The translations under genes were made by a program, and so were the position numbers. A stretch of 64,000 nucleotides of DNA from a virus. Lineage: Duplodnaviria; Caudoviricetes. Positions within the stretch are counted from its first letter, which is position 1. The number at the start of each line of letters is the position of its first letter. Shown piece after piece: positions 1 through 64,000 of the stretch. The stretch lies in IMG/VR virus record IMGVR_UViG_3300028907_000004, positions 1 through 64,000 of that record. One strand, 5' to 3'. The notes beneath the pieces are model-generated. The model ran no database searches, was not told where the DNA came from, and saw only the letters and a program-made list of their open reading frames with translations.

Positions 1-2436
1 CACATCAGCCGGAGGATACGGGCGGACGGCCCGCTGGTCCATCACAACGGAGTCAACCGGGGCATCTGCGATGGCCAGGGGGCCCTGGCCGCTGGCTGTC
101 AGGATCTTCACATCCACTTCGTCGCTGACGACATACTCCACGTCATCGCTGGCCGCGTATCCGTCCCAGATGATTACGGTCGCGTCATCGGCGTGCTCTG
201 CCGGCACTGTGTCTAGGCACCCGCGCCTGATCGTGGCCACGCCGTCAGTGATGGACTCGATGACGACGATTTCGTCATCGACTTGGGCCAGGCTGCTGGC
301 GGCAAATTCGTCAAGGTCAACGCCGTCCTTGAGCGTTGCGGTCGTGTCGAGGGGTCCGATTGCGCCATCCAACTTCGCGCATGGGCAAAATTCCAGTGCG
401 CCGCCCTCTGCGTATCCCGACCCGGAATCAATCTGGAGTTCTGCGTTGATTTCGGACGCTGCCCGTCCAGCCGCCACTATGAGGTAACCAAGCTCTGGCA
501 ATCCAGATAATTTTGTGGCCGCGTCCACCTCTCCGAGTTGGCGCACGATCTCGTAGTAGGGCGCTTCCATGACCAGCCTGGGCGTTGCTGGAAGTGGAGG
601 CGCGGACGGGTCTTCCCATTCTGTCTGTTCGGCCTCGACGTAAGTGATGTCAGGCAAGGCGAAAACATCCTGAACACATTGGATACGGATTACGTTGTCC
701 ACGCCATCGCCAAACGCAATTTCGGCAACGCGCATGACGTATGATGTCGCAGCGCCCGTGCCGTTCTCGCCTTCTTCCGTCCAATTCCATTTGAAAACGT
801 CACCTATGTTAAGCCATGCGGCGGCACGGGTGGCGTAAATTGTCGCCGTAACGAGCGGCGTCGAAATGGATTTGAGATCGCGAGCCGCAACCCTGGAAAT
901 AATGGCCGCGTTTGCGAATCCGGGGTAGTCCACAGACGCGGGGATAATTACCCCTTGCTGCTGAATCATCGCCAGGTTCTGAAGAGTCACCGTCTCGACC
1001 TGGCCAGTCTCGTTCGAGTTATAGCTGACCGTGATTTCATTAGCGAGTTCGGCCAGGGTCTGTTTTGTGTATCCCTCGACGCGACTGATGTTCGATTTGT
1101 CGAGTACAAGCAGGGCGGATTCGTTGTATCCGCCACGGATCAGTTTGAGTTCAAACTTCCCCGTCGTTCTGTCCACATAGAGAGCCGCATCAATGTGTCG
1201 CAGAATTTCGCCAACGAAATCCTCGATGCTCGTTTGTTGACTCCAAAGGATAGATATGCCCATTTTTTCCGCGAATAGCGTGTTTGCTGCCGAGACAAAG
1301 GATTCGCCCATGTCCGATTCGGGATAACCCATGCCCCAATTTGTATCTGTCAGGCACTCGCGGATAATGTGGGCTGGATTCATATCTCTAAAGTAACCCT
1401 CGACATCCCACCCTGGGTCAAAAAAGCCCTGGCGAAAAACGATTTCTCCGTATTTGGTGACTATCAGGGGCGGATTGATGCCTTCAAATGAGTTTTCAAT
1501 TTGATACCCCTTAATGCTGGAGAGTGACCCGCCCAGTTCAACAAATCCGACAACTCCATTGTAAAGCAAAGAAAACTCAATTATATTATCGCTTTTCTGT
1601 ACGATAGAAACTGAATACTGCATGCCAACAGTAAGTGGTGTCGCAGCCAGTACCGCGCCTCCAAAATAGGGCAAATCTCCGTGTGGTTTCGACCATGGCC
1701 GAAATTGAAAGATTGTACCACCGGAACTGTTTAGAAAGTTCATTACGGCTGAGTCTCTCCCAGAAACCGTGGATTCAAGGATAAAATTAAATTCAATCTT
1801 GAATACCGCGCCAGAAAAACTACCCACGCGGGTCGCCGTGGCAGATCCAGTGCCTTGCATTGACAGGTTGTGGGTGATGCTATTCCCGAGCGCCCACCAC
1901 ACACCGGGCTGTGACCCGCCGGGCACAACTAGGCTCCAATCGCTAAACGGAACTACCGACTCTTCGGAAATAGGCGGATAGGAATCGTCCACGCGATAGT
2001 AGTTGATGGCTGCTTTTTGGTTGTACCACTGCGTGGTTCCGTCGCTCCTGACTCGTACCCGCTGTAATAGCCACCCCCAATCCTTTAAATACGGATTCAG
2101 CCCGACATAGACCTGATTGAGCACGGCGCAGCACACGCCCCGGAATGCCGGTAGCAAATCCGCGCCGAGCTTGGCCGCCAGGTAGGAGTTCTGGCCCTGC
2201 GTGGGCGCGCCCATCTCGATATCAACTTGCCCGCTGACGCCACCCTCGCGCGTCTCGCCGCCGAACAGGTCCGGCTTGTCGATGGTCAGCGCGCCGCCGG
2301 TGTGATTGCCGACCCAGGCTTTCTTCCCGCCGACACGGATGCGCACGAGTTTGTCAACAGGGCCATGACACAAGGCCATGTGCATGCCGACGTAGTATTT
2401 GTACCCGACGGTAACTTTTTTGCTACTGCCACCCAT
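1..2436 (-). CDS. Central tail / tail tip protein (runs off window edge)
   Basis: ATG at 2436 reads MGGSSKKVTVGYKYYVGMHMALCHGPVD, with later MNPAHIIRECLTDTNWGMG and RPYPP, typical of siphophage tail-tip proteins. No stops in the stretches I translated (1-300, 1501-2160). It is absent from the ORF track, consistent with having no stop in the window. Confidence 0.75.
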   Translation of the reverse strand, partial: MGGSSKKVTVGYKYYVGMHMALCHGPVDKLVRIRVGGKKAWVGNHTGGALTIDKPDLFGGETREGGVSGQVDIEMGAPTQGQNSYLAAKLGADLLPAFRGVCCAVLNQVYVGLNPYLKDWGWLLQRVRVRSDGTTQWYNQKAAINYYRVDDSYPPISEESVVPFSDWSLVVPGGSQPGVWWALGNSITHNLSMQGTGSATATRVGSFSGAVFKIEFNFILESTVSGRDSAVMNFLNSSGGTIFQFRPWSKPHGDLPYFGGAVLAATPLTVGMQYSVSIVQKSDNIIEFSLLYNGVVGFVELGGSLSSIKGYQIENSFEGINPPLIVTKYGEIVFRQGFFDPGWDVEGYFRDMNPAHIIRECLTDTNWGMGYPESDMGESFVSAANTLFAEKMGISILWSQQTSIEDFVGEILRHIDAALYVDRTTGKFELKLIRGGYNESALLVLDKSNISRVEGYTKQTLAELANEITVSYNSNETGQVETVTLQNLAMIQQQGVIIPASVDYPGFANAAIISRVAARDLKSISTPLVTATIYATRAAAWLNIGDVFKWNWTEEGENGTGAATSYVMRVAEIAFGDGVDNVIRIQCVQDVFALPDITYVEAEQTEWEDPSAPPLPATPRLVMEAPYYEIVRQLGEVDAATKLSGLPELGYLIVAAGRAASEINAELQIDSGSGYAEGGALEFCPCAKLDGAIGPLDTTATLKDGVDLDEFAASSLAQVDDEIVVIESITDGVATIRRGCLDTVPAEHADDATVIIWDGYAASDDVEYVVSDEVDVKILTASGQGPLAIADAPVDSVVMDQRAVRPYPPADV

Positions 2437-2637
2437 TTATCGCTCCTGCTCCGACCGTGCCGCTGCGGCAACCTGTAGGGCCATAGCGTCGCCTGTTCTT
2501 TCCAGGGCCTCCACGGGCAGGCCAGCGCGCAGAAACTCGGACCAATCCAAGCCGTGGCGCTCAAACCACGCACGCGCCCCGCGAGAGCACATCTTGCATT
2601 GTCGAATGTGGCGCATCGTAAATTTGACTTCGCTCAT
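2437..2637 (-). CDS. Small tail assembly protein
   Basis: MSEVKFTMRHIRQCKMCSRGARAWFERHGLDW, the small gene commonly found just before this class of tail-tip gene. Confidence 0.55.
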   Translation of the reverse strand: MSEVKFTMRHIRQCKMCSRGARAWFERHGLDWSEFLRAGLPVEALERTGDAMALQVAAAARSEQER

Positions 2638-2864
2638 TTCTTGCCGCCTTTCTTTTTGATCGCCACGGTGCGCGTGTCGCCCCACCAAACAATGTTCTGG
2701 CCCGTGATTTCACGACTGCCGAACAAGACCGGGATTTCCCCGCCAGCCGAAGCCGTAGCCCTGGCTTCGATCTCCCCCGGCTTGGGCGAGTCGAATTTAA
2801 CCTTCGGCCTAGTCAGGTAGGAGATGACCAGCGAGGCGACGAATAGAGCGATCTGGACCCACAT
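2634..2864 (-). CDS. Small tail assembly protein
   Basis: Hydrophobic N-terminus plus GEIPVLFGSREITGQNIVWWGD and a basic tail; tail-tip synteny. Confidence 0.6.
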   Translation of the reverse strand: MWVQIALFVASLVISYLTRPKVKFDSPKPGEIEARATASAGGEIPVLFGSREITGQNIVWWGDTRTVAIKKKGGKK

Positions 2865-3721
2865 TACACGAGACTCCTTCCGTCAAACGGGTTGCGGGAC
2901 GGAATCCATGGCCAGCCGCCGAAGTTGAGAATGTTGTTGAACTTGTTCTTGCACGTTTCGCGATTGCGCCCACACCCTGGATATATGACCAAATCCGAAC
3001 CGCCGTAAAAGCTTCCATAGCTCTTGCCGTAGCCCGTCGTGCCCACATAGTCGGCTAGGATAGGGGCTGGATTCGACAGCGTGATGGATGATCCCGTGTG
3101 GGCAGAAATGAAGCGCATAGTCCCATCGGCCAGGGCCAGGAAACCGCCGGTAAAATAGCCGTTCGGGTGCGCCGCCGCCTCGGGGATTGTGACCACCGTG
3201 CGTGCCGCATTGATTGCCGAGACGGTCCCGGCCACGGCATAGGTCGCTTTGTCCACGCCGCACCGCTCCGAGTAGAGTGCGTGCCTGCACATGCGCTGAT
3301 AGCGGGCGCGAAGGCCTGGACGCTTCAGCGATGTGAAGACGGACTCGCAGGACAGTTTCGCCGTCACGTTGTCGGGCCAATCCACCAACACAACACGACC
3401 CTTCCAGTAGACGACGACTCCGGCGGCCCCGACATGCGTGCGGAAGACGGTCAGGGTGACAACGTGTTCAGGTTGCCCGGCCAGGTAGAGCAGGGAGAGT
3501 TCGCACGTCCTGGGCAACAGCACTTCGAGGGGCGACTTGCCGAGCTCCTTGGTCTGCTGCATATCGTCACGGCCAACCGGAAACGCGGTGTAGGTTTCGC
3601 CGTTGTAAACGACCTCCGGGCCGCTGCTATAGGTCCAGACCTGGCCGCCATGGACGAACCGGAAAAGTTCGACAGGGCGGCCGCCGTGGACGGAGGATTC
3701 GAGATCGGAATACGTGCTCAT
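2864..3721 (-). CDS. DUF2163/BR0599-like tail tip (hub) protein
   Basis: CRHALYSERCGV and C-terminal GCGRNRETCKNKFNNILNFGGWPWIP Cys motif. Confidence 0.7.
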   Translation of the reverse strand: MSTYSDLESSVHGGRPVELFRFVHGGQVWTYSSGPEVVYNGETYTAFPVGRDDMQQTKELGKSPLEVLLPRTCELSLLYLAGQPEHVVTLTVFRTHVGAAGVVVYWKGRVVLVDWPDNVTAKLSCESVFTSLKRPGLRARYQRMCRHALYSERCGVDKATYAVAGTVSAINAARTVVTIPEAAAHPNGYFTGGFLALADGTMRFISAHTGSSITLSNPAPILADYVGTTGYGKSYGSFYGGSDLVIYPGCGRNRETCKNKFNNILNFGGWPWIPSRNPFDGRSLV

Positions 3722-3972
3722 GCCGCTACCCCGAAAAGGCCGTCATAACCCGGCATCACTACGGTAACGATCTTCTGGCCGTCCCACATCGAAGATGCGG
3801 CGTGCCGCCCATTTATGAAGTAGTCAAAGCCAATCACCCGAAACCCCGACGGCTTTGGCCAAAAAAGGCGCTTCCACCAACTACTCCGTCTCTCGCGCCC
3901 ATAGCCGGAATAGACTTTTTTGATTTCACATTTATGTTCGGTCATTTTCTTTTTGACCTCCGACCAATTCAA
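3718..3972 (-). CDS. Hypothetical protein
   Basis: 84 aa ORF translationally coupled to the downstream tail gene. Confidence 0.45.
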   Translation of the reverse strand: MNWSEVKKKMTEHKCEIKKVYSGYGRERRSSWWKRLFWPKPSGFRVIGFDYFINGRHAASSMWDGQKIVTVVMPGYDGLFGVAA

Positions 3973-4053
3973 CTACATATCGACTTTATTTTTCAACCCG
4001 CTACGTGTTTCTTTTTAATATAAAAAGAAACAAAAGGCAAAATAGCGCAAAAA

Positions 4054-5214
4054 CTATAGTATCGTCGTGACCATAGACGACTCACACCTAGCATCACCAA
4101 CACCCTTCCATTTTAACTTTATCAAATCCCCGGAAAATCTACACAAAGACAAGAAAGAGATACGAACTACATCAGAAAATCCCAAAGAGGCGTTTAATGT
4201 TAAATTTTCTTGCCCGGCAACCCCAGCAACAGCAGCATTTATCTTTCTATAAGCAACAACCCCAGAAGAAGAAAAAACAGCTATATGAGACATGCCTGGA
4301 ACATTAAGACCAAACGTCCTATACCCGACGTCAGCAATCTTCAAAGTGGTAGAAGAGGAAACGGGCATCGCTGCTAATTTCAAATCGTCCACGTAGGATG
4401 GCATCCATACGGGGCGTAACGCCCCAGCACGTCTATGTAACCACTTTCTAAACTCCCAACACTTCTCCGGAGTTTTAAGAACCCATTCCCACGGAGTAAG
4501 CATTTTTGAAAAATTGGACCTAGAAAAAGAAGCCCAAGCACCCATTCCTGGATCTATAATATCCAAAGGATAAGACATTTGACGTTTTATGGAACTAGAA
4601 AAAGTCCCCAAAGGCTCCAATAAAACGTCATACCCCAGGTACTGCATTTCAGAAGCTGTAGTGGATAGTTCCGAATTATCCACTACTTGGACAGACAAAG
4701 AATAAGCCAAATCATTTCCAATATAGTCTTGTCGGTCTATCTGGTTCGATATTCTTGCCCTTCGTAACGGCAAAACCCAGGAACCGGCGGCATACGTGGA
4801 AATGAGAGCATTCGAAAAAGATAACACACTCTCCGTTATTTCAGTAATGTCCAAAACTTGATATTTAGTGGGTGATTCGTATATTAAAGCATTTTCTCCA
4901 TAACGCCAATCTCCATAACGCCAATCTCCATACACCAATCCGGCTCCCGCATCTGCGGGAGCCGATATGGATACTGCTTCGTGCCAATTAGGCCACGCCC
5001 ACATCCTATTTTGCCAAGACGCCAACAACACACGAATTTTAGACATTTGCAAAATGTCTTTCAAAAACACAGAAGCCTCAAAAGATTGACGCGGCTCCTG
5101 GCGTACTTGAATCCGTTGCTCTTCACCATCATACGCCTCTATAATGTCAGTCATCCACTCCAACGATTCAATCATATCTAAATCAGGACGCCATACCCAT
5201 ACAGGATAGTCCAT
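4054..5214 (-). CDS. Minor tail (distal-tail-like) protein
   Basis: 386 aa directly after tape measure; EWMTDII...EQRIQVRQEPR and WEFRKWLHRRAGALRPVWMP patterns. Confidence 0.55.
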   Translation of the reverse strand: MDYPVWVWRPDLDMIESLEWMTDIIEAYDGEEQRIQVRQEPRQSFEASVFLKDILQMSKIRVLLASWQNRMWAWPNWHEAVSISAPADAGAGLVYGDWRYGDWRYGENALIYESPTKYQVLDITEITESVLSFSNALISTYAAGSWVLPLRRARISNQIDRQDYIGNDLAYSLSVQVVDNSELSTTASEMQYLGYDVLLEPLGTFSSSIKRQMSYPLDIIDPGMGAWASFSRSNFSKMLTPWEWVLKTPEKCWEFRKWLHRRAGALRPVWMPSYVDDLKLAAMPVSSSTTLKIADVGYRTFGLNVPGMSHIAVFSSSGVVAYRKINAAVAGVAGQENLTLNASLGFSDVVRISFLSLCRFSGDLIKLKWKGVGDARCESSMVTTIL

Positions 5215-5222
5215 AACACCCC

Positions 5223-8200
5223 CTACAGCCCAAGCATACGACGTACTGCTGCGGGATTTCGACGTATGTGGTTAAACGTCATCTGCTCCCCCTCGGAACC
5301 GGATAGCTCATTAGAGAGCGTTTTACGATCAAATACATTGACCACCTTACTCCCTTTCTGGGAGCGAATGGCAGCAACTACTTCTCTCAATAACGCCGCC
5401 GTTTCGTCCTTTGAAGAAGAATCAGATTTACTCCCATTTACCACAGACACGCCCAATTTATTATCAGGAGTACGAGCCAGCGGCATTACGGCTTCCCATC
5501 CAGCCTCTCCCATAAGCCCTGCGCCTTTTGCCATAGGAAATAACGTGGGTTCTTTTATGATAGAAGATGAATACCGAGAAATACCCATACCGCTAGACTC
5601 AAAGACGTTTCCTTTAGCCGAGGCCACAAGACTTAACAAGGAAACGCCCATTTGCGCGAATCCGCCTATGTCTCCAGCACCTCCAGCTTGAGACCCCCAC
5701 AAAGACGAGGGCGAACTTCCATATCCAGACATGCCGCCGGAAAACGATGTTCCTGTTAACAGCCCTACAACCTCGATCAACGCCTTTTGCATAAAAAGCC
5801 GCGTCAAATCCTGAACAATGGACAGAGCAGCGTTGTGTATAGACCCTTTGATAACGTCCCAGGCATCAGAAATGGATGCCTGTCCCGTTACCATATCCCC
5901 AACAAACTGACCCATGGCTTCACTAGAGGACTTTATTGCGTTGGGCAACAAGTCCTTATAGAAATCCACCATTTCCATATACGAATCAGAACGAAATTGT
6001 TGTAACCCAATTTCAGATAAAGTTCCAACATCCATATCCGCCATCGCTTTATTTTCTTTAATTTGCTGAGAAATCGCCTCCATCTGCGCCATTATGTTTG
6101 CACGTTCTGCTTCCGTTTCCGCTAACTGGAGTTCTATGTCTAGCATAGCCATTTGGCCCTGTAGTAAATCTTCATGAACGCGGAAATACGCCTCAATGTT
6201 ACCGACGTTGTAGGTGTTTTCCATAATTTGGCCAAGAGCGTCTTCCCAAATAGCTTGCTGTTCCCGCAATTCTTCTATTTCTTCTCTGAAAATACGAGCA
6301 TCGGCCAATTGTAACTGACGCTGTTTCTCTGCGGCATCAAGATTAGGGTCTTTTTGTATTTGGTCTCTTTGACTTTTCAATAACTCCATAGTGGCTGTAT
6401 ATGAGCCTCTGCCCAAAACATTCGCCAAGTCAACCGCGTGTTCCAGTTCTTTATTAGTAGATTCCCACGCTTCGGCGTATTTGGCTGCGCCAATACGCAA
6501 TTCATATTGCTTTTCTACCAACCGGACTAAATTGTCATAGAACGAATTGTCGGCCCCCACGCGGTAGTATTCTTTGCGAATGTTTGTCAGCTCCTTCGCT
6601 TTCTCTGCCTGTAGGGTAAGAACCTCCAACGAAGCCGCCCCGATGCCGGAGGTGGCCACTTGCGCCTCTTTCAGCTGGATGAGATAGCTGTTCATCGCAT
6701 CCCGCATTTCGTCTGCGAAATTCTGGGTCACGAGTTCCTTCTGAAGATCGCGCCACTGAATCAACGCTGGTGGGATGTTGCCCAATTCCGCAGCGATTTC
6801 GGAAAACTTGATATCCACATCCATCAGTTCCCGGTCCAGGTCACTCATAGTGAGTTTGGCCAGGTCTTGATTAATGTCGTTCAGCTTCTTCTGGCGTTTG
6901 TTGTACATGTCGGACGTTTTCTTGTCCTCACGCGCCTGCTTGTCCATAATTTCTTGTTCTTCCTGGTCACGATACTTCTTGGCCAGGGCGAACTGCTCTT
7001 TGGCCTGTTCTGCCGCCCTACGGGTTTCTGCCGGCAATAAGTCCATACCCGGCAAGTCTTCTCCCCTGGAAAGTGTTTCTGCCTGTTCCTTGGTAAGGTT
7101 ATATTTCTGAAGAACGCCAACGCCTGCAATGATCTTGGCGTTGTAGTCGTCATTCAGCTTGTTAATGGCGCGTTGTGTATCGTCTATCTTGGCAACAGAT
7201 TTCTTCCACTCCTCGAAGCCCTTTTCCCGCGTTTCCCGCAGCATCTGTTCCTGCTTTTCCTGCCTCTGGGCCGCTTCCAAGGATCGCGCTGCCGCCCCTT
7301 CCATGTCACGAGACATCTGGGCCGGATTGGCTAGGCGGGCAGCTTCCTTCTGCCTCTCATCCCGCGCCTTGAGGATGTTGTCAATTTCCTTCTGGGCTTC
7401 CAGCATCCCTTCCCATTTTTCGCCTATGGTGGTTCCCTCTTTGAACCCAGTACCCATAAAGCCGCCCAGTTTGGAATCTAGGCGCAGTTTGTCGCCCCAC
7501 CCGATTTCCCCGGACTTGAACAATTCTGTGACCTGGTCCTGAAGACCGGACCTTCCTCGTAAGTTGGCAAATTTGGCAACGCTGCCGATTCCGGACACGA
7601 TAGTTCCCGCAAGCTCGCCAATAGCCCGCATATTTTCCTTCATATTGGGATCGTCCAAGACGCGGGCAAACTCTCGCAGAGCTTCGGTCATGGCGTTGAA
7701 AAATCCGCCATTACCTATTTCCAACTTGAGGTCCAAAATGGCGTTGTTGAAGCGGTTCAGTTCCGCACGAGCCGACTGGGAAGCGTCTTCCACGCCCCCG
7801 GCAAACTGCTCTCTCATAGCCTTTACGAAAGCGGGCATGAATTCAGAAGTAAACAATTGGCCGGATTCGACCAGTTTATTGAACTCGCGTTCTCCCAAGC
7901 CCATCGCTCTTGCAGCTATCTGGAACGCGCCGGGAATCTGGTCACCCAACTGGCGGCGTAGTTCTTCCATAGAGACTACGCCCTTGGAGATCATCTGCTG
8001 AACAGCGTATAGGGCCATTTCCGTTTTTTGCGAGGAAAGGCCCAAAACCGTACTCGCTTCTGCGATAGCGAGAAATGTGTTTCTCGCTCCCTCGCCTTCC
8101 AGCACCGTCCCTTTAGCTGCCGCCGTAAGGGTTTTGTACCCGTCTGCCGCTACGAGCAAATCAAGGCCCAGGCGTTTTGACTCCTCCCGAAGGAAAGACA

Positions 8201-8543
8201 TTTCCTGGGCCCCTAGTGTGGCCGATCCCGTAGCCGCCTTGAACGTGTTGTTGATGGATTGCATTTCCAAGTTGGCTTTGTAGACATTCTTGCCCAACTC
8301 GTAGATTTCCATGGCCGCTCTACGAAGTATTTCCAACTTGAGAACGCCGGAAAGGAAATTAACAGAAGACGCCATAGAGTCAAACGAAGAGGAAGCCGAC
8401 TTGGCCGCACTTCCTGTTCTCTTCGTTTGATTCTCGGCATCTTTGGACGCTTTGGTCAAATCTTTCAAGGCTTTGGTGCTGATATAAACACCATCAGCAC
8501 GGACTTCGATTCCTAAAGAGGCAATATCCAGTCCACCAGACAT
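5223..8543 (-). CDS. Tape measure protein
   Basis: 1106 aa, helical and Ala-rich; QMISKGVVSMEELRRQLGDQIPGA tape-measure motif; C-terminal AKGAGLMGEAGWEAVMPL. Confidence 0.9.
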   Translation of the reverse strand: MSGGLDIASLGIEVRADGVYISTKALKDLTKASKDAENQTKRTGSAAKSASSSFDSMASSVNFLSGVLKLEILRRAAMEIYELGKNVYKANLEMQSINNTFKAATGSATLGAQEMSFLREESKRLGLDLLVAADGYKTLTAAAKGTVLEGEGARNTFLAIAEASTVLGLSSQKTEMALYAVQQMISKGVVSMEELRRQLGDQIPGAFQIAARAMGLGEREFNKLVESGQLFTSEFMPAFVKAMREQFAGGVEDASQSARAELNRFNNAILDLKLEIGNGGFFNAMTEALREFARVLDDPNMKENMRAIGELAGTIVSGIGSVAKFANLRGRSGLQDQVTELFKSGEIGWGDKLRLDSKLGGFMGTGFKEGTTIGEKWEGMLEAQKEIDNILKARDERQKEAARLANPAQMSRDMEGAAARSLEAAQRQEKQEQMLRETREKGFEEWKKSVAKIDDTQRAINKLNDDYNAKIIAGVGVLQKYNLTKEQAETLSRGEDLPGMDLLPAETRRAAEQAKEQFALAKKYRDQEEQEIMDKQAREDKKTSDMYNKRQKKLNDINQDLAKLTMSDLDRELMDVDIKFSEIAAELGNIPPALIQWRDLQKELVTQNFADEMRDAMNSYLIQLKEAQVATSGIGAASLEVLTLQAEKAKELTNIRKEYYRVGADNSFYDNLVRLVEKQYELRIGAAKYAEAWESTNKELEHAVDLANVLGRGSYTATMELLKSQRDQIQKDPNLDAAEKQRQLQLADARIFREEIEELREQQAIWEDALGQIMENTYNVGNIEAYFRVHEDLLQGQMAMLDIELQLAETEAERANIMAQMEAISQQIKENKAMADMDVGTLSEIGLQQFRSDSYMEMVDFYKDLLPNAIKSSSEAMGQFVGDMVTGQASISDAWDVIKGSIHNAALSIVQDLTRLFMQKALIEVVGLLTGTSFSGGMSGYGSSPSSLWGSQAGGAGDIGGFAQMGVSLLSLVASAKGNVFESSGMGISRYSSSIIKEPTLFPMAKGAGLMGEAGWEAVMPLARTPDNKLGVSVVNGSKSDSSSKDETAALLREVVAAIRSQKGSKVVNVFDRKTLSNELSGSEGEQMTFNHIRRNPAAVRRMLGL

Positions 8544-8555
8544 ACGTCACCGCCT

Positions 8556-8876
8556 TTATTTACTTCTTGCCGATAATTGGTCCAAATACTTTGCGTCCAT
8601 ATACCTTATGGCATCTAACACAAATGGAGAGAATCGGATTCCTGTTAGTTGTGAGTAGGCCAGAATTTCTTGGTAGGAAATAGGACTTGGAGAAAAGCCA
8701 TTCCCACCGACTCCGTTCCGTAAGTTCCAAAAAAGGTCCCATACGTACTCACCCCCGTATGGGACCTTTGGCGGTTCCGGATACCCAGACAACTCTATTG
8801 GTGTGTTCTGGGTTTTAAGGCTTTCAACATGTTGGCGCAGGCTTACTCCGTCCTTGTCCGGATAATCCCACACCAC
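8556..8876 (-). CDS. Tail assembly chaperone, frameshift (GT) extension
   Basis: The -1 frame after the slippery site reads QGIIAGLGEAVYARVVWDYPDKDG and joins this ORF; PISYQEILAY motif. Confidence 0.7.
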   Translation of the reverse strand: MVWDYPDKDGVSLRQHVESLKTQNTPIELSGYPEPPKVPYGGEYVWDLFWNLRNGVGGNGFSPSPISYQEILAYSQLTGIRFSPFVLDAIRYMDAKYLDQLSARSK

Positions 8877-8905
8877 TCTAGCATAGACGGCTTCTCCCAG
8901 ACCGG

Positions 8906-9322
8906 CTATGATTCCCTGAAAAAATTCCTACGGTCCTCCAAGAAATCCTGAACCTGTTCACGGAGCCAGGCGTTGCCGTGGTACAGATTGAAGATGTTCG
9001 TCTTGGTGGATGCGTATTCTTCGCCCTTAACAAAGAAGTTTTTGATTTCCTTGGTAAGGCCGACGAGTTTTTCCAGTTGCATCTCGTTCAGTTCAGCGGA
9101 CGAGATTTTCTGGACGCCGCGCTGCTGGATGCGCTGAAGACGTTTGTCCGACAGTTTGGCGTCCAGTTCCTGCGATTCCTGGCTATCGGGACCAAACAGG
9201 GTAATGGTTGCCCCGGTCAGCTTCCCGGTAATGGGATGGCGGACGTTCATGACAGCCATGCCCATAAGATTTTCCTGAATGTCGCCCAGATCAAGGGCAT
9301 CAAAGTTCGTATTCTCTTCCAT
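8906..9322 (-). CDS. Tail assembly chaperone (G-like)
   Basis: Lies between tail tube and tape measure; ends AWLREQVQDFLEDRRNFFRES. Confidence 0.75.
   Translation of the reverse strand: MEENTNFDALDLGDIQENLMGMAVMNVRHPITGKLTGATITLFGPDSQESQELDAKLSDKRLQRIQQRGVQKISSAELNEMQLEKLVGLTKEIKNFFVKGEEYASTKTNIFNLYHGNAWLREQVQDFLEDRRNFFRES
8918..8924 (-). promoter_or_regulatory. -1 ribosomal frameshift heptamer T TTT TTC
   Basis: Minus strand AAT TTT TTC AGG; a -1 slip opens into the 8556..8876 frame. Confidence 0.75.
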
Positions 9323-9355
9323 TGCCGCTCTCCTTTAGAAATTGGTTGGTGTTAC

Positions 9356-10261
9356 TTACGCCGGGGTGCGCGTAATCTGGATGTTGGTACCCGTCACGGA
9401 GTCCAGAAGGGCCGTGAAGGGCATATTCATAACAATACGGCCCTCGTTCTGGGCCGGAATGTCGCCGCCCGAATACTTGATGCGAGGCAGCAAAATCGTC
9501 AGATCATTGCCCAGAGGATCGGACAAGCCGATGGACAACGAGGATTCGGTTTCAGCGATGAACTTGTTCAGCAGAGTCGTGTTCTGGAAAGCCGCGCTGA
9601 CCGTTCCGGATACCTGACAACGACCTGCGTTGATATCCACGGCAGAATCGCTACCCAGGGCGAAGAACGGGTCCAGGGAGTTCTGAAGTTCCAGGGTAAT
9701 GGCGCTGATGGCGGCGATAGAAACGCCGCCCTCTTCCAGGGAACCGCCGAAGCCGTCAAACGGGGAGTTGGCGGCAGCAGCTGCGGGCGAACCCAAGGAG
9801 GTTCCGGAAATGGAGGTTCCCATGCCCACCAGACCGAAAGAGCCGGTGATCATGCCGTTCGGGGTAATGTTCAGGCTCATGGAGTCGATCATAACGCCAG
9901 TGAAAACCTGATACTGGGAAATGTCCGTGAATCGACGCTCCATTGTAAACGACTTGTATGTCGTTCCGGCTTTCAGTACGTTGGTGGTCCAGGAACCGAA
10001 CAACGCTGCGGCCAGAAGATCGTCAAACGCGCCGTAGGAAAGTTCAAACCCCACTTCACCTTCCACCTTCTTGGCGCCATGACGAAGGTCCGAAATCTGA
10101 CGATCCGAACGCAGTTCATTGGACTGGAAACTTTCTTTGGTGAGGCCCAGGGAACAGGTCGTGTGCCGGATGGCCGTCATAGTCGGCGTGAGCGGCGTGG
10201 TTCCCATAGTGACTTCCGGAACAAACGAAAGTCCGTGAAATCCACCAGTTGCGAGTGCCAT
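9356..10261 (-). CDS. Major tail tube protein
   Basis: 301 aa; FQSNELRSDRQISDLRHGAKKVEGEVGFEL, KSFTMERRFTDI; synteny. Confidence 0.85.
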   Translation of the reverse strand: MALATGGFHGLSFVPEVTMGTTPLTPTMTAIRHTTCSLGLTKESFQSNELRSDRQISDLRHGAKKVEGEVGFELSYGAFDDLLAAALFGSWTTNVLKAGTTYKSFTMERRFTDISQYQVFTGVMIDSMSLNITPNGMITGSFGLVGMGTSISGTSLGSPAAAAANSPFDGFGGSLEEGGVSIAAISAITLELQNSLDPFFALGSDSAVDINAGRCQVSGTVSAAFQNTTLLNKFIAETESSLSIGLSDPLGNDLTILLPRIKYSGGDIPAQNEGRIVMNMPFTALLDSVTGTNIQITRTPA

Positions 10262-10271
10262 ACATAACCTC

Positions 10272-10697
10272 CTAGTTACTGGCGTAGCAGTTCCATGCTA
10301 CAGAAATAGGTGTGATAAAAAAAGAACCATCTTGCCAACCCGCCGAAGGCCAGGCCTTCTCAATCGTAACCGCACACGTTCCATCAATCAAGCGCGTCCC
10401 ACGCTTAAAAGCATTACACAGGGAATCCACCATCTTGGTAGGCTTTCCCCAAGCAGCGTCCAGGGGATAGTGTAAGGAAAATTGGAAAAGGCCCTTGTTT
10501 TCGTTTAAGGCATCCACGCCTAATCCTGCGGGCCACGGCTGGGCGGGAAGAAAATCTACACGGACCCAAGGCGTTCCAGCAGGCGGTTTGAAAATTCGAT
10601 TGGGTTCTGCTATGCCTGGGGCCGTGGTTTGCGTAGCGGCCCACGTTTTCAAAGTAGCTATTCCCAATTTCAGTATGGTAAAGTACAAATTATCCAT
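10272..10697 (-). CDS. Tail terminator (DUF4128-like)
   Basis: PNRIFKPPAGTPWVRV...GLFQFSLHYP...AFKRGT; position before tail tube. Confidence 0.65.
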   Translation of the reverse strand: MDNLYFTILKLGIATLKTWAATQTTAPGIAEPNRIFKPPAGTPWVRVDFLPAQPWPAGLGVDALNENKGLFQFSLHYPLDAAWGKPTKMVDSLCNAFKRGTRLIDGTCAVTIEKAWPSAGWQDGSFFITPISVAWNCYASN

Positions 10698-11245
10698 TAT
10701 TCCCCACCTACTGTAATGTTGCCTTTCTTGATTTCAGAAGCAACCCGCTGGACTGCTCTGTTGAACTCGCGGAGAGTAATACGCACCATTCCAGAAGGGG
10801 CCTGTCTTCTACTCCATCCATATTCCAGTCTTATAGCGTAAACGACGTTGTTCGTCAATATGTAGCTTTTCGTGTTTTCGACGTTTGCTGTTTTGACTTT
10901 CATTATCATTCGGCTTTTTGCTTTGGACTTACCGGTTCCGTCTGATGTGACGGGTCCGGGGTCTTTATCCAGATTGCTCGACGGCGTGGAGGATGGGGAA
11001 TTCAGACCCACCACCCAATTAGACCTGGCGCGGCCCGTATCCACAGGAGTGCGCATAATTACACGAGAAAATATGTCTATGACGATTTTCTTGACGGCAG
11101 CACTGGTCTTAATTCCCGTCATCTTACACCAGTTGTCTACCGTCATTGAAAACTGCCTACCGCCCCCAGAATAAAAAGAAAACCGATCCCCCCGCGAAAA
11201 ATTACCAGGGCGGGAGGATACGGCACTGACGGTTCTAAAAGCCAT
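10697..11245 (-). CDS. Neck/tail completion protein (HK97 gp10-like)
   Basis: RTPVDTGRARSNW and NNVVYAIRLEYGWSRRQAPSGMVR motifs; start uncertain. Confidence 0.65.
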   Translation of the reverse strand: MAFRTVSAVSSRPGNFSRGDRFSFYSGGGRQFSMTVDNWCKMTGIKTSAAVKKIVIDIFSRVIMRTPVDTGRARSNWVVGLNSPSSTPSSNLDKDPGPVTSDGTGKSKAKSRMIMKVKTANVENTKSYILTNNVVYAIRLEYGWSRRQAPSGMVRITLREFNRAVQRVASEIKKGNITVGGE

Positions 11246-11246
11246 A

Positions 11247-11663
11247 CTAACTCCTGGACCGCAGATGAAGCATCGGCCAGTATATCGGTTCCCCGTCCGG
11301 GGCAAAGGGGTTCGCCTTTACTATCACGTAATCATTGGTGGCTCCCGCCATGCCCGTAGGCACGCGGACAACGTCCCCAGCGCAGGGCCTGTGCCCGGCT
11401 ATTTCGAAGCTCTCTGCGCCAGCTACGAGGTAAAAATCGTTTTCCATTACCGCGTAAAAATCATCCACCTTACTAAAAGCCCAATCTTTACTGGAAAACG
11501 CCCGAATTACTGCAGGAAATGGAATAGGCACCACACTAGCAGTTACCTCCCCGTTGGCATCTGGAGCAGACCCCGCATTGGAATCATACAAAAGAGTACA
11601 CGTGATTCCTTTTGCGGCAATCTTTCCTTCAGCCGCCAATCTCCAGGTATCGTATTTTCCCAT
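11247..11663 (-). CDS. Putative head closure protein
   Basis: 138 aa between head-tail adaptor and neck gene. Confidence 0.5.
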   Translation of the reverse strand: MGKYDTWRLAAEGKIAAKGITCTLLYDSNAGSAPDANGEVTASVVPIPFPAVIRAFSSKDWAFSKVDDFYAVMENDFYLVAGAESFEIAGHRPCAGDVVRVPTGMAGATNDYVIVKANPFAPDGEPIYWPMLHLRSRS

Positions 11664-11680
11664 TGTACGGCCTCCAGAAG

Positions 11681-12214
11681 TTAGGTACGCTCTACGTCAA
11701 ACACATAAAGCGTCTTGGACGTATCCGCTGTAGGATCCAAAATATAGTCGGCCAGAAGACGAATAATGGATTGAAAAGGGTACTTGCCGTCATTGGGGTC
11801 CTGCTTGAACCACTCTTCTTCAAGATCGCCCAGCTTTTCACGACGAAGCGGCCCTTTCCCCGGAGTCCAATCTGGCAATAACGTCCCAGGGGCCGCAAGT
11901 TCGCGCAAAGCCGCTTCTGCTTGTGCCCTACGAACGGATTCTGGGACAGAATCAGAAGGCCAAGAAAGACCATCACGCGTAACCACGCCGGTGCGCGGAA
12001 ACGAACAAGCCTGGAGAACAGAAACTTTCTGCCCCCTGTAACGGAAAGTTTCAATGTAAGCCATACCGCGAAGGGCAGCGGCGATTTTGTTTGCTTCAGA
12101 GGCACTGCCCCACGCTGCGTTACCCCTAGCCAAATGGTAGTCGTCCAAATAGCTCAAAGTCGCGTAGCTATTGGCCCCTTCGACTCCGGCCCCAGTTTCT
12201 ACAACTAACGCCAT
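11681..12214 (-). CDS. Head-tail adaptor (DnaT-like family)
   Basis: MALVVETGAGVEGANSYAT...QACSFPR...VRRAQAEAAL. Confidence 0.7.
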   Translation of the reverse strand: MALVVETGAGVEGANSYATLSYLDDYHLARGNAAWGSASEANKIAAALRGMAYIETFRYRGQKVSVLQACSFPRTGVVTRDGLSWPSDSVPESVRRAQAEAALRELAAPGTLLPDWTPGKGPLRREKLGDLEEEWFKQDPNDGKYPFQSIIRLLADYILDPTADTSKTLYVFDVERT

Positions 12215-12244
12215 GACTCCTCCCTTATATGTTTTAGCGCAACA

Positions 12245-12466
12245 CTAGAGATACCGTTTGCGTTTGATTGCTGCCTCGTACTTTATGAGGCACAACATGT
12301 CCTCGTATGCTTCCATTTCAACCCCTTCCGAAATTTCCGAACGACCCTTTTCCAAGAGTTTTTCAAGTATCAAAATTTGACGTGGGGTATGCCAGATACA
12401 ACACCCCGTCATATACGCATCGAAGGGATTTATTTTGCCTCTGGAAGCATAAGAAGATTGGCTCAT
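12245..12466 (-). CDS. Hypothetical protein
   Basis: 73 aa ORF within the operon. Confidence 0.4.
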   Translation of the reverse strand: MSQSSYASRGKINPFDAYMTGCCIWHTPRQILILEKLLEKGRSEISEGVEMEAYEDMLCLIKYEAAIKRKRYL

Positions 12467-12473
12467 AATGGGC

Positions 12474-13022
12474 CTACGCAGCGTGCGTTATGGTTGCGGA
12501 ATCTATTTGAAAGGCTTCGCCCAAAGTAACGTCTATGTTGTTTACCTGGATATCAGCGTTCGCCACACAACAATACTCCCAAGCGGCAGTTCCGTCTGTG
12601 ATGCCGCTTCCCGTTCCTGTGGGGCCTCCGGACGCTGCCGAAGTTCCAGCAGTAGTACATTTATACTGATTCGCGCCATTGGTGACAAAATCTCCCAGGG
12701 CATACGCTGTGCTTCCTGCCCACGCAGGTGCTGCCGTAGCAGTGAGGCCGACGGTGAGGCCCGTAACGACATCTACATTCACGGAACTGCGGAGGCGTGC
12801 TTCATTTGCCCTAGCGGTGGTGTCCGCAGACGGGTCCGAGGCCGACGCCGAAAGAAGCGTCCATACAGCCCCCGATACGGTGCCCCCGGCCCCTAGCGGG
12901 ACCGTAGCGATCAAAGTTGCCATGCCGGTAGTACCGATCTCCAGTTTGCCGTCTGCGCCCAGGGCGTTCTTTACCGCGCTCATTCTGGCGGCTTTAATGT
13001 CATCAGGATATACAACAGCCAC
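12474..13022 (-). CDS. Virion structural protein with CBM5/12-like insert
   Basis: Ala/Thr/Gly-rich; AWAGSTAYALGDFVTNGANQYKC module. Confidence 0.55.
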   Translation of the reverse strand: MAVVYPDDIKAARMSAVKNALGADGKLEIGTTGMATLIATVPLGAGGTVSGAVWTLLSASASDPSADTTARANEARLRSSVNVDVVTGLTVGLTATAAPAWAGSTAYALGDFVTNGANQYKCTTAGTSAASGGPTGTGSGITDGTAAWEYCCVANADIQVNNIDVTLGEAFQIDSATITHAA

Positions 13023-13152
13023 AGCATACTCCTAAAACAAATAATGGACCCGGTTGCTTTCACAAACGAATCCATTATGTTTGGCGTTAAACAAGGAACG
13101 CGCCTATGTCAAGATAGCAAGTTTTTAGCGGAAGCCCCACTATGACTACAAG

Positions 13153-13548
13153 CTACTTGGTACGGCCACCACGACGAGCCGCCTGCGACTTCGCCGGTTT
13201 CTGGACATCTTCCTCTTCCGTCTGCGGAGCATCAACACTCTCCTTCGGAGGGGCCCAGAAATACTGACCGGACTTGACACACTCCTTCGCATCCACCGCC
13301 CACATGGAATGGCGTTTGCCCTTCTGGTCGAATACGAAAAGACGATCCAGGCCGTCGCGCTGAATTACCAGGCCGTCCTCAACCACAGCAGGAGCGACAG
13401 GCTGAAGGCCCAGAGAATCCGCCAGAGACTCATCCGGACGCTCAAAAAAATACTGACCCGACTCCACTGCTTTTTCTGCGGCTTCCTGGCTGGGGGCCAG
13501 GAACTCGTTTCCCGCGTGATCATAAACTTTAACCTGTTCCATAAACAC
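13153..13548 (-). CDS. Hypothetical protein with internal duplication
   Basis: Two related units ending AVESGQYFFERP and CVKSGQYFWAPP. Confidence 0.55.
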   Translation of the reverse strand: MFMEQVKVYDHAGNEFLAPSQEAAEKAVESGQYFFERPDESLADSLGLQPVAPAVVEDGLVIQRDGLDRLFVFDQKGKRHSMWAVDAKECVKSGQYFWAPPKESVDAPQTEEEDVQKPAKSQAARRGGRTK

Positions 13549-13556
13549 CTCTCCTT

Positions 13557-13588
13557 AAAAAGCCGGGGACATTTCAGCCCCCGGCTGT
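13557..13588 (-). terminator. Rho-independent terminator
   Basis: Minus strand AGCCGGGGGC-TGAAAT-GTCCCCGGCT followed by TTTT. Confidence 0.65.
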
Positions 13589-13594
13589 TAGTCA

Positions 13595-14002
13595 TTACGC
13601 CAGCGTCACTCCCAGTTCATCGAGAACGACCCACTTGGAACCAGCCGACACCAACGTCAGGATTTCACCCGCAGCGTTGAACGTGGCCGTAGTAGCCGCC
13701 GATCCCCCCACGACGTTGGTCAACGCCATCGTAACGGCGTTAGTACCCGTCGTGGAGGTCATTTCGATAACCAGAATCTGTCCGGCCCGTTTGGGGGCCG
13801 CCAGCGTGATCGCGTAAGTATCGGTTGCGGGGCCGACGATCTTGACGTGATTGGCGTCCCGATTTATTGCCCCGGCGGCTTTGAGTTCCTGGATATTACC
13901 CTCAAGGCCCAGGTGCGCCGCTTCGGAAAGGGTCACGCTTTCCTGGCGTTTGATGCCAGAAGCCGGTTCGACCCATGCCTCCACCCTTCGTACATCACTC
14001 AT
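13595..14002 (-). CDS. Virion structural protein (head decoration-like)
   Basis: Beta-rich Ala/Thr protein downstream of the capsid gene. Confidence 0.5.
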   Translation of the reverse strand: MSDVRRVEAWVEPASGIKRQESVTLSEAAHLGLEGNIQELKAAGAINRDANHVKIVGPATDTYAITLAAPKRAGQILVIEMTSTTGTNAVTMALTNVVGGSAATTATFNAAGEILTLVSAGSKWVVLDELGVTLA

Positions 14003-14011
14003 GGTACCTCC

Positions 14012-14488
14012 TTACTTCATCGGAACTGCGTGGGCCGTGTAGTTGATTCCGGTGGCGATGTTGCCTGCCACAACAGTGTACACACGAGCGTAACGGTACA
14101 GAGCCGCATCATTCTCGTTGTCGAAGTACAGCTTGTAGCGGCCCGTGGTGTCGTCGCGGTCGCTGTCCGTCAGCTTCGTTCCCTTCGCGCCCAAGTGTAG
14201 CGCACAGGCTTCCACGATGTTGCCGACAGTACCGAAATCGGCGTCAGACGACAGCTGGACCACGATGGTGTAGGCTTCATCGCCGCTGGCGATTTCAATA
14301 GCCGACACGTTCAGGATCATACAGCCCTGGAACAAACCGGAACCCAGGTCCACGACCTTCGCGGAACCGTCAACCGTGGCCGCAGCGGAAGCGGCGATAA
14401 GGCCGGCATCCTTGAACTGCATAGCGGCGTCGAAAATGCCCTGTTTGACGAAGGGGGCCAGGCGTGCGCCCTTAACAGATTCTGCCAT
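14012..14488 (-). CDS. Putative capsid decoration/cement protein
   Basis: 158 aa immediately after the MCP; high-GC3 codon usage like the MCP. Confidence 0.55.
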   Translation of the reverse strand: MAESVKGARLAPFVKQGIFDAAMQFKDAGLIAASAAATVDGSAKVVDLGSGLFQGCMILNVSAIEIASGDEAYTIVVQLSSDADFGTVGNIVEACALHLGAKGTKLTDSDRDDTTGRYKLYFDNENDAALYRYARVYTVVAGNIATGINYTAHAVPMK

Positions 14489-14519
14489 ATCAATTACCTC
14501 CAGAAAGGGGTCAAAAGGA

Positions 14520-15446
14520 TTACTTCACCACGGCGGCGTTCTTGATGCCCCAGAGACGGGCAGCGGCGCGACCATGGTAACAGGACAGACCAGCGTACCA
14601 CTCAACACGGGTACGGTAGGCAGGCTTGGCTTCCAGTTCGCCCAGGTCACGGGCGTCGATGCCGCCGTTCTGGATGCCGGTCAACATACCTTCCGCGAAG
14701 CTGACACAGTAGATGGAAGTGCCGGTGGCCGTACCGCCGGCAGGGCAGGCTTCGTTGAAGTTCAGAATCTGCATGTCCGTGTTGTCGTTTTCGACGATCA
14801 GGATGGGCAGGTCGGCGTAGAAATACACCTGGCGTCCGAACTCGTCCTTGCCGGTGGTGATGAACCCGCCGACGGTGGTATCACGAGCGGCCTGGGTCAG
14901 CAGGCGGCGCATGGTCTTGTTCATGATCAGATGCGTGGGGTTCTGGACCTGGTCAATGAGTTCGTCCAGCTTCATCAGAGACAGCGCATCGCCATTCTGG
15001 GTGCTACCTGCGGCGATCAGCTGGTTGCCGGTGATGCGGGCCTGAAGGCCGTCGAACACGCGGGGGTTGGTCGTGGAATCGCCCTTGATGAACTGAAGGG
15101 TCCAGTTCAGCGCCAGGGCCTTGACTTTCATGGCTTCCTGAACCGAACGCTGGTCCATACCCATGGTGTCGATGATGAACTTGTCCACGTCCAGATCGCC
15201 GCCAGCGATGGTCAGCGTTTCCGTGATGGGGTTCAGAATGCCGGTGCTTTCGGTGTAGCCTTCGTTGATACCACGGAAGCCGATGCCGGGCAGGGTTTCT
15301 TCCCGATTGTACCGCAGGGCGTTGCCGGGGATGCCTTCAAACGGGAGAACTCGCAGAATCTCCGAAGAAGAGGCATACAGTTCGATGATGGCCTGGCGGA
15401 CCAGATCGTCCGTCTGCTTTGCGGCCTCAATAAGGGTAAGTGCCAT
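14520..15446 (-). CDS. Major capsid protein
   Basis: MALTLIEAAK...ILRVLPFEGIPGNALRYNREETLPGIGFRGINE...YRTRVEWYAGL. Confidence 0.85.
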   Translation of the reverse strand: MALTLIEAAKQTDDLVRQAIIELYASSSEILRVLPFEGIPGNALRYNREETLPGIGFRGINEGYTESTGILNPITETLTIAGGDLDVDKFIIDTMGMDQRSVQEAMKVKALALNWTLQFIKGDSTTNPRVFDGLQARITGNQLIAAGSTQNGDALSLMKLDELIDQVQNPTHLIMNKTMRRLLTQAARDTTVGGFITTGKDEFGRQVYFYADLPILIVENDNTDMQILNFNEACPAGGTATGTSIYCVSFAEGMLTGIQNGGIDARDLGELEAKPAYRTRVEWYAGLSCYHGRAAARLWGIKNAAVVK

Positions 15447-15479
15447 AGTTGTTTTCCTCCTGCCCGGCTAGGCTTCCAA

Positions 15480-16223
15480 TTAAGCCGACTGCCTGGACAT
15501 TTTAAGTTTCTCTGTCGGGGACAAGTGAACATCACCGCCCGTCGGGGCCTTGGGCCGCTTCTGGGGGTTGGGTCCGCCCGTAGAAGGCTCGAAAAGGTGC
15601 GGAGCTTCCACCATCAGACCTTCTGCCCATTCCGCCATCGTAATGGGGGCCTTTCCGTCCTTTCCGAAAATTTTGGAACCGTCAGAACCCAGGGCAACGG
15701 GGTTGCCGTTTTCGTCCAGCTTCCATGTGCCTTTTCCGCGTGAAGCAATATCCTGAATGGCCGATTTCTTGGGAACTCCCACTTCCATTACCGCAGCAAT
15801 AAGGCCCTGTTCGATCAGGTGCTTTTCCAGACGGGAGGACAGCGATTTGATCGTGTTCTCTTTTTCGTCTACGCTTCCCTTCAGAGCCTTGACCTGGGAG
15901 TCGAAGTCCATGCGCATCCTTTCGGTACGGCGGGCAACCAGTTCGTCTACCTTGCCCTGATCCAAAAGGCCCTTGTCCTCCAACTCTTCCATCTTCTTCA
16001 ACGCTTCCCGCGCCTTTTCCGGGTCCAGGTCTTTGTACTTGTTGTAATCAGATTTCAGGGTTTTGAGTTCCTCACGAACCGCCGTCAGGCTGTTCTTCAG
16101 GCCGGTAACATCTTCGACGCCTTCCGCATCCAGCTTGAAGCCGCCATTACCGTCTTCCACATAAAACGCACGAGCCGATTCCTGAATCTCATCCAGAGAT
16201 TTCACAAAAGCCTTCAGAGCCAT
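15480..16223 (-). CDS. Capsid scaffold protein
   Basis: Coiled-coil, charged; GFKLDAEGVEDVTGLKNSL and EAPHLFEPSTGG; precedes the MCP. Confidence 0.75.
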   Translation of the reverse strand: MALKAFVKSLDEIQESARAFYVEDGNGGFKLDAEGVEDVTGLKNSLTAVREELKTLKSDYNKYKDLDPEKAREALKKMEELEDKGLLDQGKVDELVARRTERMRMDFDSQVKALKGSVDEKENTIKSLSSRLEKHLIEQGLIAAVMEVGVPKKSAIQDIASRGKGTWKLDENGNPVALGSDGSKIFGKDGKAPITMAEWAEGLMVEAPHLFEPSTGGPNPQKRPKAPTGGDVHLSPTEKLKMSRQSA

Positions 16224-16334
16224 AGACCCTCCCGGTCTGCTTGCGGGCCACCAGCCCGACGTTGCATAAAAATAAAAACAGTCCTGCCATTTCAGCAGTA
16301 GTAGCCCTCATAATATAGAAAAAACAAATGATCG

Positions 16335-17474
16335 TCAATCCGAAACACCATACTTTCTTTTCAATGCGGCGACAGAAAGCGGCCTCCCCCGCTGGTCAAC
16401 CAGGTCAGTAAAAGACAAGCCCTTTTCCTTCCAGACGCTCCACCTACGCTGCCCCAATATGTCTTTCTGGCGGCTTTCCGATAACCTCGCAAACCAGTCC
16501 CCATAAGTAGTGGACGCGGGAACTGCTCCGTCCATAGAAGCGCGTTTGCCCCCCTTTACGAAGTCATCATAAATCGCATCTATCTTGGGGCTGTAGCCTA
16601 ACTCTTCCCACGACTTTGTAACAGGCACCAAAGTAGAACGGCAGTTCCAATGTGCCGGGGGGCCACCAAGAAAAGCCTGTGTATGTCCGATAGGCTGACC
16701 GTCCAAAGTATATAACTTTCCGTCACGAGCACGACACAATGGAGTGGTGCGATCATCAAGAGTCGCATGCCACATCATCCCCTTCATTACGTCTTCGTGT
16801 CGGCGTATAATTCGCATCCGTACATCTTCGGCTACCGCCTGTACAGACGTTCTAGCCAACGCCTCTGCCTGGCGTATGGATGTTGAGGACACGCCCCCAG
16901 AATAGTATGGCGTAGTTTTCAACTTTCCGTCCGTTCCTCTGTACTGGACGCTTCGGCTAGAAGACAGACCACGTACCCGTTCCGTCAGCTGCTTTACCGA
17001 CTCGCCTTGAAGGTAGCCCATCCGAATTTCCCTGGCAAATCGTTGCTGGAAGGACTGTTTTTGTCCCTTCCACCATTCCGCAGACGGGGCACCCTCTATG
17101 AGTACGTTGGAAGCTGCTGCCACCAGTTGTTCTTCTGTGAGAGATATGGACGGAAAGGCCACGCCCAGCCCAGCTTTCAAGGCTTTGTTAAAGAAAACCA
17201 CTTCTGCCCCGGCTACGGACAGCAGGGCCGACGAGTGGCTGGTTTCAAGTGTGGTGTACGTGGAGGCTACCTGTGCCCGGGCCTGGACAAGCATAGCCTC
17301 CATGCGTTTCTTGGTTCTTGCGCCTACCGTTTCCGACGCCAGAGATTCCATAAGGGACTTCTCCAATTCAAGGAGAAGTCCCGTGATCGTAAGTCTGGAA
17401 TCTTCGGCTACTCGCATCAAATCTATTGTGTGGGCCACAAAGGCGTCCACCAAATAGAAATTAACAGAGGCCAT
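16335..17474 (-). CDS. Head morphogenesis protein (SPP1 gp7/Mu F-like)
   Basis: WHATLDDRTTPLCRARDG and PPAHWNCRS motifs. Confidence 0.85.
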   Translation of the reverse strand: MASVNFYLVDAFVAHTIDLMRVAEDSRLTITGLLLELEKSLMESLASETVGARTKKRMEAMLVQARAQVASTYTTLETSHSSALLSVAGAEVVFFNKALKAGLGVAFPSISLTEEQLVAAASNVLIEGAPSAEWWKGQKQSFQQRFAREIRMGYLQGESVKQLTERVRGLSSSRSVQYRGTDGKLKTTPYYSGGVSSTSIRQAEALARTSVQAVAEDVRMRIIRRHEDVMKGMMWHATLDDRTTPLCRARDGKLYTLDGQPIGHTQAFLGGPPAHWNCRSTLVPVTKSWEELGYSPKIDAIYDDFVKGGKRASMDGAVPASTTYGDWFARLSESRQKDILGQRRWSVWKEKGLSFTDLVDQRGRPLSVAALKRKYGVSD

Positions 17475-17477
17475 GGG

Positions 17478-18869
17478 CTACTCCTCCGGGGTTTCGTCTT
17501 CGCCTTCCGGGGTTCCGACCCCGCCGGTGTCCGCATCCGCATTCATATCCAGAGGGAATGGCGTTCCGTCCAGAATATCCTGTTTTTCCTGTTCGGCGGT
17601 CTTCCCTTCTGGAATGAGTTCGCCCCTGGCCAGGTTGTAGAACAACGTATCGAAAGACATCAAACCGGACGCCACAAGTTTGTTAAGAGCCACAATCGTA
17701 TTGGCATCCAGGGTAATGTCTACGAAGTCCATATTCAGCTTGAATTCCAGTTCCTCTTCAAGCGTGCCGCCCATCCACCAATTAAGGAAGTGAAGTGCCG
17801 CTTTCATGGTAGCGTTGTGGGCTACGATCATTTTGGTAAGCACCGAAACTTCGCCAGTGCGCTTGAGAAGGACGGCCTGTGCAGTTTCTACTCCCGCCCT
17901 TGAGGGTTCCAGAAGGCGCGTGCCCATAAGGGCCATTTCGAGCCGAATGTCTTCATACCGCTGTTTGTTGGGATTCACGCCGTGGCCGTGGGATTCGCAG
18001 AAGCCCAAACGAGCTTCCGTGCTGGCGATGCCTACCGCCTTGGACGACCCCAGAACAATCTTGTCCACTTCGGACTGATCCGCGCCGGTAACATACAGGA
18101 AAGGGTTTCCTGTAAAATACAGGGAATTGGCGTAGTCCGCTCCCACACGTAGCAGTTCCGCATTCTTTCGAACCAAATCCAGCATCGGCGGTTTTTCCAC
18201 TTCCGGCTTGCTGTGGGTTACGTTACAGAAAAAGAACGGAATCTGGGTAAGCGGTCGGCCCAGCTTCTTGAGAACTCTGGAGTCTCCGCCAGACAAAGAA
18301 GGGGATTCGTGGATGGTAACTTCCACCACCCCGTTCTCGTTGATTCGCAGTTCCCGATACCGGGTAACTTCCTTGATTGTGTACCTGTCCTCTTCTACTT
18401 CCTCGATTTCCCGAAGAACCACAAGAGTCATGTCATTTTTCCAGTTAATGATGTCTTCTGCGGGGTACTTGCGAAGGAAGTGCCGCCCGTCTTCCGTCAC
18501 ATCCACGAGAATGCCAAAACGGCCCACCTCAAACTGGTCGTCCAGACACTGCTTACTAAAGGACCGAAGGCCGTTGCCCTCATAGTCAATGTCTTCCTGA
18601 ATTGCCTGGACACGGGGCGGAAGTTCGATAGTTGGCGGCTTTCTGATAATTACGCCAGACAAACCTTCTTTGGTAAGTTCCGCGCCATTGAAAAAGAAGG
18701 ATCGCTGGACATATGCGGAATAGTCCGTATCCTTCGACATCCCAGAAGGTCTGGGAAGGTATTCGATAGAGTGGTTCTTGACCTGCTCTTCACCTTCAAA
18801 AAAATCTCGACACATCGCCCAGGCTTTCTTGCGGCGTTTGTACTGCTTGTGTTCGGTATTGACGGGCAT
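17478..18869 (-). CDS. Portal protein (DUF4055-like)
   Basis: 463 aa; YLPRPSG...YVQRSFFFN, GRFGILVD, IPFFFC...PPMLDL. Confidence 0.85.
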   Translation of the reverse strand: MPVNTEHKQYKRRKKAWAMCRDFFEGEEQVKNHSIEYLPRPSGMSKDTDYSAYVQRSFFFNGAELTKEGLSGVIIRKPPTIELPPRVQAIQEDIDYEGNGLRSFSKQCLDDQFEVGRFGILVDVTEDGRHFLRKYPAEDIINWKNDMTLVVLREIEEVEEDRYTIKEVTRYRELRINENGVVEVTIHESPSLSGGDSRVLKKLGRPLTQIPFFFCNVTHSKPEVEKPPMLDLVRKNAELLRVGADYANSLYFTGNPFLYVTGADQSEVDKIVLGSSKAVGIASTEARLGFCESHGHGVNPNKQRYEDIRLEMALMGTRLLEPSRAGVETAQAVLLKRTGEVSVLTKMIVAHNATMKAALHFLNWWMGGTLEEELEFKLNMDFVDITLDANTIVALNKLVASGLMSFDTLFYNLARGELIPEGKTAEQEKQDILDGTPFPLDMNADADTGGVGTPEGEDETPEE

Positions 18870-18878
18870 GTGTTTCTC

Positions 18879-19097
18879 CTACTTCTTGACCGGACGGGAC
18901 AGGAGGCCCGCACGCGGGTTGGAATCTTTGGCCACCTTGAGGAACGCCTGCTTTTCCTCCTCCAGCTTCTTGACCTGTATGTCAATTTTGGACTTCGCCG
19001 CGCTCATTCTTTTGGGGTCCGCTTTAATGCGCTCTGCCTCTGCCAGGGTTCTGGCGTCCGATTCGGCCTGCCAATCTTTTTCGCTAAATGCCGGCAT
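18879..19097 (-). CDS. Hypothetical protein
   Basis: 72 aa between terL and portal, with an RBS. Confidence 0.5.
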   Translation of the reverse strand: MPAFSEKDWQAESDARTLAEAERIKADPKRMSAAKSKIDIQVKKLEEEKQAFLKVAKDSNPRAGLLSRPVKK

Positions 19098-19106
19098 GGG
19101 TTCCTC

Positions 19107-20510
19107 CTAATACCTGTTCAAAATATCAATATCGTAAATAACCCGATTCCTAACAGGAAATTCCGCTTCTATGTAATAACCAAGAGCGTCCGTCCAGTGG
19201 GTGAGCGACGGGTCCGACTTCTTGTCGATTTCCCCCGCGCCCCCCTCCAGAACGCGCACGCCCTCAAAGTCCTTAACAACATCAGGACACTTATGCGGGT
19301 CCACCATCAATCTTATTACGTTTGACTGACTTCGGCAACGACTATTAACGGCATTGACCCTGGCGCGTTCCGCTGGGTTCGAAGTTCCCACCTTTATGCG
19401 TAAGCTGTCCCCGAATTTAGAGTGTAGCATCTGCTTAATGATTTCCCAGTCCGATCCGGTCACCTTCGCCGTGCCCTGGGCACCGCCCGTCGCGTCGCCG
19501 TAGACATACACCATACCTACATGCGCGCCCCAGTCTTTCAACAGACGCCGAACAACCGCCGGGGTGTTCGAGTTCCGGGGAATATTGACCTGGCCAATAA
19601 CGCCGGTGCCAAACACTGGGTGTTTTTGAAGTACCTTGGAGCCTTCCGGAGCACGCCACTCATACTGGCCCGGAAGGTATTGTTCCTGACATACAACCGC
19701 CACGCCGGGAGATACGTTGAAGTCAAAACAAAAGATCAACGGTTCCCTGGGATCGTAACGAAGATTTTTGGAACAGTTGTAACGATCCTCAAAACAATAG
19801 TAGGCGCGGCCCGAAAAGTGAACAAAGTCCGCTTCGTATTCCTGTTGGAACGTCAACGGGTCCAAGTCCTGCTTGGCCATTTCGATTTCTTCAGGAGGAA
19901 GAATGTCCACCGACTTCCAATGAAAACTTTTCCAAATCCCCGTAGTGTCGGCCCTGGCTTTCCGGTCCATTTCATAATAGTGGTTTCGGCCTTCGGGCAC
20001 GCCTATGAGCCAACACCACCCCTGTCTATCCGAAAGGGCAGGACGGACGTTTGCCCCCCACGCCTGCGGCTTCATGTTGGCGTATTCGTCCAGTACGCCG
20101 CCGTCCCAGGGAGAGCCTTCTATGCGTTCCGGCTTATCCAGGCCGACTACGTGGATTTCTGCCCGTTGGCTTTTCCACTTCAGGTATATTTTGAGATCGG
20201 ATTCCGAAGGCTTCTTTTCCAGCAGCTTCGGAGGGATCATGGCTTTTAGGTCGTTCCAATAAATACGCTTGGCCTGATCGCGTACCGGAGCCGCTGCAAA
20301 GTAGTAACGCACATCCCATTTAGGGTGTGGCTTCAGAATGCCCTTGAGAGCTTCTTTTACCACCTTTCTTTTGGCCAGTTCTGTTTTGCCAGAACGTCTT
20401 CCCGCAGGAACCGTAGCAAAGCGGCAGGAAGAGGTCCAGAGGGCCTGCTGTATATGATGAGGACGAAGCGGATACATGCGCTTCGTGGGGGCAAAAGGAT
20501 TATTCGCCAT
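19107..20510 (-). CDS. terL: Terminase large subunit
   Basis: Walker A AGRRSGKT, Walker B GGVLDEYA, FCFDFN nuclease motif, HWTDALGY. Confidence 0.93.
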   Translation of the reverse strand: MANNPFAPTKRMYPLRPHHIQQALWTSSCRFATVPAGRRSGKTELAKRKVVKEALKGILKPHPKWDVRYYFAAAPVRDQAKRIYWNDLKAMIPPKLLEKKPSESDLKIYLKWKSQRAEIHVVGLDKPERIEGSPWDGGVLDEYANMKPQAWGANVRPALSDRQGWCWLIGVPEGRNHYYEMDRKARADTTGIWKSFHWKSVDILPPEEIEMAKQDLDPLTFQQEYEADFVHFSGRAYYCFEDRYNCSKNLRYDPREPLIFCFDFNVSPGVAVVCQEQYLPGQYEWRAPEGSKVLQKHPVFGTGVIGQVNIPRNSNTPAVVRRLLKDWGAHVGMVYVYGDATGGAQGTAKVTGSDWEIIKQMLHSKFGDSLRIKVGTSNPAERARVNAVNSRCRSQSNVIRLMVDPHKCPDVVKDFEGVRVLEGGAGEIDKKSDPSLTHWTDALGYYIEAEFPVRNRVIYDIDILNRY

Positions 20511-21444
20511 TATCGGCCTCTTCCACAGGACTTACATCAATGGGTGGCTGGTAATTCGGTCCCAGAACAGCCGAATCGTAGGCCTGAAGGGCATCTGTTT
20601 CATTTACCTCTTCCGCGTCATCGTAGTCATTATCCATGGTATTGACCTGGGCCGGGTCTACGGTAGCGGGCGCGTATTGGGTGCGAAGGCGTCTTTCAAG
20701 CAGCCACTTTGCGTGTTCCGGGTTGATCTTTCCGGTCTTAAACTCCATGTTTTCTTCAACAATTTCGCCCATTACCTTCTTGGTTTTAATGGAAACCATC
20801 GGGTCTAGGCCAAAGGCCGCTCTCTGGATAATGTCAAGATACGTCATCTCAAAACGGGTTCGGGCAATCTCGATTCCCCTGGCCAGGTAGTATTTCAAGC
20901 CGGAACCCTTGGCCATTCCTTCCTTTCGCCATTCAAAGATTCGCTTGTAATCTAAACCCAAATAGCGACAAATGGAGGCTAGGCTCATTCCTCGTTCCAC
21001 ACCATAGCAGATCGCCTGAATAAGCGGGGGGCTGATCTCTGGATGGGACGCTTTGAGAAATGCGCCATCCAACATCGGGGGATTCTTCCACAACTCCGGA
21101 ACTGTAGTGATGACTTTGGGCGTAGGCGTTCCCAGATAGGATTGGATTTCGGCCAAACGATTAGGCATGTCCCTGGGGAACATTTCGTCTATCCCCACGC
21201 CGTTGGCACGGCGATAAATCTCATCCATTTCCTGTTTCTTTTCTGGGTTTCGTACCTTCCGTGCCTCCTTGATCCGTTTCGTGAAAAGGTCTTTATTTGT
21301 TGGACGGCCACGCCGCTTCGTTGATTCCTGGTCGGGCGGCGTGGCCGGGGGCAAGGACCGTTTGGGCTTCGCTGGCGACTCAAAAGATCGGGAAGGCGTA
21401 GAAGTTCGTGATGTCGTCTTTGTGGGCGGTACTGTTCTTGGCAT
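20500..21444 (-). CDS. Putative terminase small subunit
   Basis: GGAGG RBS before ATG 21444; KRRGRP hook; HTH-like GMSLASICRYLGLDYKRIFEW; AKWLLERR; overlaps the terL start. Confidence 0.6.
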   Translation of the reverse strand: MPRTVPPTKTTSRTSTPSRSFESPAKPKRSLPPATPPDQESTKRRGRPTNKDLFTKRIKEARKVRNPEKKQEMDEIYRRANGVGIDEMFPRDMPNRLAEIQSYLGTPTPKVITTVPELWKNPPMLDGAFLKASHPEISPPLIQAICYGVERGMSLASICRYLGLDYKRIFEWRKEGMAKGSGLKYYLARGIEIARTRFEMTYLDIIQRAAFGLDPMVSIKTKKVMGEIVEENMEFKTGKINPEHAKWLLERRLRTQYAPATVDPAQVNTMDNDYDDAEEVNETDALQAYDSAVLGPNYQPPIDVSPVEEADNGE

Positions 21445-21561
21445 GGTTATCCTCCGTTTCATTATTATAGCGCGATGAAGAACCAAAAGTCTATATGAAC
21501 AAAAATCCAATAGAAGTTCTCTGCCCTTTGTAGTATATTTCAAACAAGGAGGATTATTGAT

Positions 21562-22008
21562 ATGACTGTTCGCCGTGTTTTCACTATCCTTAATTTCATC
21601 GAAGAGGCAATGAACGAAACCCTTCAACATGCAAGTTCCGCTAATCGGGCGAAGATCGCAAAGTCGCAGATGAAGGTGATTGCGTGGCTGGAAAAGGCGA
21701 GGGCAGCAACTCGTGAATTTCACGGGGATTATCAAGAAATTTTACCCACGCCCTATTTCCCGAAAGCCCCGAAGACGGAAACAACCATCATCAACGCAGC
21801 ACTGGCGTTGGCTGAAGATGTTTGGTTCTACATGCGGACGAAAAAGATGATGTGTACAAAGGAAATGAAGTCTGCGTGGAATCGTATGATTGCCGCCCTC
21901 GTTTCCCTGTTTTCCCACTATGACTCGGAGTGGGAAGACTGTGCGGGTCAAGTTACGGGCCTTGCGTTGGCCCGTAGAGCTTGGAACTCCGCCAGCAGGA
22001 GGCCCTGA
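21562..22008 (+). CDS. Hypothetical protein
   Basis: 148 aa, first of a coupled plus-strand run. Confidence 0.5.
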   Translation: MTVRRVFTILNFIEEAMNETLQHASSANRAKIAKSQMKVIAWLEKARAATREFHGDYQEILPTPYFPKAPKTETTIINAALALAEDVWFYMRTKKMMCTKEMKSAWNRMIAALVSLFSHYDSEWEDCAGQVTGLALARRAWNSASRRP

Positions 22009-22310
22009 TGCGACGTTCTATCAAAATCACGCTTCGCGCTTACGCCGTCTTGTGCGCGTTGTTCGCCCTTCTGGCCGTTACGTCTTTGTGTAAGGCAGAA
22101 ACCTTTGAATATAAGGTTACGGGAATCAACCTCAAAACGCAGGAACGTGTAGTGGGGCATATTACGGACTCTGCCCAAAACGGTACTGTGTCTGGTATGA
22201 TTTGGGATAGAATGGGCGTGTATCCCGTTGAAGGGATTTGGGCCGGGAAAGGCCGAATGCGTCTTTACAGCACATTGTCCTCATTTACCGTGGATGTGGT
22301 AGAAGAATGA
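22008..22310 (+). CDS. Hypothetical secreted protein
   Basis: Signal-peptide-like N-terminus (MRRSIKITLRAYAVLCALFALLAVTSLCKA). Confidence 0.5.
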   Translation: MRRSIKITLRAYAVLCALFALLAVTSLCKAETFEYKVTGINLKTQERVVGHITDSAQNGTVSGMIWDRMGVYPVEGIWAGKGRMRLYSTLSSFTVDVVEE

Positions 22311-22498
22311 GCTGGGGAGTTTTTGAAATCTACGGTACAGGGGGCATTATTGTAGAAATACACATAATCCCCTGTACCAGAGAAGGGAGAGTGTATAAAG
22401 GCCACGATATTTCCTGTTTTTGCGGCTGCTGCCCTACCGTAGACCCCGAAACAGAACCCGGAAAACCGCCGATTTTCCATCACCACCAACTACATTAG
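22307..22498 (+). CDS. Small Cys/His-rich protein
   Basis: HIIP...HDISCFCGCCP...HHHQLH. Confidence 0.5.
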   Translation: MSWGVFEIYGTGGIIVEIHIIPCTREGRVYKGHDISCFCGCCPTVDPETEPGKPPIFHHHQLH

Positions 22499-22506
22499 AG
22501 GCAGCT

Positions 22507-22716
22507 ATGGAATATCTACTTTCCCTGGGGACCGTATATGGGCTTCTATGTTTGTACGCTTTTTCGATGGAATCCTTGCGGCGTAGAAGTCCTTGGAAAT
22601 TCATAATCATTTTTTCCCTTATGTTTCCGGTCCTGTTAATCATTTATTCAATATCAGAGCTTCGACAGTATAAGAGGAGGAGGAGGAATGGGCTTAAACA
22701 AAACCAGAACCCCTAG
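22507..22716 (+). CDS. Small membrane protein
   Basis: Two hydrophobic stretches and a basic tail. Confidence 0.5.
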   Translation: MEYLLSLGTVYGLLCLYAFSMESLRRRSPWKFIIIFSLMFPVLLIIYSISELRQYKRRRRNGLKQNQNP

Positions 22717-22891
22717 CGACCCGGCCCCGGATTGGGTGGGTAAGACTTACGGGGCGCGTATCGTGGACTGTATCATTCAATTGACGTTATTCGAAATCAT
22801 TAGTGAGGATGAAGCAAAGCGGCTGTTCCTCCGTGTCGATAGATGGAGAGAAGAGGCCGAACAACGAGAGGGCAAATCAAATGTTACCTAG
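22688..22891 (+). CDS. Hypothetical protein
   Basis: GGAGG RBS; 67 aa. Confidence 0.45.
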   Translation: MGLNKTRTPSDPAPDWVGKTYGARIVDCIIQLTLFEIISEDEAKRLFLRVDRWREEAEQREGKSNVT

Positions 22892-22981
22892 AAACTTTGT
22901 AATTGGGCTGATGGTTGCGCTGGTACTCATAGTTGGTGCTGTTTGGTGTAACACATATTTTTGTATGAACTAGGGGGCACT

Positions 22982-23242
22982 ATGCAACATACCCCTAATA
23001 CCTATATGGGGCATAAAATCATCATAGACGAACGGTGTGACGTCTATGATGATGTTCCGATCCGCACCCATAGGAAAAAACGCCTTCGCAAGAAGTTCCT
23101 CAAGAAGTACGGAACGCGAAAAGTGCTGGTAGCTACCGACGCCTATATGACGAAAGGCGGGGCGATCATTATGAGCCCACATATGTATAACGAGCTTTGC
23201 AAATATACTACTTTAGTAAATCCGACAGGAGGGTTATTCTGA
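22982..23242 (+). CDS. Hypothetical protein
   Basis: Basic HRKKRLRKKFLKKYG motif. Confidence 0.5.
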   Translation: MQHTPNTYMGHKIIIDERCDVYDDVPIRTHRKKRLRKKFLKKYGTRKVLVATDAYMTKGGAIIMSPHMYNELCKYTTLVNPTGGLF

Positions 23243-23529
23243 TGTGGATTATTGATAACGACCTCATCAACGACGTCAGGGAAGAAGAAACAATCAATCG
23301 GGAAGGGGTCCATAGTTCTGATTTTGACCCGATTATGTTTATGGAGATGGAACGGGTTCCGTGGCGCGTAAAAGATGATGACGGCGAAATCTACTATGAA
23401 GGCCGCATGTCAAAAAAGCGTTTGGAAAGCGAAGCCGAACTGGCTTTTGGCCCTCTTGATTTCGCTATGGCTGATGCCGGGGCCACCACTATGGAATATC
23501 TCGAAAACGGGGAATGGGTTCAGTTATGA
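23242..23529 (+). CDS. Hypothetical acidic protein
   Basis: WRVKDDDGEIYYEG...PLDFAMADAG; coupled start/stop. Confidence 0.55.
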   Translation: MWIIDNDLINDVREEETINREGVHSSDFDPIMFMEMERVPWRVKDDDGEIYYEGRMSKKRLESEAELAFGPLDFAMADAGATTMEYLENGEWVQL

Positions 23530-23810
23530 GCGAAATTGCGAAGTGTCCGTTATGCGGTAAAGATGTTAAAAGGTCTATTTGGCGTCCAGAATATGAAGGC
23601 TGTGCTGGTAGCGTAGTAGTCACTGTAAAGTGCTGCGGAATGGAAGCATTAACTGTCGAACTTTGGAACCAGTACGCTGCTGCGATGGATTACGCAAAGA
23701 AAACTGCTTACTGGTTCAGCCTCCCTGACAGCATCCCTCATTCAGATGACGCACGCGCAGAAAAAGCAATGGAGAATGCTGAAACTCGCGTCTTGGAGGT
23801 ATTCCTATGA
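23526..23810 (+). CDS. Zn-ribbon hypothetical protein
   Basis: KCPLCGK...KCCG. Confidence 0.5.
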   Translation: MSEIAKCPLCGKDVKRSIWRPEYEGCAGSVVVTVKCCGMEALTVELWNQYAAAMDYAKKTAYWFSLPDSIPHSDDARAEKAMENAETRVLEVFL

Positions 23811-24067
23811 GCGATAAGAAACAGCCCCCTCTCAAAGTGGTTCCCCTCCATGAATCGAATTATCGAGACATAGTGGCTGCTCTTCGGCTTGTAGCCGATC
23901 AAATCGAAAGGGGCGAGTTTGGTCAGGTAAATGATTGCGCGATGGTTCTACAGGGGCCGACTTTCGAAATCTTTCATATGGGTGCCGGTAATGCAGAAAC
24001 CGCCCATCTACTTTTTGCGTGCGCGCAACGTAAATTTGAATTGGCAGTACTTGATCATTATGAATAG
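23807..24067 (+). CDS. Hypothetical protein
   Basis: 86 aa, coupled to the upstream ORF. Confidence 0.5.
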   Translation: MSDKKQPPLKVVPLHESNYRDIVAALRLVADQIERGEFGQVNDCAMVLQGPTFEIFHMGAGNAETAHLLFACAQRKFELAVLDHYE

Positions 24068-24077
24068 GAACATTGCC

Positions 24078-24248
24078 ATGAGTAAGAACGAACTTCTTGA
24101 CGATCTTACTTTTGTTGAAGTCTTTGATCCAGTTTACAAGTATCAAAGGAAAATACCGTTGAAATGGGAAGTCGGGCAAATTGAAATTCCTGAACCTTCC
24201 CCGGAACATAACGGCTATGGCGTGGTAACAGAACACGATCTTGACTAA
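24078..24248 (+). CDS. Hypothetical protein
   Basis: 56 aa from ATG 24078. Confidence 0.4.
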   Translation: MSKNELLDDLTFVEVFDPVYKYQRKIPLKWEVGQIEIPEPSPEHNGYGVVTEHDLD

Positions 24249-24261
24249 AGGAGTATCATTT

Positions 24262-24594
24262 ATGAATCAGAAACTACAACAGGCCCTCATCCGCCTTCTG
24301 GGGCGCAAATTCCTCATCGTAGCCGGTATGCTGGCATCAACGCACTGGCTTATGAACTACAGCCGTATTGATGCCAATACCTATATGTATGTCATACTGG
24401 GAACAGTAGCCGCCTACATCACCGGTAACGTCACCCAGAACATCAAGCTCTCCTCTTCCTCCCAATCAGAATCTCTTCAAATCAAGAACACCGTTGGCGA
24501 TGTATCTTCTACAACTACCGTTTCCCTCTCTCCCGACGAAGTAGACGCCATCGTAAGCCAAATCAAATACACCCTAGGTAAACGCAATTCCTAA
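24262..24594 (+). CDS. Holin-like membrane protein
   Basis: LLGRKFLIVAG...YVILGTVAAYITGNV; two TM segments and a polar tail. Confidence 0.45.
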   Translation: MNQKLQQALIRLLGRKFLIVAGMLASTHWLMNYSRIDANTYMYVILGTVAAYITGNVTQNIKLSSSSQSESLQIKNTVGDVSSTTTVSLSPDEVDAIVSQIKYTLGKRNS

Positions 24595-24621
24595 TCCCCG
24601 CCTAGTTTTCCTTCCCCTCCC

Positions 24622-24664
24622 AAGGGTGGCGTATAAAGCAAACATACGCCACCCTTCCTTTTCT
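24622..24664 (+). terminator. Rho-independent terminator
   Basis: Perfect 13-bp stem AAGGGTGGCGTAT/ATACGCCACCCTT followed by a pyrimidine run. Confidence 0.7.
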
Positions 24665-25708
24665 CTAAAAATACCCATATTTCCTTCATCGTCCCATAAC
24701 AAATCAAATCATATCGAAATCCGCTAAAAATAAGAAATTCTTTTCTACTGGACTTCTACATAACTTCAATCTACTTTTACCGCCTACGAGAAGAAGAAAA
24801 AATACCATTTTATCATGTCTTACTCGTTCCATAAATCATAAAGAAAGAAAAACATTATTTCGAAAACGAAAAACACCCCAAAATATATCCCAATAACTGC
24901 TTATTTTTGCCTACCCCTTTTCGTATACAGGGGTGGGTTGGTACTTATTTTTCATTTACTATGGACCACCCACCAAGTACCTTATTTCCATATCCAAAAT
25001 ACCGACAAAATATCGTCAGGTGGGGAGTTATTTACGTTTTCATATGTGGGACAACCCAAGTATCATTGTTTGGTATTCGTTTTATTGGCTCGGAGTTCAG
25101 AGGTGGGGGTCCCGCCGGAGGGGGGTGGGGGCTCATTGGTGTGTGGGGTGGGGGTGTGGCCAGCGCCATGCGTAGGGGGTCCAGGAAGCGTGCGGCGAGA
25201 GCTTTTGGCGTATGGTATGGCTCATGATACCGATGCCGGAGAATGCCAAAGACGTGGCGTAAATGGCGTGTGCCTAGGTTTGGCTAGGACGTTGGTTGTG
25301 GGTCCTCCATGGCGTATGGTATGGAGTTTGAGGTCGGGCATCATACGCCATCAGATACGTGGGCAGAATGGGGTCCGAATTATCCCGTGGGCCGTGGGGT
25401 CCGTTTGGAGTGGAGGGTGGATGGCCGCCCCCTCCAACCCCGATACCACAGACCCCCGATCTGAAACGGACCCCGCCAAGAAGGGGGTCCGACTTCCTCT
25501 GCCCCCTACGAAGTCCACCTGCCTTCCTACCATCTATCCATAATCATTCCTTGTAGCCATAAGGGGGTCACGCCTTCCTTCCTCGGAGGTCCGGGTCATA
25601 TCCCTTCTTGCTAGTCATTATCATTCCTACTATGGGGCCATGGGCAAAAAGAAGGGGTCCGACACACCCTTGCCGGACCCCGTAGGACTATGGAAAAATG
25701 GTCTACGT

Positions 25709-25796
25709 CTACGTGATGGCGTAAAGCGCCAGAATGATGAATATCTGCGTGGCTAGGAAGGCCAGCTGGGCGAAGCGTTGGATGGATATGTTCATG
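25709..25796 (-). CDS. Small membrane peptide
   Basis: AAGGAG RBS; MNISIQRFAQLAFLATQIFIILALYAIT. Confidence 0.45.
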
Positions 25797-25820
25797 GTGT
25801 TCTCCTTGGCAAATACGTGG

Positions 25821-26252
25821 CTAATATACGGTGAGGCCCGATTCCAGATTGTAACTGGCGTCATACGGGGTGACGGTATCGCGCTGGATGTACGCTTCCG
25901 CAGACGTTTCCGGACCCGCTTCACGGACCTTCCGTTTGGCGTAAAGCAAAGCATCTCTGCAGTTGGTAAAAGATACGGGGTCCGACTTTACTACACCGCC
26001 TTTCTGGCCATAGTACGTGATAACTACCACGTAGGGCACCGCCTTCTTGTGCGGCTTGATAGTAGGTGCCGTGAAATAGTCTGCTATGATATTTGATTCC
26101 ATTTGCGAAAGAAGGGGGCACCGAGCAACTTCTATGGAAAATGCGAAGCAAAGACGCTTCCGGACTTCCCTATTATAGTCCTTGACCTGGGGGTTGACCA
26201 AAGTAAAGGAAGCGTTGATGAGAGAAGTGGTGTTAGAGTAGATGGCTTTCAT
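25821..26252 (-). CDS. Early-region hypothetical protein
   Basis: 143 aa with a GGAG RBS. Confidence 0.55.
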   Translation of the reverse strand: MKAIYSNTTSLINASFTLVNPQVKDYNREVRKRLCFAFSIEVARCPLLSQMESNIIADYFTAPTIKPHKKAVPYVVVITYYGQKGGVVKSDPVSFTNCRDALLYAKRKVREAGPETSAEAYIQRDTVTPYDASYNLESGLTVY

Positions 26253-26285
26253 GGTTTTTTTTTCTCCCGTAGTATGGATGGTTGG

Positions 26286-26690
26286 TTACAAAAAAACGGT
26301 CTCTGCCTTGTTGCTTTCCAATCTATGGGCAAAAAGCTCCATAGTGTGAGCGTCAAAGTAGAAAGAACCCACCAACGCTCCATTAGATCCACCGTTTACC
26401 AGGGTCCATGAAAGGTGGACGGCCACGCCAAACTCCATACGGTCGTTGTTCTTGAGTGCGTTATAGATCGTGCCCGTCAAGCAGACTTCCTTGAATATGG
26501 AGCGGAAAAGAGAAGGAAGGGGAAGCGGGGTGGACTTGAAGACCATATTCTTGACCTTTCCCCACCCCGCTTCCTCCACAGAGAAGTCAATACCGTGCCC
26601 GTGAAGCGTCTCTGCGGAGAAGTCCGGACCTAATGCGTAGGGAAGAATGGCGGCCAGGTATCTGTATTCAGCGGGGGTCTGTGTAGTCAT
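26286..26690 (-). CDS. Early-region hypothetical protein
   Basis: AAGGAG RBS before ATG 26690. Confidence 0.55.
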   Translation of the reverse strand: MTTQTPAEYRYLAAILPYALGPDFSAETLHGHGIDFSVEEAGWGKVKNMVFKSTPLPLPSLFRSIFKEVCLTGTIYNALKNNDRMEFGVAVHLSWTLVNGGSNGALVGSFYFDAHTMELFAHRLESNKAETVFL

Positions 26691-26716
26691 GATTTTTCTC
26701 CTTGGTTTTGTGTAGT

Positions 26717-27007
26717 TTAGTAGGCGGTGCGGTACGTGGCGTGAAGGTCCCAAAGGTGGTTCGCTTCTTCCTCTTCAAGCGTGATCTGCCAATCGGGGTC
26801 CGTGACTTCCGTTTGCGTCCCATCGGGGTCCGTGCGGCGCAGGTAGTTTGGACGGGGGTCATTCACGTCAAAGGCGGTGCGCTTCCGGACGGTATAAAGC
26901 ACCATGCCGGTGGTGGGGTCCGTGATACCAAAAAGCGTGAAACGGAAGCGTCTGTCTGATGTTTCGTAGGTCCGCAGGATGGTGATGGTGGAGGCGTCTA
27001 TTTCCAT
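26717..27007 (-). CDS. Early-region hypothetical protein
   Basis: AAGGAG RBS; three TDP tripeptides encoded by the repeat octamer. Confidence 0.6.
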   Translation of the reverse strand: MEIDASTITILRTYETSDRRFRFTLFGITDPTTGMVLYTVRKRTAFDVNDPRPNYLRRTDPDGTQTEVTDPDWQITLEEEEANHLWDLHATYRTAY

Positions 27008-27057
27008 GATTTTTGCTCCTTGGGGTCCGGACCTTCCCCGGACCCCGTTTGGGTGTG

Positions 27058-27621
27058 CTAGTTGATTTGACCCGCTTCGCGCAGAGCGTCTATAAGGTCC
27101 GCCAACCTTCCCCGATGGCCGTCATGCTCCAGACCGGGGGTGTGAAGCACGCGCAAGAATTCTTGAAGGTCCGCCACGTAGGCGGTCAAGGCGGCATGGT
27201 TTTCCTGATACTTTGCGATGGCCTCTGCGGTCTCTACGGCGTGTTCCCGCATCATCTGCTCCTCCACCGCCTTCTCTGCCGTTTCGATGCCTGCGATGAA
27301 GGTCCGCTGCGATACGATGTGGGACTTGAGCATATCTATGGCGGTGGAGAGTTCAACCCAGCCCACCCGCTTCTTGCTCGTGAGTTTATAGAAAGCGTCC
27401 GTTTCGTAGGAAGCAAACGTGCCGTATGCGATGATGGCCCCGGACTTACACCGACCGTCCTTGGCCATATCCGAAATAATCTGGTCATTCGCACGCTTGG
27501 TAGCAACCAAGCCATTCGGATTCAAGAGGTGAAAATGAGCCTTCTCCCAATTAGACCATCCGGAAGCGGGGGCAGTAGCCGTCCGTGTAACCATTTCCCA
27601 TCTGGATTCGTACTTGCTCAT
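27058..27621 (-). CDS. Early-region hypothetical protein
   Basis: AAGGAG RBS; coiled-coil C-terminus. Confidence 0.6.
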   Translation of the reverse strand: MSKYESRWEMVTRTATAPASGWSNWEKAHFHLLNPNGLVATKRANDQIISDMAKDGRCKSGAIIAYGTFASYETDAFYKLTSKKRVGWVELSTAIDMLKSHIVSQRTFIAGIETAEKAVEEQMMREHAVETAEAIAKYQENHAALTAYVADLQEFLRVLHTPGLEHDGHRGRLADLIDALREAGQIN

Positions 27622-28080
27622 GATTTGCTCCTTGAACCCCCTTTCGGGGTCCGGTATCGGTGTGTGTTATGGGTCCCTTTTAAGGGACTTCCACAAAGAA
27701 AGGCAAGTGGAAATATAGGTATAGAACCAAAAAGTCCAAAATAATTCCACTTGATTTTTCTATAGGTATGATTGAAAAATATCATAGATATTTTGGAAAA
27801 AACTGGATATTTGCGCTTGACTTTTTTGATCAAACGCGCTCGCCAACAGAAATGGCCAAATCCGCAAATAGGACCACCCAGGCATATCATACCCCTATTT
27901 TCATCATAGAACCACTTTAGGCATCATCACTTTCTAGCCACAGAAATGGACTTTTCCGGCATTTTGGCTTTTTTCGAGCTTTTTTGATCATAGAGAAAAA
28001 TTGCCAGAAAAGCACAAATAGGCGGCAAATACGGCATGTGAAGATTTGCCTTTTTTCATGGGTCATAGTAACTGAAAAAA

Positions 28081-28950
28081 GAAAAAACGCAGAATCATTT
28101 CGGACTAGGGAAGTCCGAATGGGAGGTGTATCAGACCAGAAAGGTCCGAATGAAAATTCATACGGCAGGGGTCCGAATTATGATATCAGACCAGAAAGGT
28201 CCGAATCATGAAAGCGGACTTCCCTAGTCCGGATTGAAAACCATACTGCGGGGGTCCGGTATCGCGGCCATTTCGTACTAGGGAAGTCCGAAAGCAGACA
28301 CCATGCTGCAGGACGGTGCCCGTGTGTAAATACCGGAAGGGACCCCCGGAAGCGGACGGTGACGGACGCTGCAGCATGCTGCAGGACGGTGTCGGGGTCC
28401 GTCCGCTTCCGGACCTTCCGGACAGCACGGTGTCGGACGGTGTCGGACCCCCGGAAGCGGACCCCGTAGGACCCAGGACCCCTGGCCACGCTGGGTCCGG
28501 AAGGGGTCTGCCGGAAGGCCACATACACTGGAAGTCTGCCCCCTTGGTGCCGGAAGGCCACAAACGCCATCACCCGCGCCAAGGACCCACCGGAAGGCCA
28601 CATACACCACAGGTCTGCAGGCATTCGGACTTCCCTAATCCGAAAAGCACCAAAAGCCATAGGGAATGAGGGGAAAAGCACCAATTTTCCCCATAGCCAA
28701 TTTTCCTACACATTTTTATAGGTGCCACACCACGTAAAGGGCACCGACAAAAAGAAGGGGTCCGCTTTCCCTACGGGGTCCGCTTCATTTCCACCCTACG
28801 TCAAATCATTCGCAACCTAGTCCGCTTCCGGACCTTTCGGACACCCCCGCTTTCCTACGTCAAATCATAGACCAAAAAGAAGGGGTCCGAACCCTTCCCA
28901 CGGCCAGACCCCTTTATTGTTTCCATACTATTGGGCAACCTAGTCCGAAA
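28081..28950. repeat. Non-coding cluster of direct and inverted repeats
   Basis: TATCAGACCAGAAAGGTCCGAAT x2; CGGACTAGGGAAGTCCG and its inverse; CCGGAAGGCCACA x3; CATGCTGCAGGACGGTG x2; AAAAGAAGGGGTCCG x2 here plus one at 25647. Confidence 0.85.
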
Positions 28951-29236
28951 GCTCCATAACACAATCCCATTCTCCATATGCCTTTGACGCACCGTAATGC
29001 GGGTGGTTGTGTATATAGTCCAAAGAGGAATGTACAGCAAGGAAGTCCGCCACCTGAAGGCCAGTAAGTCCCGCCGCTTTGTATTCCATCACTTTTTCCT
29101 CTGCCTTTCGGCCAAGGTCCTCCACTGTTTTGGCCACAGTATAGTTCAAAAGCGCACGGACTTCTCCGGCAGTTATGGCCATTCGCTCATCGGATTCCAT
29201 CAAACGCAGACGTTCATACAACTCTTTTACGGTCAT
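28940..29236 (-). CDS. Early-region hypothetical protein
   Basis: GGAGG RBS before ATG 29236. Confidence 0.5.
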   Translation of the reverse strand: MTVKELYERLRLMESDERMAITAGEVRALLNYTVAKTVEDLGRKAEEKVMEYKAAGLTGLQVADFLAVHSSLDYIHNHPHYGASKAYGEWDCVMELSD

Positions 29237-29282
29237 TTTTCTTCCTCCATTCAAATAATCAAACAAAATATAATGGGGTCCG

Positions 29283-29519
29283 TCACGTTTGTAGTGGCCT
29301 GTTATAGTGCTGGACAGCCTTGTTATACAACTTGTATGCGTGGTCTATGCGCTTTGCCGTACCAAATAGAGTTTGGAAAGCGGGTGACCGGAAGGCATAC
29401 ACCCGATACACGCCACCGTCATAGACTAGGTTGATCACCACGCCGTCCAGACTATTCGGAAGCGCAGTGCTGATGCCCAATCCTGCTTTGAATTCGGAAG
29501 GTCCCAGTGGGTATCGCAT
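29283..29519 (-). CDS. Early-region hypothetical protein
   Basis: 78 aa with a GGAG RBS. Confidence 0.5.
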   Translation of the reverse strand: MRYPLGPSEFKAGLGISTALPNSLDGVVINLVYDGGVYRVYAFRSPAFQTLFGTAKRIDHAYKLYNKAVQHYNRPLQT

Positions 29520-29522
29520 AAT

Positions 29523-29828
29523 TCACTCCACACGGTCAAATATCTTGATAGGATGGGAGAAGGGGAAGCGTGAGTCACTACTGTACAGGAAGTTGCCCCC
29601 AAACATATAATGCCGTCCGCTTCCATAGTCCGATGGCGCTGCTATGTAATCCCTGAATTGCGGACGGAAATGGAGGTGTAACACGCTTTCCCTTCCTTCC
29701 GTTTCGAACACAGGGGGCACGTTTGTCCCCACAAGAATGACGGCGTGGTACCGCGAAGACACCCCGCCATTCGTACAATCGCCCATATTGCTGGGCCGAT
29801 ACACTGTACATAAAAGTCCTGTGGCCAT
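29523..29828 (-). CDS. Conserved phage early protein (DCTNGGVSS type)
   Basis: GDCTNGGVSSR...YMFGGNFLYSSDSRF...PIKIFDRVE pattern; function unknown. Confidence 0.65.
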   Translation of the reverse strand: MATGLLCTVYRPSNMGDCTNGGVSSRYHAVILVGTNVPPVFETEGRESVLHLHFRPQFRDYIAAPSDYGSGRHYMFGGNFLYSSDSRFPFSHPIKIFDRVE

Positions 29829-29829
29829 A

Positions 29830-30018
29830 CTACACCCCCGATATAGGTTGGAGTTCATTTTCTTCTACAGCGTACCAAGGCGCATCGTGCGGAGTTATGT
29901 GGTAACATGGACCCCTTTGCTCCATAACACAGTCCACTATGGTTCGCACCCCATTATCACGTCCATAACTATTGACCCAGTGGACTTTCTGGCCTGGTTT
30001 GTACTTGAAAGTGCCCAT
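29830..30018 (-). CDS. Small SH3-like hypothetical protein
   Basis: FKYKPGQKVHW...EENEL. Confidence 0.5.
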   Translation of the reverse strand: MGTFKYKPGQKVHWVNSYGRDNGVRTIVDCVMEQRGPCYHITPHDAPWYAVEENELQPISGV

Positions 30019-30019
30019 A

Positions 30020-30397
30020 TCATTCTCCATAACTTGCTGGAATAGGTTCACCCGATATATCGCAGAACAGCATATCATCTTCGTAGTTAATGTCCACGGC
30101 CACAATACGGTTCAATGTTTTTCTTTTAACATTGTCCAATTGCGTCTTCAGGTCCGACAAACAGCCTTTAAAAGACACGGCATAGCCATCATTGGTCACG
30201 AAGTACATCTGGTATCCACCCGGCCAGGCATACTCGCCAGCGCGCAACGTGGCCTTCAGGTCTGCCGTAGTGTTGATGGTACGGTGTGTTTGTTTATAGT
30301 TATGGCGCAGGGGTGCGCGGGTGCTCCAACTAGGGGTCCGGGTATCGTACAAGCCCCCATCGCTTTCGCTGATAAAAAAGTGCTCCGGAAGGTTCAT
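30020..30397 (-). CDS. Conserved phage early protein (AWPGGY type)
   Basis: LRAGEYAWPGGYQMYFVTNDG...INYEDDMLFCDISGEPI. Confidence 0.65.
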   Translation of the reverse strand: MNLPEHFFISESDGGLYDTRTPSWSTRAPLRHNYKQTHRTINTTADLKATLRAGEYAWPGGYQMYFVTNDGYAVSFKGCLSDLKTQLDNVKRKTLNRIVAVDINYEDDMLFCDISGEPIPASYGE

Positions 30398-30399
30398 GA

Positions 30400-30627
30400 C
30401 TACACCGCCTTGTTTACTATGGTTGAAATTTCACGTTCAAGAAAAAGGGCATACTCAACCCCTTCCAGGAACACCCCACTATCGCGCTGCCACTTCCTGG
30501 CCTTCCGGATTGCTCTTTCTGTTACGTTGAACCTTCCGGACACCGGCCACAAGTGCGAGGTATCCGTTTGCCGGAAGCGGGCATTTATCTGGCGTTTGGT
30601 CATACTGTTCCAGGGGCTGCTTACCAT
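30400..30627 (-). CDS. Early-region hypothetical protein
   Basis: AAGGAG RBS; 75 aa. Confidence 0.5.
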   Translation of the reverse strand: MVSSPWNSMTKRQINARFRQTDTSHLWPVSGRFNVTERAIRKARKWQRDSGVFLEGVEYALFLEREISTIVNKAV

Positions 30628-30642
30628 GTATGTCTCCTTGGC

Positions 30643-30939
30643 TCAATAGCCATCATCGTAGTCATCCGGATACATTCCGCCAGACACGGGGTCATTTTCG
30701 TCCGGAAGGTGGGCCGTGCTTGCCTGGGGCGCCAGCGCTTTGCTAGTCCAATTTTCTGCCGCTTCCGGATATTCGGCCAACGCTGCTTCCTCTGTTTCAA
30801 AATTGTCCAGGAAGCAAGTCACCGTTTGCCCCGCCAACACGCTGTCCGGCGGCATTTCCTTGAAGCCAACTACGTCCACCCCGCCATACTTTCCCTGGCG
30901 CAGGGAAAGCCACAAATACTCTTGGTCATTACTAGGCAT
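30643..30939 (-). CDS. Small acidic early protein
   Basis: AAGGAG RBS; first gene after the promoter at 30980-31008; D/E-rich. Confidence 0.55.
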   Translation of the reverse strand: MPSNDQEYLWLSLRQGKYGGVDVVGFKEMPPDSVLAGQTVTCFLDNFETEEAALAEYPEAAENWTSKALAPQASTAHLPDENDPVSGGMYPDDYDDGY

Positions 30940-30979
30940 TGTCTTTCTCCTTGGTTTATTTTCCGACTCACATGCCTTT

Positions 30980-31008
30980 TATATACGTCTGACCCTGTGA
31001 GAAGTCAA
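30980..31008 (-). promoter_or_regulatory. sigma70-type early promoter
   Basis: TTGACT-17 bp-TATATA. Confidence 0.75.
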
Positions 31009-31033
31009 GGACTTTTCTTGATATCTTCTATTT

Positions 31034-31258
31034 TTATTTGATACCGGACGATGGGCGGAAGGTCCCTTTATCAAAATACATCGAGTTGCGGACCCCTTGT
31101 TTCACTGGCTTTTTGCGGTACAGCTCCCAGTGGCTTCCGGCATCGCGGACCCCATAGTTGGACATAGTGTCTCCCAAGAATTTCATGTTGTTTCTGCTGA
31201 AGAAAAGGCCATTAGGGTGCGCGCTTTCATACTGGCGCTTGAGCTCATATGGGGTCAT
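31034..31258 (-). CDS. Conserved phage early protein
   Basis: GLFFSRNNMKFLGDT motif. Confidence 0.6.
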   Translation of the reverse strand: MTPYELKRQYESAHPNGLFFSRNNMKFLGDTMSNYGVRDAGSHWELYRKKPVKQGVRNSMYFDKGTFRPSSGIK

Positions 31259-31281
31259 GATATTCCACTCCTTGCGTTTGC

Positions 31282-31983
31282 CTATGCGGCAGTTTTGACC
31301 ATTACGGGGCACAGCCTACTCAATGAATTGGTGAGGTGCTGTAGCATACTATCCATTTCCTCTGCGGCCCAACTCTGCCCAACAATACCCCACACTGATT
31401 CTCCAGGTCCCTCATCGTATATTACACCATCATCATCGCATTCGGGGTCCGTGTGGTCGATGTGATACGTGCCCACTTCTACGCCAAATACATCCCCATT
31501 CAAATACGATATGTATTCATCTATTTCCAGTTCCATGTATCTGCGTGCCTTCCGGTACGCTGCCGGACCTTTGCCCCATTCCTTCTTTATTGTCTCCGGA
31601 GACATGTAGAAAATGGCGTCGTGTGCCCATTCTACTGGGCTGGCGAAGTCCCCAAGCACGCAAGCGTCCGGATCAATAGGAATGACGAGGAAGCCAAGTT
31701 GGCGCGCAGTAGCCACAAGGACTTCGATGTCAGAGAAGTCCCTGAATGCCTTGCTGTCTTCGTCTTCCCAACCTGCCCGGAAGCGGGGGTGACGTCGGAC
31801 TTCCGTCAAAAGATTGTACCTGCTGGCGTGCTTGTCCGTGTGAACGTCGGTACGGGGTCCCAGACCCAAAAGCGTAGTCGCGCAATCCATCATCGTCCGT
31901 GGGTTGGTCGGCCAGGGGTCACGAACAACCTTGCCGTACACTCCACCCTCAAACACGGTCATTACGGTATTGCGATCAGACAT
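31282..31983 (-). CDS. Early-region hypothetical protein
   Basis: 233 aa; EIDEYISYLNGDVFG...ESVWGIVG. Confidence 0.65.
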   Translation of the reverse strand: MSDRNTVMTVFEGGVYGKVVRDPWPTNPRTMMDCATTLLGLGPRTDVHTDKHASRYNLLTEVRRHPRFRAGWEDEDSKAFRDFSDIEVLVATARQLGFLVIPIDPDACVLGDFASPVEWAHDAIFYMSPETIKKEWGKGPAAYRKARRYMELEIDEYISYLNGDVFGVEVGTYHIDHTDPECDDDGVIYDEGPGESVWGIVGQSWAAEEMDSMLQHLTNSLSRLCPVMVKTAA

Positions 31984-32308
31984 GGCCATTCTCCTTGTTA
32001 GTTTGGGCCGATTTATGGCCGCAGGGGGTCTCATTGAACATCAGGGCAAAAAGGGGTCTGCCATTGGATTTGAGCTGGACTTCGATGATGGGCCATTCGT
32101 CTGATACCTTGACCCTGCCCTTGCTCCACTGGGACAGCTGTTCCATTTTCCGGAGAAGGGACAGAACACGGCGGGGGGTGATGTCGTCTTCGCCAAAGAC
32201 GATGTCCCGCTCAACGATGTAGGACGCATTCCACGTCCAACACCCTTCTTCCTTCCAGGCATCAATAGACACCAGGTCCGCTTTGAAAAATCGTGCTTCC
32301 TTTGCCAT
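31976..32308 (-). CDS. Early-region hypothetical protein
   Basis: SIDAWKEEGCWTWNASY...WPIIEVQLKSNGRPLFAL. Confidence 0.6.
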   Translation of the reverse strand: MAKEARFFKADLVSIDAWKEEGCWTWNASYIVERDIVFGEDDITPRRVLSLLRKMEQLSQWSKGRVKVSDEWPIIEVQLKSNGRPLFALMFNETPCGHKSAQTNKENGHV

Positions 32309-32366
32309 GACGTCTACTCCTTGACGGGGGTCCGGAAGGTCCGGACCCCCTGTGTTGTGTTCCGAC

Positions 32367-32972
32367 TTACTTGGCACCGGCCACCGCCTTGGCCTTCTTG
32401 ACGTCGGGGAAAGTGGACTTGATCAGCGCGGTGGTGTACTGGTAAACCGTGCGTGCGATGGTGCCCGCCTTCTCTCCGGTGTACTCTGCGATTTCACGGC
32501 TGATGGGCCAAGTGAAGGCAGACGCCAAGTGGCTGCGATTGACCTTTTGGCCTTGCGGGGTCCGTGCGGCCAAATCGGCATACGCTTCCTTGCCCTTCCG
32601 CTTGACGTCCAGCGCCACAGCGCACTGGCCGCACAGATACTTTCCCCGTCTCTTGAGCTCTGCGCCGGCACCACACTTCTCGCACTGGTGGGCTTCCTGC
32701 GCGGGGGTGACGGGGTCCGCTTCCTTCTTTGCTGCCGCCTTGGGCTTGCCTTCCTTCTTGGTCGGTGCGGGGGTGACGACTTCCTGCACGGGCGTGGGCT
32801 CCAGTGCGAGCAGGACAACTTCCGCATCGACGTGGGTGTCACCGAAATGATCGGTCAGTGCGGCACGCTGGGTGGCCAGGTTGGCTTCCTCGGGCACGTC
32901 CACCTTGTAGTGGTTGATCATGGCGGTGGCCTGGGACTTGTTAACACGGTTCAGATTCACGGACTTGGACAT
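32367..32972 (-). CDS. Early-region protein with Zn-finger
   Basis: AAGGAG RBS; CEKCG...LCGQC; high-GC3 codons. Confidence 0.6.
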   Translation of the reverse strand: MSKSVNLNRVNKSQATAMINHYKVDVPEEANLATQRAALTDHFGDTHVDAEVVLLALEPTPVQEVVTPAPTKKEGKPKAAAKKEADPVTPAQEAHQCEKCGAGAELKRRGKYLCGQCAVALDVKRKGKEAYADLAARTPQGQKVNRSHLASAFTWPISREIAEYTGEKAGTIARTVYQYTTALIKSTFPDVKKAKAVAGAK

Positions 32973-33034
32973 GGCTTGCTCCTTGGGTTGGTGGTTGGTT
33001 TTTGTTTTCTTCCTTCTTCGTCTCACTTGCCCTT

Positions 33035-33063
33035 TTTATAGGGGTTTGTGCCGGAGAAGTCAA
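33035..33063 (-). promoter_or_regulatory. sigma70-type early promoter
   Basis: TTGACT-17 bp-TATAAA. Confidence 0.8.
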
Positions 33064-33094
33064 GGACTTTTCTTGATATCTTGAAAATTATTTT

Positions 33095-33229
33095 TTACAG
33101 GGCAAATCCGACTACCACGAAAAGTGCGATCAAAATCAAATACAGGGCCAGGACAAAAGGGCCATCTTCGTCAAGAAACGGTCCGGACTTGCGGCGAAGT
33201 CCTACGGTGCCTTGGTAAAGCGTGCTCAT
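33095..33229 (-). CDS. Small membrane peptide
   Basis: C-terminal FVLALYLILIALFVVVGFAL. Confidence 0.45.
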   Translation of the reverse strand: MSTLYQGTVGLRRKSGPFLDEDGPFVLALYLILIALFVVVGFAL

Positions 33230-33230
33230 G

Positions 33231-33485
33231 CTAGTAGCCCCGCCGCATGCCGGCAATCTTGCCTTCCGGAGTGATGGTGATGTCCTTGAGGTACCCACCG
33301 CGAATGCGGACCCAATCACCCGATTCGGTGCGGACTTCATACCGGATGGACCTGGCCTGAATCTTGAGGCGGTACTGCCTGCCCCCTTCTTCCTTCTTCA
33401 GGTTGCCATATCGGTCACGAGTGTGCCCACGACCTTCAGCCCAAGCGTAAATTTCACGGACCTTTTTTTCATTCTTGGTGCTCAT
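33231..33485 (-). CDS. Early-region hypothetical protein
   Basis: AAGGAG RBS; first gene after the promoter at 33529-33557. Confidence 0.6.
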   Translation of the reverse strand: MSTKNEKKVREIYAWAEGRGHTRDRYGNLKKEEGGRQYRLKIQARSIRYEVRTESGDWVRIRGGYLKDITITPEGKIAGMRRGY

Positions 33486-33528
33486 AGTCTTACTCCTTGA
33501 AGGTTGTTTTCTTGATCCAGATGCCCTT

Positions 33529-33557
33529 TTTATAGGTATGAATTGGGGAAAAGTCAA
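33529..33557 (-). promoter_or_regulatory. sigma70-type early promoter
   Basis: TTGACT-17 bp-TATAAA. Confidence 0.8.
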
Positions 33558-34808
33558 GGACTTTTTTGGACTTCCCCAAAAATAAATTTACTTTTTCCAC
33601 TTTTTTCTTTCGGCATCATTTCCGGCATCATAAAAAAGGCGCATACCTTTATCCAAGAAAAGTCCTAGCATGCGGGATTGCCCACTTTCTGCGCGTTGAT
33701 TTTTGGGTCATATTGGAGCGAACCAGCAAAAGCTCCAAAAGTATCCGGATACAGGAATGCCCCACCGTGGTCAATTTTTGGCCCTTCCTGCCGGAGACCA
33801 AATTTCACCAGGGTGTAGCTGGTTGCCGGACCCCTTCCGGACCCCTATATTGTGACGGAAGGGGTCCGGACCCCGTAGGACTTCCGGACCCCCGCTTGTG
33901 CGGCTTGTGTTTGTAAGTCCTAGTAGGTCCGGAAACGGACCCCGCTCATTGACACGCCACCGGACCTTCCGGACCCCCTGGGCCACGCCCACGCAAGCTC
34001 CAGACCCCGCACATGAGTGGGACCCCTGGTGGCGTGGGCGTGGGACCCCGCCACCTATCAGTAATGATTATGGTTAGCGGCGCAGGGTCCAGGAAAATTC
34101 CATCCCCCACCATTTCCCACAATTCCAACCCTACCTACAAATTCTAGTAGCACCCACAGAACTCTAAAGCACCACACAACAAAAGACCCTACACCACCCT
34201 ATAGCACGCAAACAGGAATCGGGACAACCCGGACCCTGTGAAACGCCCCTTTGCCGTAAATACGGCCAATATGTCCAATAAATCCGCCTTTCTTCGCCCC
34301 TGCTATAGACATCATAAATGCTACCTATAGGGTTTACCTATAGGACATTTCCGGCGTTCCGCTTAATCCTTGCCTATAGAATAGCCATCATTGCGCCGCT
34401 AGTGGACAAATGACGCACCCGAATCCCTAGAACGCCGAAAGGGTTGTTCCGAATCTCCGGCACGTGTACGGTGGCAAATTTTCGATTTTCCGTTTTCGAC
34501 TCTCCGGCCCTTTACTGTGTCGGCCCTTTCGGTCTATATTTCGCCTTCCTTCGCGCACACCCTTTCATACTATCTGACCGCGCAGACCCTTTCCAGCCCG
34601 CTTTTCCGGGCTTTTTCTTGTCGTTTTCTAGGGGTTTCCACAAAATTATTTTCAGAATATAGGAGAATTTTTACACACACTTAAAAAATCAAACAAAAAT
34701 AAATGACATCCGGCAACTATTAGGGCCACTAAAAACACTTGACTTCTTTTGAAAAGTCCGTACCTATTGAGTCACGTTGATTGTAAACAACCCAAGGAGG
34801 AAACGTCT

Positions 34809-35417
34809 ATGCCTAGAAACACCCGCCCCGGATCAAAAACCGTAGACCCTACCGGATCAACCGCCTTCAAGCGTTACGAGTTGTACATTCACGCCGCTGT
34901 TCGGTCCTTCAATCACACTACCGGGATTGATAAGGACGAACTCTATGGGGCGGCACGCGAAATCTACGCACGTGCCCTCAAGTTCTACAAGCCGCAATCC
35001 GGCAAGCCCTTCGGGTGCCTCCTGTCTACTATGCTCAAACTTGAGCTCATCAACTTCTGCGATCAGTACCGCCGTCAGTTCAATCGAAACATCAAAGATA
35101 CAGACCAGCGCATGTTTGTAAACATCGACTGGTGTTCTGCCGAAGCCGGGGATGAAGAGAATTTCCCCGAAAACATGGCCTATATCAGTCAAGAAGATTT
35201 AGGGTTTAGAGAGGTGGAGTTTAATGAGAAACTCCAACAACTCTCCGAAGCCGCGCAACGACTTGTAAAAGATTTAATGGGAGCCACCACAGAGCCTACC
35301 CGTCGGAACGGGCCGGAAGATGTGGCCAGATTCGCCAAGAAATATCTTGGCTGGAAGCTGAAAGACGCCAGGAAAGCCGCAATAGAAATCAACACTATGT
35401 TATTCGTGGAAGGTTAG
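34809..35417 (+). CDS. Sigma70-family-like phage transcription factor
   Basis: AAGGAGG RBS; region-2-like IDKDELYGAAREIYARALKFYKPQSGKPFGCLL; helical C-terminus. Confidence 0.6.
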   Translation: MPRNTRPGSKTVDPTGSTAFKRYELYIHAAVRSFNHTTGIDKDELYGAAREIYARALKFYKPQSGKPFGCLLSTMLKLELINFCDQYRRQFNRNIKDTDQRMFVNIDWCSAEAGDEENFPENMAYISQEDLGFREVEFNEKLQQLSEAAQRLVKDLMGATTEPTRRNGPEDVARFAKKYLGWKLKDARKAAIEINTMLFVEG

Positions 35418-35419
35418 AC

Positions 35420-37294
35420 ATGATCGTACCGTCAGACATATGGATCCAGGCTATGTTGAACCTCTATGCCAAACAAGAAGGCATAGGCTTCAGCAAGACC
35501 GAATTTCCCATAATGGCAGAGATCGTTGCTTACTATCGCAACAAGCGAACGGTCACGCCTTCTATGATGCGAACCATAAAGAGGACGGTCAAACGCTACC
35601 TCCCACTACTAACCCTGGAAGCCCCCCGACCCCAAAGACGGGCGCACCCGTCGAAGAAAGACGCCGCGCCCGTTATTGTGGAACAGGTCAATTCTACCAA
35701 GAAACTGAAACTGACCTGTGATAACGGATTCGCCAACCAGCTCAAAAAGATCAACGGACGCAAGTACATTCCCAAGAACGGCTACTGGTCTATTCCCATG
35801 TCTCTCAAGAACGTGGAAAGGTTGATTGATGCCGGGGCAGAACTAGGCCCCCGCCTTCGTAACTGGTACGAGAACATCAATACGCAACCTGACGAAAACA
35901 CGACAATCCAGTACAATAAACTCAAACGCGAACTCCGGAGCTACCAAGAGTTTGGGGTGCGCTTTATTGAAGCCAAGAACGGGCGGTGTCTCGTTGCAGA
36001 CGATATGGGCCTTGGTAAAACAACAGAAATCCTTGCGTGGTTAGACTCCCGGCCCGACGCCTGGCCCGTACTTATTGTTTGCCCTTCCAGCGTGAAGTAC
36101 AACTGGGGCCGGGAAATACAGAAGTGCTTGGGCAAAATACGCACACAGTTCCTTTCTGGAAAGAAGGTCAAGGACGCCCTGACCGGGAAGGCCGTCATCA
36201 TCAACTACGACATCTTGTACGCCTGGAAGAAAGCCCTAGCCTCCCACGAATTCAAGACCATCGTGTTTGACGAAGGGCACTACCTCAAGAATACCGAAGC
36301 CAAACGCACCAAGGCCGCAGTAGCTCTGGCCGGAAAGTCAAAGCATATTCTTTGGGCTACGGGCACCCCTATCGAACAGAAGCCTATCGAATTTTGGACA
36401 GCCATTAACACCCTGGCCCCCGGCCTCTTCTACGACAAGAAAGAGTTTGGGCTGGAGTACTGCGGCGCAACCAAAGGCTATTACGGTTGGGACTACAACG
36501 GGGCCACCAACACCAAAGAACTTCACAAGCTCTTGACTTCTACGATTATGCTGCGGCGCAAGAAAACCGAAGTGGCCAAAGAGATTCCCGAAAAGAACCA
36601 CATAGTCATTCCTATCGAAATGAGCCGGGAAGGTGCCGCCGAATACCGCCGGGCAGAATCCCAGTTCCTTTCCTGGCTTCGCGGCGAACATGGCGTTGGG
36701 GCCTACAACCGGGCCAAAAAAGCAGAACAGATAGTCAAGATCAACTACCTGAAACAGCTGGCTTGGAAAGCGAAAGCCGACGCCTGTATTGATTGGGTAC
36801 GGGATTTCCTTGACTCCGGTAACAAACTGGTGACCTTCCACGCCTATACAGAAAGCCTTATTCAGATGCGGGACGCCTTCAGCGAAATATCCGTGTCCAT
36901 TAAGGGCGGCATGAAAGCCAAGGATAAATTGGACACTGTTGACGCCTTCGTAAAGAACGGAAACATCAAACTCTGTCATTGTAACATCATTGCCGGCGGT
37001 ACGGGAACGGACGGCCTTCAGCACGCCGCTAGTGACGTTGCCTTCTACGGGCCTATGTGGAATCCGATGATTCACGTACAGGCAGAGGACCGCTTACACC
37101 GTATCGGCCAGACGCTTCCCTTGACGGTTTGGTGGTTCGTTGCTGTTGATACTGTAGAAGAGGATATATTGAACGTGCTCGACGTCAAAAAGCAGAACGT
37201 CAGCGCGTGTACCGATGGAGAGGATATTCCCAACAAGGAACTCTTAACCGAAATCTTGAAGCGCATGTCCAAGAGACACGCCCCGGAGGATTAA
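35420..37294 (+). CDS. SNF2/HARP-like helicase
   Basis: LRSYQEFGV, LVADDMGLGKT, VFDEGHYLK, ATGTPI, QAEDRLHRIGQ. Confidence 0.9.
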   Translation: MIVPSDIWIQAMLNLYAKQEGIGFSKTEFPIMAEIVAYYRNKRTVTPSMMRTIKRTVKRYLPLLTLEAPRPQRRAHPSKKDAAPVIVEQVNSTKKLKLTCDNGFANQLKKINGRKYIPKNGYWSIPMSLKNVERLIDAGAELGPRLRNWYENINTQPDENTTIQYNKLKRELRSYQEFGVRFIEAKNGRCLVADDMGLGKTTEILAWLDSRPDAWPVLIVCPSSVKYNWGREIQKCLGKIRTQFLSGKKVKDALTGKAVIINYDILYAWKKALASHEFKTIVFDEGHYLKNTEAKRTKAAVALAGKSKHILWATGTPIEQKPIEFWTAINTLAPGLFYDKKEFGLEYCGATKGYYGWDYNGATNTKELHKLLTSTIMLRRKKTEVAKEIPEKNHIVIPIEMSREGAAEYRRAESQFLSWLRGEHGVGAYNRAKKAEQIVKINYLKQLAWKAKADACIDWVRDFLDSGNKLVTFHAYTESLIQMRDAFSEISVSIKGGMKAKDKLDTVDAFVKNGNIKLCHCNIIAGGTGTDGLQHAASDVAFYGPMWNPMIHVQAEDRLHRIGQTLPLTVWWFVAVDTVEEDILNVLDVKKQNVSACTDGEDIPNKELLTEILKRMSKRHAPED

Positions 37295-37504
37295 ATGGGA
37301 CTCAAGGATCAAGCAGCTATGTGTGGGGTTATTCGCACCCATCTACAGAATCTCCAACAGAGCATAGACAAAGCTGTAGACATGGGCGTCAAAGTTGATG
37401 TGGAGGTTTGCAACAACATCAGGTATATTCCAAACCTCCACCACACCCCTAAAATAGAAATCAAAACATACATCGAACTTACTGACGAGGTTGAAAATGG
37501 CTAG
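37295..37504 (+). CDS. Hypothetical protein
   Basis: 69 aa in the operon. Confidence 0.45.
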   Translation: MGLKDQAAMCGVIRTHLQNLQQSIDKAVDMGVKVDVEVCNNIRYIPNLHHTPKIEIKTYIELTDEVENG

Positions 37505-37940
37505 AACAAAACCCGCCCCCGTAATAGAGGACAAACCCCGTAGACGGACTATGCCTTCATTGCCGCAGAAAGTGGACGCTCCGGCACGCAGAAGGGTTCC
37601 CCCAACCCCGAAGACACCTACAGGGGGAAAACCCGCAGGAACGCCGCGAAGGGGAACCAAAGTGCTCACGAAGTTTACAGAATTTTTTCATAACTGGGGC
37701 GGCTGTCTTCCCTTCGTAGACCCCGAAGAGTGTTCCCACCAGCGACTGTTCCGCGATAAACAGAAAGACGGCGTTGTGTATTGGATTGATAACGGCATCT
37801 GTAAGCAATTCTGTCCCAATGGGGCACGGCACTGTACCCGCTACAACAATTACTGGGCCAAGAACGGCGACAAGGCCGTCCACGAAGAATTCATGAAGCA
37901 ACGCTTTATCGAAGCCGGGGCAAGCAATGGCGGTTCTTGA
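37497..37940 (+). CDS. Hypothetical protein (Pro/Arg-rich N-terminus, Cys C-terminus)
   Basis: Coupled ORF. Confidence 0.5.
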   Translation: MARTKPAPVIEDKPRRRTMPSLPQKVDAPARRRVPPTPKTPTGGKPAGTPRRGTKVLTKFTEFFHNWGGCLPFVDPEECSHQRLFRDKQKDGVVYWIDNGICKQFCPNGARHCTRYNNYWAKNGDKAVHEEFMKQRFIEAGASNGGS

Positions 37941-38172
37941 TAAGAACCAGTTGCGGGCTATCCGCCAACGTAATGATATGGAAATAAGCCGTGGGAGTAA
38001 ATCAGCCCACGGCTATCCGAAAGAAATCATTCACGATCTACTCCAAACAATAGACTTCTTGGCCAAGGAAAAGAAAAAGTGGCAACGTGTAGCCGAACAC
38101 AGAGGCGACCGTTTTCGCAAGATCGTTGAAATTTGCGCAGACGCCGCCATAACTCCGGAGGAAGAATCATGA
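37927..38172 (+). CDS. Hypothetical protein
   Basis: 81 aa coupled ORF. Confidence 0.5.
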   Translation: MAVLDKNQLRAIRQRNDMEISRGSKSAHGYPKEIIHDLLQTIDFLAKEKKKWQRVAEHRGDRFRKIVEICADAAITPEEES

Positions 38173-38519
38173 TAACAAAGATATTGGAAATCCGGTATTG
38201 CATCGAATGCCCCCACTGTAACGGGTACTTCCAGTGCGCCAAGCTGGAAAGGGCCGTTGATGAGATTCCGGAAGACTGCCCGCTTGAAAGCATTACCTAT
38301 GTCGACCACGGGGCAAACTCTTTGGATTCCAAAAGACTCGACTTCCTGGAACAGCAAACACGCAAAAGTCCTACTGGAGTTTCATTACAGTGGATGCCCG
38401 CCGGAGCCACACACAGAGAGTCGGCGGGCATCCACTTTATGCGACGTGGTAAAATATACGAACAAAAAAAGACTGTGCGCGAAGCCATTGACGTTGCTAT
38501 AAAAGATTGTTGGAAATAG
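38169..38519 (+). CDS. Hypothetical protein with Cys cluster
   Basis: CIECPHC...C...CPL; RLDFLE motif. Confidence 0.5.
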   Translation: MITKILEIRYCIECPHCNGYFQCAKLERAVDEIPEDCPLESITYVDHGANSLDSKRLDFLEQQTRKSPTGVSLQWMPAGATHRESAGIHFMRRGKIYEQKKTVREAIDVAIKDCWK

Positions 38520-38528
38520 GAAACTACA

Positions 38529-39443
38529 ATGGCATTTGACGCACTCGCCTTCTTCCGCAGTATCGGAATTGAACCGAAGACGGAAGGGCACAAACATACG
38601 CAGGTAGGGTGGGCAAACGTGGTATGTCCGTTCTGTACCGGCAACCCTGGCTATCATCTAGGATTTCACCTAGAGTCCGGGGCCTGGAAGTGCTGGCGTT
38701 GCGGCAATCACGGTCTGTATTCTGTTCTGTCCGCCTTCCTGGGATATGACAAAAAGCGGATTCAGGAGGCCCTTGACAAGTTCAAGGGCCGTCCTACCGC
38801 CAAGACTGAAGACGAAAGAAAGGCGAGAGGGCGCAGCCACTCATTGAATCTTCCCTCCGGTACCAAAGACCTTACCCCAGAGCATCGGGCCTACCTCCGC
38901 AAGAGAGGCTACCAAGTGGGCAAACTCGTGCGGAACTGGGACTTGAAGAGCACCGGACCCATTGGGCCGTACAAGCACAGAATCGTCGCTCCTATTACTT
39001 TTCAAAAGAAGATCGTGAGCTACACTTGCCGCGACGTTACTGGGAAGTCTGGAATAAAATTCAAGTCTTGTAAATTGGAAGAGGAGGTGGTGTATCACAA
39101 GTCCATTTTGTACGGTATTGATATGCTGCCCTACCGTACCGGTGTCATCGTAGAAGGCCCCCCGGACGTTTGGAGATTGGGCCCCGGCGCGGTAGCTACC
39201 TTTGGAATTGAATTCACCCCGGAACAGGTAATGTGCGCCGCCGTTCATTTGGATCTTGCTTACATATTTTATGATCCGGAAAAACAGGCAAGAACGCAAG
39301 CGGAAAAACTTGCGCTGGCTCTTTCGGCCCTGGGCGTTGAAGTCGAAATTCTATACGCCCCTGATGGGCACCCGGACCCCGGCGATATGCCCCAAGATGA
39401 AGCGGACGACCTCATGTTGGACTTATTTTCAAGCGTAATGTAA
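38529..39443 (+). CDS. DNA primase (Zn finger + Toprim)
   Basis: CPFC...WKCWRCG; VEGPPDV; FYDPE; DPGDM. Confidence 0.85.
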   Translation: MAFDALAFFRSIGIEPKTEGHKHTQVGWANVVCPFCTGNPGYHLGFHLESGAWKCWRCGNHGLYSVLSAFLGYDKKRIQEALDKFKGRPTAKTEDERKARGRSHSLNLPSGTKDLTPEHRAYLRKRGYQVGKLVRNWDLKSTGPIGPYKHRIVAPITFQKKIVSYTCRDVTGKSGIKFKSCKLEEEVVYHKSILYGIDMLPYRTGVIVEGPPDVWRLGPGAVATFGIEFTPEQVMCAAVHLDLAYIFYDPEKQARTQAEKLALALSALGVEVEILYAPDGHPDPGDMPQDEADDLMLDLFSSVM

Positions 39444-39454
39444 GGAGTAACATC

Positions 39455-39667
39455 ATGGCACTGTACAAAACAAAACCCAGATACGTCCTTGAGCATCGCG
39501 GTAGCATGCCGCCTACCTTCTTTCCCGAAGGGTATGACACATCGAATCTATTGGAAATTACCACTCACGGAGAAGCCTTTGCTGTGTTCATGAATATCGA
39601 AACCGGGGAAACGATACGCTGCGAGGATTTCCACAATCAAGCGCGCAAGGAACAGGGACTGCTATGA
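39455..39667 (+). CDS. Hypothetical protein
   Basis: AAGGAG RBS; 70 aa. Confidence 0.5.
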   Translation: MALYKTKPRYVLEHRGSMPPTFFPEGYDTSNLLEITTHGEAFAVFMNIETGETIRCEDFHNQARKEQGLL

Positions 39668-39876
39668 ACATAGGCCGAAGTGAATACACACGACTGGTTC
39701 AGATTGAAGTGAAGTATCGGAAAATCATAGAACTCTACAAATGGATAGACGAATGCCTTGAAATGCTTGCGGACCTTACGGTTGATGACGATTCCAACGC
39801 CTACTATGATGCGGTAAACGTACTGGATGAAGCATATACCGAATTTCAAAAATACCTTCAGGAACTCACGTCATGA
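39664..39876 (+). CDS. Hypothetical protein
   Basis: 70 aa, acidic and helical. Confidence 0.45.
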   Translation: MNIGRSEYTRLVQIEVKYRKIIELYKWIDECLEMLADLTVDDDSNAYYDAVNVLDEAYTEFQKYLQELTS

Positions 39877-40055
39877 TATACCTTGGAATTGGATGGGAAG
39901 CTCTTGTTCTACTTTTCTTGCTATGGATTATCATTAGGGCCGTTCTGAAATCAATGGATAGGCGTCTTGATAAGATATTTTCTGTTTATGATGAGCGGGG
40001 AGGGGGAAAACGAGTACCCCGAAGGGGTACGAGTAAGGGGGAGGGGGATTCTTAA
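39873..40055 (+). CDS. Small membrane protein
   Basis: N-terminal TM segment. Confidence 0.4.
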   Translation: MIYLGIGWEALVLLFLLWIIIRAVLKSMDRRLDKIFSVYDERGGGKRVPRRGTSKGEGDS

Positions 40056-40131
40056 AATCATACGAAGTATGATTAAGAAGTGTTTACACTTCCGAAGGAA
40101 GTGTAAACAGCTTAGTGTTACGAAGTAACAC
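40014..40131 (+). other. Array of four c(GAA)g triloop DNA hairpins (candidate replication origin)
   Basis: GTACCCC-GAA-GGGGTAC; AATCATAC-GAA-GTATGATT; TGTTTACACTTCC-GAA-GGAAGTGTAAACA; GTGTTAC-GAA-GTAACAC. Confidence 0.8.
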
Positions 40132-40180
40132 GGTTAGTGCTATTAGGCGCGGGAGCGCGTAGAACACCGGAGCGTATCAT

Positions 40181-41068
40181 ATGGCCCTAAAACCGATGCT
40201 AACCAAAGCACCTTCCCCAATGGCTAAAAAGTTCAAGGAGGTTGTAAACAAGAAAGACAAACAAACCCCGGAACAACAATTATGGGACTTTTGGCGAAGT
40301 CTTCCCAATGGGATACGACATAAGGCCGGGAACTCCCAAACAAAGAAGCGTACCCTGAGCATGATTAAACTTATCATGTCTGGACAACTGGGTTCTGATA
40401 TACTGCCACTTGATAAAGAGTGGTTGCGAAAAAAGAACATACGCCTTGGTGTAGCTAAACGCCAATGGCCGATGCTTGCGTTGCGGACGGTCCTTGCCAA
40501 CATGAACGAATCTTTTGGCCCCGACGCCCCGGATTGGTTGATTGGCTTGAGTAAACGCCCATTACATGAGTTGCTGTATAACTCCCTCACCCAACGAAGT
40601 TGGTTTCTGGTGTTTTACCAAGAGGGCGCAATAAAGCCAGCAGAAGTGATAGAGCGTAGAATCATGGCCCCCTTTACAGACGACATGGTTGCGGCACTGA
40701 AAGAAATCACCGAGATCGTGACAACTATCAAGGGAGGCAACACATATCTGTCCCCAGTAGAGCGTTCTACGCTTCGCAGGATTACACGAGAAATCTGTGA
40801 CGTGTACAACGAAGTCCCATTGGAGAGGTGCGGTGCGTTCCGGCGCGAGTTTGGGACAGCGGCCAAGTTTGCCAAAGCGTACAAAGAACACGTGTACGAA
40901 AAGGCCATTGGGAAGACCGACCTTGAAGCGTGGCAGTTGGGTCTGAAGTGTAGCCTGTGGAATGAATTCTACACGGATATTATGTGCTTCTGTGGTAGAC
41001 GAGAGAAAGAAATTCTTGAGGTTGTAATAAAGAGACACCGGGAACGAAAAGACGCAGGAAACAGGTGA
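40181..41068 (+). CDS. Hypothetical protein (possible initiator/helicase loader)
   Basis: 295 aa directly before DnaB; role inferred from position only. Confidence 0.5.
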   Translation: MALKPMLTKAPSPMAKKFKEVVNKKDKQTPEQQLWDFWRSLPNGIRHKAGNSQTKKRTLSMIKLIMSGQLGSDILPLDKEWLRKKNIRLGVAKRQWPMLALRTVLANMNESFGPDAPDWLIGLSKRPLHELLYNSLTQRSWFLVFYQEGAIKPAEVIERRIMAPFTDDMVAALKEITEIVTTIKGGNTYLSPVERSTLRRITREICDVYNEVPLERCGAFRREFGTAAKFAKAYKEHVYEKAIGKTDLEAWQLGLKCSLWNEFYTDIMCFCGRREKEILEVVIKRHRERKDAGNR

Positions 41069-41069
41069 T

Positions 41070-42599
41070 ATGGCCATAAGCAGAAAGAAACTCGACGCAC
41101 GACTGGAAAAGCGCATACTGACCGGCATGATCGTCAGCCGGGAGTACCTGAAACAGATACACCCCATTTTCAAGTCTGAACTTTTTGAAGTCCCGTTTAT
41201 TGCGACAATAGCCCAATGGTGCATAGACCACTTTGAACAGTACGACACGGCCCCTGGCCTAGAAATTCAAAACATCTATGCTTACCATGCCAAGAACAAG
41301 CTACAGGAAGATCAAGCCGAACTGATCGCAGAGTTTCTACAGCGTCTGTCCAGTGAATGGGATGCCTCGCAAGAACTCAATGTTCCATACTTGATCGACC
41401 AGACAGAACAGCGGTTCAAGGAAAGGGCCATGCGCATGGCCCTTGAGGACGCCGAAGCCTACCTGTCCAAAGGCGAAATCCTTGAAGCCGAAAAGCTGCT
41501 GACAGGATTCAAAGCCCCCATGCGACCTAGTGCCGTGGGGGTTGATCCTTTTTTGGACTCTGAAGCAATCTATGACGCCGTTGGAGATCACGACTCCAAT
41601 GCGCTGTTTGCCCTTCCCGGCGATTTGGGGAAGATGCTGGGACCCTTTGAGCGGGAATCGTTTTGGGGCATACTAGCCCCGGAAAAGCGCGGCAAGTCGT
41701 GGCGAATGATTGACATAGCAAACAGGGCCTGGAAGAAACGGTTCCGCGTGGCTATGTTCCAATGCGGCGATATGTCCCAAAGAGCTACCACGGCGCGTAT
41801 TCATTCCAACCTGACGGGAAGACACCCCCGGTACTTCGGCAGATTCCTTATGCCTGTGCTGGATTGCGCGTGGAATCAAGACAATTCGTGTACGGCGCGA
41901 CAGAGAGCCTGCGATTTCGGCGTGCTAGGCAGAAAGGGCCAAATGATGACGTATGAAGAGGCCCCGGACTACGTGCCGTGTTCCTTCTGCCAGCGCAAGT
42001 ACCCGGATGCTTTCAAGGGGGCGGTATGGTACAGGGAAGAAAGCACAGAAAGGCTGAACTTCCAGTATGCGGTAAACTACGCCCAAAAGCTCTCAAAACG
42101 CTACAGGGCCCAACCTTTTAAGCTGTCCACCTATCCGACCAAGACCGTAAATGTCAAGATGATCAACGCCCAGTTAGACATATGGGAAAACACCGAAGGG
42201 TGGGTGCCGGACTTCGTAATCATCGACTATGCGGACATTTTGGCCCCGGAAGACCCGCGAAAAGAATTTCGCCACCAGCAGAACGAAAGTTGGGAGGCGT
42301 TGCGGGCTTTATCCCTAGATCGCAAGTGCTGCGTCATAACGGCCACACAGGCAACGAAAGACGCACACAAGAAGAGACAAACCGGAGTGACCGATATATC
42401 GGAAGACAAAAGAAAGCTCGCACACGTTACGAATATGATCGCCCTCAACCAAACTCCGGAGGAAAAGAGGGCCGGAATCATGAGAATATCACAATTAGCT
42501 GTTCGAGAGGATGAATTTGACGTAGAGGCCAATGTCTGCGTTCTTCAACAATTACGGGTAGGTAATCCCTGTATTGCTAGTTATTTTGATAAAGAGTAA
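41070..42599 (+). CDS. dnaB: DnaB-like replicative helicase
   Basis: ILAPEKRGKS Walker A, VIIDYADIL, VITATQ, ISEDKRK. Confidence 0.88.
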   Translation: MAISRKKLDARLEKRILTGMIVSREYLKQIHPIFKSELFEVPFIATIAQWCIDHFEQYDTAPGLEIQNIYAYHAKNKLQEDQAELIAEFLQRLSSEWDASQELNVPYLIDQTEQRFKERAMRMALEDAEAYLSKGEILEAEKLLTGFKAPMRPSAVGVDPFLDSEAIYDAVGDHDSNALFALPGDLGKMLGPFERESFWGILAPEKRGKSWRMIDIANRAWKKRFRVAMFQCGDMSQRATTARIHSNLTGRHPRYFGRFLMPVLDCAWNQDNSCTARQRACDFGVLGRKGQMMTYEEAPDYVPCSFCQRKYPDAFKGAVWYREESTERLNFQYAVNYAQKLSKRYRAQPFKLSTYPTKTVNVKMINAQLDIWENTEGWVPDFVIIDYADILAPEDPRKEFRHQQNESWEALRALSLDRKCCVITATQATKDAHKKRQTGVTDISEDKRKLAHVTNMIALNQTPEEKRAGIMRISQLAVREDEFDVEANVCVLQQLRVGNPCIASYFDKE

Positions 42600-42697
42600 A
42601 ATTTTTCTTGACTTTGAAAAACTTCTCCTGTAAATAACTTCATACGCGGACAACACGCAAACGAAATTCAACTCAAGTTTCAAAAGGAGAGAACATC

Positions 42698-43504
42698 ATG
42701 GCAAAGAAAGTCGAAAAGAAGGAAAAGGGGTTTTGTGGCGTCAAGGGTCTGACCGAAGACATGCTGATCGCCGCCGCCGAAGACCTGAACGCCTCCATTG
42801 GCCTTGATCCGGCCATCGACGTGGAAGACCTCGAAGGCGAAGAACTTCTGGAAGCCGTCAAGACGGGCATGAGCGAAGTCTACACCGCCGACCAGCTGGA
42901 AGACGACACCTGGAAGGTGATGGAACTCCTGGGCATCGAAGCGCAGGAAGCCCCCGAAGAGGAAGAACCGGAACCGGAAGAGAAGCCCAAGGCCAAGGCC
43001 GGCAAGAAGGCTTCCAAGAAGACCGAACCGGAACCGGAAGACGACGACAACGGCGACGATGATGGCGACGATGATGGCGGGGAAGAAGAGGCCCCGAAGT
43101 CCAAGAAGGGCAAGGCCGCTCCCGCCCCGGCCAAGGGCAAGAAGGCCGCGCCCAAGGAAGAGCCGGAAGATGACGGCGATGGCGACGACGATGAGCCGAA
43201 GGCCAAGAAGGGTGCGAAGGCCAAGGCCGAACCCGCCAAGAAAGCCGCTCCCAAGAAGGCCAACGACGGCCCCAAGTACAGCCGTTCTGACGCCTTCGGG
43301 GAAACCCTGATGGCCGGCAAGAAGAACAAGAAGTCCCTGGCCCAGATCATCGAAGATTCCGACGCGCTGTACAGCGAAAACACCGGACGCCGCAGCAATC
43401 CGAAGGAATCCGCCTGGTGCGCCAATCTGTCCCTGAAGGCCCTGGCCGCTTGCGGCTACGTCAAAGTGGACGGCGACAGCGTCGAAATTCTGGTCCGGCC
43501 CTAG
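42698..43504 (+). CDS. Acidic/Lys-rich low-complexity protein
   Basis: AAAGGAG RBS; folded-looking termini separated by alternating D/E and K/A/P blocks. Confidence 0.7.
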   Translation: MAKKVEKKEKGFCGVKGLTEDMLIAAAEDLNASIGLDPAIDVEDLEGEELLEAVKTGMSEVYTADQLEDDTWKVMELLGIEAQEAPEEEEPEPEEKPKAKAGKKASKKTEPEPEDDDNGDDDGDDDGGEEEAPKSKKGKAAPAPAKGKKAAPKEEPEDDGDGDDDEPKAKKGAKAKAEPAKKAAPKKANDGPKYSRSDAFGETLMAGKKNKKSLAQIIEDSDALYSENTGRRSNPKESAWCANLSLKALAACGYVKVDGDSVEILVRP

Positions 43505-43777
43505 CGTCTTATGGTGACGCTGATACTCCTGGCCGAATGGTTACCCACTCCCCGTAACCTTCGGCTGGGAACCCCCACCCGGAAAACGGGCACGAAGCCC
43601 GCAACGACTACCGCACCGCAGAGGCCGGTGGCTGGTCTGGGGAGAGATAACGACAGAACGCCCTGTGAACGGCGTAATTGGAAAGCGCGGCCCCAGCCGT
43701 CCCGCCTACCATAACGGGACCACGCAACATCCGGGCCCAACCCGCCCCCGGCCAGCTTCGGGGGCGGGTTTCTTTTT
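43503..43777 (+). ncRNA. Candidate structured RNA/leader ending in a terminator
   Basis: At least 7 hairpins in a 275-nt intergenic gap (see findings). Confidence 0.45.
43739..43777 (+). terminator. Rho-independent terminator
   Basis: Perfect 12-bp stem AACCCGCCCCCG/CGGGGGCGGGTT plus TCTTTTT. Confidence 0.8.
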
Positions 43778-43796
43778 CAGAAAAAGAGAGGTTGTT

Positions 43797-44879
43797 ATGA
43801 AAAGACTCAAGACCCCGTTGACCATTCGTGGGGATTGCTTGTACTGCCCGCTTTCTCTTTCCCTCGACACCTACTGGAACTGTCTTTGTGACTGTTTGCA
43901 TTGCTACCTTCGCCGCTTGAATAGGACTTGGGGAACGGACCTGCGCCCCGTAGAGCACGAGCTTGTGGAAAGAATCCTCACCAACGGTCTGAAGAACAAG
44001 AACCCCAAGACGCCGCTTGCGCACGCCCTAGCCGCCAAGAAGACGCTTCGCTTTGGAAACAAAGCCGATCCCTTTCAACCCGCTGAAAGAATCTACCTTG
44101 TAAGCGCAGAAGCCCTTCGCGCACTCAAAAAACTCCAATGGTCCTTCGTAATCCAGACCATGGTTACTGACGTTATGATGGACTACGAGCGCATCATAAT
44201 GAATTGTCGGGACTTCGCTTGGATTCAGCCTATTATCAGCCCCGGCATGGAAAAGGACTGGGAAGTTCTGGAGCGTAAGCGCACGACAAACCCGATCCAA
44301 CGCCTAGAGCATCTTGTTGCCTTGAAGAAGCAGGGCATGCGCGTAGCTGTAAATGGTGAGCCCTTTATTCCCGGCTTCCATACGGTTCAGGATTTTGAAG
44401 ATACATGTAAACTTCTCCGGTCCTACGGCATCCGAAGATACAACACCTATAACTTTCACTTCAACGATCATGTGGCCAAGAATATGCACGAAGCTGGCAT
44501 AGACATCCGGGCCATTTACGAAAACAACCAAGACGGGCCTTGGAAGAAAATACTCGTCCAGTTGTTAGATATTGCCAAGAAATACGACATTCTGTTGGGC
44601 TGTCCGGACTTTGTGAATACAGGCCCGCAATATCGGGAAATGGCCAATACCTGCTGCGGCGTAGACGTTTCCAACCCAATGACCTTCAATACGCATACAT
44701 GGAAACGTATGATCCAAGACGGGGTTCCCCTTGAGGAAATCTACGAGTCCACCAAAGACGGCGTAGGGGATGAGGAAGAGGGCCGCAAAGTGCTGTTTGG
44801 GGAAGGTCCGCAAGGAATCTATACGATGGAAGATGCCGGACTTGTAAAGAAGGGTAAAGTTCTGGACACCAAGGAGTAG
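43797..44879 (+). CDS. Radical SAM enzyme, SPL-like (1)
   Basis: CLCDCLHC (CxxxCxxC); GNKADPFQPAE; NGEPFIPG. Confidence 0.85.
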   Translation: MKRLKTPLTIRGDCLYCPLSLSLDTYWNCLCDCLHCYLRRLNRTWGTDLRPVEHELVERILTNGLKNKNPKTPLAHALAAKKTLRFGNKADPFQPAERIYLVSAEALRALKKLQWSFVIQTMVTDVMMDYERIIMNCRDFAWIQPIISPGMEKDWEVLERKRTTNPIQRLEHLVALKKQGMRVAVNGEPFIPGFHTVQDFEDTCKLLRSYGIRRYNTYNFHFNDHVAKNMHEAGIDIRAIYENNQDGPWKKILVQLLDIAKKYDILLGCPDFVNTGPQYREMANTCCGVDVSNPMTFNTHTWKRMIQDGVPLEEIYESTKDGVGDEEEGRKVLFGEGPQGIYTMEDAGLVKKGKVLDTKE

Positions 44880-44881
44880 CC

Positions 44882-45748
44882 ATGCTGATACACACCCCGG
44901 TAGAGAAGTACAGTGGCATCTATGTGAAAAGGGAGGATATGGCCGTAAACGATCCCACGGCCCCGCCCTTTTCCAAGATGCGTGGAGTTCTGGCGCATCT
45001 TACCAAGTTACGTGATTCCGGCATCAGAACAGTAGGATACGCCGAAAGTGCCATTTCTATGGCTGGTTGGGGACTTGCTTGGACCGCCCGGCAGCTTGGC
45101 CTTCAAGCGGTTATTTTTGCCCCTGTGTACAAATGCGACCACCCATATCTTGAAGTGTTGCGTATGCATAGAAAACACTGGGAGCGTCTTGGGGCACAAA
45201 TAGTGCCCATGCCGGCGGGACGTACCAAGATCATTTATTATCAGGGCCGGAAGTGGATGGAGGACCATTACCCGAAAAACAGCGAAATGTTGCCCATCGG
45301 TATGAGTTTCCCCGAAACCGTAGAGGCTACTGCCGCAGAGTACGTTTGGACGCTGAAAGAGTACAAACTCCAGCCCAAAAACGTCGTGTTGTGCGTAGGA
45401 AGCGGAACCATTGCCGCCGGGGTGGCACGAGGAATTGCGGAGAGCAATTTGAAAACGAAGCTCTGGGGAATACTCACGCGGGACGGTAGCGTGCCGGAAA
45501 AACTGCGCTACATGGAAAAACTCGCAGGGTTTCCTCTATCCTCCGAGGGCATGCTGGGCACGTTCTCTTCCGCTTCGGTTACATTGCTGAGTTCTGGGTT
45601 CGAATACACACAGAAATCCAAGATCGTTGTCCCCTTTCCCTGCAATCCCTATTACGACGCAAAAGCGTGGGAGTGGCTTGCTAGCAGAAAGTCTACCTAC
45701 GAAGAATTTAACAGAAAACAAACGCTTTTTTGGAACATCGGGGCCTAG
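44882..45748 (+). CDS. PLP-dependent enzyme, fold type II
   Basis: TPVE...IYVKRED...SKMRG (PLP lysine); CVGSGTIAAG phosphate loop. Confidence 0.85.
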   Translation: MLIHTPVEKYSGIYVKREDMAVNDPTAPPFSKMRGVLAHLTKLRDSGIRTVGYAESAISMAGWGLAWTARQLGLQAVIFAPVYKCDHPYLEVLRMHRKHWERLGAQIVPMPAGRTKIIYYQGRKWMEDHYPKNSEMLPIGMSFPETVEATAAEYVWTLKEYKLQPKNVVLCVGSGTIAAGVARGIAESNLKTKLWGILTRDGSVPEKLRYMEKLAGFPLSSEGMLGTFSSASVTLLSSGFEYTQKSKIVVPFPCNPYYDAKAWEWLASRKSTYEEFNRKQTLFWNIGA

Positions 45749-45779
45749 TCTGTAAATATCCTCGTAGGAGGACAAAAAT

Positions 45780-46454
45780 ATGAAACTCGACGCATTTGTT
45801 GAATTACGCAATAGGCTTCTAGCCAAAGACCCCAATTTCATCGTCATACGCAAAACCCCGGCGGTACTGAACGCACTAGGCCCGTCCAACGACGGCAAGG
45901 TGTGGTATTGGGACGCGGTAAACGGAAGGGCCATTCTTGTGTACACGGTGGAGTCCGCGGCCAACCTAGCCGCCGACTTCTCCAAATACGAAAAAAGGGC
46001 CGAACAGTTCCTCAACAAACTCCTCAATCAGCCCATTAAGCCGTTGTCTTTTGGAATCACGCAGACGAAAGAAGACTGGTTCGACAAGATATTTAGGGAA
46101 GCGGCGACGAAGATTTGTAAAGAAATAAAAAACGACAGAGCTTTCTTCGTTACAATGGAGCCTGGCGACTATGTTGTTTGGGAAGTTGTAGACGATCCCG
46201 CGAAGGAAGTGGATGTCCAGTTTTACTCCCGACTGTCCCCAGATATTGAGAACCGCTTTTCCCGAAAGACCAGAAATCAGACTTCCGGAATAATCCACAT
46301 GTTGTTGGACTTGACATTTCCCGACAATTCCAATATCATGTTTTTCTTCGGAAAGTATGAGCGCGAAGACGGTTCCATCTTTCTGGAAGTGAAAGGCGGC
46401 TACAAGAAACAACAGGGCATCGTTATTCAGTTCAATGACGTAACTCGCATCTAG
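45780..46454 (+). CDS. Hypothetical protein
   Basis: GGAGG RBS; 224 aa inside the enzyme cluster. Confidence 0.6.
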   Translation: MKLDAFVELRNRLLAKDPNFIVIRKTPAVLNALGPSNDGKVWYWDAVNGRAILVYTVESAANLAADFSKYEKRAEQFLNKLLNQPIKPLSFGITQTKEDWFDKIFREAATKICKEIKNDRAFFVTMEPGDYVVWEVVDDPAKEVDVQFYSRLSPDIENRFSRKTRNQTSGIIHMLLDLTFPDNSNIMFFFGKYEREDGSIFLEVKGGYKKQQGIVIQFNDVTRI

Positions 46455-46464
46455 TGGAGAGACA

Positions 46465-47901
46465 ATGACCAAGAAAGAACTTCTTCAGATGGATTACTGG
46501 GAACTGCGTAAAGTGGTTTCCAAACTCGTTCCTCGCACGTTCCGTCTTCGGGAAGACGCCAGAAAGGGCGAAGCGGTCAAGGAAAAGGGCAGAAAAAAGA
46601 ATTACCACCAATACGATCTGGTGGGACAGGAAATGACCAAGCGGGAACGCCTTCTGAATACGGAAGAGGTCAACAGCTTTCTCGAAATATCCTGCCGGGC
46701 CCAAGCCTGCCCTATGCCGCTGAATTTGGACGTGTATGACGGCCTTCTTTGTGGCTTCAAATGCATCTATTGCTACGCCGACGCCTTCCGCGCCTCCCTG
46801 TACACATCTTTCTTCGATAACAGCAAATCCGTGGGACTTCGCCACTGTAATCCGGACTTCTACAAGGCGAAGCTGGACGATCTGTTCAATAAGTCCCTGG
46901 GAAAAGACCCGTTGGAAATCAAGAGCGACGTTGGAAAGGCTCTGGCCAAGCGCATTCCCATTCGTTTCGGTATTCGGTTTGAAGACTTTCTGCCCGCAGA
47001 AAAGTCGAAAGGGATCAGCCTGGAACTTCTGAATTACCTCCGGAAAGCCCAGTACCCGCTGATGATCAACACCAAGTCCAACCTCGTAGGCGAAGACGCC
47101 TACGTGAAGGCTTTGAGTGGGAATAAGGCCAAGACCGCCGTACACATCACTATGATTTCCTGTGACGAAGACTTCTTGCGGGTAATTGAGCCGGGGGCAC
47201 CCACCTTTGAAAAACGCATCCAAGCTGCCAAGAATCTCGTGGACGCTGGCGTGCGTGCCGTTGCCCGAATCGAACCCTATATGGTGTTCTTGAACGATTC
47301 GCAGGACATGGTTCAAGAATACTTTGGACGAATGAAGGAAGCTGGGGTCACGCATCTTACCTTTGACACATACTCCTATTCCGCCAACAACCCCGGAATC
47401 CGCCAGAATTTTGTTAGAAGGGGCTATGACTGGGAACGTATGTTCCTCCTTACCTCCGATTCCCAGGCCATAGGCTCGCTCCTGCTCTCTAAATTCATGG
47501 AGATGTTTAGAGAGCAGGGGTTTTCCGCTTCCAGTTTTGATATGGGCGGCGTTCCCGATAACAACGACCCCATTTGTTGTTCTGTAGGCGATTGGTTTAA
47601 GGATGCTGGCTATAATTGGGGTTGCGTGGTTGGGGCGGTTCGGTACATCAAGGAACGCGGCCTGAAGCCTACGTCGTGGAATAATTTCCACAGATACGTG
47701 ATGCGCAACGGCGGCTTCCTATCTAGGGTTCTTGAAGAAGAGGTCAAGGAACTCTGGAACCTGGAAGGAAATGCGTCCTACTTCGTCAATTGGGGTCGCG
47801 GTATTGAGCCTTGCGGTCATGATGAGCATGGAATCCTCTGGCATTACAGGGAAAACCCCGAAACCGACTTTCGCTATAAAATACTGGAGGGGGTGGTATA
47901 A
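46465..47901 (+). CDS. Radical SAM enzyme, SPL-like (2)
   Basis: CGFKCIYC; GIRFEDFLPAE; INTKS; IEPGAPTFEKRIQA; ARIEPY. Confidence 0.85.
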   Translation: MTKKELLQMDYWELRKVVSKLVPRTFRLREDARKGEAVKEKGRKKNYHQYDLVGQEMTKRERLLNTEEVNSFLEISCRAQACPMPLNLDVYDGLLCGFKCIYCYADAFRASLYTSFFDNSKSVGLRHCNPDFYKAKLDDLFNKSLGKDPLEIKSDVGKALAKRIPIRFGIRFEDFLPAEKSKGISLELLNYLRKAQYPLMINTKSNLVGEDAYVKALSGNKAKTAVHITMISCDEDFLRVIEPGAPTFEKRIQAAKNLVDAGVRAVARIEPYMVFLNDSQDMVQEYFGRMKEAGVTHLTFDTYSYSANNPGIRQNFVRRGYDWERMFLLTSDSQAIGSLLLSKFMEMFREQGFSASSFDMGGVPDNNDPICCSVGDWFKDAGYNWGCVVGAVRYIKERGLKPTSWNNFHRYVMRNGGFLSRVLEEEVKELWNLEGNASYFVNWGRGIEPCGHDEHGILWHYRENPETDFRYKILEGVV

Positions 47902-48159
47902 ATGGAATTTAGCTATTTGAAGTTTCTCCTATACGCAGGGGGGCTTGCCGTCTTTCTTTTCTTTTTCAACATGTGGTATTTTCGCCGTCTTCAGACAGCA
48001 GCAGCCCGTCGTCAGAGAAAAGAAGAAGAGGCGCATATCGAAAACATAAAGAAATGGAAAAGCTACGCTGTTACTTGTAAGAAGTTTGAGAACGGCGAAT
48101 GCGACCTGTCCATTGCTTGTGATACTTGTTCATATTATAAGGAGCCTGAAGATGAGTAA
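47902..48159 (+). CDS. Small membrane protein with Cys tail
   Basis: N-terminal TM; C...C...CDTC. Confidence 0.45.
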   Translation: MEFSYLKFLLYAGGLAVFLFFFNMWYFRRLQTAAARRQRKEEEAHIENIKKWKSYAVTCKKFENGECDLSIACDTCSYYKEPEDE

Positions 48160-48961
48160 GAAGGTCAATAAACTTCCAGAAGAAACAATGAAACAAATCT
48201 TCGCACACGCGGTAGCCCTGGATCAGAACGGCAGGTTGAGAAATACCATCTACGCGAAGGATTCCACCGTGTACGTCCTGAACTCTGACAACACTGTTCT
48301 GCTTCGCTTCAGTACGAGCCAGCCCCTTCCGATTGACGGCGAAGTCCGTTTCAAGGCGTCCGACTACGAAGGCGACAGCTTCCAAATCGAAGACGGCAAG
48401 ATGGTATTCACGACTCGTTGCGGCGGCGTGGAAAGAAAGAAGTCCTGCGGCCTTCCGGACCTGACCTTTGCTGATGTGGAACACATCTTCGATTCTCATG
48501 AGCCGGATACCGATGAGCCGTTTGCCGCCGCCCTGGTCCTGACGAAGGACATCGTTTCCATCCTCGACGAGAACCTTTCTCATGTCGAAATTAGTGGCGA
48601 TAAGAAGACGGGGTGGCTCATAGTCCAGCGGGACATCTACAGCGGCGCAAAAGTGGAAATACGGCAGATCAAGGCACACGGTATGGGCGTACACGATGCG
48701 TCCGAAGTGAGCCAGAACTTCGGCCCCATCGGTTTGCGCACCAACGACTTCATTGCCCTGTTCCTGTTCCACGGTTCGATCAACTTTGCTTTCCAGTTAC
48801 TGGAAAAACGCGTTGTCTATATCGAAGCGGAAACGGCGGCATACGATCTGAAAGGCGTAGTTGCCCAGTGCGTCTACGATGAGATGGGCACTATAGGGGC
48901 CACAATTTCCGAGGAATCCGAGGAAAAAAAGAAACCTACTAGACGAACCACAAAGAAGTAG
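48152..48961 (+). CDS. Hypothetical protein, possibly sliding-clamp fold
   Basis: About 250 aa with two helix-plus-strands halves; AAGGAG RBS; fold call is tentative. Confidence 0.5.
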   Translation: MSKKVNKLPEETMKQIFAHAVALDQNGRLRNTIYAKDSTVYVLNSDNTVLLRFSTSQPLPIDGEVRFKASDYEGDSFQIEDGKMVFTTRCGGVERKKSCGLPDLTFADVEHIFDSHEPDTDEPFAAALVLTKDIVSILDENLSHVEISGDKKTGWLIVQRDIYSGAKVEIRQIKAHGMGVHDASEVSQNFGPIGLRTNDFIALFLFHGSINFAFQLLEKRVVYIEAETAAYDLKGVVAQCVYDEMGTIGATISEESEEKKKPTRRTTKK

Positions 48962-49000
48962 CTAGAAGGTTTGTAAATACTTTCAACGGAGGGAGTTTCT

Positions 49001-49150
49001 ATGGGAGGAAAGAGCAGAAAGACGGGAGGCGTCAGCAAGGCCCTCATCGACAAGCTCACCGGATCGCAGGTACAAAAGGAACGTAAAGGCAAATCCAAAC
49101 AATCCAAGTCCGACGCTGCCGACAAGAAGGCGGGGATGGGCGTAGGATAA
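49001..49150 (+). CDS. Small basic peptide (MGGKSRK...)
   Basis: GGAGGGAG RBS; 49 aa, Lys/Gly/Ser-rich. Confidence 0.55.
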   Translation: MGGKSRKTGGVSKALIDKLTGSQVQKERKGKSKQSKSDAADKKAGMGVG

Positions 49151-49182
49151 ATCACCAAAACACCGTAAAGGAGAAACAGACC

Positions 49183-49623
49183 ATGGCCAAGAAAGAAGCA
49201 CCCAAGACCACGAAGAAAGCCGCCCCCGCCGCCAAGAAGACCGCCGCCAAGAAGACCGCCGCCAAGGGCAAGCCCACCGGCAAAGAATCCATTCTCGACA
49301 AGGCCCGTGCCGCACGCGAAGCCGCCAAGGAAAACGCCCAGGCGTCCATCTCCAAGGACGGCCTTCTGAAGGAAATCGCCAAGAAGCTGGGCATTGCCAA
49401 GGACGACGTTCAGACCGTCGTTGACGCCTTCCTCGACGCCGCCGGACAGCACCTGGCCGCTGGCGAGAAGGTCAGCGTCCACGGCTTCGGCATCTTCAAC
49501 ACTTCCGTCATGGCTGCTCGTGACGGAGTCAACCCCCTGACCGGCGAACCCATGCACATCGCGGAATCCACCCGCGTCACGTTCAAGGCTTCCACCGCCC
49601 TGAAGGAACTCGTCAACGGGTAA
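49183..49623 (+). CDS. hup: HU/IHF-family DNA-binding protein with AKK-rich N-tail
   Basis: VSVHGFGIF...ARDGVNPLTGEPMHI...VTFKASTALKELVN. Confidence 0.92.
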   Translation: MAKKEAPKTTKKAAPAAKKTAAKKTAAKGKPTGKESILDKARAAREAAKENAQASISKDGLLKEIAKKLGIAKDDVQTVVDAFLDAAGQHLAAGEKVSVHGFGIFNTSVMAARDGVNPLTGEPMHIAESTRVTFKASTALKELVNG

Positions 49624-49627
49624 TTCC

Positions 49628-50449
49628 ATGCTCAATTACCTTACGCTCATGGAACAGGCGGGGATCGCCCCGAACTTTTGGACCAGCAGGGCGTACTTGG
49701 AAAGAGCAGGAGCAGTAGAACAGACAAAAGGGAACCTCATCTGGCTGGAAGCGGATGAGGTTCCGCTTTTTCCCACCCTGTCCTTTTCTGGTATGATCGC
49801 ACCTATGCGAGAATGGCCGGTTCAGTATTGCTGGAGCGACTTTGAGGGCTTCTCCTCCGAAACGACCAACAAGGAATTTCTGGATTATGAGTTTATCTAT
49901 AACCCAACCGACTTTCTTGAGATGGCTGGAGGAAAATGGGCTGTGTTTAGAAAAAACAGCCGTAAATTTCCACGCCGTTTCGAAGGGTCCGTCTATTCCA
50001 GAGGATATGTCCCTAGCTACGGGGATTTGGTCGGATTGCTACAAAGGTGGGCTAGTCGTTTTAACGAAGACGACACTATTCACGACGCCGCCATTATCCT
50101 AAAGTATTTGGAAGACCTTTCCCCTGGTGTGGATTTTGGCTGGAAAACGCTTCGATTGAATAATACCCATAAACCAGAAGATTTGGTGGGAATTAATATC
50201 TGGGACCGTAACTGGAAGTATATCAACTTCCGGTACTGTTTTTGTGATCCCGATTACCCTTTTATTTCAGAATACATGCGATGGTTGTTTTATACGGACC
50301 CCGCCATACTTGCGCAGAAGCGCCTTGTATGTGACGGCGGGTCCGTAGATCGTCCAGAATTAAAAGCCTTCAAAGAAAAAATGAACCCGCTCCAAGTCCG
50401 TGAAGTATATACTTGGGGCAAAGAACCAGGAGAAGGATATGGAGATTGA
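49628..50449 (+). CDS. DUF2156/MprF-C-like aminoacyl-tRNA-dependent transferase (GNAT/Fem fold)
   Basis: DYEFIYNPTDFLEMAGGKWAVFRKNSRKF and CDGGSVDRPELKAFKEKMNP resemble the DUF2156 motifs DYxY..DL..L.GKK...KRN and DLG.EGLRKAK...P. Confidence 0.65.
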   Translation: MLNYLTLMEQAGIAPNFWTSRAYLERAGAVEQTKGNLIWLEADEVPLFPTLSFSGMIAPMREWPVQYCWSDFEGFSSETTNKEFLDYEFIYNPTDFLEMAGGKWAVFRKNSRKFPRRFEGSVYSRGYVPSYGDLVGLLQRWASRFNEDDTIHDAAIILKYLEDLSPGVDFGWKTLRLNNTHKPEDLVGINIWDRNWKYINFRYCFCDPDYPFISEYMRWLFYTDPAILAQKRLVCDGGSVDRPELKAFKEKMNPLQVREVYTWGKEPGEGYGD

Positions 50450-51461
50450 TAGAAAGCAGCTACTGGACGCGCTTACCCTGGCCCGTCCCGGTCTTGCCTC
50501 TTCGGACGTTGTAGAACAGGCGTCCATGTTCGTGTTTCGTCCCAAGGACATTGTAACCTTTAATGACGAACTTTGCGTGCGCGTCAAGATCAAGTCCGGT
50601 ATCGAAGGCGCTGTCCAGGCTCAAGAGCTTTACGCCTACCTTTCCAAGAGTAAGGCCGAAAAGCTCACGATGGAAACGACGGAAGACGAACTCATCATCA
50701 AGGCCGGGAAGCGCGCAAGCGTAGGCATCCGGCTGTCCAGCAAAATCTACCTTCCGGTGGACGGGATCAATGATGCGGAATCCTTTGAACCGCTTCCCAA
50801 GAACTTTACCAAGGCCCTGTCCCTGGTATCGCAGACGGCGGCGAAAAACGCCTCAAGCATGCCCATTCTTGCTGCTCTTCATTTCGTAGGGGACAAGGTG
50901 GAATCCTGCGACAATTTCCGGATCACCGCCTACACATTTGAAGAAGGCACCGACTTCCCCGAATTTTTGCTTCCGGCAAACATGGTCAAGGAAGTGCTCA
51001 AATTTGAGCCGGTAGAGTATTCTGTTGTCGAGGGTTGGGCGCACTTCCGAACTGCCGAGGGTGTGTGGCTCTCGTGCCGTACCGTGGCTGCGGGGCCGAA
51101 GGGCTACCCGGACCTGTCCGGAATCGTAGAAGTTGAAGGCGTCACTATCGAATTTCCCGAAGGTTTCGCAGAAGTTCTGGACAGGGCTTCCGTTTTTGTT
51201 GATAAATCCGCTACCTTGGACGAGTTTGTAACAATTTCTGTAAAAGAGGGTAGAGCGTCTGTCGTAGCGGAAGGGACTATGGGTTGGTTCAGGGAATCGG
51301 TGAAAGTAGACTCTGATAATCCGGAATGCTCTTTTAACGTCAATCCCGGCTTTCTGTCTGGAATCCTTCCGCTTCTGTCCAACGCTATCGTGGGCGACAA
51401 CTACCTGCGACTGGACGGTGAGGATTTCCTTCACGTTATGTGTTTGTGTGTAGAAAAATAG
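50439..51461 (+). CDS. dnaN: DNA polymerase III beta-like sliding clamp
   Basis: 340 aa, three domains; VESCDNFRI, GYPDLSGI, CSFNVNPGFL. Confidence 0.8.
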   Translation: MEIDRKQLLDALTLARPGLASSDVVEQASMFVFRPKDIVTFNDELCVRVKIKSGIEGAVQAQELYAYLSKSKAEKLTMETTEDELIIKAGKRASVGIRLSSKIYLPVDGINDAESFEPLPKNFTKALSLVSQTAAKNASSMPILAALHFVGDKVESCDNFRITAYTFEEGTDFPEFLLPANMVKEVLKFEPVEYSVVEGWAHFRTAEGVWLSCRTVAAGPKGYPDLSGIVEVEGVTIEFPEGFAEVLDRASVFVDKSATLDEFVTISVKEGRASVVAEGTMGWFRESVKVDSDNPECSFNVNPGFLSGILPLLSNAIVGDNYLRLDGEDFLHVMCLCVEK

Positions 51462-51470
51462 GAGAACGAC

Positions 51471-51650
51471 ATGGGCGGCAAAAGACAGCAGAGAATCGTT
51501 TCTATGGAAGCGCAGGGGAAACTGGACTTTGAGAAGTACGGCCACCGCCGCTTCCGCTGGCGCAAGCCGTGTGCCGAAGAACACGCCTACATGCGCGGTT
51601 ACGCCAAGGCCAAGTATGGCGTTTTTGTTCGATATGGCCGGCATTTCTAA
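51471..51650 (+). CDS. Small basic peptide (MGGKRQQ...)
   Basis: AGGAG RBS; 59 aa, Arg/Lys/Tyr-rich. Confidence 0.55.
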   Translation: MGGKRQQRIVSMEAQGKLDFEKYGHRRFRWRKPCAEEHAYMRGYAKAKYGVFVRYGRHF

Positions 51651-51660
51651 ATAATCAACA

Positions 51661-51884
51661 AGCGGGGCGGCGTGGATGGTGACACGCTTTTAGAACTAGA
51701 AAGCTCGACAATGCTAGCCATGGCCTACGGCAACGCAGGATGTAATGGCCGGGGCGGACAAGGCCGCATAACCCGAATGGGCATTCAAAGTTCCTCCTCA
51801 ATGTTCCGGTATGGGCGGGACAAGCGCTCGCCCGATGCGTTGAGATGATACCGAGCACGGCCGGTTCGATTCCGGCCCCCGCTT
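51661..51884 (+). ncRNA. tRNA-like RNA with the anticodon arm replaced by a large structured domain
   Basis: 7-bp acceptor AGCGGGG/CCCCGCT; D-like arm GCGTG-GATGGTGA-CACGC; T arm GCCGG-TTCGATT-CCGGC; about 170 nt between the D and T arms. Confidence 0.7.
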
Positions 51885-52023
51885 TTCACATAATTCCATC
51901 CAGACACGGGGTGGAGATCACGGAAAGGGAAGACCCCACCCAAACGGGGTACTGTCTAACCGTCCTGACCGAGACAGCGCAAAGCGAGTTGTGGTGCGTA
52001 GGAGGGACTTTCTAGGGAGGAGC

Positions 52024-52461
52024 ATGAACGACGAACCTACAGAATGGCGTACCTGGGGAATATACGCTATGTCTAAAGAAGGCTACATGACCATAGCTTC
52101 CGAAATCCCAGGAGGGAAGCCCGCCGGAACGTATCTCATCCCACGAATAGTAGGAAGCGTAACACCCAGATACCGCCTGACCAAGAAAGGAGTCTTGATC
52201 ACCTACAAGATTTCTGACCTTTTGAAAAAGATCTGGGGAGTCAAGCGAACCCTCACCAATGAAAACGCAGCGGAAATGAGAAAAAACGCCTACGCCTGGA
52301 ATGAGCGTAGACGGGCCTTGCGAGAAGAACAGGAAACTATACGCCGCCCAAGACTGGCGCGTTCCCGCACAGAAATAGACCCCCAGGACGACTACGGGAA
52401 CGAAGACCCCTTTATGGACCCGTCCCACCCTCAAAACGACCCCTTTTCAAACTGGAGGTAG
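52024..52461 (+). CDS. Hypothetical protein
   Basis: GGGAGG RBS before ATG 52024. Confidence 0.55.
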   Translation: MNDEPTEWRTWGIYAMSKEGYMTIASEIPGGKPAGTYLIPRIVGSVTPRYRLTKKGVLITYKISDLLKKIWGVKRTLTNENAAEMRKNAYAWNERRRALREEQETIRRPRLARSRTEIDPQDDYGNEDPFMDPSHPQNDPFSNWR

Positions 52462-52463
52462 TC

Positions 52464-52817
52464 GTGGCCAGACGAAAACCGCCGAAGACGAAGGAAATCA
52501 CGCTCAAAGAGCTTCTGTATAAAATACGGAAGACCTATGACGACGCCATAGACGAACTACGCAAGGAACAGGAACAGAAATTGCGGGAAGCCATTACCAA
52601 ATTCTGCCCACTTCCCAAAGAAAAAGAGTTTCTTGTGGCGGATTACTCCTTCAAAGGGAAAACTTTCCAATACAAAGACTTTCGGCATCAATGGGGCGAT
52701 GTTATTCTGTTCGGCGGGACGCTTCGTAATAATGGCGAAGTATCAGAAAAACAGTATTGCGAGTCCAGAATCAACACCGAGCATATAAAAATCACAGTAC
52801 CCGCAGAGGAAGAGTAA
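52464..52817 (+). CDS. Hypothetical protein
   Basis: GGAGG RBS; GTG start. Confidence 0.55.
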   Translation: MARRKPPKTKEITLKELLYKIRKTYDDAIDELRKEQEQKLREAITKFCPLPKEKEFLVADYSFKGKTFQYKDFRHQWGDVILFGGTLRNNGEVSEKQYCESRINTEHIKITVPAEEE

Positions 52818-55429
52818 TGGCCGGATTCTTTCAGAAGGATGACGTATCACACGGAGCTAGGGTCAAGCCCAAGCAAAAAGTCGAAGCGTTTGGAACTTGC
52901 GAGACTTGCGGGCTGTATGAATATGGAAATTCCGTCAAACCCTTTGGAGAGAACAGAAAGCGCATAATGATTGTGACCGAAACCCCTTCAGAAGGGGAGG
53001 CCCGAAAAGGCAAGATGTGGTCTGGGGAGCAAGGGCAGCTTCTCCGATCCATTTTGCGCGAGAACGGAATTGACCTGAATCGGGATTGCGTGTCCATCTA
53101 CGCAGTACGATGTAACATTCCAGAAGACCGCAACCCCCAACCCAACGAAGTTATCGGGTGTCGGGATAAACTGTTCAAAGCCATCGAGAAATACGAGCCT
53201 AGACTGGTCGTATCATTGGGCTATTTTGCTTTGTTTGCTCTTATAGGGCATCGGATGGGCGACGGGCTGGGCGGCACGCTTGATCGCTGGAGAGGGGCCA
53301 AAATTCCGTATCACGAAATCGGAGCGTGGCTGTGTCCTACATTCCATCCTATCTACGTGATGGCAAACGAGAAAAACCCCAACGTCGAACTCTACTGGGA
53401 ACGGGACATCAAGAATGCTATATGCCAGCTGGACAAAGAACTTCCAAATCCCATTAACGAAGATTCGGTTGACGTTTTGGTGGAGCCGAAAGACATCAAA
53501 GATCGGCTTGGTTATCTCCTTTCCCGTCCAGACGAAATCAGAGCCGCAGTAGACTGGGAAACAACGGGCCTGAAGCCCCATGCCAAGGGGCACCGCATCT
53601 TTACCGCCGGATTTTCTACGGGGCTTGATAACACATTTGCCTTTAAGATGGAACCGCAGTACCGGGAACCGCTCATACAAATCGCCAAAAGCCGAACCGT
53701 GGCGAAAATAGCGGCCAACATGAAATTCGAAGATACGTGGGCCCGGCAATGCCTGGGGACACATATCAACAATTGGTATTGGGACACTATGGTTGCGCAG
53801 CATGTTATCGACAACCGCCGTTACATTACCGGCCTCAAATTCCAATCCGCTGTCCGTTATGGCGTATGGGATTATGATTCTGAAATCTCTCCTTACTTGA
53901 GGGCCGAAGACGAAAGCAACGCAAACGCCTTCAACCGCATATATCAGGCCCCCTTACCGAAACTGCTAAAGTACAACGGTATGGACTGCCTACTTGAGTT
54001 CCTTCTCCATGAAGATCAGATTTCCGAAGTAAACGAACAAGGCACTATGGACGGCTACATGCTATTACATGCCGGAATACTTGCGCTGTCCGATATGGAA
54101 TGGCGCGGCCTTCCGGTAGAAGATACGCACGTGGTCCAAGAGATCAGACGCCTTGAACAGGAAGTCGCAGAAATCGAACAAAGCATATGGGCGTCCAAAG
54201 AAGGGAAGAAATGGAAAAAGAAGTATGGAACGGACGCCAATTGGAATAGTAATCAGCAGTTTGTAGAAGTGCTTTCTGAATGCGGCGTAGAGTTTGAAAA
54301 GAAGACCGCCAGTGGGCAGTTCGCCGCCGACAAGGGCGTTCTGGAGATGTTGGACCATCCCATTGCGAAGCAAATCCTACGTGCCAGAAAGCTGACGAAG
54401 AACGGGGGAACATTCCTGGCCAATATCCGGAAAGAGGCCGTAAGTGGCTCTCTCCATCCAATACACAACCTTCACAAGGTTATCACATTTCGGTCTTCCT
54501 GCGAATCCCCGAACACGCAGAACATGCCTAAACGTGACGAAGAGTCCATGAAGATCGTCCGGGCGTCCTTTCGCGCCCCGAAGGGTAAGTGTATTGCTGA
54601 AATCGACTATTCCGGTGTTGAGGTCCGGGTGGGGTGTTGCTACCACCGGGACAAAAATATGGAGCGGTACATTCTCGACACTTCTACCGACATGCATAGG
54701 GACGAAGCCTGTTCCATATTTTGTTTTGATCCCTATTACATCAACACTGAAGTAATTCAGGGAAGCGACGACTTGGCCCAGAAATACTTCAAGGCGATTC
54801 GAAACAGCGCAAAAAACGGATGGGTCTTTGCCCAGTTCTATGGTGACTGGTACAAGGCTTGTGCGAAGAACATCTGGAATCAGATCACTCACTGGAACCT
54901 CAAGGCCCCGGACGGACGGCCCTTGTTTGACCATCTCCGAAAACAGGGAATCAAAAACCTCAAGGATTTCGAATCCCATCTCAAGGACTGTGAGCGGAAA
55001 CTCTGGGAAGAACGCTTTGGTGGGTACGGTAAGTGGAAGGAGAAGACCTGGAAGAAGTATATGAAACAGGGCTACCTGGACACCTATACGGGTATGCGGT
55101 TGTCGGCCCTTTCCTCCAGAAATGAAATCCTCAATGCCCCGATCCAGGGAAGCGCGTTCCACTGCCTGTTATGGTCCGTTATTGAAATGAACAAGAAGCT
55201 CAAGAAGGAAAAGTGGGAAACCGTGCCAGTAGCCCAGATTCATGACTCTTGTATTTTCATAACCACTCCTGACGAGATAGATGAATTGTATAAAGTAGCA
55301 CACGAGATAATGTGCGTAAAGATTGTAAAACACTGGCCCTGGCTAGTCATTCCACTTGAAATAGATATGGACATTACAGAACCGGGAGGGGCCTGGAGTG
55401 AGCAAGAGTCCTATAAGCCCACAAAATAG
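52817..55429 (+). CDS. polA: Family A DNA polymerase with N-terminal UDG-like domain
   Basis: UDG4-like CETC...RC...GC and TFHPIYV; exonuclease DWETTG; polymerase DYSGVEVRV, RNSAKNGWVFAQFYG, QIHDS. Confidence 0.92.
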   Translation: MAGFFQKDDVSHGARVKPKQKVEAFGTCETCGLYEYGNSVKPFGENRKRIMIVTETPSEGEARKGKMWSGEQGQLLRSILRENGIDLNRDCVSIYAVRCNIPEDRNPQPNEVIGCRDKLFKAIEKYEPRLVVSLGYFALFALIGHRMGDGLGGTLDRWRGAKIPYHEIGAWLCPTFHPIYVMANEKNPNVELYWERDIKNAICQLDKELPNPINEDSVDVLVEPKDIKDRLGYLLSRPDEIRAAVDWETTGLKPHAKGHRIFTAGFSTGLDNTFAFKMEPQYREPLIQIAKSRTVAKIAANMKFEDTWARQCLGTHINNWYWDTMVAQHVIDNRRYITGLKFQSAVRYGVWDYDSEISPYLRAEDESNANAFNRIYQAPLPKLLKYNGMDCLLEFLLHEDQISEVNEQGTMDGYMLLHAGILALSDMEWRGLPVEDTHVVQEIRRLEQEVAEIEQSIWASKEGKKWKKKYGTDANWNSNQQFVEVLSECGVEFEKKTASGQFAADKGVLEMLDHPIAKQILRARKLTKNGGTFLANIRKEAVSGSLHPIHNLHKVITFRSSCESPNTQNMPKRDEESMKIVRASFRAPKGKCIAEIDYSGVEVRVGCCYHRDKNMERYILDTSTDMHRDEACSIFCFDPYYINTEVIQGSDDLAQKYFKAIRNSAKNGWVFAQFYGDWYKACAKNIWNQITHWNLKAPDGRPLFDHLRKQGIKNLKDFESHLKDCERKLWEERFGGYGKWKEKTWKKYMKQGYLDTYTGMRLSALSSRNEILNAPIQGSAFHCLLWSVIEMNKKLKKEKWETVPVAQIHDSCIFITTPDEIDELYKVAHEIMCVKIVKHWPWLVIPLEIDMDITEPGGAWSEQESYKPTK

Positions 55430-56204
55430 CAAACGAATTCGTTTGGTGCTTACAAAACGTACAGATTTGCGCCTTTTGATACGAATGGAAGATCACTATT
55501 CAAAACCACAAGGTTTTGTAGGAAGAAATTTATGTTATGCTGTGTATTGCGATAACGCCTATTATGGACACATAGTGGCCGGGTCCGCTACCAAGCACTT
55601 GTCTGGAAGGCATGAATTTCTAGGAACCACACAAGAACAGCTTAACAATATAGTGAACAACATCTTTTTTAATGTGTCCCCAGTCGAAGGAAAGTATCCA
55701 TTTAGAAATTTTACATCTGCTGTTGTAAAAGAATTTGTAAAAAAAGTAAAAGTGGATTGGCCTAGATTTTATCAAGATTCTGTGCTAGGGTTTGAAACGC
55801 TTGTAGAACTCCCAAGAAAAGGAACACTATACCTACGCGCTGGTTGGTCTGTTGTCGGTCAAACAAAAGGCTACACGTGCAAAAGAACTGCCGGCACAGG
55901 AACGGACTCTTGGAGTGGAAAGCGGGTTTGGAATACCGATCCGGAACAATTACGCCCTAAATTGATATTGTGTTTTCGAGTAAAACCAAAAAGGAGAAAC
56001 CATCATGCCCCTTCACTTGGACCATCGTCCCAAAACCCTCAAGAAGGTTGTAGGCCAGGGCGCGACGGTAGCTGCCCTCAAGGCGGTACTGGAACGCGAC
56101 GACATCCCGCACGCCTTCCTCTTCCACGGCCCGTCCGGGTGCGGAAAGACCACCCTGGCCAGAATCGTAGCCAAAAAGCTGGGATGTTCGGAAATGGATA
56201 TTAA
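55398..56204 (+). CDS. DUF4338 (DruA)/Mom-like GNAT protein
   Basis: IVNNIFF...NFTSAVV...DWPRFYQDSVLGFETLVELPRKGTLYLRAGWSVVGQTKG; AT-rich; C-terminus overlaps dnaX. Confidence 0.6.
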   Translation: MSKSPISPQNSKRIRLVLTKRTDLRLLIRMEDHYSKPQGFVGRNLCYAVYCDNAYYGHIVAGSATKHLSGRHEFLGTTQEQLNNIVNNIFFNVSPVEGKYPFRNFTSAVVKEFVKKVKVDWPRFYQDSVLGFETLVELPRKGTLYLRAGWSVVGQTKGYTCKRTAGTGTDSWSGKRVWNTDPEQLRPKLILCFRVKPKRRNHHAPSLGPSSQNPQEGCRPGRDGSCPQGGTGTRRHPARLPLPRPVRVRKDHPGQNRSQKAGMFGNGY

Positions 56205-58068
56205 GGAGTTGAACGTGGCGGATGTGCGCGGTATCGACTCTGTGCGCGAAATTACCCGTTCCATGATGCTTCGGCCCATGGGGGGAAATGCGCGTGTGTG
56301 GATTCTTGACGAATGCTTTCCTGCCAACACCCCAATAACTACGCCGACTGGAGAAAAGCCCATACAGGAATTAGTGGAAGGGGATTCTGTATGCTCTCTG
56401 TTTGGAAAAAACGACGTTGTGGAAAAAACATTTAGAAAAGAAATTCCTCTCAGCAGGGTTGTTCGGATTGACTTTTCCAACGGGAAGGTTCTTTTTTGTT
56501 CGGACCACCACCAGTTCTTTACCCCGGACGGTTGGAAGTTCGCAAAAGACTTGATTTCTGGGGACTTTACTTTTAGCATCCTTCGTAATACTATGGGAGA
56601 AAACGGAGGACTTTATGAAGAGGTACAAGAGAACTATTTGTGTGGTGTGCCGAACGAAGCTCAAGCCCCACCAGAAAGTTTGCTGTTCGATAGCGTGTCG
56701 AAGTCGTTTGCGGGTAACGAAAAAGACCAGACTGTGCGAATACTGCCAAGTGAAAAAGATACCATATTACCCGAATCGTCAGGAGAAGTACAACCGGAAA
56801 TACTGCTCTCTTCAATGTCTGGCAGCAGCGAAAATGGAGAATCCGGAGTTTCGGAAAAAGCTCCACAATCCGGAAGTGTCGCAGAAGATAGCCTTGGCGC
56901 AGAAGGCTTTTTATTCGACAGAAGCGGGGAAAGCGGAAGCGCAGAAAATATCTATTCGCATGCGAACGAACAACCCTATGGAGAGTGCGGATGTTGTAGA
57001 AAAAATGCGAGTGACGAAAGAGCGGAACGGAACGTTGCGCCTACCGCCGAAGATTCGTGGTGGGAACGGTCAATTAACGCTTCCCCAGAAAACACTTCAT
57101 GGGCTTCTGGGTCCGGATTGGAAAGCGGAGTTTGTGGTGAATACGGGAGTAAAGAGAATGTGGAGCCGTCCCATTTACCCCAATCATTACAAACTGGACT
57201 TGGCGCTTCCGGGACTGCTTCTTTGCGTAGAGGTAGACGGAGCGAATCACAGAACGAAGCTGATTTCCTCTCAAGATCAGAAAAAGACGGAATTTCTGAA
57301 AGGGTTAGGGTGGACCGTATTACGTGTTACGAACGAGGAGGTAATGACGAACTCTTCCTTGGTGTTGTCGAAGATACAGAAAGAAGTAACGGCTTTGTTA
57401 CGATGTACGACGTAACAGTAACGGGCCACCCTAGCTACTTTGCAAATGGTTTCGCGGTACACAATTGTCACGCCATGAGCAAGGACGCGCAGAACGCGCT
57501 TCTCAAGCCGCTGGAAGATTGCCCCGACCACGTGTATTTCATGTTGTGTACTACCGATCCCCAGAAGCTCATTGCTACCATCCGGAATCGGTGTTCGCAG
57601 TTCGCCCTTACTCTTGTTTCCGACGAAGACTTGGCCGACTTGTTGAACGCCGTAGCCGCAAAAGAAGGCGTGGAAATTCCCGAATCGGTCATCAACAGTA
57701 TCGTGTCCGCTTCCGGGGGATCGCCGCGTGCCGCCCTGGTCCACCTGGATAAGGTCAAGGACTTGCCCGAAGATGAGATGGAAAAGGCCGTTTCCCGAAT
57801 CGACACCAACGCTTCTGCCGCCATTGACCTTTGCCGGGCCTTGTTGAAAGATAAGCCCAATTGGTCCGAAATCGCCAAGGTACTGTCGAACCTTTCCGGG
57901 GGAGAACCGGAGCAGATCAGGATGGCTGTATTGGGCTACTGTAACGCCATCCTGCTGAAGGGGAAGTTCAACGGAAGGGCGTGCTTGGTTATGGAGTGTT
58001 TCAAAGACCCCTTTTACAATGACGGCAAGTTCCGTCTTACTCTTGCTTGCGCCGCTTCAGTGGCGTAG
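56005..58068 (+). CDS. dnaX: Clamp loader gamma/tau-like ATPase, intein-containing
   Basis: HRPKTLKKVVGQ, FHGPSGCGKTT, ILDE|CH after splicing, DAQNALLKPLE, IRNRC. Confidence 0.9.
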   Translation: MPLHLDHRPKTLKKVVGQGATVAALKAVLERDDIPHAFLFHGPSGCGKTTLARIVAKKLGCSEMDIKELNVADVRGIDSVREITRSMMLRPMGGNARVWILDECFPANTPITTPTGEKPIQELVEGDSVCSLFGKNDVVEKTFRKEIPLSRVVRIDFSNGKVLFCSDHHQFFTPDGWKFAKDLISGDFTFSILRNTMGENGGLYEEVQENYLCGVPNEAQAPPESLLFDSVSKSFAGNEKDQTVRILPSEKDTILPESSGEVQPEILLSSMSGSSENGESGVSEKAPQSGSVAEDSLGAEGFLFDRSGESGSAENIYSHANEQPYGECGCCRKNASDERAERNVAPTAEDSWWERSINASPENTSWASGSGLESGVCGEYGSKENVEPSHLPQSLQTGLGASGTASLRRGRRSESQNEADFLSRSEKDGISERVRVDRITCYERGGNDELFLGVVEDTERSNGFVTMYDVTVTGHPSYFANGFAVHNCHAMSKDAQNALLKPLEDCPDHVYFMLCTTDPQKLIATIRNRCSQFALTLVSDEDLADLLNAVAAKEGVEIPESVINSIVSASGGSPRAALVHLDKVKDLPEDEMEKAVSRIDTNASAAIDLCRALLKDKPNWSEIAKVLSNLSGGEPEQIRMAVLGYCNAILLKGKFNGRACLVMECFKDPFYNDGKFRLTLACAASVA
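56314..57465 (+). mobile_element. Intein (384 aa) in dnaX Walker B
   Basis: Starts CFPANTPI, block B CSDHHQF, ends MYDVTVTGHPSYFANGFAVHN, +1 extein Cys. Confidence 0.92.
56615..57415 (+). CDS. DUF559/Vsr-like endonuclease nested out of frame inside the intein
   Basis: Own GGAGGA RBS 4 nt upstream; CxxC repeats; YKLDLAL...CVEVDGANH...DQKKTEFLKGLGWTVLRVTNEEV. Confidence 0.85.
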   Translation: MKRYKRTICVVCRTKLKPHQKVCCSIACRSRLRVTKKTRLCEYCQVKKIPYYPNRQEKYNRKYCSLQCLAAAKMENPEFRKKLHNPEVSQKIALAQKAFYSTEAGKAEAQKISIRMRTNNPMESADVVEKMRVTKERNGTLRLPPKIRGGNGQLTLPQKTLHGLLGPDWKAEFVVNTGVKRMWSRPIYPNHYKLDLALPGLLLCVEVDGANHRTKLISSQDQKKTEFLKGLGWTVLRVTNEEVMTNSSLVLSKIQKEVTALLRCTT

Positions 58069-58076
58069 GAGGCCAT

Positions 58077-58661
58077 ATGAGCATTCGAGATCGTGACTTG
58101 GACTATTACGCGGATTTAGAGTTCAACCCGGAGAATTTGGGCGAGGAGTGGCAAAAACAGCCAATCCTTTATTCCCGATACGCCGACCTGGCCGCTGAAG
58201 CTGAACTGGCATACAACAAGGCCGTCGAATACAAGAAGACGGTACGCAGTCAGATTTGGCTGGACGTAGCAAAGGCGGGGGAAGGACTTCTGGGCGATGG
58301 CGTAAAGCCCACGGAAAAGAACGTGGAAGCCTACATGCGCCAGGCCCCGAAATACATCAAGGCAAAGGAAGCGGAACTGGAAGCGAAGCGCGTTATGGAT
58401 GTTCTGAAAAACGCCGTGTTCGCTTTCCATCAGCGGAAGGTTGCGTTGGAGTCTACTGTTCAGCTGGTAGTTTCCAAGATTTATGCCTCTCCGTCCGAGC
58501 CGAAAGAACTGCGCCAGCTTGCCGAGTCGATTTTGCAGGCTTCGTCTGTAAATAAGATTCGGAAGGCTATGTCTGCGTCTTCTGCGGATGATGATAACGA
58601 TGACGCGGAAGATGAAAAACCTGTTGTGAGAAAACGTCTTGGATCCAAACGTACAAAGTAA
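58077..58661 (+). CDS. UvsY-like recombination mediator
   Basis: NPENLGEEWQKQPILYSRYA; helical; adjacent to SSB and RecA. Confidence 0.65.
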   Translation: MSIRDRDLDYYADLEFNPENLGEEWQKQPILYSRYADLAAEAELAYNKAVEYKKTVRSQIWLDVAKAGEGLLGDGVKPTEKNVEAYMRQAPKYIKAKEAELEAKRVMDVLKNAVFAFHQRKVALESTVQLVVSKIYASPSEPKELRQLAESILQASSVNKIRKAMSASSADDDNDDAEDEKPVVRKRLGSKRTK

Positions 58662-58673
58662 AAGGAGTACAGC

Positions 58674-59975
58674 ATGTCCAGTATGAGAGATCGGTTCAAA
58701 AAGCGCGCAAAGGAAGGGGCCCAGAAGGGGTTCTCTGTTCAGCTTCCCGAAGACGTCAAGCGGTTTGCCCCTAAAAAGGGAACGTACAAGCTGGACGTAA
58801 TTCCCTACACAGTTTCCGCCAAGAAGCACCCGGACGGCGTAGCCGCTGGCGAGCTTTGGTGCCGCCGCCCCTTCCTGATTCACTACGGAATCGGTGTGGA
58901 CAACAAGCCCCAGGTGTGCCCCCGCACTATCGGCAAGCCCTGCCCCATCTGCGAATACTACGAGCGCGAAAGGAAACGCCCTGGTGCGGATGAAGACGCA
59001 CTGAAGGAAATCCGCGCCAAGGCCAGGGAACTGTACAACGTCATCGACTTGGACAACGAGGATGACGGCATTCAGGTTCTCGAAATGTCCTACCATCTGT
59101 TTGGTAAGCTGCTGGAAAACGAGATCAACGAAGCCGACGATGACGAGGTTGCCGGCTTCGCGGAACTGAAGGGCGGCAAGACCCTCAAGGTGCGCTTTTC
59201 CGAATCTTCGATGGGTACCAACAAGTTCCTGGAAGCCACCCGAATCGACTTCCTGGACCGCGACGACTACAAGAAGTCGATTCTTGATGACGTTGTGGAC
59301 CTCGACACCGTCTTCAACATCCTGCCCTACGAGGAACTGGAAGCCGTCTTCCTTGAGGATGAAGGGGCCGGCATGGCCGCAGATGACGATGACGACGAAA
59401 AGCCCAAGTCGAAGTCCAAGAAAAAGTCCTATAAGGACGACGATGACGACGATGATGAGGCCCCCAAGACCAAGAAGCGGTCCAAGTCTGATGACGACGA
59501 TGACGACGATGAAAAGCCCAAGTCCCGTCGCTCTTCCAAGAAGGAAGAACCGGAAGATGACGAGGACGAGGACGAGGCCCCCAAGTCCCGCCGTTCCGCA
59601 AAGAAGGCCGCGCCGGAAGACGACGATGACGACGAAAAGCCCAAGTCCAGACGTTCTGCCAAAAAGGCCCAGCCTGACGCCGATGACGCCGATGACGACG
59701 CCGATGAAAAGCCCAAGCGCAAAGCGTCTTCCAAGAAGGCCGATGACGATGACGATGACGACGAGCCCAAGGCAAAGTCCAAGGCCAAGAAAAAGCCTGA
59801 ACCCGACGATGACGATGACGACGAGCCCAAGGCCAAGAAGGGCAAGGGCGGGAAGTCTGCCGGCGGTGAATGTCCGTTGAGCAACGGCACCTTCGGAAAG
59901 GACTTCAACAAGTTCGATGAGTGCGACGACTGTGAAGTCTGGTCCGAGTGCGGCAAGGCCAAAAAAGCTAAATAA
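58674..59975 (+). CDS. gp32-like single-stranded DNA-binding protein with long repetitive tail
   Basis: RPFLIHY...VCPRTIGKPCPICEY; about 200 aa of D-run/K-rich repeats. Confidence 0.75.
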   Translation: MSSMRDRFKKRAKEGAQKGFSVQLPEDVKRFAPKKGTYKLDVIPYTVSAKKHPDGVAAGELWCRRPFLIHYGIGVDNKPQVCPRTIGKPCPICEYYERERKRPGADEDALKEIRAKARELYNVIDLDNEDDGIQVLEMSYHLFGKLLENEINEADDDEVAGFAELKGGKTLKVRFSESSMGTNKFLEATRIDFLDRDDYKKSILDDVVDLDTVFNILPYEELEAVFLEDEGAGMAADDDDDEKPKSKSKKKSYKDDDDDDDEAPKTKKRSKSDDDDDDDEKPKSRRSSKKEEPEDDEDEDEAPKSRRSAKKAAPEDDDDDEKPKSRRSAKKAQPDADDADDDADEKPKRKASSKKADDDDDDDEPKAKSKAKKKPEPDDDDDDEPKAKKGKGGKSAGGECPLSNGTFGKDFNKFDECDDCEVWSECGKAKKAK

Positions 59976-59990
59976 GCAAATAAGGACTCC

Positions 59991-60572
59991 ATGATGAGAA
60001 CTATCATACCGCCGAAATTGATGGGCAGGGTTGCTCCGGACATTCCCCGTGAATATCGCTACGCGCCCCGGCCCCTGTCCACAACAGAAGCAAGTTTGGT
60101 AGCCTATCAACATGGAGTCCGTTTTCTTCCCAAGTCCATCGAAAGGCTCTGCCGTCGTTTGGTTCATACCGGCCTAGCCTACAAAGTAAGAAACAGATGG
60201 GTCATAGACTTCTACCTCTTCTTGGAGTACATCAATGGCAAGGACATCTCTCTTTCCCCGGAAAGGCTCCACAACCACAAATTCGTCTGCCCGTACTGCG
60301 GGAAAACTGAAGAGTATCGCGGCGAACATAAAGAATGGCGCGGATATGAGGCAGAAAGAAAACACCTCGAAAAGAAATCCAAAAAACGACGTAAGCCCAA
60401 AAAACTTCGTAAGTACTGGGAGCACACTCCTGAACCTGGTCCTGACGGATCGCAAGGAGGCCGGTTTCAGAAAAGGAAGGATAGTGAATCTAGTGGGGGA
60501 CAGCAGTGCGGGAAAGTCGTTTCTCGCACTAACCGTCCTCGCAGAGGCCGCCCACTCTCCAGAGTTCGATGA
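59991..60572 (+). CDS. Hypothetical DNA-binding/Zn protein
   Basis: RNRWVID, CPYCG; its 3' part overlaps recA. Confidence 0.45.
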   Translation: MMRTIIPPKLMGRVAPDIPREYRYAPRPLSTTEASLVAYQHGVRFLPKSIERLCRRLVHTGLAYKVRNRWVIDFYLFLEYINGKDISLSPERLHNHKFVCPYCGKTEEYRGEHKEWRGYEAERKHLEKKSKKRRKPKKLRKYWEHTPEPGPDGSQGGRFQKRKDSESSGGQQCGKVVSRTNRPRRGRPLSRVR

Positions 60573-61404
60573 CTACAGGTTGATCTATGATGACGCAGAA
60601 AACGCCCTTTGCTTCAATATGGAGAAGCTGTTTGGAAAGAAGGCCAGCAAACGAATAGACACAACCATCAAATCCGACACCGTCCAGAAGTGGAAAAAGA
60701 ATATGGTGCGCCTTGTTGAAGAGGGCGTTCCATTTCTTTACGTTTTGGACTCTTTTGATTCCCTGACTTCCGTAGAGGCCCTTGACCGCGCCATCAAAGC
60801 TGCGAAGTCTGATGGAGACGAAGGCGGCAGCTACAAGACGGAAAAGCCCCGGATCGGAAGCGAAACGGCATCCATGATCGTGGAGCCTATTGCGGAAACG
60901 GGGTCCATCCTGATTATCGTTTCCCAGACTCGTGATAACATCGGCGTTACCTTCGGGGAGAAAAAGACCCGTTCCGGCGGTAAGTGGCTTCAGTTCTACT
61001 CTACTCATGTTCCCTGGATGGCCATTACAGAAAGGGATCGTCACGAAGTTTCCGTCAACGGAAAGAAGGTCAAGCGTACCGTTGGCGTTCACACTCGTGT
61101 CCGCTGTAAGAAAAACAAGGTCACAGGAAAAGAACGCGAATGCGATATCAAGATTTCCTACGACTACGGCATTGATAACATATACTCCAACATCAAGTTC
61201 CTCGTAGACTCCGGCACATGGTCCGCCAAGAGCGGATATATTGACCCGGACGGAATCGCTGACGAAAAGATGAAAGCCGATGATCTGCGCCAGTATGTGG
61301 AAGACAACAACCTTGAAGAAGACCTGGCCGAACTGGTAGAGGAAACCTGGCACAAGATAGAAGAGGCTTTTGTTTCCAAGGAGAGGAAGCCTAAATATGA
61401 ATAA
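60346..61404 (+). CDS. recA: RecA/UvsX-like recombinase
   Basis: STGSTLLNL, GDSSAGKS, VLDSFDSL, VSQTRDNIG, SGGKWLQFYS. Confidence 0.9.
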   Translation: MRQKENTSKRNPKNDVSPKNFVSTGSTLLNLVLTDRKEAGFRKGRIVNLVGDSSAGKSFLALTVLAEAAHSPEFDDYRLIYDDAENALCFNMEKLFGKKASKRIDTTIKSDTVQKWKKNMVRLVEEGVPFLYVLDSFDSLTSVEALDRAIKAAKSDGDEGGSYKTEKPRIGSETASMIVEPIAETGSILIIVSQTRDNIGVTFGEKKTRSGGKWLQFYSTHVPWMAITERDRHEVSVNGKKVKRTVGVHTRVRCKKNKVTGKERECDIKISYDYGIDNIYSNIKFLVDSGTWSAKSGYIDPDGIADEKMKADDLRQYVEDNNLEEDLAELVEETWHKIEEAFVSKERKPKYE

Positions 61405-62308
61405 CGGGCTGTTTGATAAAATACTCGTGTTCGACGCGAATGGGGTGGCCTGGACCGAGTTTCACGGCATGCCCCAATTCTCTTTTAACAAGATACTCAC
61501 AGGAGTGGCCTATGGATTCATTCTCCAAATCCTTGCGCTTGCTGGGCACTACAACACAAACCGCTTCGTGTTCTGTTGGGATTCTCGCAAGTCTTTTAGA
61601 AAGGATCGCCACCCGTGGTACAAAGAAAAACGGGCCTATGAAAACAAGACCGAGGAAGAGCAGGAAAAATATGTTAAGGCCATCGGCCAGTTCCAGAAGA
61701 TTCGAAAGGAAATGTTACCGGGCCTGGGGTTCAGTCAGAATTATATGATGTCCGGCTATGAGGGTGATGACCTCATAGCTTCTGTGGTTTTGAATAACCC
61801 CGGCGACTTTGTTGTGGTTACCACGGACAACGATATGCTTCAACTTCTGGATCGTTGCGATATATACAATCCCAGGACCAAAACGGAAATCACCAAGAAG
61901 TCATTTTGGCGCGAAAACCACCTTACGCCGCAAGATTGGGTCCGGGTCAAGGCGATAGGTGGATGCGCGTCTGACTGCGTTCCCGGTGTGCCCGGAGTGG
62001 CTGAAAAGACAGCTTCGCAGTATGTTCGAAACGAGCTTTCCCCGAAGTCGAAAAAGTTCCAGAGCATTGAATCCTTCGAAGGAAAAACGATCATTGAAAG
62101 AAACGATTGGCTGGTGCGACTTCCCTTGGAAGATACGCCGCCGATCTACCCCCAGTTCAACGAAGACTCCTTCGATTACGATAAGTTCTTGGATATGTGC
62201 GCTGAATTTGGGTTCCGCTCCTTACTGAAGCCTGATATAAAATCTCTGTGGCGTTCTCTTTTCTGCGGAGAAGAAGAACGCCCAATGATGGGAGGTATGA
62301 CGCGATGA
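61397..62308 (+). CDS. 5'-3' exonuclease (flap/RNase H-type)
   Basis: [51 protein letters not shown]. Confidence 0.88.
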
Positions 62309-62526
62309 ACAACGATACGCCCACTAATAGGTACCATGACTATCTGAAGCAGCTCAAGAAAAACGAAAAACTAGCTTCGGCCCTGGAAGCTGCCAAAAAC
62401 GCCAAAACGCTTAAACGGGCATACGGTAAGACTGGAAGGAATGCGCCGTGTCCTTGTGGCAGCGGAAAGAAGTACAAACACTGCCATATGAAAGAAGTGG
62501 AGAGGAAATATGCTGTTGTCTCTTGA
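62305..62526 (+). CDS. SEC-C motif protein
   Basis: [18 protein letters not shown]. Confidence 0.75.
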
Positions 62527-63181
62527 CCTGGGCTTCGTCAATACCGGCTATGTTGTGGTAAGCGAAAGGGGCCTGGAAACATACGGCACGATTACCACCT
62601 CAAAAACAACCAACAAGCAAGGGCGCGTATCTGACGACAACGTCAACCGCTGCTCCCATATCGCTACCGAAATCAACAAACTTGTAACCCACTATGGCAT
62701 CCGGGGAATTATGGGGGAACTTCCTTCTGGCGGCACCCAAAGTAGCTCTGCCGCGAAAGCCATGAGCCTAGTGACTGGGTGCGTAGGGGCGTGCGTAGCT
62801 ATTTTGGACCTACCGTGCGAGTGGTGTACGCCCCTTCAGACCAAGATGGCTCTGTGTGGATCAAAAACGGCCAGCAAGCAGGATATGATGGAAAAGGCCG
62901 TAGAGGTTATGCGGGGAGGGTCCGAAAAGAAGGCAAACGGGGTACAGTACTGGATGCCTTTGGTGTCCGGAAAGCAAGGCCCCAGAATGTTCGGGTCTAC
63001 TTTCGAACACGTAGCCGACTCCCTTGGGGCCTTTATGGCTCTTGAAAGCGGACTCCTTGTAAAACTTATGAAAGTGATGCCCCTATCCGGAGGACCGAGA
63101 TCATGCCTTTCAAAAAAACACTCCAAATACTCGACAGAATTGCCGCCACGCCGTCCTCAAAGGACAAAGCCAAGATCATAG
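62510..63181 (+). CDS. ruvC: RuvC-like Holliday junction resolvase
   Basis: [28 protein letters not shown]...SKQDM, HVADSLG. Confidence 0.8.
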
Positions 63182-64000
63182 AACACCACGCTACTGATCC
63201 TTTTTTCCGTAGCGTGGTTTTGTACGCTTTGAATCCGCATTGGCGTTTCAAGATGACGGAGGTTCTTCCACCAACTACGGACGAAGACCCATTCGGGCTT
63301 GACGTATTCCAGAACCTAGATTGTATGGTGGAAGCCTCCGGCCTTACCAACTCCCAGAAACAAATAGCCTCCAACATATTTCACGCCTTCGGAAAGGAAG
63401 GTGTCGAAGTCGTAAACCGCATTCTCCAGAAAGACCTCAAATGCGGTGCCGGTCCCAAAACCTTCCGGAAGTTTATTCCAGAAATCCCACTCCATGAAGT
63501 TATGAAGTGCGGATTTATGAGCAACCTCGACAAGTGGTTCAAAAACACCCCGAAAGAAAGACGCGCCTGGTCGCATAAAATCAACGGCGTCCGTAATTGG
63601 GCTATTGTTGAATACAAGGGGGCAACTCCCGTTCACCTTTCCAACGACGGCTTGGAGTATCCCAACTTTTCTGTATTCAACGAAGCAATACTGGAAATGG
63701 TGGAGATGCGACCCAAGAGCGAACGCAACAAATATCCTTGTATTTGGGACGGGGAAGTTATTTCCACAGACGCGCACTTCAATCAAAGAATTAGTGAAAT
63801 ACGAACCCACAACAACGCCCACCCGGACAAGTTCCGGTTTCTCATATTTGATTACGTCCACCCAGAGTTTCCGTTGTGGATGCGTGATTTAATAATAGAC
63901 AGGACTCTGGGAAGGGTTCGCCCCAAGAACATTCAAAAAGTAGACCTCATCGAGTTCGCCCATAAAGAGCAAGTTGAGCAAATCTTTAGGGAATACGTGG
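63103..64000 (+). CDS. ATP-dependent DNA ligase (partial)
   Basis: GGAGGA RBS; ILQKDLKCG; motif I HKINGVR; IWDGEV; FLIFDYV. Confidence 0.8.
   Translation, partial: MPFKKTLQILDRIAATPSSKDKAKIIEHHATDPFFRSVVLYALNPHWRFKMTEVLPPTTDEDPFGLDVFQNLDCMVEASGLTNSQKQIASNIFHAFGKEGVEVVNRILQKDLKCGAGPKTFRKFIPEIPLHEVMKCGFMSNLDKWFKNTPKERRAWSHKINGVRNWAIVEYKGATPVHLSNDGLEYPNFSVFNEAILEMVEMRPKSERNKYPCIWDGEVISTDAHFNQRISEIRTHNNAHPDKFRFLIFDYVHPEFPLWMRDLIIDRTLGRVRPKNIQKVDLIEFAHKEQVEQIFREYV

Follow-up and report, generated by a model that had tools for sequence, protein, structure and literature searches.

The early region of an uncultured tailed phage of 78,463 bp, of which the first 64,000 nt are hereafter called the window, is strewn with copies of an octamer, GGGGTCCG, that corresponds to one arm of a palindromic hairpin of 25 nt, GGGGGTCCGGA-AGG-TCCGGACCCCC. 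The explanation that we tentatively favour, while giving it somewhat less than an even chance, is that these copies belong to a family of dispersed stem-loop repeats resembling the promoter-early stem-loop (PeSL) cassettes, which would punctuate the early transcripts and spread by short-patch copying.

The motif field

The motif field (Table 1) contains 37 exact copies of GGGGTCCG, 23 on the plus strand and 14 on the minus strand, exactly as counted by hand in an earlier note on this DNA. In the whole window the octamer occurs 41 times, against 3.3 expected and a maximum of 11 in whole-window dinucleotide shuffles. The earlier note had mentioned only a couple of copies elsewhere (about 19014 and 39373), which proved too low, since the roughly 70 kb outside the field hold five, four in the window (351, 19014, 39373 and 50295) and one in the remaining 14 kb of the genome. 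Dinucleotide shuffles of the field alone give 0.55 ± 0.73 copies, with a maximum of 4, and local composition therefore cannot account for the excess; the expectation of about 0.5 also agrees with the earlier estimate of fewer than one copy by chance. Local composition and ancient duplication had been named among the findings that would undo the enrichment, and the former is ruled out, while duplication of longer units does contribute part of the count.

The field overlies leftward small-gene operons with three near-identical sigma70-type promoters, which matches the previous description of a leftward small-gene region driven by host-type promoters. The adjoining small-gene cluster on the plus strand (21562-24594) has no copy of GGGGTCCG. 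In all three early promoters AAGTCC abuts the -35 element, and a promoter-like site that is weaker than these lies at 34141-34168. Within 45 nt on each side of the word, no flanking column exceeds 0.5 bit and no partner element is found at a fixed distance. The word was considered as a promoter element and rejected, as there is no phage RNA polymerase gene among the large ORFs scanned, no fixed-distance partner, and copies lie within ORFs on both strands. An N4-type hairpin promoter, an idea prompted by the 3-nt loop, was likewise discarded because no gene has the size of a virion RNA polymerase, as was a role as origin or iteron, given that the field, at 8.6 kb, exceeds the length suited to such an element and that the replication module is located in another part of the genome.

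Table 1. Features of the motif field and its surroundings (positions in the window).
Feature	Position	Strand	Remarks
Motif field	25370-33977	both	37 exact GGGGTCCG; about 60 GGTCCG, 30 TCCGGA and 28 CTTCCGG words
Intrinsic-terminator-like hairpin	25645-25681	-	inverted motif pair followed by TTCTTTTTG; T-run hairpin predicted at 25654-25681; z -2.8; leftward operon end
96-aa ORF	26717-27007	-	three in-frame copies (TDP, TDPD, TDPD)
Second stop-to-RBS hairpin	27022-27046	-	inverted motif pair; forms an arm of the deletion joint in L131
Non-coding repeat-rich stretch	27622-28939		1.3 kb; nine motif copies, several direct-repeat families
Small hairpin	27634-27653	-	motif GGGG pairs with local CCCC; read directly from sequence
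Terminator-like elements	28748-28905	-	ending in CGGACCCC-TTCTTTTTG; T-run hairpin predicted at 28877-28899
Coding copy	30333-30340	+	codon 20 of ORF 30020-30397; forms the other arm of the deletion joint in L131
Early promoter P3	30980-31008	-	P1 cassette repeated
Master hairpin	32326-32350	-	11-bp stem, 3-nt loop; z -3.1 (relatives -2.8, -4.3)
201-aa early protein	32367-32972	-	CxxC...CxxC zinc ribbon, Lys-rich linker, three long helices; conserved
Early promoter P2	33035-33063	-	P1 cassette repeated
Early promoter P1	33529-33557	-	AAAAGTCC-TTGACT, 17-nt spacer, TATAAA
7-copy array upstream of P1	33827-33977	-	six minus-strand copies and one plus-strand copy (33861)

Hairpins between the early genes

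The words GGTCCG, TCCGGA, CTTCCGG and AGGTCC are all substrings of the 25-nt hairpin or of its CTTC-loop variant. An inverted partner lies no more than 90 nt away for 24 of the 37 octamers, and the 13 without one are mostly located in ORFs. Non-coding copies mostly pair into predicted intrinsic terminators and into hairpins placed between a stop codon and an RBS; two or three of the hairpins carry U-tracts and three lie directly 5' of an RBS (z -2.0 to -3.1). The previous remark that opposite-orientation copies could fold is thus the best-supported part of that note, given the paired copies, the predicted structures and one compensatory change. This change is found in the master hairpin, which follows the stop codon of ORF 32367-32972, precedes the AAGGAG RBS of ORF 31976-32308 and is kept in four lineages, with GGGGG/CCCCC replaced by GGGTG/CACCC or vice versa and a loop of 2-3 nt.

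The small hairpin at 27634-27653 occupies a comparable place just 5' of the RBS of ORF 27058-27621. With regard to the terminator-like structures, the 17-nt unit CGGACCCC-TTCTTTTTG recurs at 28748, at 28873 and in the terminator at 25645-25681, and the operon-end terminator of the relative L129 retains its structure despite an altered 3' arm. The repeat-rich non-coding stretch additionally holds operator-like dyads of the form TTCGGACT-N5-AGTCCGAA, four of them near-perfect and two looser. Upstream of P1, the plus-strand copy at 33861 overlaps the minus-strand copy at 33867, which creates the perfect palindrome GGGGTCCGGACCCC (33861-33874), and degenerate GGGGTCC copies extend the array to about 34050. 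All three clear promoters are downstream of this array (33827-34050), whose transcription would thus depend on the weaker site at 34141-34168 being a genuine promoter, a point that tells against the preferred explanation. ARAGORN and Rfam searches over the field returned nothing credible.

Nearly every hairpin of the field reuses one stem sequence, to which the stems of hairpins in the rest of the genome are unrelated, an observation that counts against a purely structural role.

Copies inside genes

The confident minus-strand ORFs hold 10 copies of the octamer, compared with 0.79 after synonymous-codon shuffling and 0.27 after shuffling of codon order, and none of 1000 shuffles reached 10. 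The excess therefore survives the codon-shuffled controls that had been suggested for the k-mer count. These copies use frames 0 and 1 and are translated as xDP, RTP and GVR in six unrelated proteins, in line with the earlier observation of TDP, ADP and RTP peptides forced on unrelated proteins. The use of several frames, the persistence of the excess under codon shuffling and the similar picture in relatives support selection or drive at the nucleic-acid level, of which the earlier note had proposed the former; the density within ORFs may reflect either. At 26825, a copy was created by three clustered substitutions relative to the related phages, amid about 60 otherwise identical nt.

Moreover, GGTCCG, CTTCCGG and TCCGGA reach 3-8 times the synonymous-shuffle expectation in the early ORFs of three lineages, and the replication and structural ORFs have no excess. 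A purely structural role leaves this early-ORF excess unexplained. A consideration against the copying view is that copies arising neutrally in ORFs should mostly be purged.

The proteins encoded in the field have few recognisable relatives: 8 of the 10 field ORFs scanned had no match in PHROG, and 9 of the 10 field proteins scanned had none in Pfam. The 201-aa zinc-ribbon protein, whose gene itself carries two motif copies, is the sole candidate nucleic-acid binder encoded in the field. It had no family or fold match, and a fold search, an Atlas search and a profile search of 1.8 billion proteins gave no informative relative.

Turnover of the motif among related phages

The earlier note had suggested looking for an equivalent field in related phages, and three metagenomic relatives share it, with the same excess and the same limitation to early ORFs. 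Across these relatives, single sites turn over and the flavour of the word is lineage-specific, the GGTCCG(G) core being constant and its flanks lineage-dependent. Sites are not conserved above their surroundings (core identity 0.69-0.85 vs 0.78-0.88 for the flanks), and only 7 copies of the exact octamer are present in one relative that is 75-80% identical. The word is altered in L135. A more distant phage has GCCCGG instead, with the same coding excess, and beside GGCCCGG, which differs by one base, it has a protein homologous to the 201-aa zinc-ribbon one; the coding excess of a different word in the distant phage is a further observation against a purely structural role.

Copies fall into subfamilies that share 13-19 nt, far above the column-shuffle null. 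Pairs of copies with at least 6 extra shared nt number 18, against 1.5 expected, and in one pair two unrelated genes, each in its own frame, have 15 nt in common. In L129, tandem runs of GGGTCC are found. The gene content of the relatives is mosaic and the region is made of ORFans. In L131, 3.3 kb are missing and the ends are joined exactly within CCGGACCCC, which is common to the copies matching 30333 and 27022, so that motif copies coincide with one deletion joint or more; another joint, found in L133, does not involve the motif. In the window no promoter carries the hairpin, and GGGGTCCGGG is present only in the P3 spacer of L133. Solo copies downstream of promoters are distributed 18:4 in this phage, are balanced in L133 and lean the opposite way in L129. 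Orientation flips near 33850 in this phage; a polar array diverging from about that point was considered and abandoned because the polarity is not common to the relatives.

Outside this group, the closest cultured relatives, phages of Microcystis, Caulobacter and Pseudomonas, reach at most 59% amino acid identity in the MCP and at most 37% in TerL, and MW202621 (61% TerL identity) has a different architecture. When the field was compared by megablast with 50,697 phage records, nothing matched, and a helicase-based locus search returned only 31-32% identical relatives, none of them with the field. A hairpin-pattern scan of viral contigs yielded at least 119 loci, nearly all of them chance matches in GC-rich contigs, and L100 was the only true relative among the matches listed.

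Proposed mechanism

According to the preferred explanation, GGGGTCCG would be the arm of a lineage-specific, GC-rich stem-loop, whole copies and fragments of which have been strewn through a hyperplastic early ORFan region. Non-coding inverted pairs would fold in the leftward early transcripts, some as intrinsic terminators, in which a U-tract comes after the stem, and others in the gap that separates a stop codon from the following Shine-Dalgarno sequence; early transcription would be punctuated in this way. The hairpins probably set the ends and the stability of the mRNAs. The family may renew itself as its members recombine or serve one another as templates for short-patch copying, which would explain the subfamilies, the lineage flavours, the runs of the GGGTCC hexamer and the fragments of 8-15 nt seeded in ORFs. 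Furthermore, the copies may double as microhomologies in the gain and loss of gene cassettes. Both the RNA-level function and the copying mechanism are what we infer from the sequences compared here.

Alternative explanations

A possible reading, to which we give a somewhat lower probability, is that a dedicated phage or host factor reads the GGTCCGG core on DNA or RNA and that the density of sites marks, silences, protects or processes the early DNA or mRNA, as in a stoperator-like system stretched into ORFs that could serve, for example, early shut-off. The limitation of the enrichment to sigma70-driven early units, with none in the adjoining small-gene cluster, the coding excess in every lineage tested and the invariance of the core while the flanks vary are consistent with such a factor, as are the pairing of GGCCCGG with the zinc-ribbon homologue in the distant phage, the half-site GTCCG within the operator-like 8-N5-8 dyads and the AAGTCC adjoining all three -35 elements; stoperator motifs likewise vary slightly among related Cluster A phages (PMC6550527). 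The earlier note had proposed a dense protein-binding array, and here the results are less favourable, as no binder was found beyond the lone candidate lacking a family or fold match, the sites are not conserved beyond their flanks, and the solo-copy orientation bias that would recall stoperators is absent or reversed in relatives. Additionally, inverted copies are spaced from overlapping to 42 nt apart, which is ill-suited to a fixed dimer, no second element accompanies the word at a fixed distance, and the extended flanks shared by copies suggest copying over independent creation of sites. A more specific form, in which the zinc-ribbon early protein, or a leader RNA with tandem GGGGUCCG seeds, co-evolves with the word (GGTCCGG here, GGCCCGG in the distant relative) and marks the whole early region transcribed by the host RNA polymerase, ORFs included, for the timing of early shut-off or the shielding of early DNA or mRNA, appears rather unlikely; if true, reader and word would form a previously undescribed early-region addressing system in lytic phages. 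Pairing of the GGGGUCCG seeds of a leader RNA with CGGACCCC sites was rejected, as it suits the strand bias of this phage and not that of L129 or L133.

The remaining readings are much less probable. The field could be a by-product of DNA modification or repair, through a methylation-linked bias of the very-short-patch type or a thymine-context need in a hypermodified genome, and the phage does encode a candidate base-hypermodification cluster (two radical-SAM-like genes and a PLP enzyme), its field is depleted 2-4-fold in TCGA, in CGA-containing words and in GAAC, and the enriched words resemble what we take to be methyltransferase targets (GGWCC, TCCGGA, CCGG). We consider this improbable, since a mutational bias should affect the whole genome and the replication and structural ORFs have no excess, the proteins scanned included no methyltransferase, and the hairpin architecture would be left unexplained. 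A Chi-like signal for host RecBCD or AddAB, concentrated close to one end of the genome so that the linear DNA is shielded or recombined after injection, seems still more improbable. Chi is also an octamer that arises by point mutation in any frame and is terminally clustered in some phages (PMC12315714), and the orientation flip near 33850 would fit it. Against this, the sites of Chi arrays have a strong common orientation (20:3 in LLS, 32:0 in MD8; PMC12315714) and the copies here do not, at 23:14, with balanced or opposite ratios in relatives; the Chi word is fixed by the host, and here the exact octamer dwindles in the 75-80% identical relative and the word changes in L135; Chi is mostly absent from the surveyed lambdoid phages with a recombination module of their own (PMC12315714), and genes for a RecA-like protein and a FEN are present in this phage; and the density of the field is about 8 times that of LLS, for whose 23 Chi sites a lambda-like genome size was assumed. 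Finally, a functionless word in a compositionally accidental or foreign-origin early region could draw on the field's own oligonucleotide signature and on the mosaic gene content, and it is the least credible of all: field dinucleotide and codon shuffles never reach the observed counts, the feature persists in four lineages, and this reading is largely refuted.

Implications

Early ORFan regions are the store of host-takeover and anti-defence genes of phages and evolve fastest. The field presents a concrete organisation of such a region, in which one palindromic hairpin would provide terminators, hairpins between genes and microhomologies for recombination, and in which its fragments enter coding sequence strongly enough to dictate peptides. 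Should a factor read the density within ORFs, the field would act as an address label for a whole region, of a kind that is new; should none do so, it would be a clear natural case of concerted evolution and templated copying of very short viral repeats.

Comparison with known systems

Short, GC-rich, palindromic and hyper-abundant sequences are also known from cells, where the intergenic REP/BIME palindromes form hairpins at gene ends and the cyanobacterial HIP1 lies within genes in all frames. These are genome-wide cellular features, whereas the motif field occupies 8.6 kb of a phage and its word changes between lineages.

The stoperators of Cluster A mycobacteriophages (PMC6550527, PMC9283540) are similar in that dozens of copies of a short asymmetric word lie inside transcription units and that the motif varies from one related phage to another. 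However, stoperators mostly keep one orientation relative to transcription, which is not conserved here, and they serve temperate phages as binding sites for the immunity repressor, whereas the scanned proteins of this phage include neither a repressor nor an integrase. The ten ORF copies, the many hairpin-paired copies and the restriction to the early region further set the field apart. The Chi arrays of LLS, P1 and MD8 (Zheng et al. 2025, PMC12315714) share with it octamers far above chance, clustered and in any frame, but their co-orientation and the lack of a recombination module in most of the lambdoid phages that carry Chi have no counterpart here, and neither, probably, has their host-set word.

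The PeSL cassettes described in T4-type phages (Arbiol et al. 2010, PMC2839356; Comeau et al. 2014, PMC4122927) offer the nearest parallel under the preferred explanation. In both systems, repeated regulatory sequences are concentrated in hyperplastic regions of small non-essential ORFans, strong sigma70-like early promoters occur together with G-tract/C-tract stem-loops as terminators (here predicted), and recombination between copies leads to indels and cassette exchange, here the 3.3-kb deletion of L131. The differences are that promoters and stem-loops are mostly separate here, with no composite cassette, that the repeat unit is a single defined palindrome, and that its fragments are strongly enriched in coding sequence, which is undescribed for PeSLs. 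The present phage is, moreover, an unrelated 78-kb siphovirus. The field would extend the PeSL idea past the T4-type phages.

Genome organisation and the early region

The window covers the first 64 kb of a single 78,463-bp phage contig with a siphovirus gene content in PHROG and Pfam scans and no close cultured phage, the top amino-acid identities being 59% (MCP) and 61% (TerL). The replication module encodes a SNF2-type helicase, a primase, a DnaB-like helicase, an SSB-like protein and PolA, together with an intein-bearing clamp loader, a RecA-like protein, FEN, a ligase and two radical-SAM-like genes with a PLP enzyme. The rightward operon opens with a gene (34809-35417, plus strand) whose 202-aa product has no Pfam or PHROG match and, in a predicted model of low confidence (pLDDT 59), resembles a divergent sigma factor with two domains. 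Although weak (E 0.04-0.6), the ~50 best-ranked Foldseek hits listed were sigma factors without exception. VIA-align places sigma region 2 at residues ~20-90 (66-71 residues aligned, Z 7.2-7.7, rmsd 1.6-2.4 A) and sigma region 4 at residues ~135-202 (Z 5.2-5.5). Such a factor, if real, would allow the phage to redirect the host RNAP once the sigma70-driven early phase ends.

Genome modules, classes of octamer copies in the field and neighbouring elements
Feature	Position	Strand	Details
Terminase, portal, scaffold, major capsid, tape-measure and tail genes	1-21.7 kb	-	PHROG/Pfam
Small-gene cluster between structural and replication modules	21562-24594	+	next to the field; zero GGGGTCCG copies
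Second small-gene block, carrying the field	~33600 down to ~25700	-	small ORFs
Three almost identical sigma70-type promoters of this block (P1, P2, P3)	33557, 33063, 31008	-	AAAAGTCC-TTGACT, 17-nt spacer, TATAAA
Non-coding stretch breaking up this block	27622-28939		1.3 kb
Large replication module	34.8 kb onwards	+	PHROG/Pfam
Array upstream of P1	33827-33977		7 copies, six on the minus strand and one on the plus (33861)
Hairpins between stop codon and next AAGGAG RBS	32327/32342, 27022/27039, 27646		5 copies
Immediately after a stop codon	29275		1 copy
Terminator-like elements	25654/25674, 28757/28775, 28882		5 copies; 3' arm followed by TTCTTTTTG
Non-coding repeat region			5 copies
Structured tail beyond the last terminator	25370-25491		4 copies
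ORFs			10 copies
Divergent intergenic region	34198-34379		6 of the window's 9 CTATAGG heptamers, including two CCTATAGG palindromes
Two radical-SAM-like (SplB/photolyase-type) genes either side of a PLP-dependent enzyme, within the replication module	43665-47901	+	candidate DNA base-hypermodification cluster
Clamp-loader-like AAA+ protein (DNA_pol3_delta2) split by an intein	56005-58068	+	Intein_splicing and Hint_2 hits

The octamer and the palindrome that contains it

The octamer GGGGTCCG occurs in 41 exact copies in the window (3.3 expected). An exact recount gave the same numbers as the manual count of the earlier note for the field, the early small-gene region at 25370-33977: 37 copies, 23 on the plus and 14 on the minus strand. 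The rest of the genome (~70 kb) has five. The excess persists under control for local composition, the field's own dinucleotide-preserving shuffles giving 0.55 copies (maximum 4), and under codon shuffling, where the 10 copies in confident ORFs compare with 0.79 (synonymous) and 0.27 (codon-order) and are reached in none of 1000 shuffles. The claim that copies within genes force peptides in unrelated proteins also held: six such proteins carry xDP, RTP or GVR where a copy is translated, the copies lying in two frames and in either orientation. With regard to composition, TCGA, CGAG, CGAC, ACGA and GAAC/GTTC are depleted 2-4-fold in 25300-34100 relative to the rest of the genome, and the region therefore has an oligonucleotide signature that is distinct beyond the motif itself.

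An unbiased comparison of k-mers between the field and the remainder of the genome returned a nested family of enriched words, namely GGTCCG (60 vs 39), GGTCCGGA (17 vs 2), TCCGGA (30 vs 47), CCGGAAG (CTTCCGG; 28 vs 30) and AAGGTCC (17 vs 7), and the same words rank top when the early ORFs are scanned against synonymous shuffles. All of them are substrings of a 25-nt perfect palindrome, GGGGGTCCGGA-AGG-TCCGGACCCCC (32326-32350), or of its CTTC-loop variant, and the octamer is the outer arm of this palindrome. The earlier suggestion that opposite copies could fold fits their arrangement: for 24 of the 37, an inverted partner with no more than one mismatch lies within 90 nt, and the other 13 are mostly ORF copies. 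Predicted hairpin folding lies well below shuffled controls (z -2.0 to -3.1 for the window, -2.8 to -4.3 for the relatives). In the array upstream of P1, the single plus-strand copy overlaps the copy at 33867 to form the palindrome GGGGTCCGGACCCC. The terminators in the field are predicted from consensus matches.

Two further non-coding elements lie in this region. A ~550-bp element at 28096-28645, bounded by 24-nt inverted repeats, holds TTCGGACT-N5-AGTCCGAA dyads, four of them near-perfect and two looser, as well as several families of direct repeats, and from its sequence it resembles a control region with several operators or some other platform for protein binding. At 33600-33835 (minus strand), the block that separates P1 from the motif array is well conserved across four lineages and could be a structured leader or a small RNA; of the 49 pairs in its RNAalifold prediction, 14 still pair after two-sided changes. 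Upstream of it, a consensus match at 34141-34168 (TTTAGA, 16-nt spacer, TAGAAT) resembles a promoter.

Comparison with related phages

A pattern scan and protein look-up in metagenomes found three further lineages, colinear with the window at ~72-90% nucleotide identity: L129 (the same phage as G001, a 75,457-bp contig), L131, and a phage recovered from two samples as L132 and L133. These relatives possess an equivalent motif field, since GGTCCG, CTTCCGG and TCCGGA cluster in the early small genes and their surroundings in every lineage, reaching 3-8-fold the synonymous-shuffle expectation in the early ORFs; no excess of the three words was found in the replication and structural ORFs of the window or in the replication-side ORFs of L129. 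Copies of the exact octamer vary widely in number: the window has 37, the L129 locus (20.7 kb, covering the whole field) only 7, and L133 and L131, both partial, at least 19 and at least 11, respectively. L129 favours (C/A)(G/A)GGTCCGG and has tandem GGGTCC runs, which suggest slippage as one way in which the word multiplies. These runs lie in the counterpart of the non-coding repeat region (L129 13628-13842), for example as three head-to-tail units at 13672-13689.

The hairpin at 32326-32350 occupies the same stop-to-RBS position in all four lineages; its loop measures 2 or 3 nt, and its stem changes on both sides, from GGGGG/CCCCC to GGGTG/CACCC. The 27022 hairpin is retained in L129. Octamer sites are not better conserved than their flanks (core identity 0.69, 0.74 and 0.85 vs 0.78, 0.85 and 0.88), four lineages giving the conservation and covariation tests little power. 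Some sites arise through clustered change: at 26825-26832 the window reads CGGACCCC and L129 and L131 read CCGATGCC, within ~60 otherwise identical nucleotides, and the 32557 site differs from L131 and L133 at 4-5 of 9 positions.

Copies also share more of their surroundings than a column-shuffle null allows, with 18 pairs having at least 6 extra identical flanking nucleotides (1.5 expected) and 11 having at least 7 (0.5 expected). This excess, which points to copying, defines several subfamilies: caaaaagaa-GGGGTCCG, agtcctac-GGGGTCCG, GGGGTCCG-gaaggtccgg, GGGGTCCG-gtatcg, and a 15-nt identity between 26825 and 32557, in different frames of two unrelated genes. Recombination between copies is indicated by a 3.3-kb stretch that the other lineages have and L131 has not; the deletion joint falls exactly inside CCGGACCCC, which occurs both in the coding copy at 30333 and in one arm of the 27022 hairpin. 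The motif plays no part in a second indel joint, found in L133, so that the motif-joined deletion is one clean case and no rule.

A profile search with the conserved 201-aa zinc-ribbon early protein yielded one distant homologue, on L135 (Logan ERR3345665 contig, 4377 bp, 46% GC), a fragment of a more distant phage with the same early-promoter type as the window. L135 has no GGTCCG excess. Its enriched word is GCCCGG/CCGGGC, present in 15 copies; ORFs contain 11 of these where 2.6 would be expected, a count reached in 0 of 500 shuffles. The phenomenon thus recurs with an altered word. The word frequently takes the form GGCCCGGGCC, a palindrome one symmetric base change apart from GGTCCGGACC.

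Interpretation and comparison with known systems

As the best-supported account, we tentatively favour a dispersed family of palindromic stem-loop repeats. The repeats would punctuate early transcripts, acting as terminators and forming hairpins directly before ribosome-binding sites; short-patch copying among them may homogenise and spread them, and they could provide microhomologies for the loss and gain of cassettes. A purely structural reading has its main weakness in the strong over-representation of hairpin fragments within genes, which is also the main argument for a dedicated sequence-specific reader of the word, a possible but somewhat less probable explanation. A reader would fit the constant GGTCCG(G) core with its lineage-specific flanks, the operator-like dyads, the AAGTCC that abuts the -35 element of each early promoter and the changed word in L135; however, no binder was found, inverted copies are variably spaced, sites turn over, and no partner element stands at a fixed distance from the word.

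A bias linked to DNA modification or repair is possible because the genome has a hypermodification-like gene cluster and TCGA, CGA words and GAAC are depleted in the field, but it leaves unexplained why the other ORFs of the genome are unaffected. A Chi-like role is unlikely. The phage Chi arrays described in PMC12315714 are co-oriented (20:3 and 32:0), and those of lambdoid phages accompany the absence of a phage recombination module (PMC12315714), whereas here the orientation is 23:14 and inconsistent across relatives, close relatives differ in the word, and the genome encodes a RecA-like protein.

Returning to the stem-loop repeats, the promoter-early stem-loop (PeSL) elements of T4-type phages are described as repeated sigma70 promoters and G/C-tract stem-loops that mediate modular shuffling in hyperplastic ORFan regions (PMC2839356, PMC4122927). 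Although, unlike in PeSL, promoter and hairpin are unfused in this phage and hairpin fragments are strongly over-represented within its genes, these elements appear to offer a close parallel to the repeat family of the field.

Follow-up and report, generated by a model that had tools for sequence, protein, structure and literature searches.

Gene content of the interval

The interval 43797..50449 lies on the + strand of the window (the whole 64,000-nucleotide stretch of phage DNA analysed here), between genes for a DnaB-like helicase and a beta-like sliding clamp; the source phage genome is complete, with 78 kb. All genes whose coordinates are given below are on the + strand. On the upstream flank, a DnaB-like replicative helicase is encoded at 41070..42599, a weak assignment (PF03796 E 2.9e-4, below the cut-off) with a syntenic tblastn match in 51 of 80 related loci, together with an SSB-like protein at 42698..43504 (phrog_15004, single-strand DNA binding protein, E 2.8e-8). 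Downstream, the ORF of the beta-like clamp (50400..51461, phrog_947 E 5.6e-28) overlaps the 3′ end of the DUF2156 gene (49628..50449) and comes after it in 73 of the 80 loci; a family A DNA polymerase whose N-terminus carries a UDG-like domain lies at 52757..55429 (PF00476 E 1.2e-39, PF03167 E 1.1e-17). Genes for ThyX and dCMP deaminase are located just beyond the window edge, and the source genome also carries a dNMP-kinase-like gene. The original prediction had placed two SPL-like radical SAM genes, a fold-II PLP enzyme and a DUF2156-like protein between DnaB and clamp, and all four were confirmed on the + strand, positions included.

The first radical SAM gene, rSAM1 (43797..44879), encodes an SPL/PA0069-like protein. 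Its ORF opens with GTG at 43665; the ATG at 43797 fits the homologs of 343–366 aa. The C29-x3-C33-x2-C36 motif (CxxxCxxC) is invariant in 36 homologs, and family matches were found to phrog_13321 (E 2.9e-11) and NCBIfam PA0069 (E 6.7e-10). The protein is related to gp53, the glycinyl-thymine isomerase of phage M6 (BLASTP E 3e-8; hhalign 96% probability, E 2.8e-9). rSAM2 (46465..47901), the core radical SAM of the cassette, matches PF04055 with 36.1 bits (cut-off 29.5 bits); C96, C100 and C103 are invariant in 33 homologs at a mean column identity of 59%, and additional conserved cysteines are found at C82, C128, C355, C371 and C372. Comparison by hhalign gave a probability of 88% for rSAM2 versus gp53 and of 98.5% for rSAM1 versus rSAM2. 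Judged from these alignments the two proteins are paralogs, both related to the DNA-acting M6 gp53, the relationship to gp53 being remote with an identity of about 20%.

Directly after rSAM1 follows the fold-II PLP enzyme (44882..45748; PF00291 48 bits, cut-off 35 bits; phrog_7093 E 5.7e-51), a full-length homolog of the M6 decarboxylase gp52 with 35% identity (E 1e-51). In a set of 32 sequences that includes gp52, the catalytic-type lysine K32 and the SGT loop S174-G175-T176 are kept in no fewer than 31. Phage records matched by the enzyme number 68 (53 Pseudomonas, 9 Bordetella, 6 others) and include those of M6 and its relatives. Together with the gp53 relationships of rSAM1 and rSAM2, this homology bears out the proposed membership in the thymidine-hypermodification families.

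The protein encoded at 49628..50449 is a candidate aminoacyl-tRNA-dependent transferase of the DUF2156/MprF-C/FemX tandem-GNAT type. On its own, the window protein gives no Pfam match above threshold, PF09924 (DUF2156) included, although 20 of 40 homologs match that family. A profile of the family finds PDB 2hqy (E 6e-4), and the AF2 model (pLDDT 94) aligns with Z 21.6 to 2hqy, ∼15 to MprF, ∼13.7 to Sbb17/Sba18 and ∼12 to FemX, in agreement with the GNAT/Fem fold predicted before, at identities of just 10–14%. The nearest solved relatives of the fold are all aminoacyl-tRNA-dependent transferases: MprF, A-PGS/L-PGS, Sbb17/Sba18 and FemX. A basic helix at residues 102–117, which binds the tRNA acceptor stem in the DUF2156/MprF/FemX class, is conserved (K103, R108, K109, R112, K113, R116, R117). 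The protein carries no membrane domain, unlike MprF. No conserved tRNA gene was found near the cassette, and no fusion of DUF2156 to a DNA-binding domain was seen, which is weak evidence.

The original prediction had left the PCNA-like clamp, the HU protein and two small window-specific ORFs of the interval unnamed. The first of these, at 48152..48961, has a PCNA/9-1-1-like sliding-clamp fold (AF2 model, pLDDT 85.6) and is a core member of the cassette; top Foldseek matches are PCNA and Rad9-Hus1-Rad1 (E about 5e-10), structural matches in the ESM Atlas are Rad9, PCNA and gp45, and the protein was not found in cultured phages. The HU/IHF-type DNA-binding protein at 49183..49623 bears a Lys/Ala-rich N-terminal tail (PF00216 E 1.2e-25). 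Its gene is not part of the conserved cassette and occurs, among the loci, only in L003. A 224-aa ORF (45780..46454), which has no family match and lies outside the conserved cassette, and an 85-aa ORF (47902..48159), whose product is hydrophobic at the N-terminus and Cys-rich at the C-terminus, were likewise seen only in L003, a near-identical locus.

Conservation and variation of the cassette

The arrangement recurs in 80 DUF2156-seeded and 79 rSAM2-seeded IMG/VR loci and is thus not due to chance; its carriers are a large group of divergent, uncultured phages from wastewater and sediment. All non-redundant loci but one (48 of 49) contain two full-length radical SAM genes upstream of DUF2156 as well as the PCNA-like gene, and two or three radical SAM paralogs occur together per cassette. 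Conversely, DUF2156 follows in 69 of the 69 rSAM2-seeded loci with enough downstream sequence. The conservation of these genes as a set is confirmed; an M6 gp52-type PLP enzyme is present here and in about half of the relatives. In locus L057 DUF2156 is found directly upstream of the beta-like clamp without radical SAM or PCNA-like genes, so that it is not strictly dependent on them. All co-occurrence comes from one syntenic phage clade, and common descent could account for the adjacency. The DUF2156 family is spread over 103 IMG/VR stretches; in 185,579 species genomes it was found on just 4 MAG contigs, and 50,697 GenBank phage records contain no member.

The PLP gene occupies a tailoring slot between the two radical SAM genes. 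In sister phages this slot is filled by a flavin lyase homologous to PaMx11 gp47, by an aldo-keto reductase (AKR) or by a DUF362 protein, and elsewhere by DNA methylases or a TET-associated glycosyltransferase. An FAD enzyme replaces the PLP enzyme in L078, L079 and L037; it aligns to PaMx11 gp47 with 27% identity over 91% coverage (E 4e-22), and its 20 phage matches, which include PaMx11 and Ab18, all belong to phages of Pseudomonas, Stenotrophomonas or Rhizobium, apart from an unnamed phage record.

Relation to known DNA modification systems

In M6, 5-(2-aminoethyl)-dU is made by a dUMP hydroxymethylase, the 5-hmdU kinase gp54/55, the amino acid:DNA transferase (ADDT) gp51, the radical SAM isomerase gp53 and the PLP decarboxylase gp52. 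The cassette shares with M6 the full-length gp52 homolog and adjoining gp53-related SPL-like radical SAM proteins among replication genes. It differs in the number of radical SAM paralogs, two or three against the single one of M6, and in having the PCNA-like clamp and the DUF2156 transferase as core members. It also differs at the entry of the pathway: neither a dUMP hydroxymethylase of the ThyA family nor a 5-hmdU kinase (HMUDK) nor an ADDT was found in the complete 78-kb genome. The absence of ADDT (aGPT-Pplase) and 5-hmdU kinase, noted originally for the window, thus extends to the whole genome and to 26 long relatives (0 of 26), while the same search gave a positive result for the M6 control. 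A ThyA-family gene is present in 3 and ThyX in 5 of the 26 relatives. With all known starting enzymes missing from the route, its entry chemistry would differ from that of every described thymidine hypermodification, and charged tRNA may be the source instead.

The PaMx11 pathway to 5-acetylaminomethyl-dU uses the ADDT gp46, the flavin lyase gp47 and the GNAT acetyltransferase gp48. Similarities are the gp47 homolog in the tailoring slot of sister loci and a GNAT-superfamily acyltransferase in the gene set. However, the entry enzymes are missing, the window carries the PLP and not the flavin variant of the slot, and the GNAT protein is of the tandem DUF2156 type, whose relatives use aminoacyl-tRNA rather than acetyl-CoA.

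The original prediction called the resulting modification undescribed. Aminoacylation of a DNA base from tRNA is, however, already known: Mom of phage Mu glycylates N6-adenine in dsDNA in a Gly-tRNA-dependent manner (2026; PMC13219725), and the cassette would not be the first case. The precedent at the same time counts in favor of a tRNA-dependent route; if our reading holds, both systems would have a phage GNAT-superfamily enzyme moving an amino acid from a charged tRNA to DNA. Mom consists of one GNAT domain and acts on its own, whereas the GNAT protein found here is a tandem one placed amid radical SAM and PLP enzymes. The DUF2156 protein is not a relative of Mom, as no sequence relationship is detectable (hhalign probability 0.7%). 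It shares the tandem-GNAT fold and the conserved basic helix with the C-terminal aaPG synthase domain of MprF, BT 2hqy, Sbb17/Sba18 and FemX/FemA, but differs from MprF, 2hqy, Sbb17/Sba18 and FemX in being soluble, free-standing, phage-encoded and part of a replication operon.

Proposed pathway and alternatives

This phage group probably carries a new DNA hypermodification pathway. More specifically, there is perhaps an even chance that the interval represents a post-replicative DNA base hypermodification cassette within the replication operon, with the radical SAM pair, the PCNA-like protein and DUF2156 as its core. From the observed folds, homologies, gene conservation and missing known entry enzymes we infer substrate, donor, step order and product as follows. 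The radical SAM enzymes would act on DNA, where they would construct or rearrange a base side chain derived from an amino acid, most likely on thymine and through a C5-methyl radical, the chemistry common to SPL and M6 gp53. The PLP enzyme would then remove the carboxyl group of the side chain and leave a primary amine, and the pathway would run without 5-hydroxymethyl-dU, 5-hmdU kinase or ADDT. The product is most likely a DNA base bearing an amino-acid-derived side chain. The PCNA-like protein may keep the enzymes on freshly replicated DNA.

On the basis of its fold and of synteny within just one phage clade, we tentatively assign the DUF2156 enzyme to this pathway as well, where it would transfer an aminoacyl group from host aminoacyl-tRNA. 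It could act late and cap the side-chain amine, as a counterpart of the acetyl-CoA-dependent PaMx11 gp48, or provide the entry step onto the exocyclic amine of a base, as in Mom. If the carboxyl of the aminoacyl group forms the bond to a base amine, a gp52-type decarboxylase finds no free carboxylate left, so the order originally suggested, transfer followed by radical steps and the PLP step, is chemically awkward.

A less probable but serious alternative is that only the radical SAM and tailoring enzymes make up the hypermodification pathway, while DUF2156 adjoins the clamp merely by descent and aminoacylates another target, such as a lipid, a cell-wall precursor, or the N-terminus or a lysine of a protein, for instance a clamp. 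The gene content of L057 and the clamp gene abutting DUF2156 in most loci fit this explanation, and the characterised DUF2156 relatives all target lipids, peptides, proteins or small molecules. However, DUF2156 follows rSAM2 in every informative rSAM2-seeded locus, its family is nearly confined to the cassette-bearing clade, the protein lacks the membrane domain of MprF, and acyl-capping by a GNAT enzyme is the established final step in PaMx11. It appears improbable that the cassette produces a modified nucleotide or small molecule before replication, akin to a nucleoside antibiotic or a dNTP precursor, instead of modifying polymer DNA. Radical SAM, PLP, AKR, FAD and aminoacyl-tRNA-dependent transferase enzymes indeed form a set typical of natural-product pathways, Sbb17/Sba18 and PacB tailor nucleoside or aminosugar antibiotics in an aminoacyl-tRNA-dependent manner, and dCMP deaminase, ThyX and the dNMP-kinase-like gene are encoded in the genome. 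Yet the identifiable homologs M6 gp52, M6 gp53 and PaMx11 gp47 all use DNA polymers, a PCNA-like clamp is among the core members, and the nucleotide-pool enzymes are not conserved with the cassette, as the ThyX and ThyA counts indicate. It is very improbable that the radical SAM proteins are spore-photoproduct-lyase-type repair enzymes among unrelated metabolic genes: their top annotated families are ‘DNA repair photolyase’ (phrog_9252) and PA0069/Rv2578c, but the scores of 38–57 bits are far below the family cut-offs of 360–430, the paralogs always occur together, and the slot between them exchanges homologs of known hypermodification tailoring enzymes.

In a hypermodification pathway, DNA-directed radical chemistry at the thymine methyl group would be the likely theme common to the cassette enzymes and SPL/COG1533 proteins (PA0069, Rv2578c). 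Both have the CxxxCxxC radical SAM core, with partial HMM matches between them. No sequence-level match was obtained to the solved SPL, and rSAM2 differs from this group by its extra conserved cysteines.

Gene order and conservation of the cassette

The IMG/VR record comprises 78,463 bp and is rated 100% complete; the window is its first 64 kb. A replication operon lies on the + strand from ~35 kb of the window onward, and all genes listed here for the window lie on this strand. The operon includes a SNF2 helicase, a primase-like gene, a DnaB-like helicase (41070–42599) and, directly before the cassette interval, an SSB-like gene (42698–43504). Eight genes were found within the interval 43797–50449: the radical SAM gene rSAM1 (43797–44879), a fold-II PLP enzyme (44882–45748), an ORF without assigned family (45780–46454), the second radical SAM gene rSAM2 (46465–47901), an 85-aa ORF (47902–48159), a 269-aa PCNA-like protein with a clamp fold (48152–48961), an HU protein (49183–49623) and a DUF2156-like protein (49628–50449). 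They are followed by a beta-like clamp of 353 aa (50400–51461), a family A DNA polymerase with an N-terminal UDG-superfamily domain at residues 63–212 (52757–55429) and an intein-bearing clamp-loader AAA+ gene (56005–58068; DNA_pol3_delta2, RFC lid); RecA, FEN and an ATP-dependent ligase also belong to the operon. The original prediction had placed two radical SAM genes, a PLP enzyme and a DUF2156-like gene between the DnaB-like gene and the clamp, and this arrangement was confirmed by motifs, PF00291 and homolog and profile matches.

Two genes of the interval show features restricted to the window phage and the near-identical locus L003. The 85-aa ORF, found only in these two, has an N-terminal hydrophobic segment and a C-terminal CDLSIACDTCSYY motif and extends into the start of the PCNA-like ORF. 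The HU/IHF-fold protein bears a Lys/Ala-rich, histone-H1-like N-terminal extension of 50 residues, again only in this pair. The clamp-loader intein gives Intein_splicing and Hint_2 matches at ~residues 104–487. The fusion of UDG domain and polymerase has the same architecture in Vibrio SSP002-like phages (97% coverage); activity or modified-base sensing are candidate roles of the UDG domain.

A search of IMG/VR with the DUF2156-like profile yielded 103 stretches, from which 80 loci were retained that share 31–45% identity, bar one near-identical contig. The gene order is constant: DnaB, (SSB), radical SAM, tailoring slot, radical SAM, PCNA-like, DUF2156, clamp, UDG-PolA and clamp loader. In a non-redundant set of 49 loci covering DnaB to DUF2156, exactly two full-length radical SAM genes lie upstream of DUF2156 in 48 loci and the PCNA-like gene is present in 48; five loci carry a third radical SAM gene downstream of DUF2156. 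Independent seeding with rSAM2 gave 133 relatives, of which 79 loci were analyzed. DUF2156 was present in all 69 loci with downstream room, the remaining 10 being cut contigs. The co-occurrence of the cassette genes, put forward beforehand as a check, is thus borne out. The sole exception is locus L057, where DUF2156 adjoins the clamp and a TET-associated glycosyltransferase occupies the position of the radical SAM and PCNA-like genes.

The tailoring slot between the two radical SAM genes is variable: among the 49 loci it holds the PLP enzyme in 22, an aldo-keto reductase in eight, DUF362 in six and a flavin oxidoreductase in two, and several loci have DNA methylases in addition. With its swappable contents, the slot is comparable in behaviour to the regions of combinatorial tailoring in known hypermodification clusters. 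Further variation was seen around the cassette. DUF362-type loci carry a second rSAM2-like copy in place of rSAM1 (upstream cases listed: L004, L005, L018, L029, L055, L082). In L014, L034, L036, L041, L042 and L063, DUF2156 is followed by a third radical SAM paralog, with a conserved 113-aa ORF ahead of the paralog. N6/N4 DNA methyltransferase genes (PF01555) lie within or directly after the cassette in L005, L015, L021, L051, L056, L061 and L066. TET-associated glycosyltransferase genes (PF20691) occupy or adjoin the cassette position at L057:4710–5855 and at ~10737–11799 of L082, the latter as three short ORFs that are perhaps broken or recoded.

Radical SAM and PLP enzymes and the entry enzymes of known pathways

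The CxxxCxxC motif is invariant in rSAM1 and rSAM2 (36 and 33 homologs, respectively). The two proteins are paralogs (hhalign 98.5%); they match phrog_13321 and show partial matches to the PA0069/Rv2578c ‘DNA repair photolyase’ families. Scores stayed below the curated cut-offs of these NCBIfam families, with 38.5 and 56.6 bits against a cut-off of 360 and 27.2 and 52.3 bits against 430. The SPL-like glycinyl-thymine isomerase gp53 of Pseudomonas phage M6 is related to rSAM1 (hhalign 96.1% probability, E 2.8e-9; BLASTP E 3e-8) and to rSAM2 (hhalign 88.5% probability, E 2.7e-6); this relationship is remote (~21% identity) and therefore does not imply the same activity. Comparison of the rSAM1 and rSAM2 profiles with PDB sequences gave no meaningful match. 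On inspection of the C-termini, rSAM1 ends in a conserved FYTLKDAGL-like tail and rSAM2 in a DFRxxLL tail, neither of which corresponds to a PIP or beta-clamp motif of canonical form.

The PLP enzyme scores above the PF00291 cut-off and is homologous to M6 gp52 over its full length (BLASTP 35% identity, E 1e-51; E 5.7e-51 to the gp52-type phrog_7093). The PLP lysine K32 and the phosphate loop S174-G175-T176 are kept in at least 31 of 32 sequences. Phage matches to this enzyme come from 68 records, 53 of Pseudomonas, nine of Bordetella and six others, M6 and its relatives included. The flavin oxidoreductase found in the tailoring slot of sister phages is homologous to PaMx11 gp47 (E 4e-22), a lyase that converts N-alpha-glycinylthymidine to 5-aminomethyl-dU. 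M6 gp52 decarboxylates C-alpha-glycinylthymidine to 5-(2-aminoethyl)-dU (PMC8989533). By their homologies, two independent tailoring enzymes point to amino acid–pyrimidine conjugates on DNA.

To our knowledge, all amino-acid-derived thymidine hypermodifications described so far start from 5-hydroxymethyl-dU and require a DNA kinase and an amino acid:DNA transferase. No dUMP hydroxymethylase of the ThyA family (PF00303) was matched in the phage's own complete genome. A ThyA-family gene occurs in three of 26 long relatives, 11 of which are at least 90% complete, and one of these genes scores as canonical ThyA (414 bits). Neither a 5-hmdU DNA kinase (PF18723/PF18748; M6 control 189.6 bits) nor an amino acid:DNA transferase of the aGPT-Pplase2 type (PF18724; M6 control 159.7 bits) was found in the own genome or the 26 relatives. 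What the original prediction had stated of the window, that it holds no such transferase or kinase, extends to the whole genome and the 26 relatives, with both M6 controls positive. TET/JBP dioxygenases, an alternative source of 5-hmU, gave 0 matches in 27 records in a search that had no positive control. As judged from the genome sequence, none of the entry enzymes known from 5-hmdU-dependent thymidine hypermodification (Lee et al. 2018/2021) was found in this phage. A published metagenome survey of thymidine hypermodification used the kinase as seed, and the clade therefore fell outside it.

ThyX is present in the own genome and in five of the 26 long relatives. Genes for a dNMP-kinase-like protein, dCMP deaminase and ThyX are consecutive just outside the window, at ~68317–70191 of G000 (L084:6318–8192), with SbcCD-like genes and an ATP-dependent ligase upstream; the three are an ordinary dTMP supply set.

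The DUF2156-like and PCNA-like proteins

The DUF2156-like protein of the window itself had no Pfam match at E ≤ 0.01. PF09924 (DUF2156/LPG_synthase_C) was matched by 20 of 40 homologs at E ≤ 0.1 (best 6.6e-6) and was precomputed on six of 73 homologs; the family profile leads to the DUF2156 structure 2hqy with E 6e-4. The AF2 model (pLDDT 94.2) displays a tandem GNAT fold that aligns with 2hqy over its whole length (VIA-align Z 21.6, rmsd 3.1, 253 residues; Foldseek E 1.8e-9). MprF and PG synthases follow with Z 14–15, the aa-tRNA-dependent peptide synthases Sbb17/Sba18 with Z ~13.7 and FemX/FemA with Z ~12 (Sbb17/Sba18 and FemX together 12–13.8), and all of these rank above acetyl-CoA tandem GNATs. 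The GNAT/Fem fold on which the original prediction had been staked beforehand is therefore present by AF2, VIA-align and Foldseek.

In aa-tRNA-dependent transferases the tRNA acceptor stem is bound by a positively charged helix (PMC6103681). Helix 102–117 of the DUF2156-like protein is strongly basic (K103, R108, K109, R112, K113, R116, R117), with R108, K109 and N110 invariant and K113 nearly so. Judged by HMM alignment to 2hqy, this is the equivalent helix, and the protein keeps the predicted acceptor-stem-binding helix of the aaPGS/Fem/Sbb17 class. A relationship to Mom was ruled out (hhalign probability of 0.7% for the family profile against Mu Mom). We found no longer or fused forms of the DUF2156-like protein, which is weak evidence. 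No tRNA gene that could serve as dedicated donor is present in the window or the remaining genome, and 40 related loci contain only three tRNA genes, scattered and all different.

The 269-aa protein encoded between rSAM2 and the DUF2156-like protein matches PCNA and 9-1-1 subunits in Foldseek (E ~5e-10, probability 1.00), with ESM Atlas TM values of 0.60–0.67 to Rad9 and PCNA. On these models it is predicted to be a two-domain clamp of the PCNA/9-1-1 type and not an enzyme. The phage thus encodes two differing clamp-fold proteins, the PCNA-like one with a basic disordered tail and the beta-like clamp. The PCNA-like gene accompanies the radical SAM genes, and L057 is without both.

Candidate pathway, alternatives and occurrence

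Amino-acid-derived DNA hypermodification is an already known kind of chemistry, and since 2026 so is tRNA-dependent DNA aminoacylation. In contrast to the known thymidine pathways, however, the cassette is without their entry enzymes, and unlike Mom it employs an unrelated DUF2156-like protein (hhalign); paired radical SAM enzymes and a dedicated clamp-fold protein further set it apart from both. If gp52- and gp47-type intermediates are reached without the known entry enzymes, a new entry chemistry on DNA is implied, and its likely form is a canonical base activated by radical SAM.

In view of the observed folds, homologies, conserved gene set and absence of known entry enzymes, the radical SAM and tailoring genes probably constitute a DNA hypermodification pathway. 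By analogy with SPL and gp53, the radical SAM enzymes would act on DNA and would build or rearrange a side chain derived from an amino acid, the thymine C5-methyl being the most plausible site. The PLP enzyme would decarboxylate the side chain; in sister phages a flavin lyase or reductase would take its place. The DUF2156 enzyme, the sole acyl-transfer catalyst of the set, might cap the side-chain amine with an aminoacyl group, in parallel to the acetyl-CoA GNAT gp48 of PaMx11 and the amide-forming Sbb17, or it might act at entry and aminoacylate an exocyclic amine of a base, as Mom does with Gly-tRNA on N6-adenine (PMC13219725). For the PCNA-like protein, a tethering of these enzymes to new DNA is a possible role. 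We give this best explanation, taken as a whole, an even chance; that the DUF2156 enzyme belongs to the pathway and uses aa-tRNA falls slightly short of that. The most far-reaching form is put forward tentatively and is rather unlikely: a clamp-tethered set would attach an amino acid to a canonical base in replicated DNA without a 5-hmdU intermediate. Radical SAM would activate the base, DUF2156 would take the amino acid from aminoacyl-tRNA of the host, and swappable enzymes (PLP, flavin or reductase) would then sculpt it; the outcome would be a family of hypermodified bases, as yet undescribed, in a widespread phage clade. The original prediction had arranged the steps as transfer, two radical steps and a PLP step. 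Once an aminoacyl group is joined via its carboxyl, a gp52-type decarboxylase has no carboxylate left to act on, so that this literal order is awkward.

Alternatively, the target of the DUF2156 enzyme could be a protein, a lipid or something else, with the enzyme standing beside the cassette by descent only. L057 favours such a role elsewhere, and we consider the separate role a doubtful but serious alternative. That the genes serve a pre-replicative nucleotide or small-molecule pathway is improbable, and plain SPL-type repair is more improbable still.

Should the DUF2156 enzyme take part in the hypermodification pathway, it would be only the second enzyme class, next to Mom, to modify DNA with charged tRNA, and the first such modifier inside a multi-enzyme pathway. 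Bases of this kind bear on phage resistance to restriction and CRISPR and on metagenome sequencing artefacts, and for biotechnology they are a source of DNA-modifying enzymes.

Among 50,697 GenBank phage records, DNA and protein searches gave no match to the cassette DNA, rSAM1, the DUF2156-like or the PCNA-like protein; rSAM2 had three weak fecal-virome matches only, and of the cassette proteins the PLP enzyme is the exception that has counterparts there. The closest cultured relatives by polymerase are the Vibrio SSP002-like phages, which share the backbone of clamp, polymerase and clamp loader without the cassette. Among 185,579 species genomes the DUF2156-like gene occurs on four MAG contigs only. 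At least half of the sampled words of the cassette sequence were detected in activated-sludge and wastewater runs of seven studies (P1–P7) from 2019 to 2025, and owing to this recurrence material for testing should be obtainable. One of the seven studies may be the source sample, and some of the runs are labelled metatranscriptomic.

Follow-up and report, generated by a model that had tools for sequence, protein, structure and literature searches.

Organisation of the locus

The window (64,000 nt of a Caudoviricetes virus, IMG/VR record IMGVR_UViG_3300028907_000004) contains a clamp-loader gene whose reading frame runs through an intein, and within the intein a second gene is overprinted in the +1 frame. 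The following features were assigned:

56005..58068, + strand: clamp-loader (DnaX/gp44-like AAA+) precursor ORF, 687 aa, uninterrupted (phrog_5846, PF13177)
56005..56313, + strand: N-extein, 103 aa, with Walker A GPSGCGKT and Walker B ending in WILDE
56314..57465, + strand: class-1 intein, 384 aa, with C1, block B S63xxH66 and C-terminal HN, followed by Cys+1
56314..56592, + strand: predicted N-terminal HINT splicing domain, intein residues 1-93, pLDDT >90 (AlphaFold; Foldseek to the gp41-1 intein 6QAZ, E 3e-6)
56593..57288, + strand: intein-frame linker, about 232 aa, S/E/G-rich, pLDDT 41-57 (AlphaFold, composition)
56605..56610, + strand: Shine-Dalgarno-like GGAGGA, 4 nt upstream of the nuclease ATG
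56615..57415, + strand: putative homing-endonuclease gene in the +1 frame, 266 aa plus stop (pLDDT 91.9; dN/dS 0.17)
56639..56818, + strand: two predicted CxxC...CSxxC zinc fingers of the FCS/MYM type, nuclease residues 9-28 and 41-68 (profile to 2L8E)
57059..57412, + strand: predicted Vsr-like/DUF559 catalytic domain, nuclease residues 149-266 (Pfam, fold matches)
57289..57465, + strand: predicted C-terminal HINT splicing domain, pLDDT >94 from residue 330 (AlphaFold)
57466..58068, + strand: C-extein, 200 aa plus stop, beginning CHAMSKDAQNALLKPLED

The ORF was identified as a clamp loader by its PHROG match (E 2.5e-66) and by Pfam DNA_pol3_delta2 (PF13177), and zero stops occur between 56005 and 58065, i.e., the intein frame is continuous with the host protein. 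The intein starts with the cysteine at 56314, ends with HN at 57460-57465, and is followed by C+1, which places the insertion point in Walker B of the clamp loader (ILDE|C...HN|CH). Without the intein, the two exteins add up to 303 aa and are as long as the homologue in the related locus L088, which lacks an intein.

All sequence features of a class-1 intein are present (C1, S63-x-x-H66, H383-N384, C+1), and the Pfam model Intein_splicing matched the 687-aa ORF in a split manner across residues 119-487 (41.5 bits, cut-off 35.8). In an alignment of 70 intein sequences, C1 and N384 were invariant and H66 nearly so. AlphaFold assembled a HINT fold from both intein ends (pLDDT >90 for residues 1-93 and 330-384) and left the linker disordered; Foldseek with the splicing domain returned 34 intein/Hint chains at E ≤ 1e-3, gp41-1 being the best. 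The gp41-1 intein is said to come from the set of Dassa et al. 2009. By its motifs and predicted fold, the intein looks splicing-competent. The linker (intein residues 94-326) contains 38 S, 32 E, and 26 G among 233 residues; it is a stop-free read-through of the nuclease gene and evolves near-neutrally at the protein level. At its downstream border the same bases encode RVRVDRI, the first strand of the C-terminal HINT domain, and the nuclease motif GWTVLRV.

Properties of the overprinted nuclease

Pfam DUF559 (PF04480) matched the +1 ORF with an E-value of 2.8e-12 (46.9 bits, cut-off 20.6). The AlphaFold model was confident and its fold matched 3HRL (Z 13.7, rmsd 1.2 Å over 88 residues), the homing endonuclease I-Bth0305I (3R3P; Z 12.0, rmsd 2.4 Å over 92 residues), and Vsr (1CW0; Z 10.3). 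With phmmer against the PDB, 3HRL was the sole match, and I-Bth0305I was reached only via profile (E 4.6e-4 for the catalytic domain) and fold search. Residues E206, D208, H212, D221, and K224 were invariant throughout the family (79 nuclease sequences), as part of 14 invariant columns overall. When the nuclease profile was aligned to the 3R3P chain by HMM, D208 and H212 were paired with N and W; these mismatches may reflect a crystallisation mutant or the alignment itself. The N-terminal fingers aligned with the FCS finger 2L8E (profile E 6.5e-4) and are presumed to be the DNA-binding part; no Pfam match to a NUMOD was obtained in this N-terminal part. Considering the frame-specific dN/dS (see below), the confident predicted fold, and the invariant catalytic-type residues, the nuclease is predicted to be functional.

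The initial annotation, made from the sequence alone, had described a 384-aa intein (C...HN|C) in the open DnaX frame, a featureless S/E/G-rich centre, an insertion in the clamp-loader Walker B, and a CxxC-repeat plus DUF559/Vsr-like nuclease behind GGAGGA at 56615..57415, all of which were recovered at the positions listed above.

Selection on both reading frames

In the +1 phase, a stop in the 0 frame requires a nuclease codon ending in T and a next codon starting with AA, AG, or GA. In the window, none of the 73 codons in such risky contexts (i.e., preceding a codon that starts with AA, AG, or GA) ended in T, compared to 55 of 193 elsewhere (Fisher p 2.9e-9). When the codons were shuffled or synonymously resampled, the intein frame was open in 0 of 20,000 cases and contained 10-15 stops on average; the third frame holds 18 stops. 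The same was found across 74 unique loci, with 0 of 5861 risky contexts ending in T (29% elsewhere), a C/(C+T) of 1.00 (0.30 elsewhere), and no stops observed where shuffles predicted 16 per locus; the third frame had a mean of 23. In free-standing homologues of the nuclease, the corresponding frame contained 33 (L006) and 28 stops (L089). The open intein frame is not a matter of chance; the double coding is real and kept by selection.

Frame-specific dN/dS, suggested as a check in the initial annotation along with its claim that selection kept both frames open, was calculated against one sister phage (L004); the nuclease frame gave 0.17 and the intein frame 1.45. In this comparison, substitutions were distributed 71/60/123 over the three nuclease codon positions, and 3/0/32 between loci L001 and L003. 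Together with the avoidance of T and the absence of open shuffles, the low nuclease dN/dS upholds that claim. These data show two forces holding the layout: purifying selection on the nuclease in the +1 frame, and an essential host gene that bars stops from the 0 frame. Since NNT and NNC are always synonymous, each 0-frame stop can be removed without cost to the nuclease, and this cost-free removal would render the layout stable and always +1.

Family of related loci

Related loci were collected as the best-scoring matches to a profile derived mainly from overprinted copies, and the best 80 of roughly 340 IMG/VR relatives and the best 80 of more than 550 metagenome relatives were classified. 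Within this selection, an uninterrupted intein with a +1 nuclease was found in 85 of 87 loci and in 73 of 80 metagenome loci, and the phase was +1 in every contiguous locus. Homologues that are usually interrupted, i.e., split inteins, had been named as the observation that would speak against an overprinted intein; such a pattern was not found. The nuclease ORF was intact in 158 loci with identities down to about 30%, originating from isolates (Vibrio phages, Pseudomonas phage MR14), IMG/VR, JGI, ENA, and Logan assemblies. Host genes were clamp loaders (50), SNF2 helicases (22), ResIII helicases (7), and others; the insertion site was DE|CH in nearly all of these clamp-loader and SF2/SNF2 helicase hosts. 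A few metagenome copies (L111, L144, L163) carry a stop or indel in the intein frame. The indel of L144 breaks both frames, and two short contigs each have one intein-frame stop. A blastn search of the gene against GenBank phages gave no matches. On the evidence of the classified sequences, a large phage intein family normally has the overprinted layout; out-of-frame intein endonucleases, described in the initial annotation as only rarely noted in phages, are far from unique and constitute the family norm.

In a quick nuclease tree, the window and L004 were placed with weak support among helicase-borne copies and outside the main clamp-loader clade of 38. A separate jump from helicase to clamp loader is not claimed, as support is weak and the starred branches of this tree are compatible with one origin.

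Translation start of the nuclease

An ATG with a Shine-Dalgarno (SD) match of at least 4 nt was present at the equivalent place, 80-106 codons into the intein, in 64 of 85 related loci. SD-sequestering hairpins are a translational control proposed for free-standing endonuclease genes. The SD of the window was predicted to pair with the upstream UCCUUCGU (probability 0.97; 0.92 in L004), but the fold around it was not better than that of shuffles (z 0.30). Such a hairpin was rejected as a family feature, since pairing across the 64 loci was not above control (0.58 vs 0.53, p 0.14). A sigma-70-like promoter was looked for within the intein and none was found. Initiation within an actively translated ORF may be inefficient.

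Mobility and origin of the element

Between L004 and the window, flanks and exteins were 94-97% identical and the intein 67-72%. The related locus L088 carries an empty site reading DE|AHQLSK (intein-less allele at L088 2189-3100). Near-identical flanks around a divergent intein, along with the empty site, point to an actively mobile element, in agreement with the selfish element postulated in the initial annotation. The GC content of the intein was 0.43-0.50 and that of the exteins 0.52-0.60. Divergences of nuclease and splicing domain were correlated (Spearman 0.50, Mantel p 0.001), which together with the constant +1 phase points to an old composite element moving as a unit. An origin by invasion of a mini-intein by a free-standing endonuclease gene, as had also been put forward in the initial annotation, is plausible given free-standing nuclease homologues in phage genomes (L006, L089, L092) and a splicing domain closest to the gp41-1 mini or split intein; it was not, however, a local event in this phage.

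Proposed mechanism and alternative explanations

The locus is very probably a mobile class-1 intein at the Walker B of a clamp loader (DE|CH), with its homing endonuclease encoded by a gene of its own that is overprinted on the intein in the +1 frame. Ribosomes in the clamp-loader frame would pass through the nuclease gene and produce the disordered S/E/G-rich tether of about 232 aa that joins the two mini-intein halves, which would then fold together and splice to yield a 303-aa clamp loader with its DECH Walker B intact. Other ribosomes would initiate at the internal GGAGGA/ATG and synthesise an endonuclease of 31 kDa that combines FCS zinc fingers with a Vsr-like catalytic domain (DUF559, EDxHD-related). 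During mixed infection, this endonuclease would cut intein-less alleles near the DE|AH codons, and repair would copy the entire intein into the cut allele.

Four alternatives were weighed against this mobile, overprinted intein. The +1 protein could be domesticated and serve the phage (e.g., by cutting competitor or host DNA, or in repair) instead of intein homing, given that DUF559/Vsr-like domains are found in many non-homing contexts and that homologues are free-standing in phage genomes (L006, L089, L092). This is unlikely: nuclease and splicing domain co-diverge, the unit exchanged between sister phages is exactly the intein, presence and absence are polymorphic at one site, and homing is the role of the closest relative that has been characterised. 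Slightly more doubtful is a decaying remnant, i.e., a once free-standing endonuclease gene in a mini-intein that is now inactive or unexpressed, with the host frame alone under selection. A homing-cycle model expects the endonuclease to decay after fixation (10.64898/2026.09.14.751524), and the predicted pairing of the SD in the window would fit lost expression; a remnant would, however, hardly retain the low nuclease-frame dN/dS with its excess of third-position substitutions, an ORF intact in 158 loci to about 30% identity with 14 invariant columns (including E, D, H, D, and K), and a confident AlphaFold model, nor does it agree with divergent intein alleles within near-identical flanks of sister phages.

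Programmed ribosomal frameshifting into +1 and back, which would produce an intein of the canonical kind, containing the endonuclease as a domain, is very improbable. One conserved type of shift would be enough with a phase that is always +1, and the nuclease ORF begins just after the N-terminal splicing domain and ends within the C-terminal one, but a bypassed 0 frame would have no need to stay free of stops, as it does in 158 loci over about 230-330 codons, the nuclease has an ATG and SD of its own in 64 of 85 loci, and the nuclease stop lies 8-65 nt before the intein end, so that a second precise shift would be required. An assembly or sequencing frameshift, or a functional split intein mis-read as contiguous, for which the broken frames of L144 and the two short contigs with an intein-frame stop could be cited, can practically be dismissed, as two compensating frameshifts would be required in each of 158 independent loci from isolates and assemblies and the avoidance of T at synonymous sites is a biological signature.

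Beyond the mobile, overprinted intein at this locus, a broader reading is offered tentatively, at somewhat less than an even chance: a large, old, and mostly unannotated phage intein family with an obligatorily +1 Vsr-like endonuclease, in which the phase would be kept by NNT-to-NNC synonymy, internal initiation would throttle the nuclease dosage, and the element would hop between genes for unrelated P-loop NTPases (clamp loaders, SNF2 and DEAD-type helicases), each time at the DE|CH codons of Walker B. If true, the overlap would represent selected design rather than a frozen accident.

Implications for annotation and use

Overprinted nuclease genes escape genome annotation. In GenBank phage records, the homologous nuclease is unannotated within one long CDS (“P-loop NTPase,” “coil containing protein,” or “putative helicase”), and metagenome gene calls split the host gene into pieces. 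In this family, dual coding over roughly 0.7 kb can be followed in hundreds of natural replicates under a simple, quantifiable rule (no NNT before AA, AG, or GA), which makes it a clean system for how overlapping genes persist. The family supports the view that inteins gain endonucleases from free-standing genes and shows that a stable form other than the split intein can result. In practical terms, it offers mini-inteins that would tolerate disordered insertions of 230-330 aa, and a set of putative Vsr-type homing enzymes aimed at the Walker B codons of replication genes.

Comparison with known systems

Non-canonical inteins of actinobacteriophages contain antisense LAGLIDADG, antisense VSR-like, or same-strand frame-3 endonuclease VII-like genes and reside in DNA polymerase, minor capsid, terminase, and thymidylate synthase genes (Gosselin, Arsenault and Gogarten, bioRxiv 10.1101/2025.01.02.630785). 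They share with the present family an out-of-frame endonuclease between the splicing blocks, an in-frame stretch without recognisable structure, a proposed origin by invasion of a free-standing endonuclease gene, and evidence of continued transfer. Here, by contrast, the VSR-like gene lies on the sense strand in +1, and the hosts are clamp loaders and SF2/SNF2 helicases, with insertion at Walker B; the term “clamp loader” does not occur in the text of that preprint. In cellular genomes, a dnaX intein of cyanobacteria, whose LAGLIDADG endonuclease is encoded out of frame in a “+2 ORF,” has been described (Phillips, DeSimone and Gogarten, bioRxiv 10.64898/2026.09.14.751524; Gorbalenya 1998, as cited therein). 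It resembles the present case in its clamp-loader dnaX host family, disordered intein-frame linker, SD on the overlapping ORF, frame-dependent dN/dS, and proposed secondary invasion of a mini-intein; it differs in that the nuclease here is DUF559/Vsr-like, in +1, and in phage hosts. A sense-strand +1 VSR-like gene sets this family apart from the out-of-frame cases described in these preprints (antisense LAGLIDADG, antisense VSR-like, frame-3 endonuclease VII-like, and “+2 ORF” LAGLIDADG).

Fractured genes (Dassa et al. 2009, PMC2677866) are split inteins whose two halves flank a free-standing gene for a Vsr-like homing endonuclease. They likewise concern phage replication genes, and the Vsr-like gene lies on the same strand as the halves, its 3′ end overlapping the C-terminal intein part. 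There, a stop, a non-coding spacer, and a new start separate the halves, which splice in trans, whereas the frame is continuous here. I-Bth0305I, the prototype EDxHD (Vsr-like) homing endonuclease of a recA group I intron (Taylor et al. 2011, PMC3239194; PDB 3R3P), has the same order of an N-terminal DNA-binding part (here presumed) and a C-terminal Vsr-like catalytic domain, but the present enzyme is overprinted on an intein, and FCS-type zinc fingers replace the NUMOD/HTH motifs. Because of this different N-terminal part, target recognition is not transferable from I-Bth0305I, which is the sole relative to have been characterised. The ShiLan insertion in phage methylase genes also hides an out-of-frame endonuclease; according to PMC11855218, this is an HNH enzyme in an insertion that could not be identified as an intein, whereas the nuclease described here is Vsr-like and lies within an intein. 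In the papers searched, no description of a sense-strand +1 Vsr-like intein family was found. The general layout is already known from the Gogarten-lab preprints of 2025 and 2026, and the sense-strand +1 Vsr-like family is a new variant of it.

Clamp-loader ORF, intein and overlapping nuclease gene

The 78,463-base IMG/VR virus record that contains the window was rated 100% complete. The following features were delineated:

56005-58068 (+), clamp-loader ORF, 687 codons without interruption
56314 (+), intein N-terminus, Cys directly 3' of the Walker B residues ILDE
4 nt 5' of the nuclease ATG (+), GGAGGA, Shine-Dalgarno (SD)-like
56615-57415 (+), nuclease ORF in the +1 frame, 266 residues, Pfam DUF559
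57460-57465 (+), intein C-terminus, His-Asn, followed by Cys-His of the C-extein

The clamp-loader ORF was matched by phage clamp loaders (phrog_5846, E 2.5e-66) and Pfam DNA_pol3_delta2, with a Pfam Intein_splicing match divided across residues 119-487. Removal of the intein leaves 103 + 200 = 303 residues, exactly as many as the intein-less clamp loader has in the related phage L088, where the C-extein is 89% identical and the site reads DE/AHQLSK (slash, insertion point). The intein-frame model was confident (pLDDT above 90) for residues 1-93 and 330-384, both matched by mini-inteins (best, the gp41-1 intein, E 3e-6), and residues 94-325, the linker overlapping the nuclease gene, had a pLDDT of 41-57.

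The +1 protein scored 46.9 bits for DUF559 (Pfam threshold 20.6) and was modelled by AlphaFold at a mean pLDDT of 91.9. Its residues 149-266 superposed on 3HRL, a DUF559 protein (Z 13.7, rmsd 1.2 Å), on the catalytic domain of I-Bth0305I, a homing endonuclease (3R3P, Z 12.0), and on Vsr (1CW0, Z 10.3); the family profile matched 3HRL at 3e-14 and 3R3P at 4.6e-4, and its N-terminal CxxC...CSxxC units matched FCS-type zinc fingers (2L8E, 6.5e-4). The gene stops 50 nt short of the intein end, and the most conserved nuclease motif, GWTVLRV, shares its bases with the opening strand (RVRVDRI) of the C-terminal splicing domain. The intein with an endonuclease in another frame proposed in the initial annotation is real.

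Upstream of the nuclease start, base pairing between UCCUUCGU (56579-56586) and ACGGAGGA (56603-56610), which would cover the nuclease SD, was predicted at a probability of 0.97 in the window and 0.92 in the sister phage L004. The fold over 56579-56610 was not significant against shuffles, and SD pairing was not seen as a general trait across related loci.

Frame-specific selection and mobility

Across the overlap, the translations of the window and L004 were 66% identical in the nuclease frame vs 41% in the intein frame, with dN/dS of 0.17 and 1.45, respectively; the three nuclease codon positions had 71/60/123 substitutions. Closer pairs gave the same pattern: for L001 and L003 (helicase loci of cultured phages), the counts were 3/0/32 and dN/dS was 0.03 vs 1.77. 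The nuclease is thus under purifying selection. The sole constraint on the linker is staying open, and the few positions in it that look "conserved" merely mirror nuclease motifs.

DNA identity between the window and L004 was 94-97% in polA, both exteins, and the next gene, and just 67-72% in both splicing domains and the nuclease, the drop coinciding with the intein borders; L088 carries the empty site. GC was lower in the intein (0.43-0.50) than in the exteins (0.52-0.60). These alignments show exchange of intein alleles between near-identical phages. Pairwise distances of nuclease and splicing domains were correlated (Spearman 0.50, Mantel p 0.001), which fits a composite moving and diverging as one unit.

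Maintenance of the open intein frame

A stop in the intein frame requires a T-ending nuclease codon before a codon starting with AA, AG or GA (a risky context). In the nuclease gene of the window, T-ending codons occupied 0/73 risky contexts vs 55/193 positions elsewhere (Fisher p 2.9e-9). Codon shuffling or synonymous resampling of the nuclease gene produced 10-15 intein-frame stops on average and left the frame open in 0 of 20,000 trials; the third frame contains 18 stops. Among free-standing homologues, as natural controls, the corresponding frame had 33 stops in L006 and 28 in L089, and just 1 in 190 codons in L092. Pooled over 74 unique loci, none of 5,861 risky contexts was T-ending (29% elsewhere), C/(C+T) was 1.00 at risky contexts vs 0.30 elsewhere, shuffles predicted 16 intein-frame stops per locus, and the third frame averaged 23. 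The open intein frame is not due to chance; selection keeps both frames open, as initially proposed.

Distribution across phages

Searches of GenBank phages (tblastn) showed that, in Vibrio phages and in Pseudomonas phage MR14, homologues of the nuclease each lie within one long annotated CDS; these CDSs encode SF2 helicases with the intein at QDE/C...HN/CHH (slashes, intein borders) and the nuclease in +1. In the records of Vibrio phages 1.088.O and 1.194.O and phage MR14 (L001, 1612-4314; L002, 1756-4329; L003, 1612-4314), the helicase is annotated as one plain CDS, and annotation of the intein or the overlapping gene is absent. The layout was also present in L004 (a Logan contig) and in L005, an SNF2 helicase locus.

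A profile scan of IMG/VR yielded 338 relatives, the best 80 of which were classified with HMMs built for the nuclease and for either end of the intein. In total, 87 loci were assessed, and 85 of them had an uninterrupted intein with a +1 nuclease; of the other two, one was free-standing and one was cut by a contig end. Among the best 80 of >553 metagenome relatives, 73 were contiguous with the nuclease in +1 and five were cut by contig ends, the two sets of counts not being independent as some contigs are common to both. One metagenome locus (L135) had a weak N-terminal match, yet no stop. Split homologues, which would have contradicted the initial annotation, were thus not the usual arrangement, and its reading is correct. 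Host proteins were clamp loaders (50), SNF2 helicases (22), ResIII/DEAD helicases (7), and a few unidentified; insertion was nearly always at DE/[CS]H, with a few sites displaced by 2-3 residues. In 64/85 loci, an ATG accompanied by an SD-like match (4 nt or more) lay 80-106 codons into the intein. The overlapping layout is a family trait and not a one-off, and the intein belongs to a large, mostly unannotated family.

In another of the best 80 metagenome loci, the clamp-loader copy L144 (60-2110), one indel within the nuclease gene breaks both frames; the copy is either misassembled or decaying. The SNF2 helicase precursor L047 (1451-5365) seemingly has two inteins, the upstream one with an in-frame HNH_3 domain (residues 388-430) and the +1 Vsr-type intein 3' of it. 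In L092, the free-standing homologue (2154-2723) directly precedes a ResIII/DEAD helicase gene that is uninterrupted, and the nuclease stop abuts the helicase start, a position typical of intron-less and intein-less homing beside a target gene.

Neighbouring genes

The polA gene (52757-55429, +) is apparently fused to an N-terminal uracil-DNA glycosylase-like domain; its L004 homologue has PF03167 UDG and PF00476 DNA_pol_A. An ORF of ~200 aa (55398-56004, +) fills a ~570-bp insertion between polA and the clamp-loader gene that is absent from L004 and L088, where the two genes are ~10 nt apart. Its GC is low (0.35-0.45 vs 0.5-0.6), its frame stays open ~200 nt further into the clamp-loader gene, and it had no match in Pfam or PHROGs; in the ESM Atlas it fell close to phage clusters with partial DruA annotation (PF14236), at a score of 0.97. 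The ORF may thus represent a further recent acquisition beside the intein. Downstream, the C-terminal half of a 433-aa ORF (58674-59975, +) consists of long alternating acidic/basic repeats (DDDDDDEKPKSKSKKK-like units) before a Cys-rich tail; both the other frames and the opposite strand stay open over this ORF, as repeats of this kind would predict.

Proposed mechanism and comparison with known systems

At the level of sequence, the overlap is mechanistically clear. Both frames are open, selection is frame-dependent, the layout recurs, the models show the nuclease and mini-intein folds, and intein alleles have been exchanged between near-identical phages. Translation of the precursor would run through the overlap, a disordered tether would let the HINT halves meet, and splicing would restore DECH. 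The nuclease, made from the internal start, would cut the empty allele, and repair would copy the element in. The invariable +1 phase may reflect common descent, the genetic code, or both, the two being compatible. In +1, any potential stop would be removable by a T-to-C change that leaves the nuclease unaltered. Wherever an A-starting codon follows a Met codon, the alternative phase on the same strand would contain a TGA that could not be avoided.

In the "fractured genes" of Dassa et al. 2009 (PMC2677866), Vsr-like endonuclease genes lie between split-intein halves, whereas the intein frame here is not split. I-Bth0305I is the characterised enzyme of the nuclease lineage but differs in its DNA-binding part. 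The literature search did not turn up any Vsr-like family in the sense-strand +1 frame at Walker B. Out-of-frame or antisense intein endonucleases are reported in two preprints, both citing Gorbalenya 1998: an actinophage survey with antisense LAGLIDADG, antisense VSR-like, and frame-3 endonuclease VII-like types (10.1101/2025.01.02.630785), and a cyanobacterial dnaX study of a "+2 ORF" LAGLIDADG endonuclease with frame-specific dN/dS (10.64898/2026.09.14.751524). The concept has thus been described recently, and the element in the window is a new variant of it.
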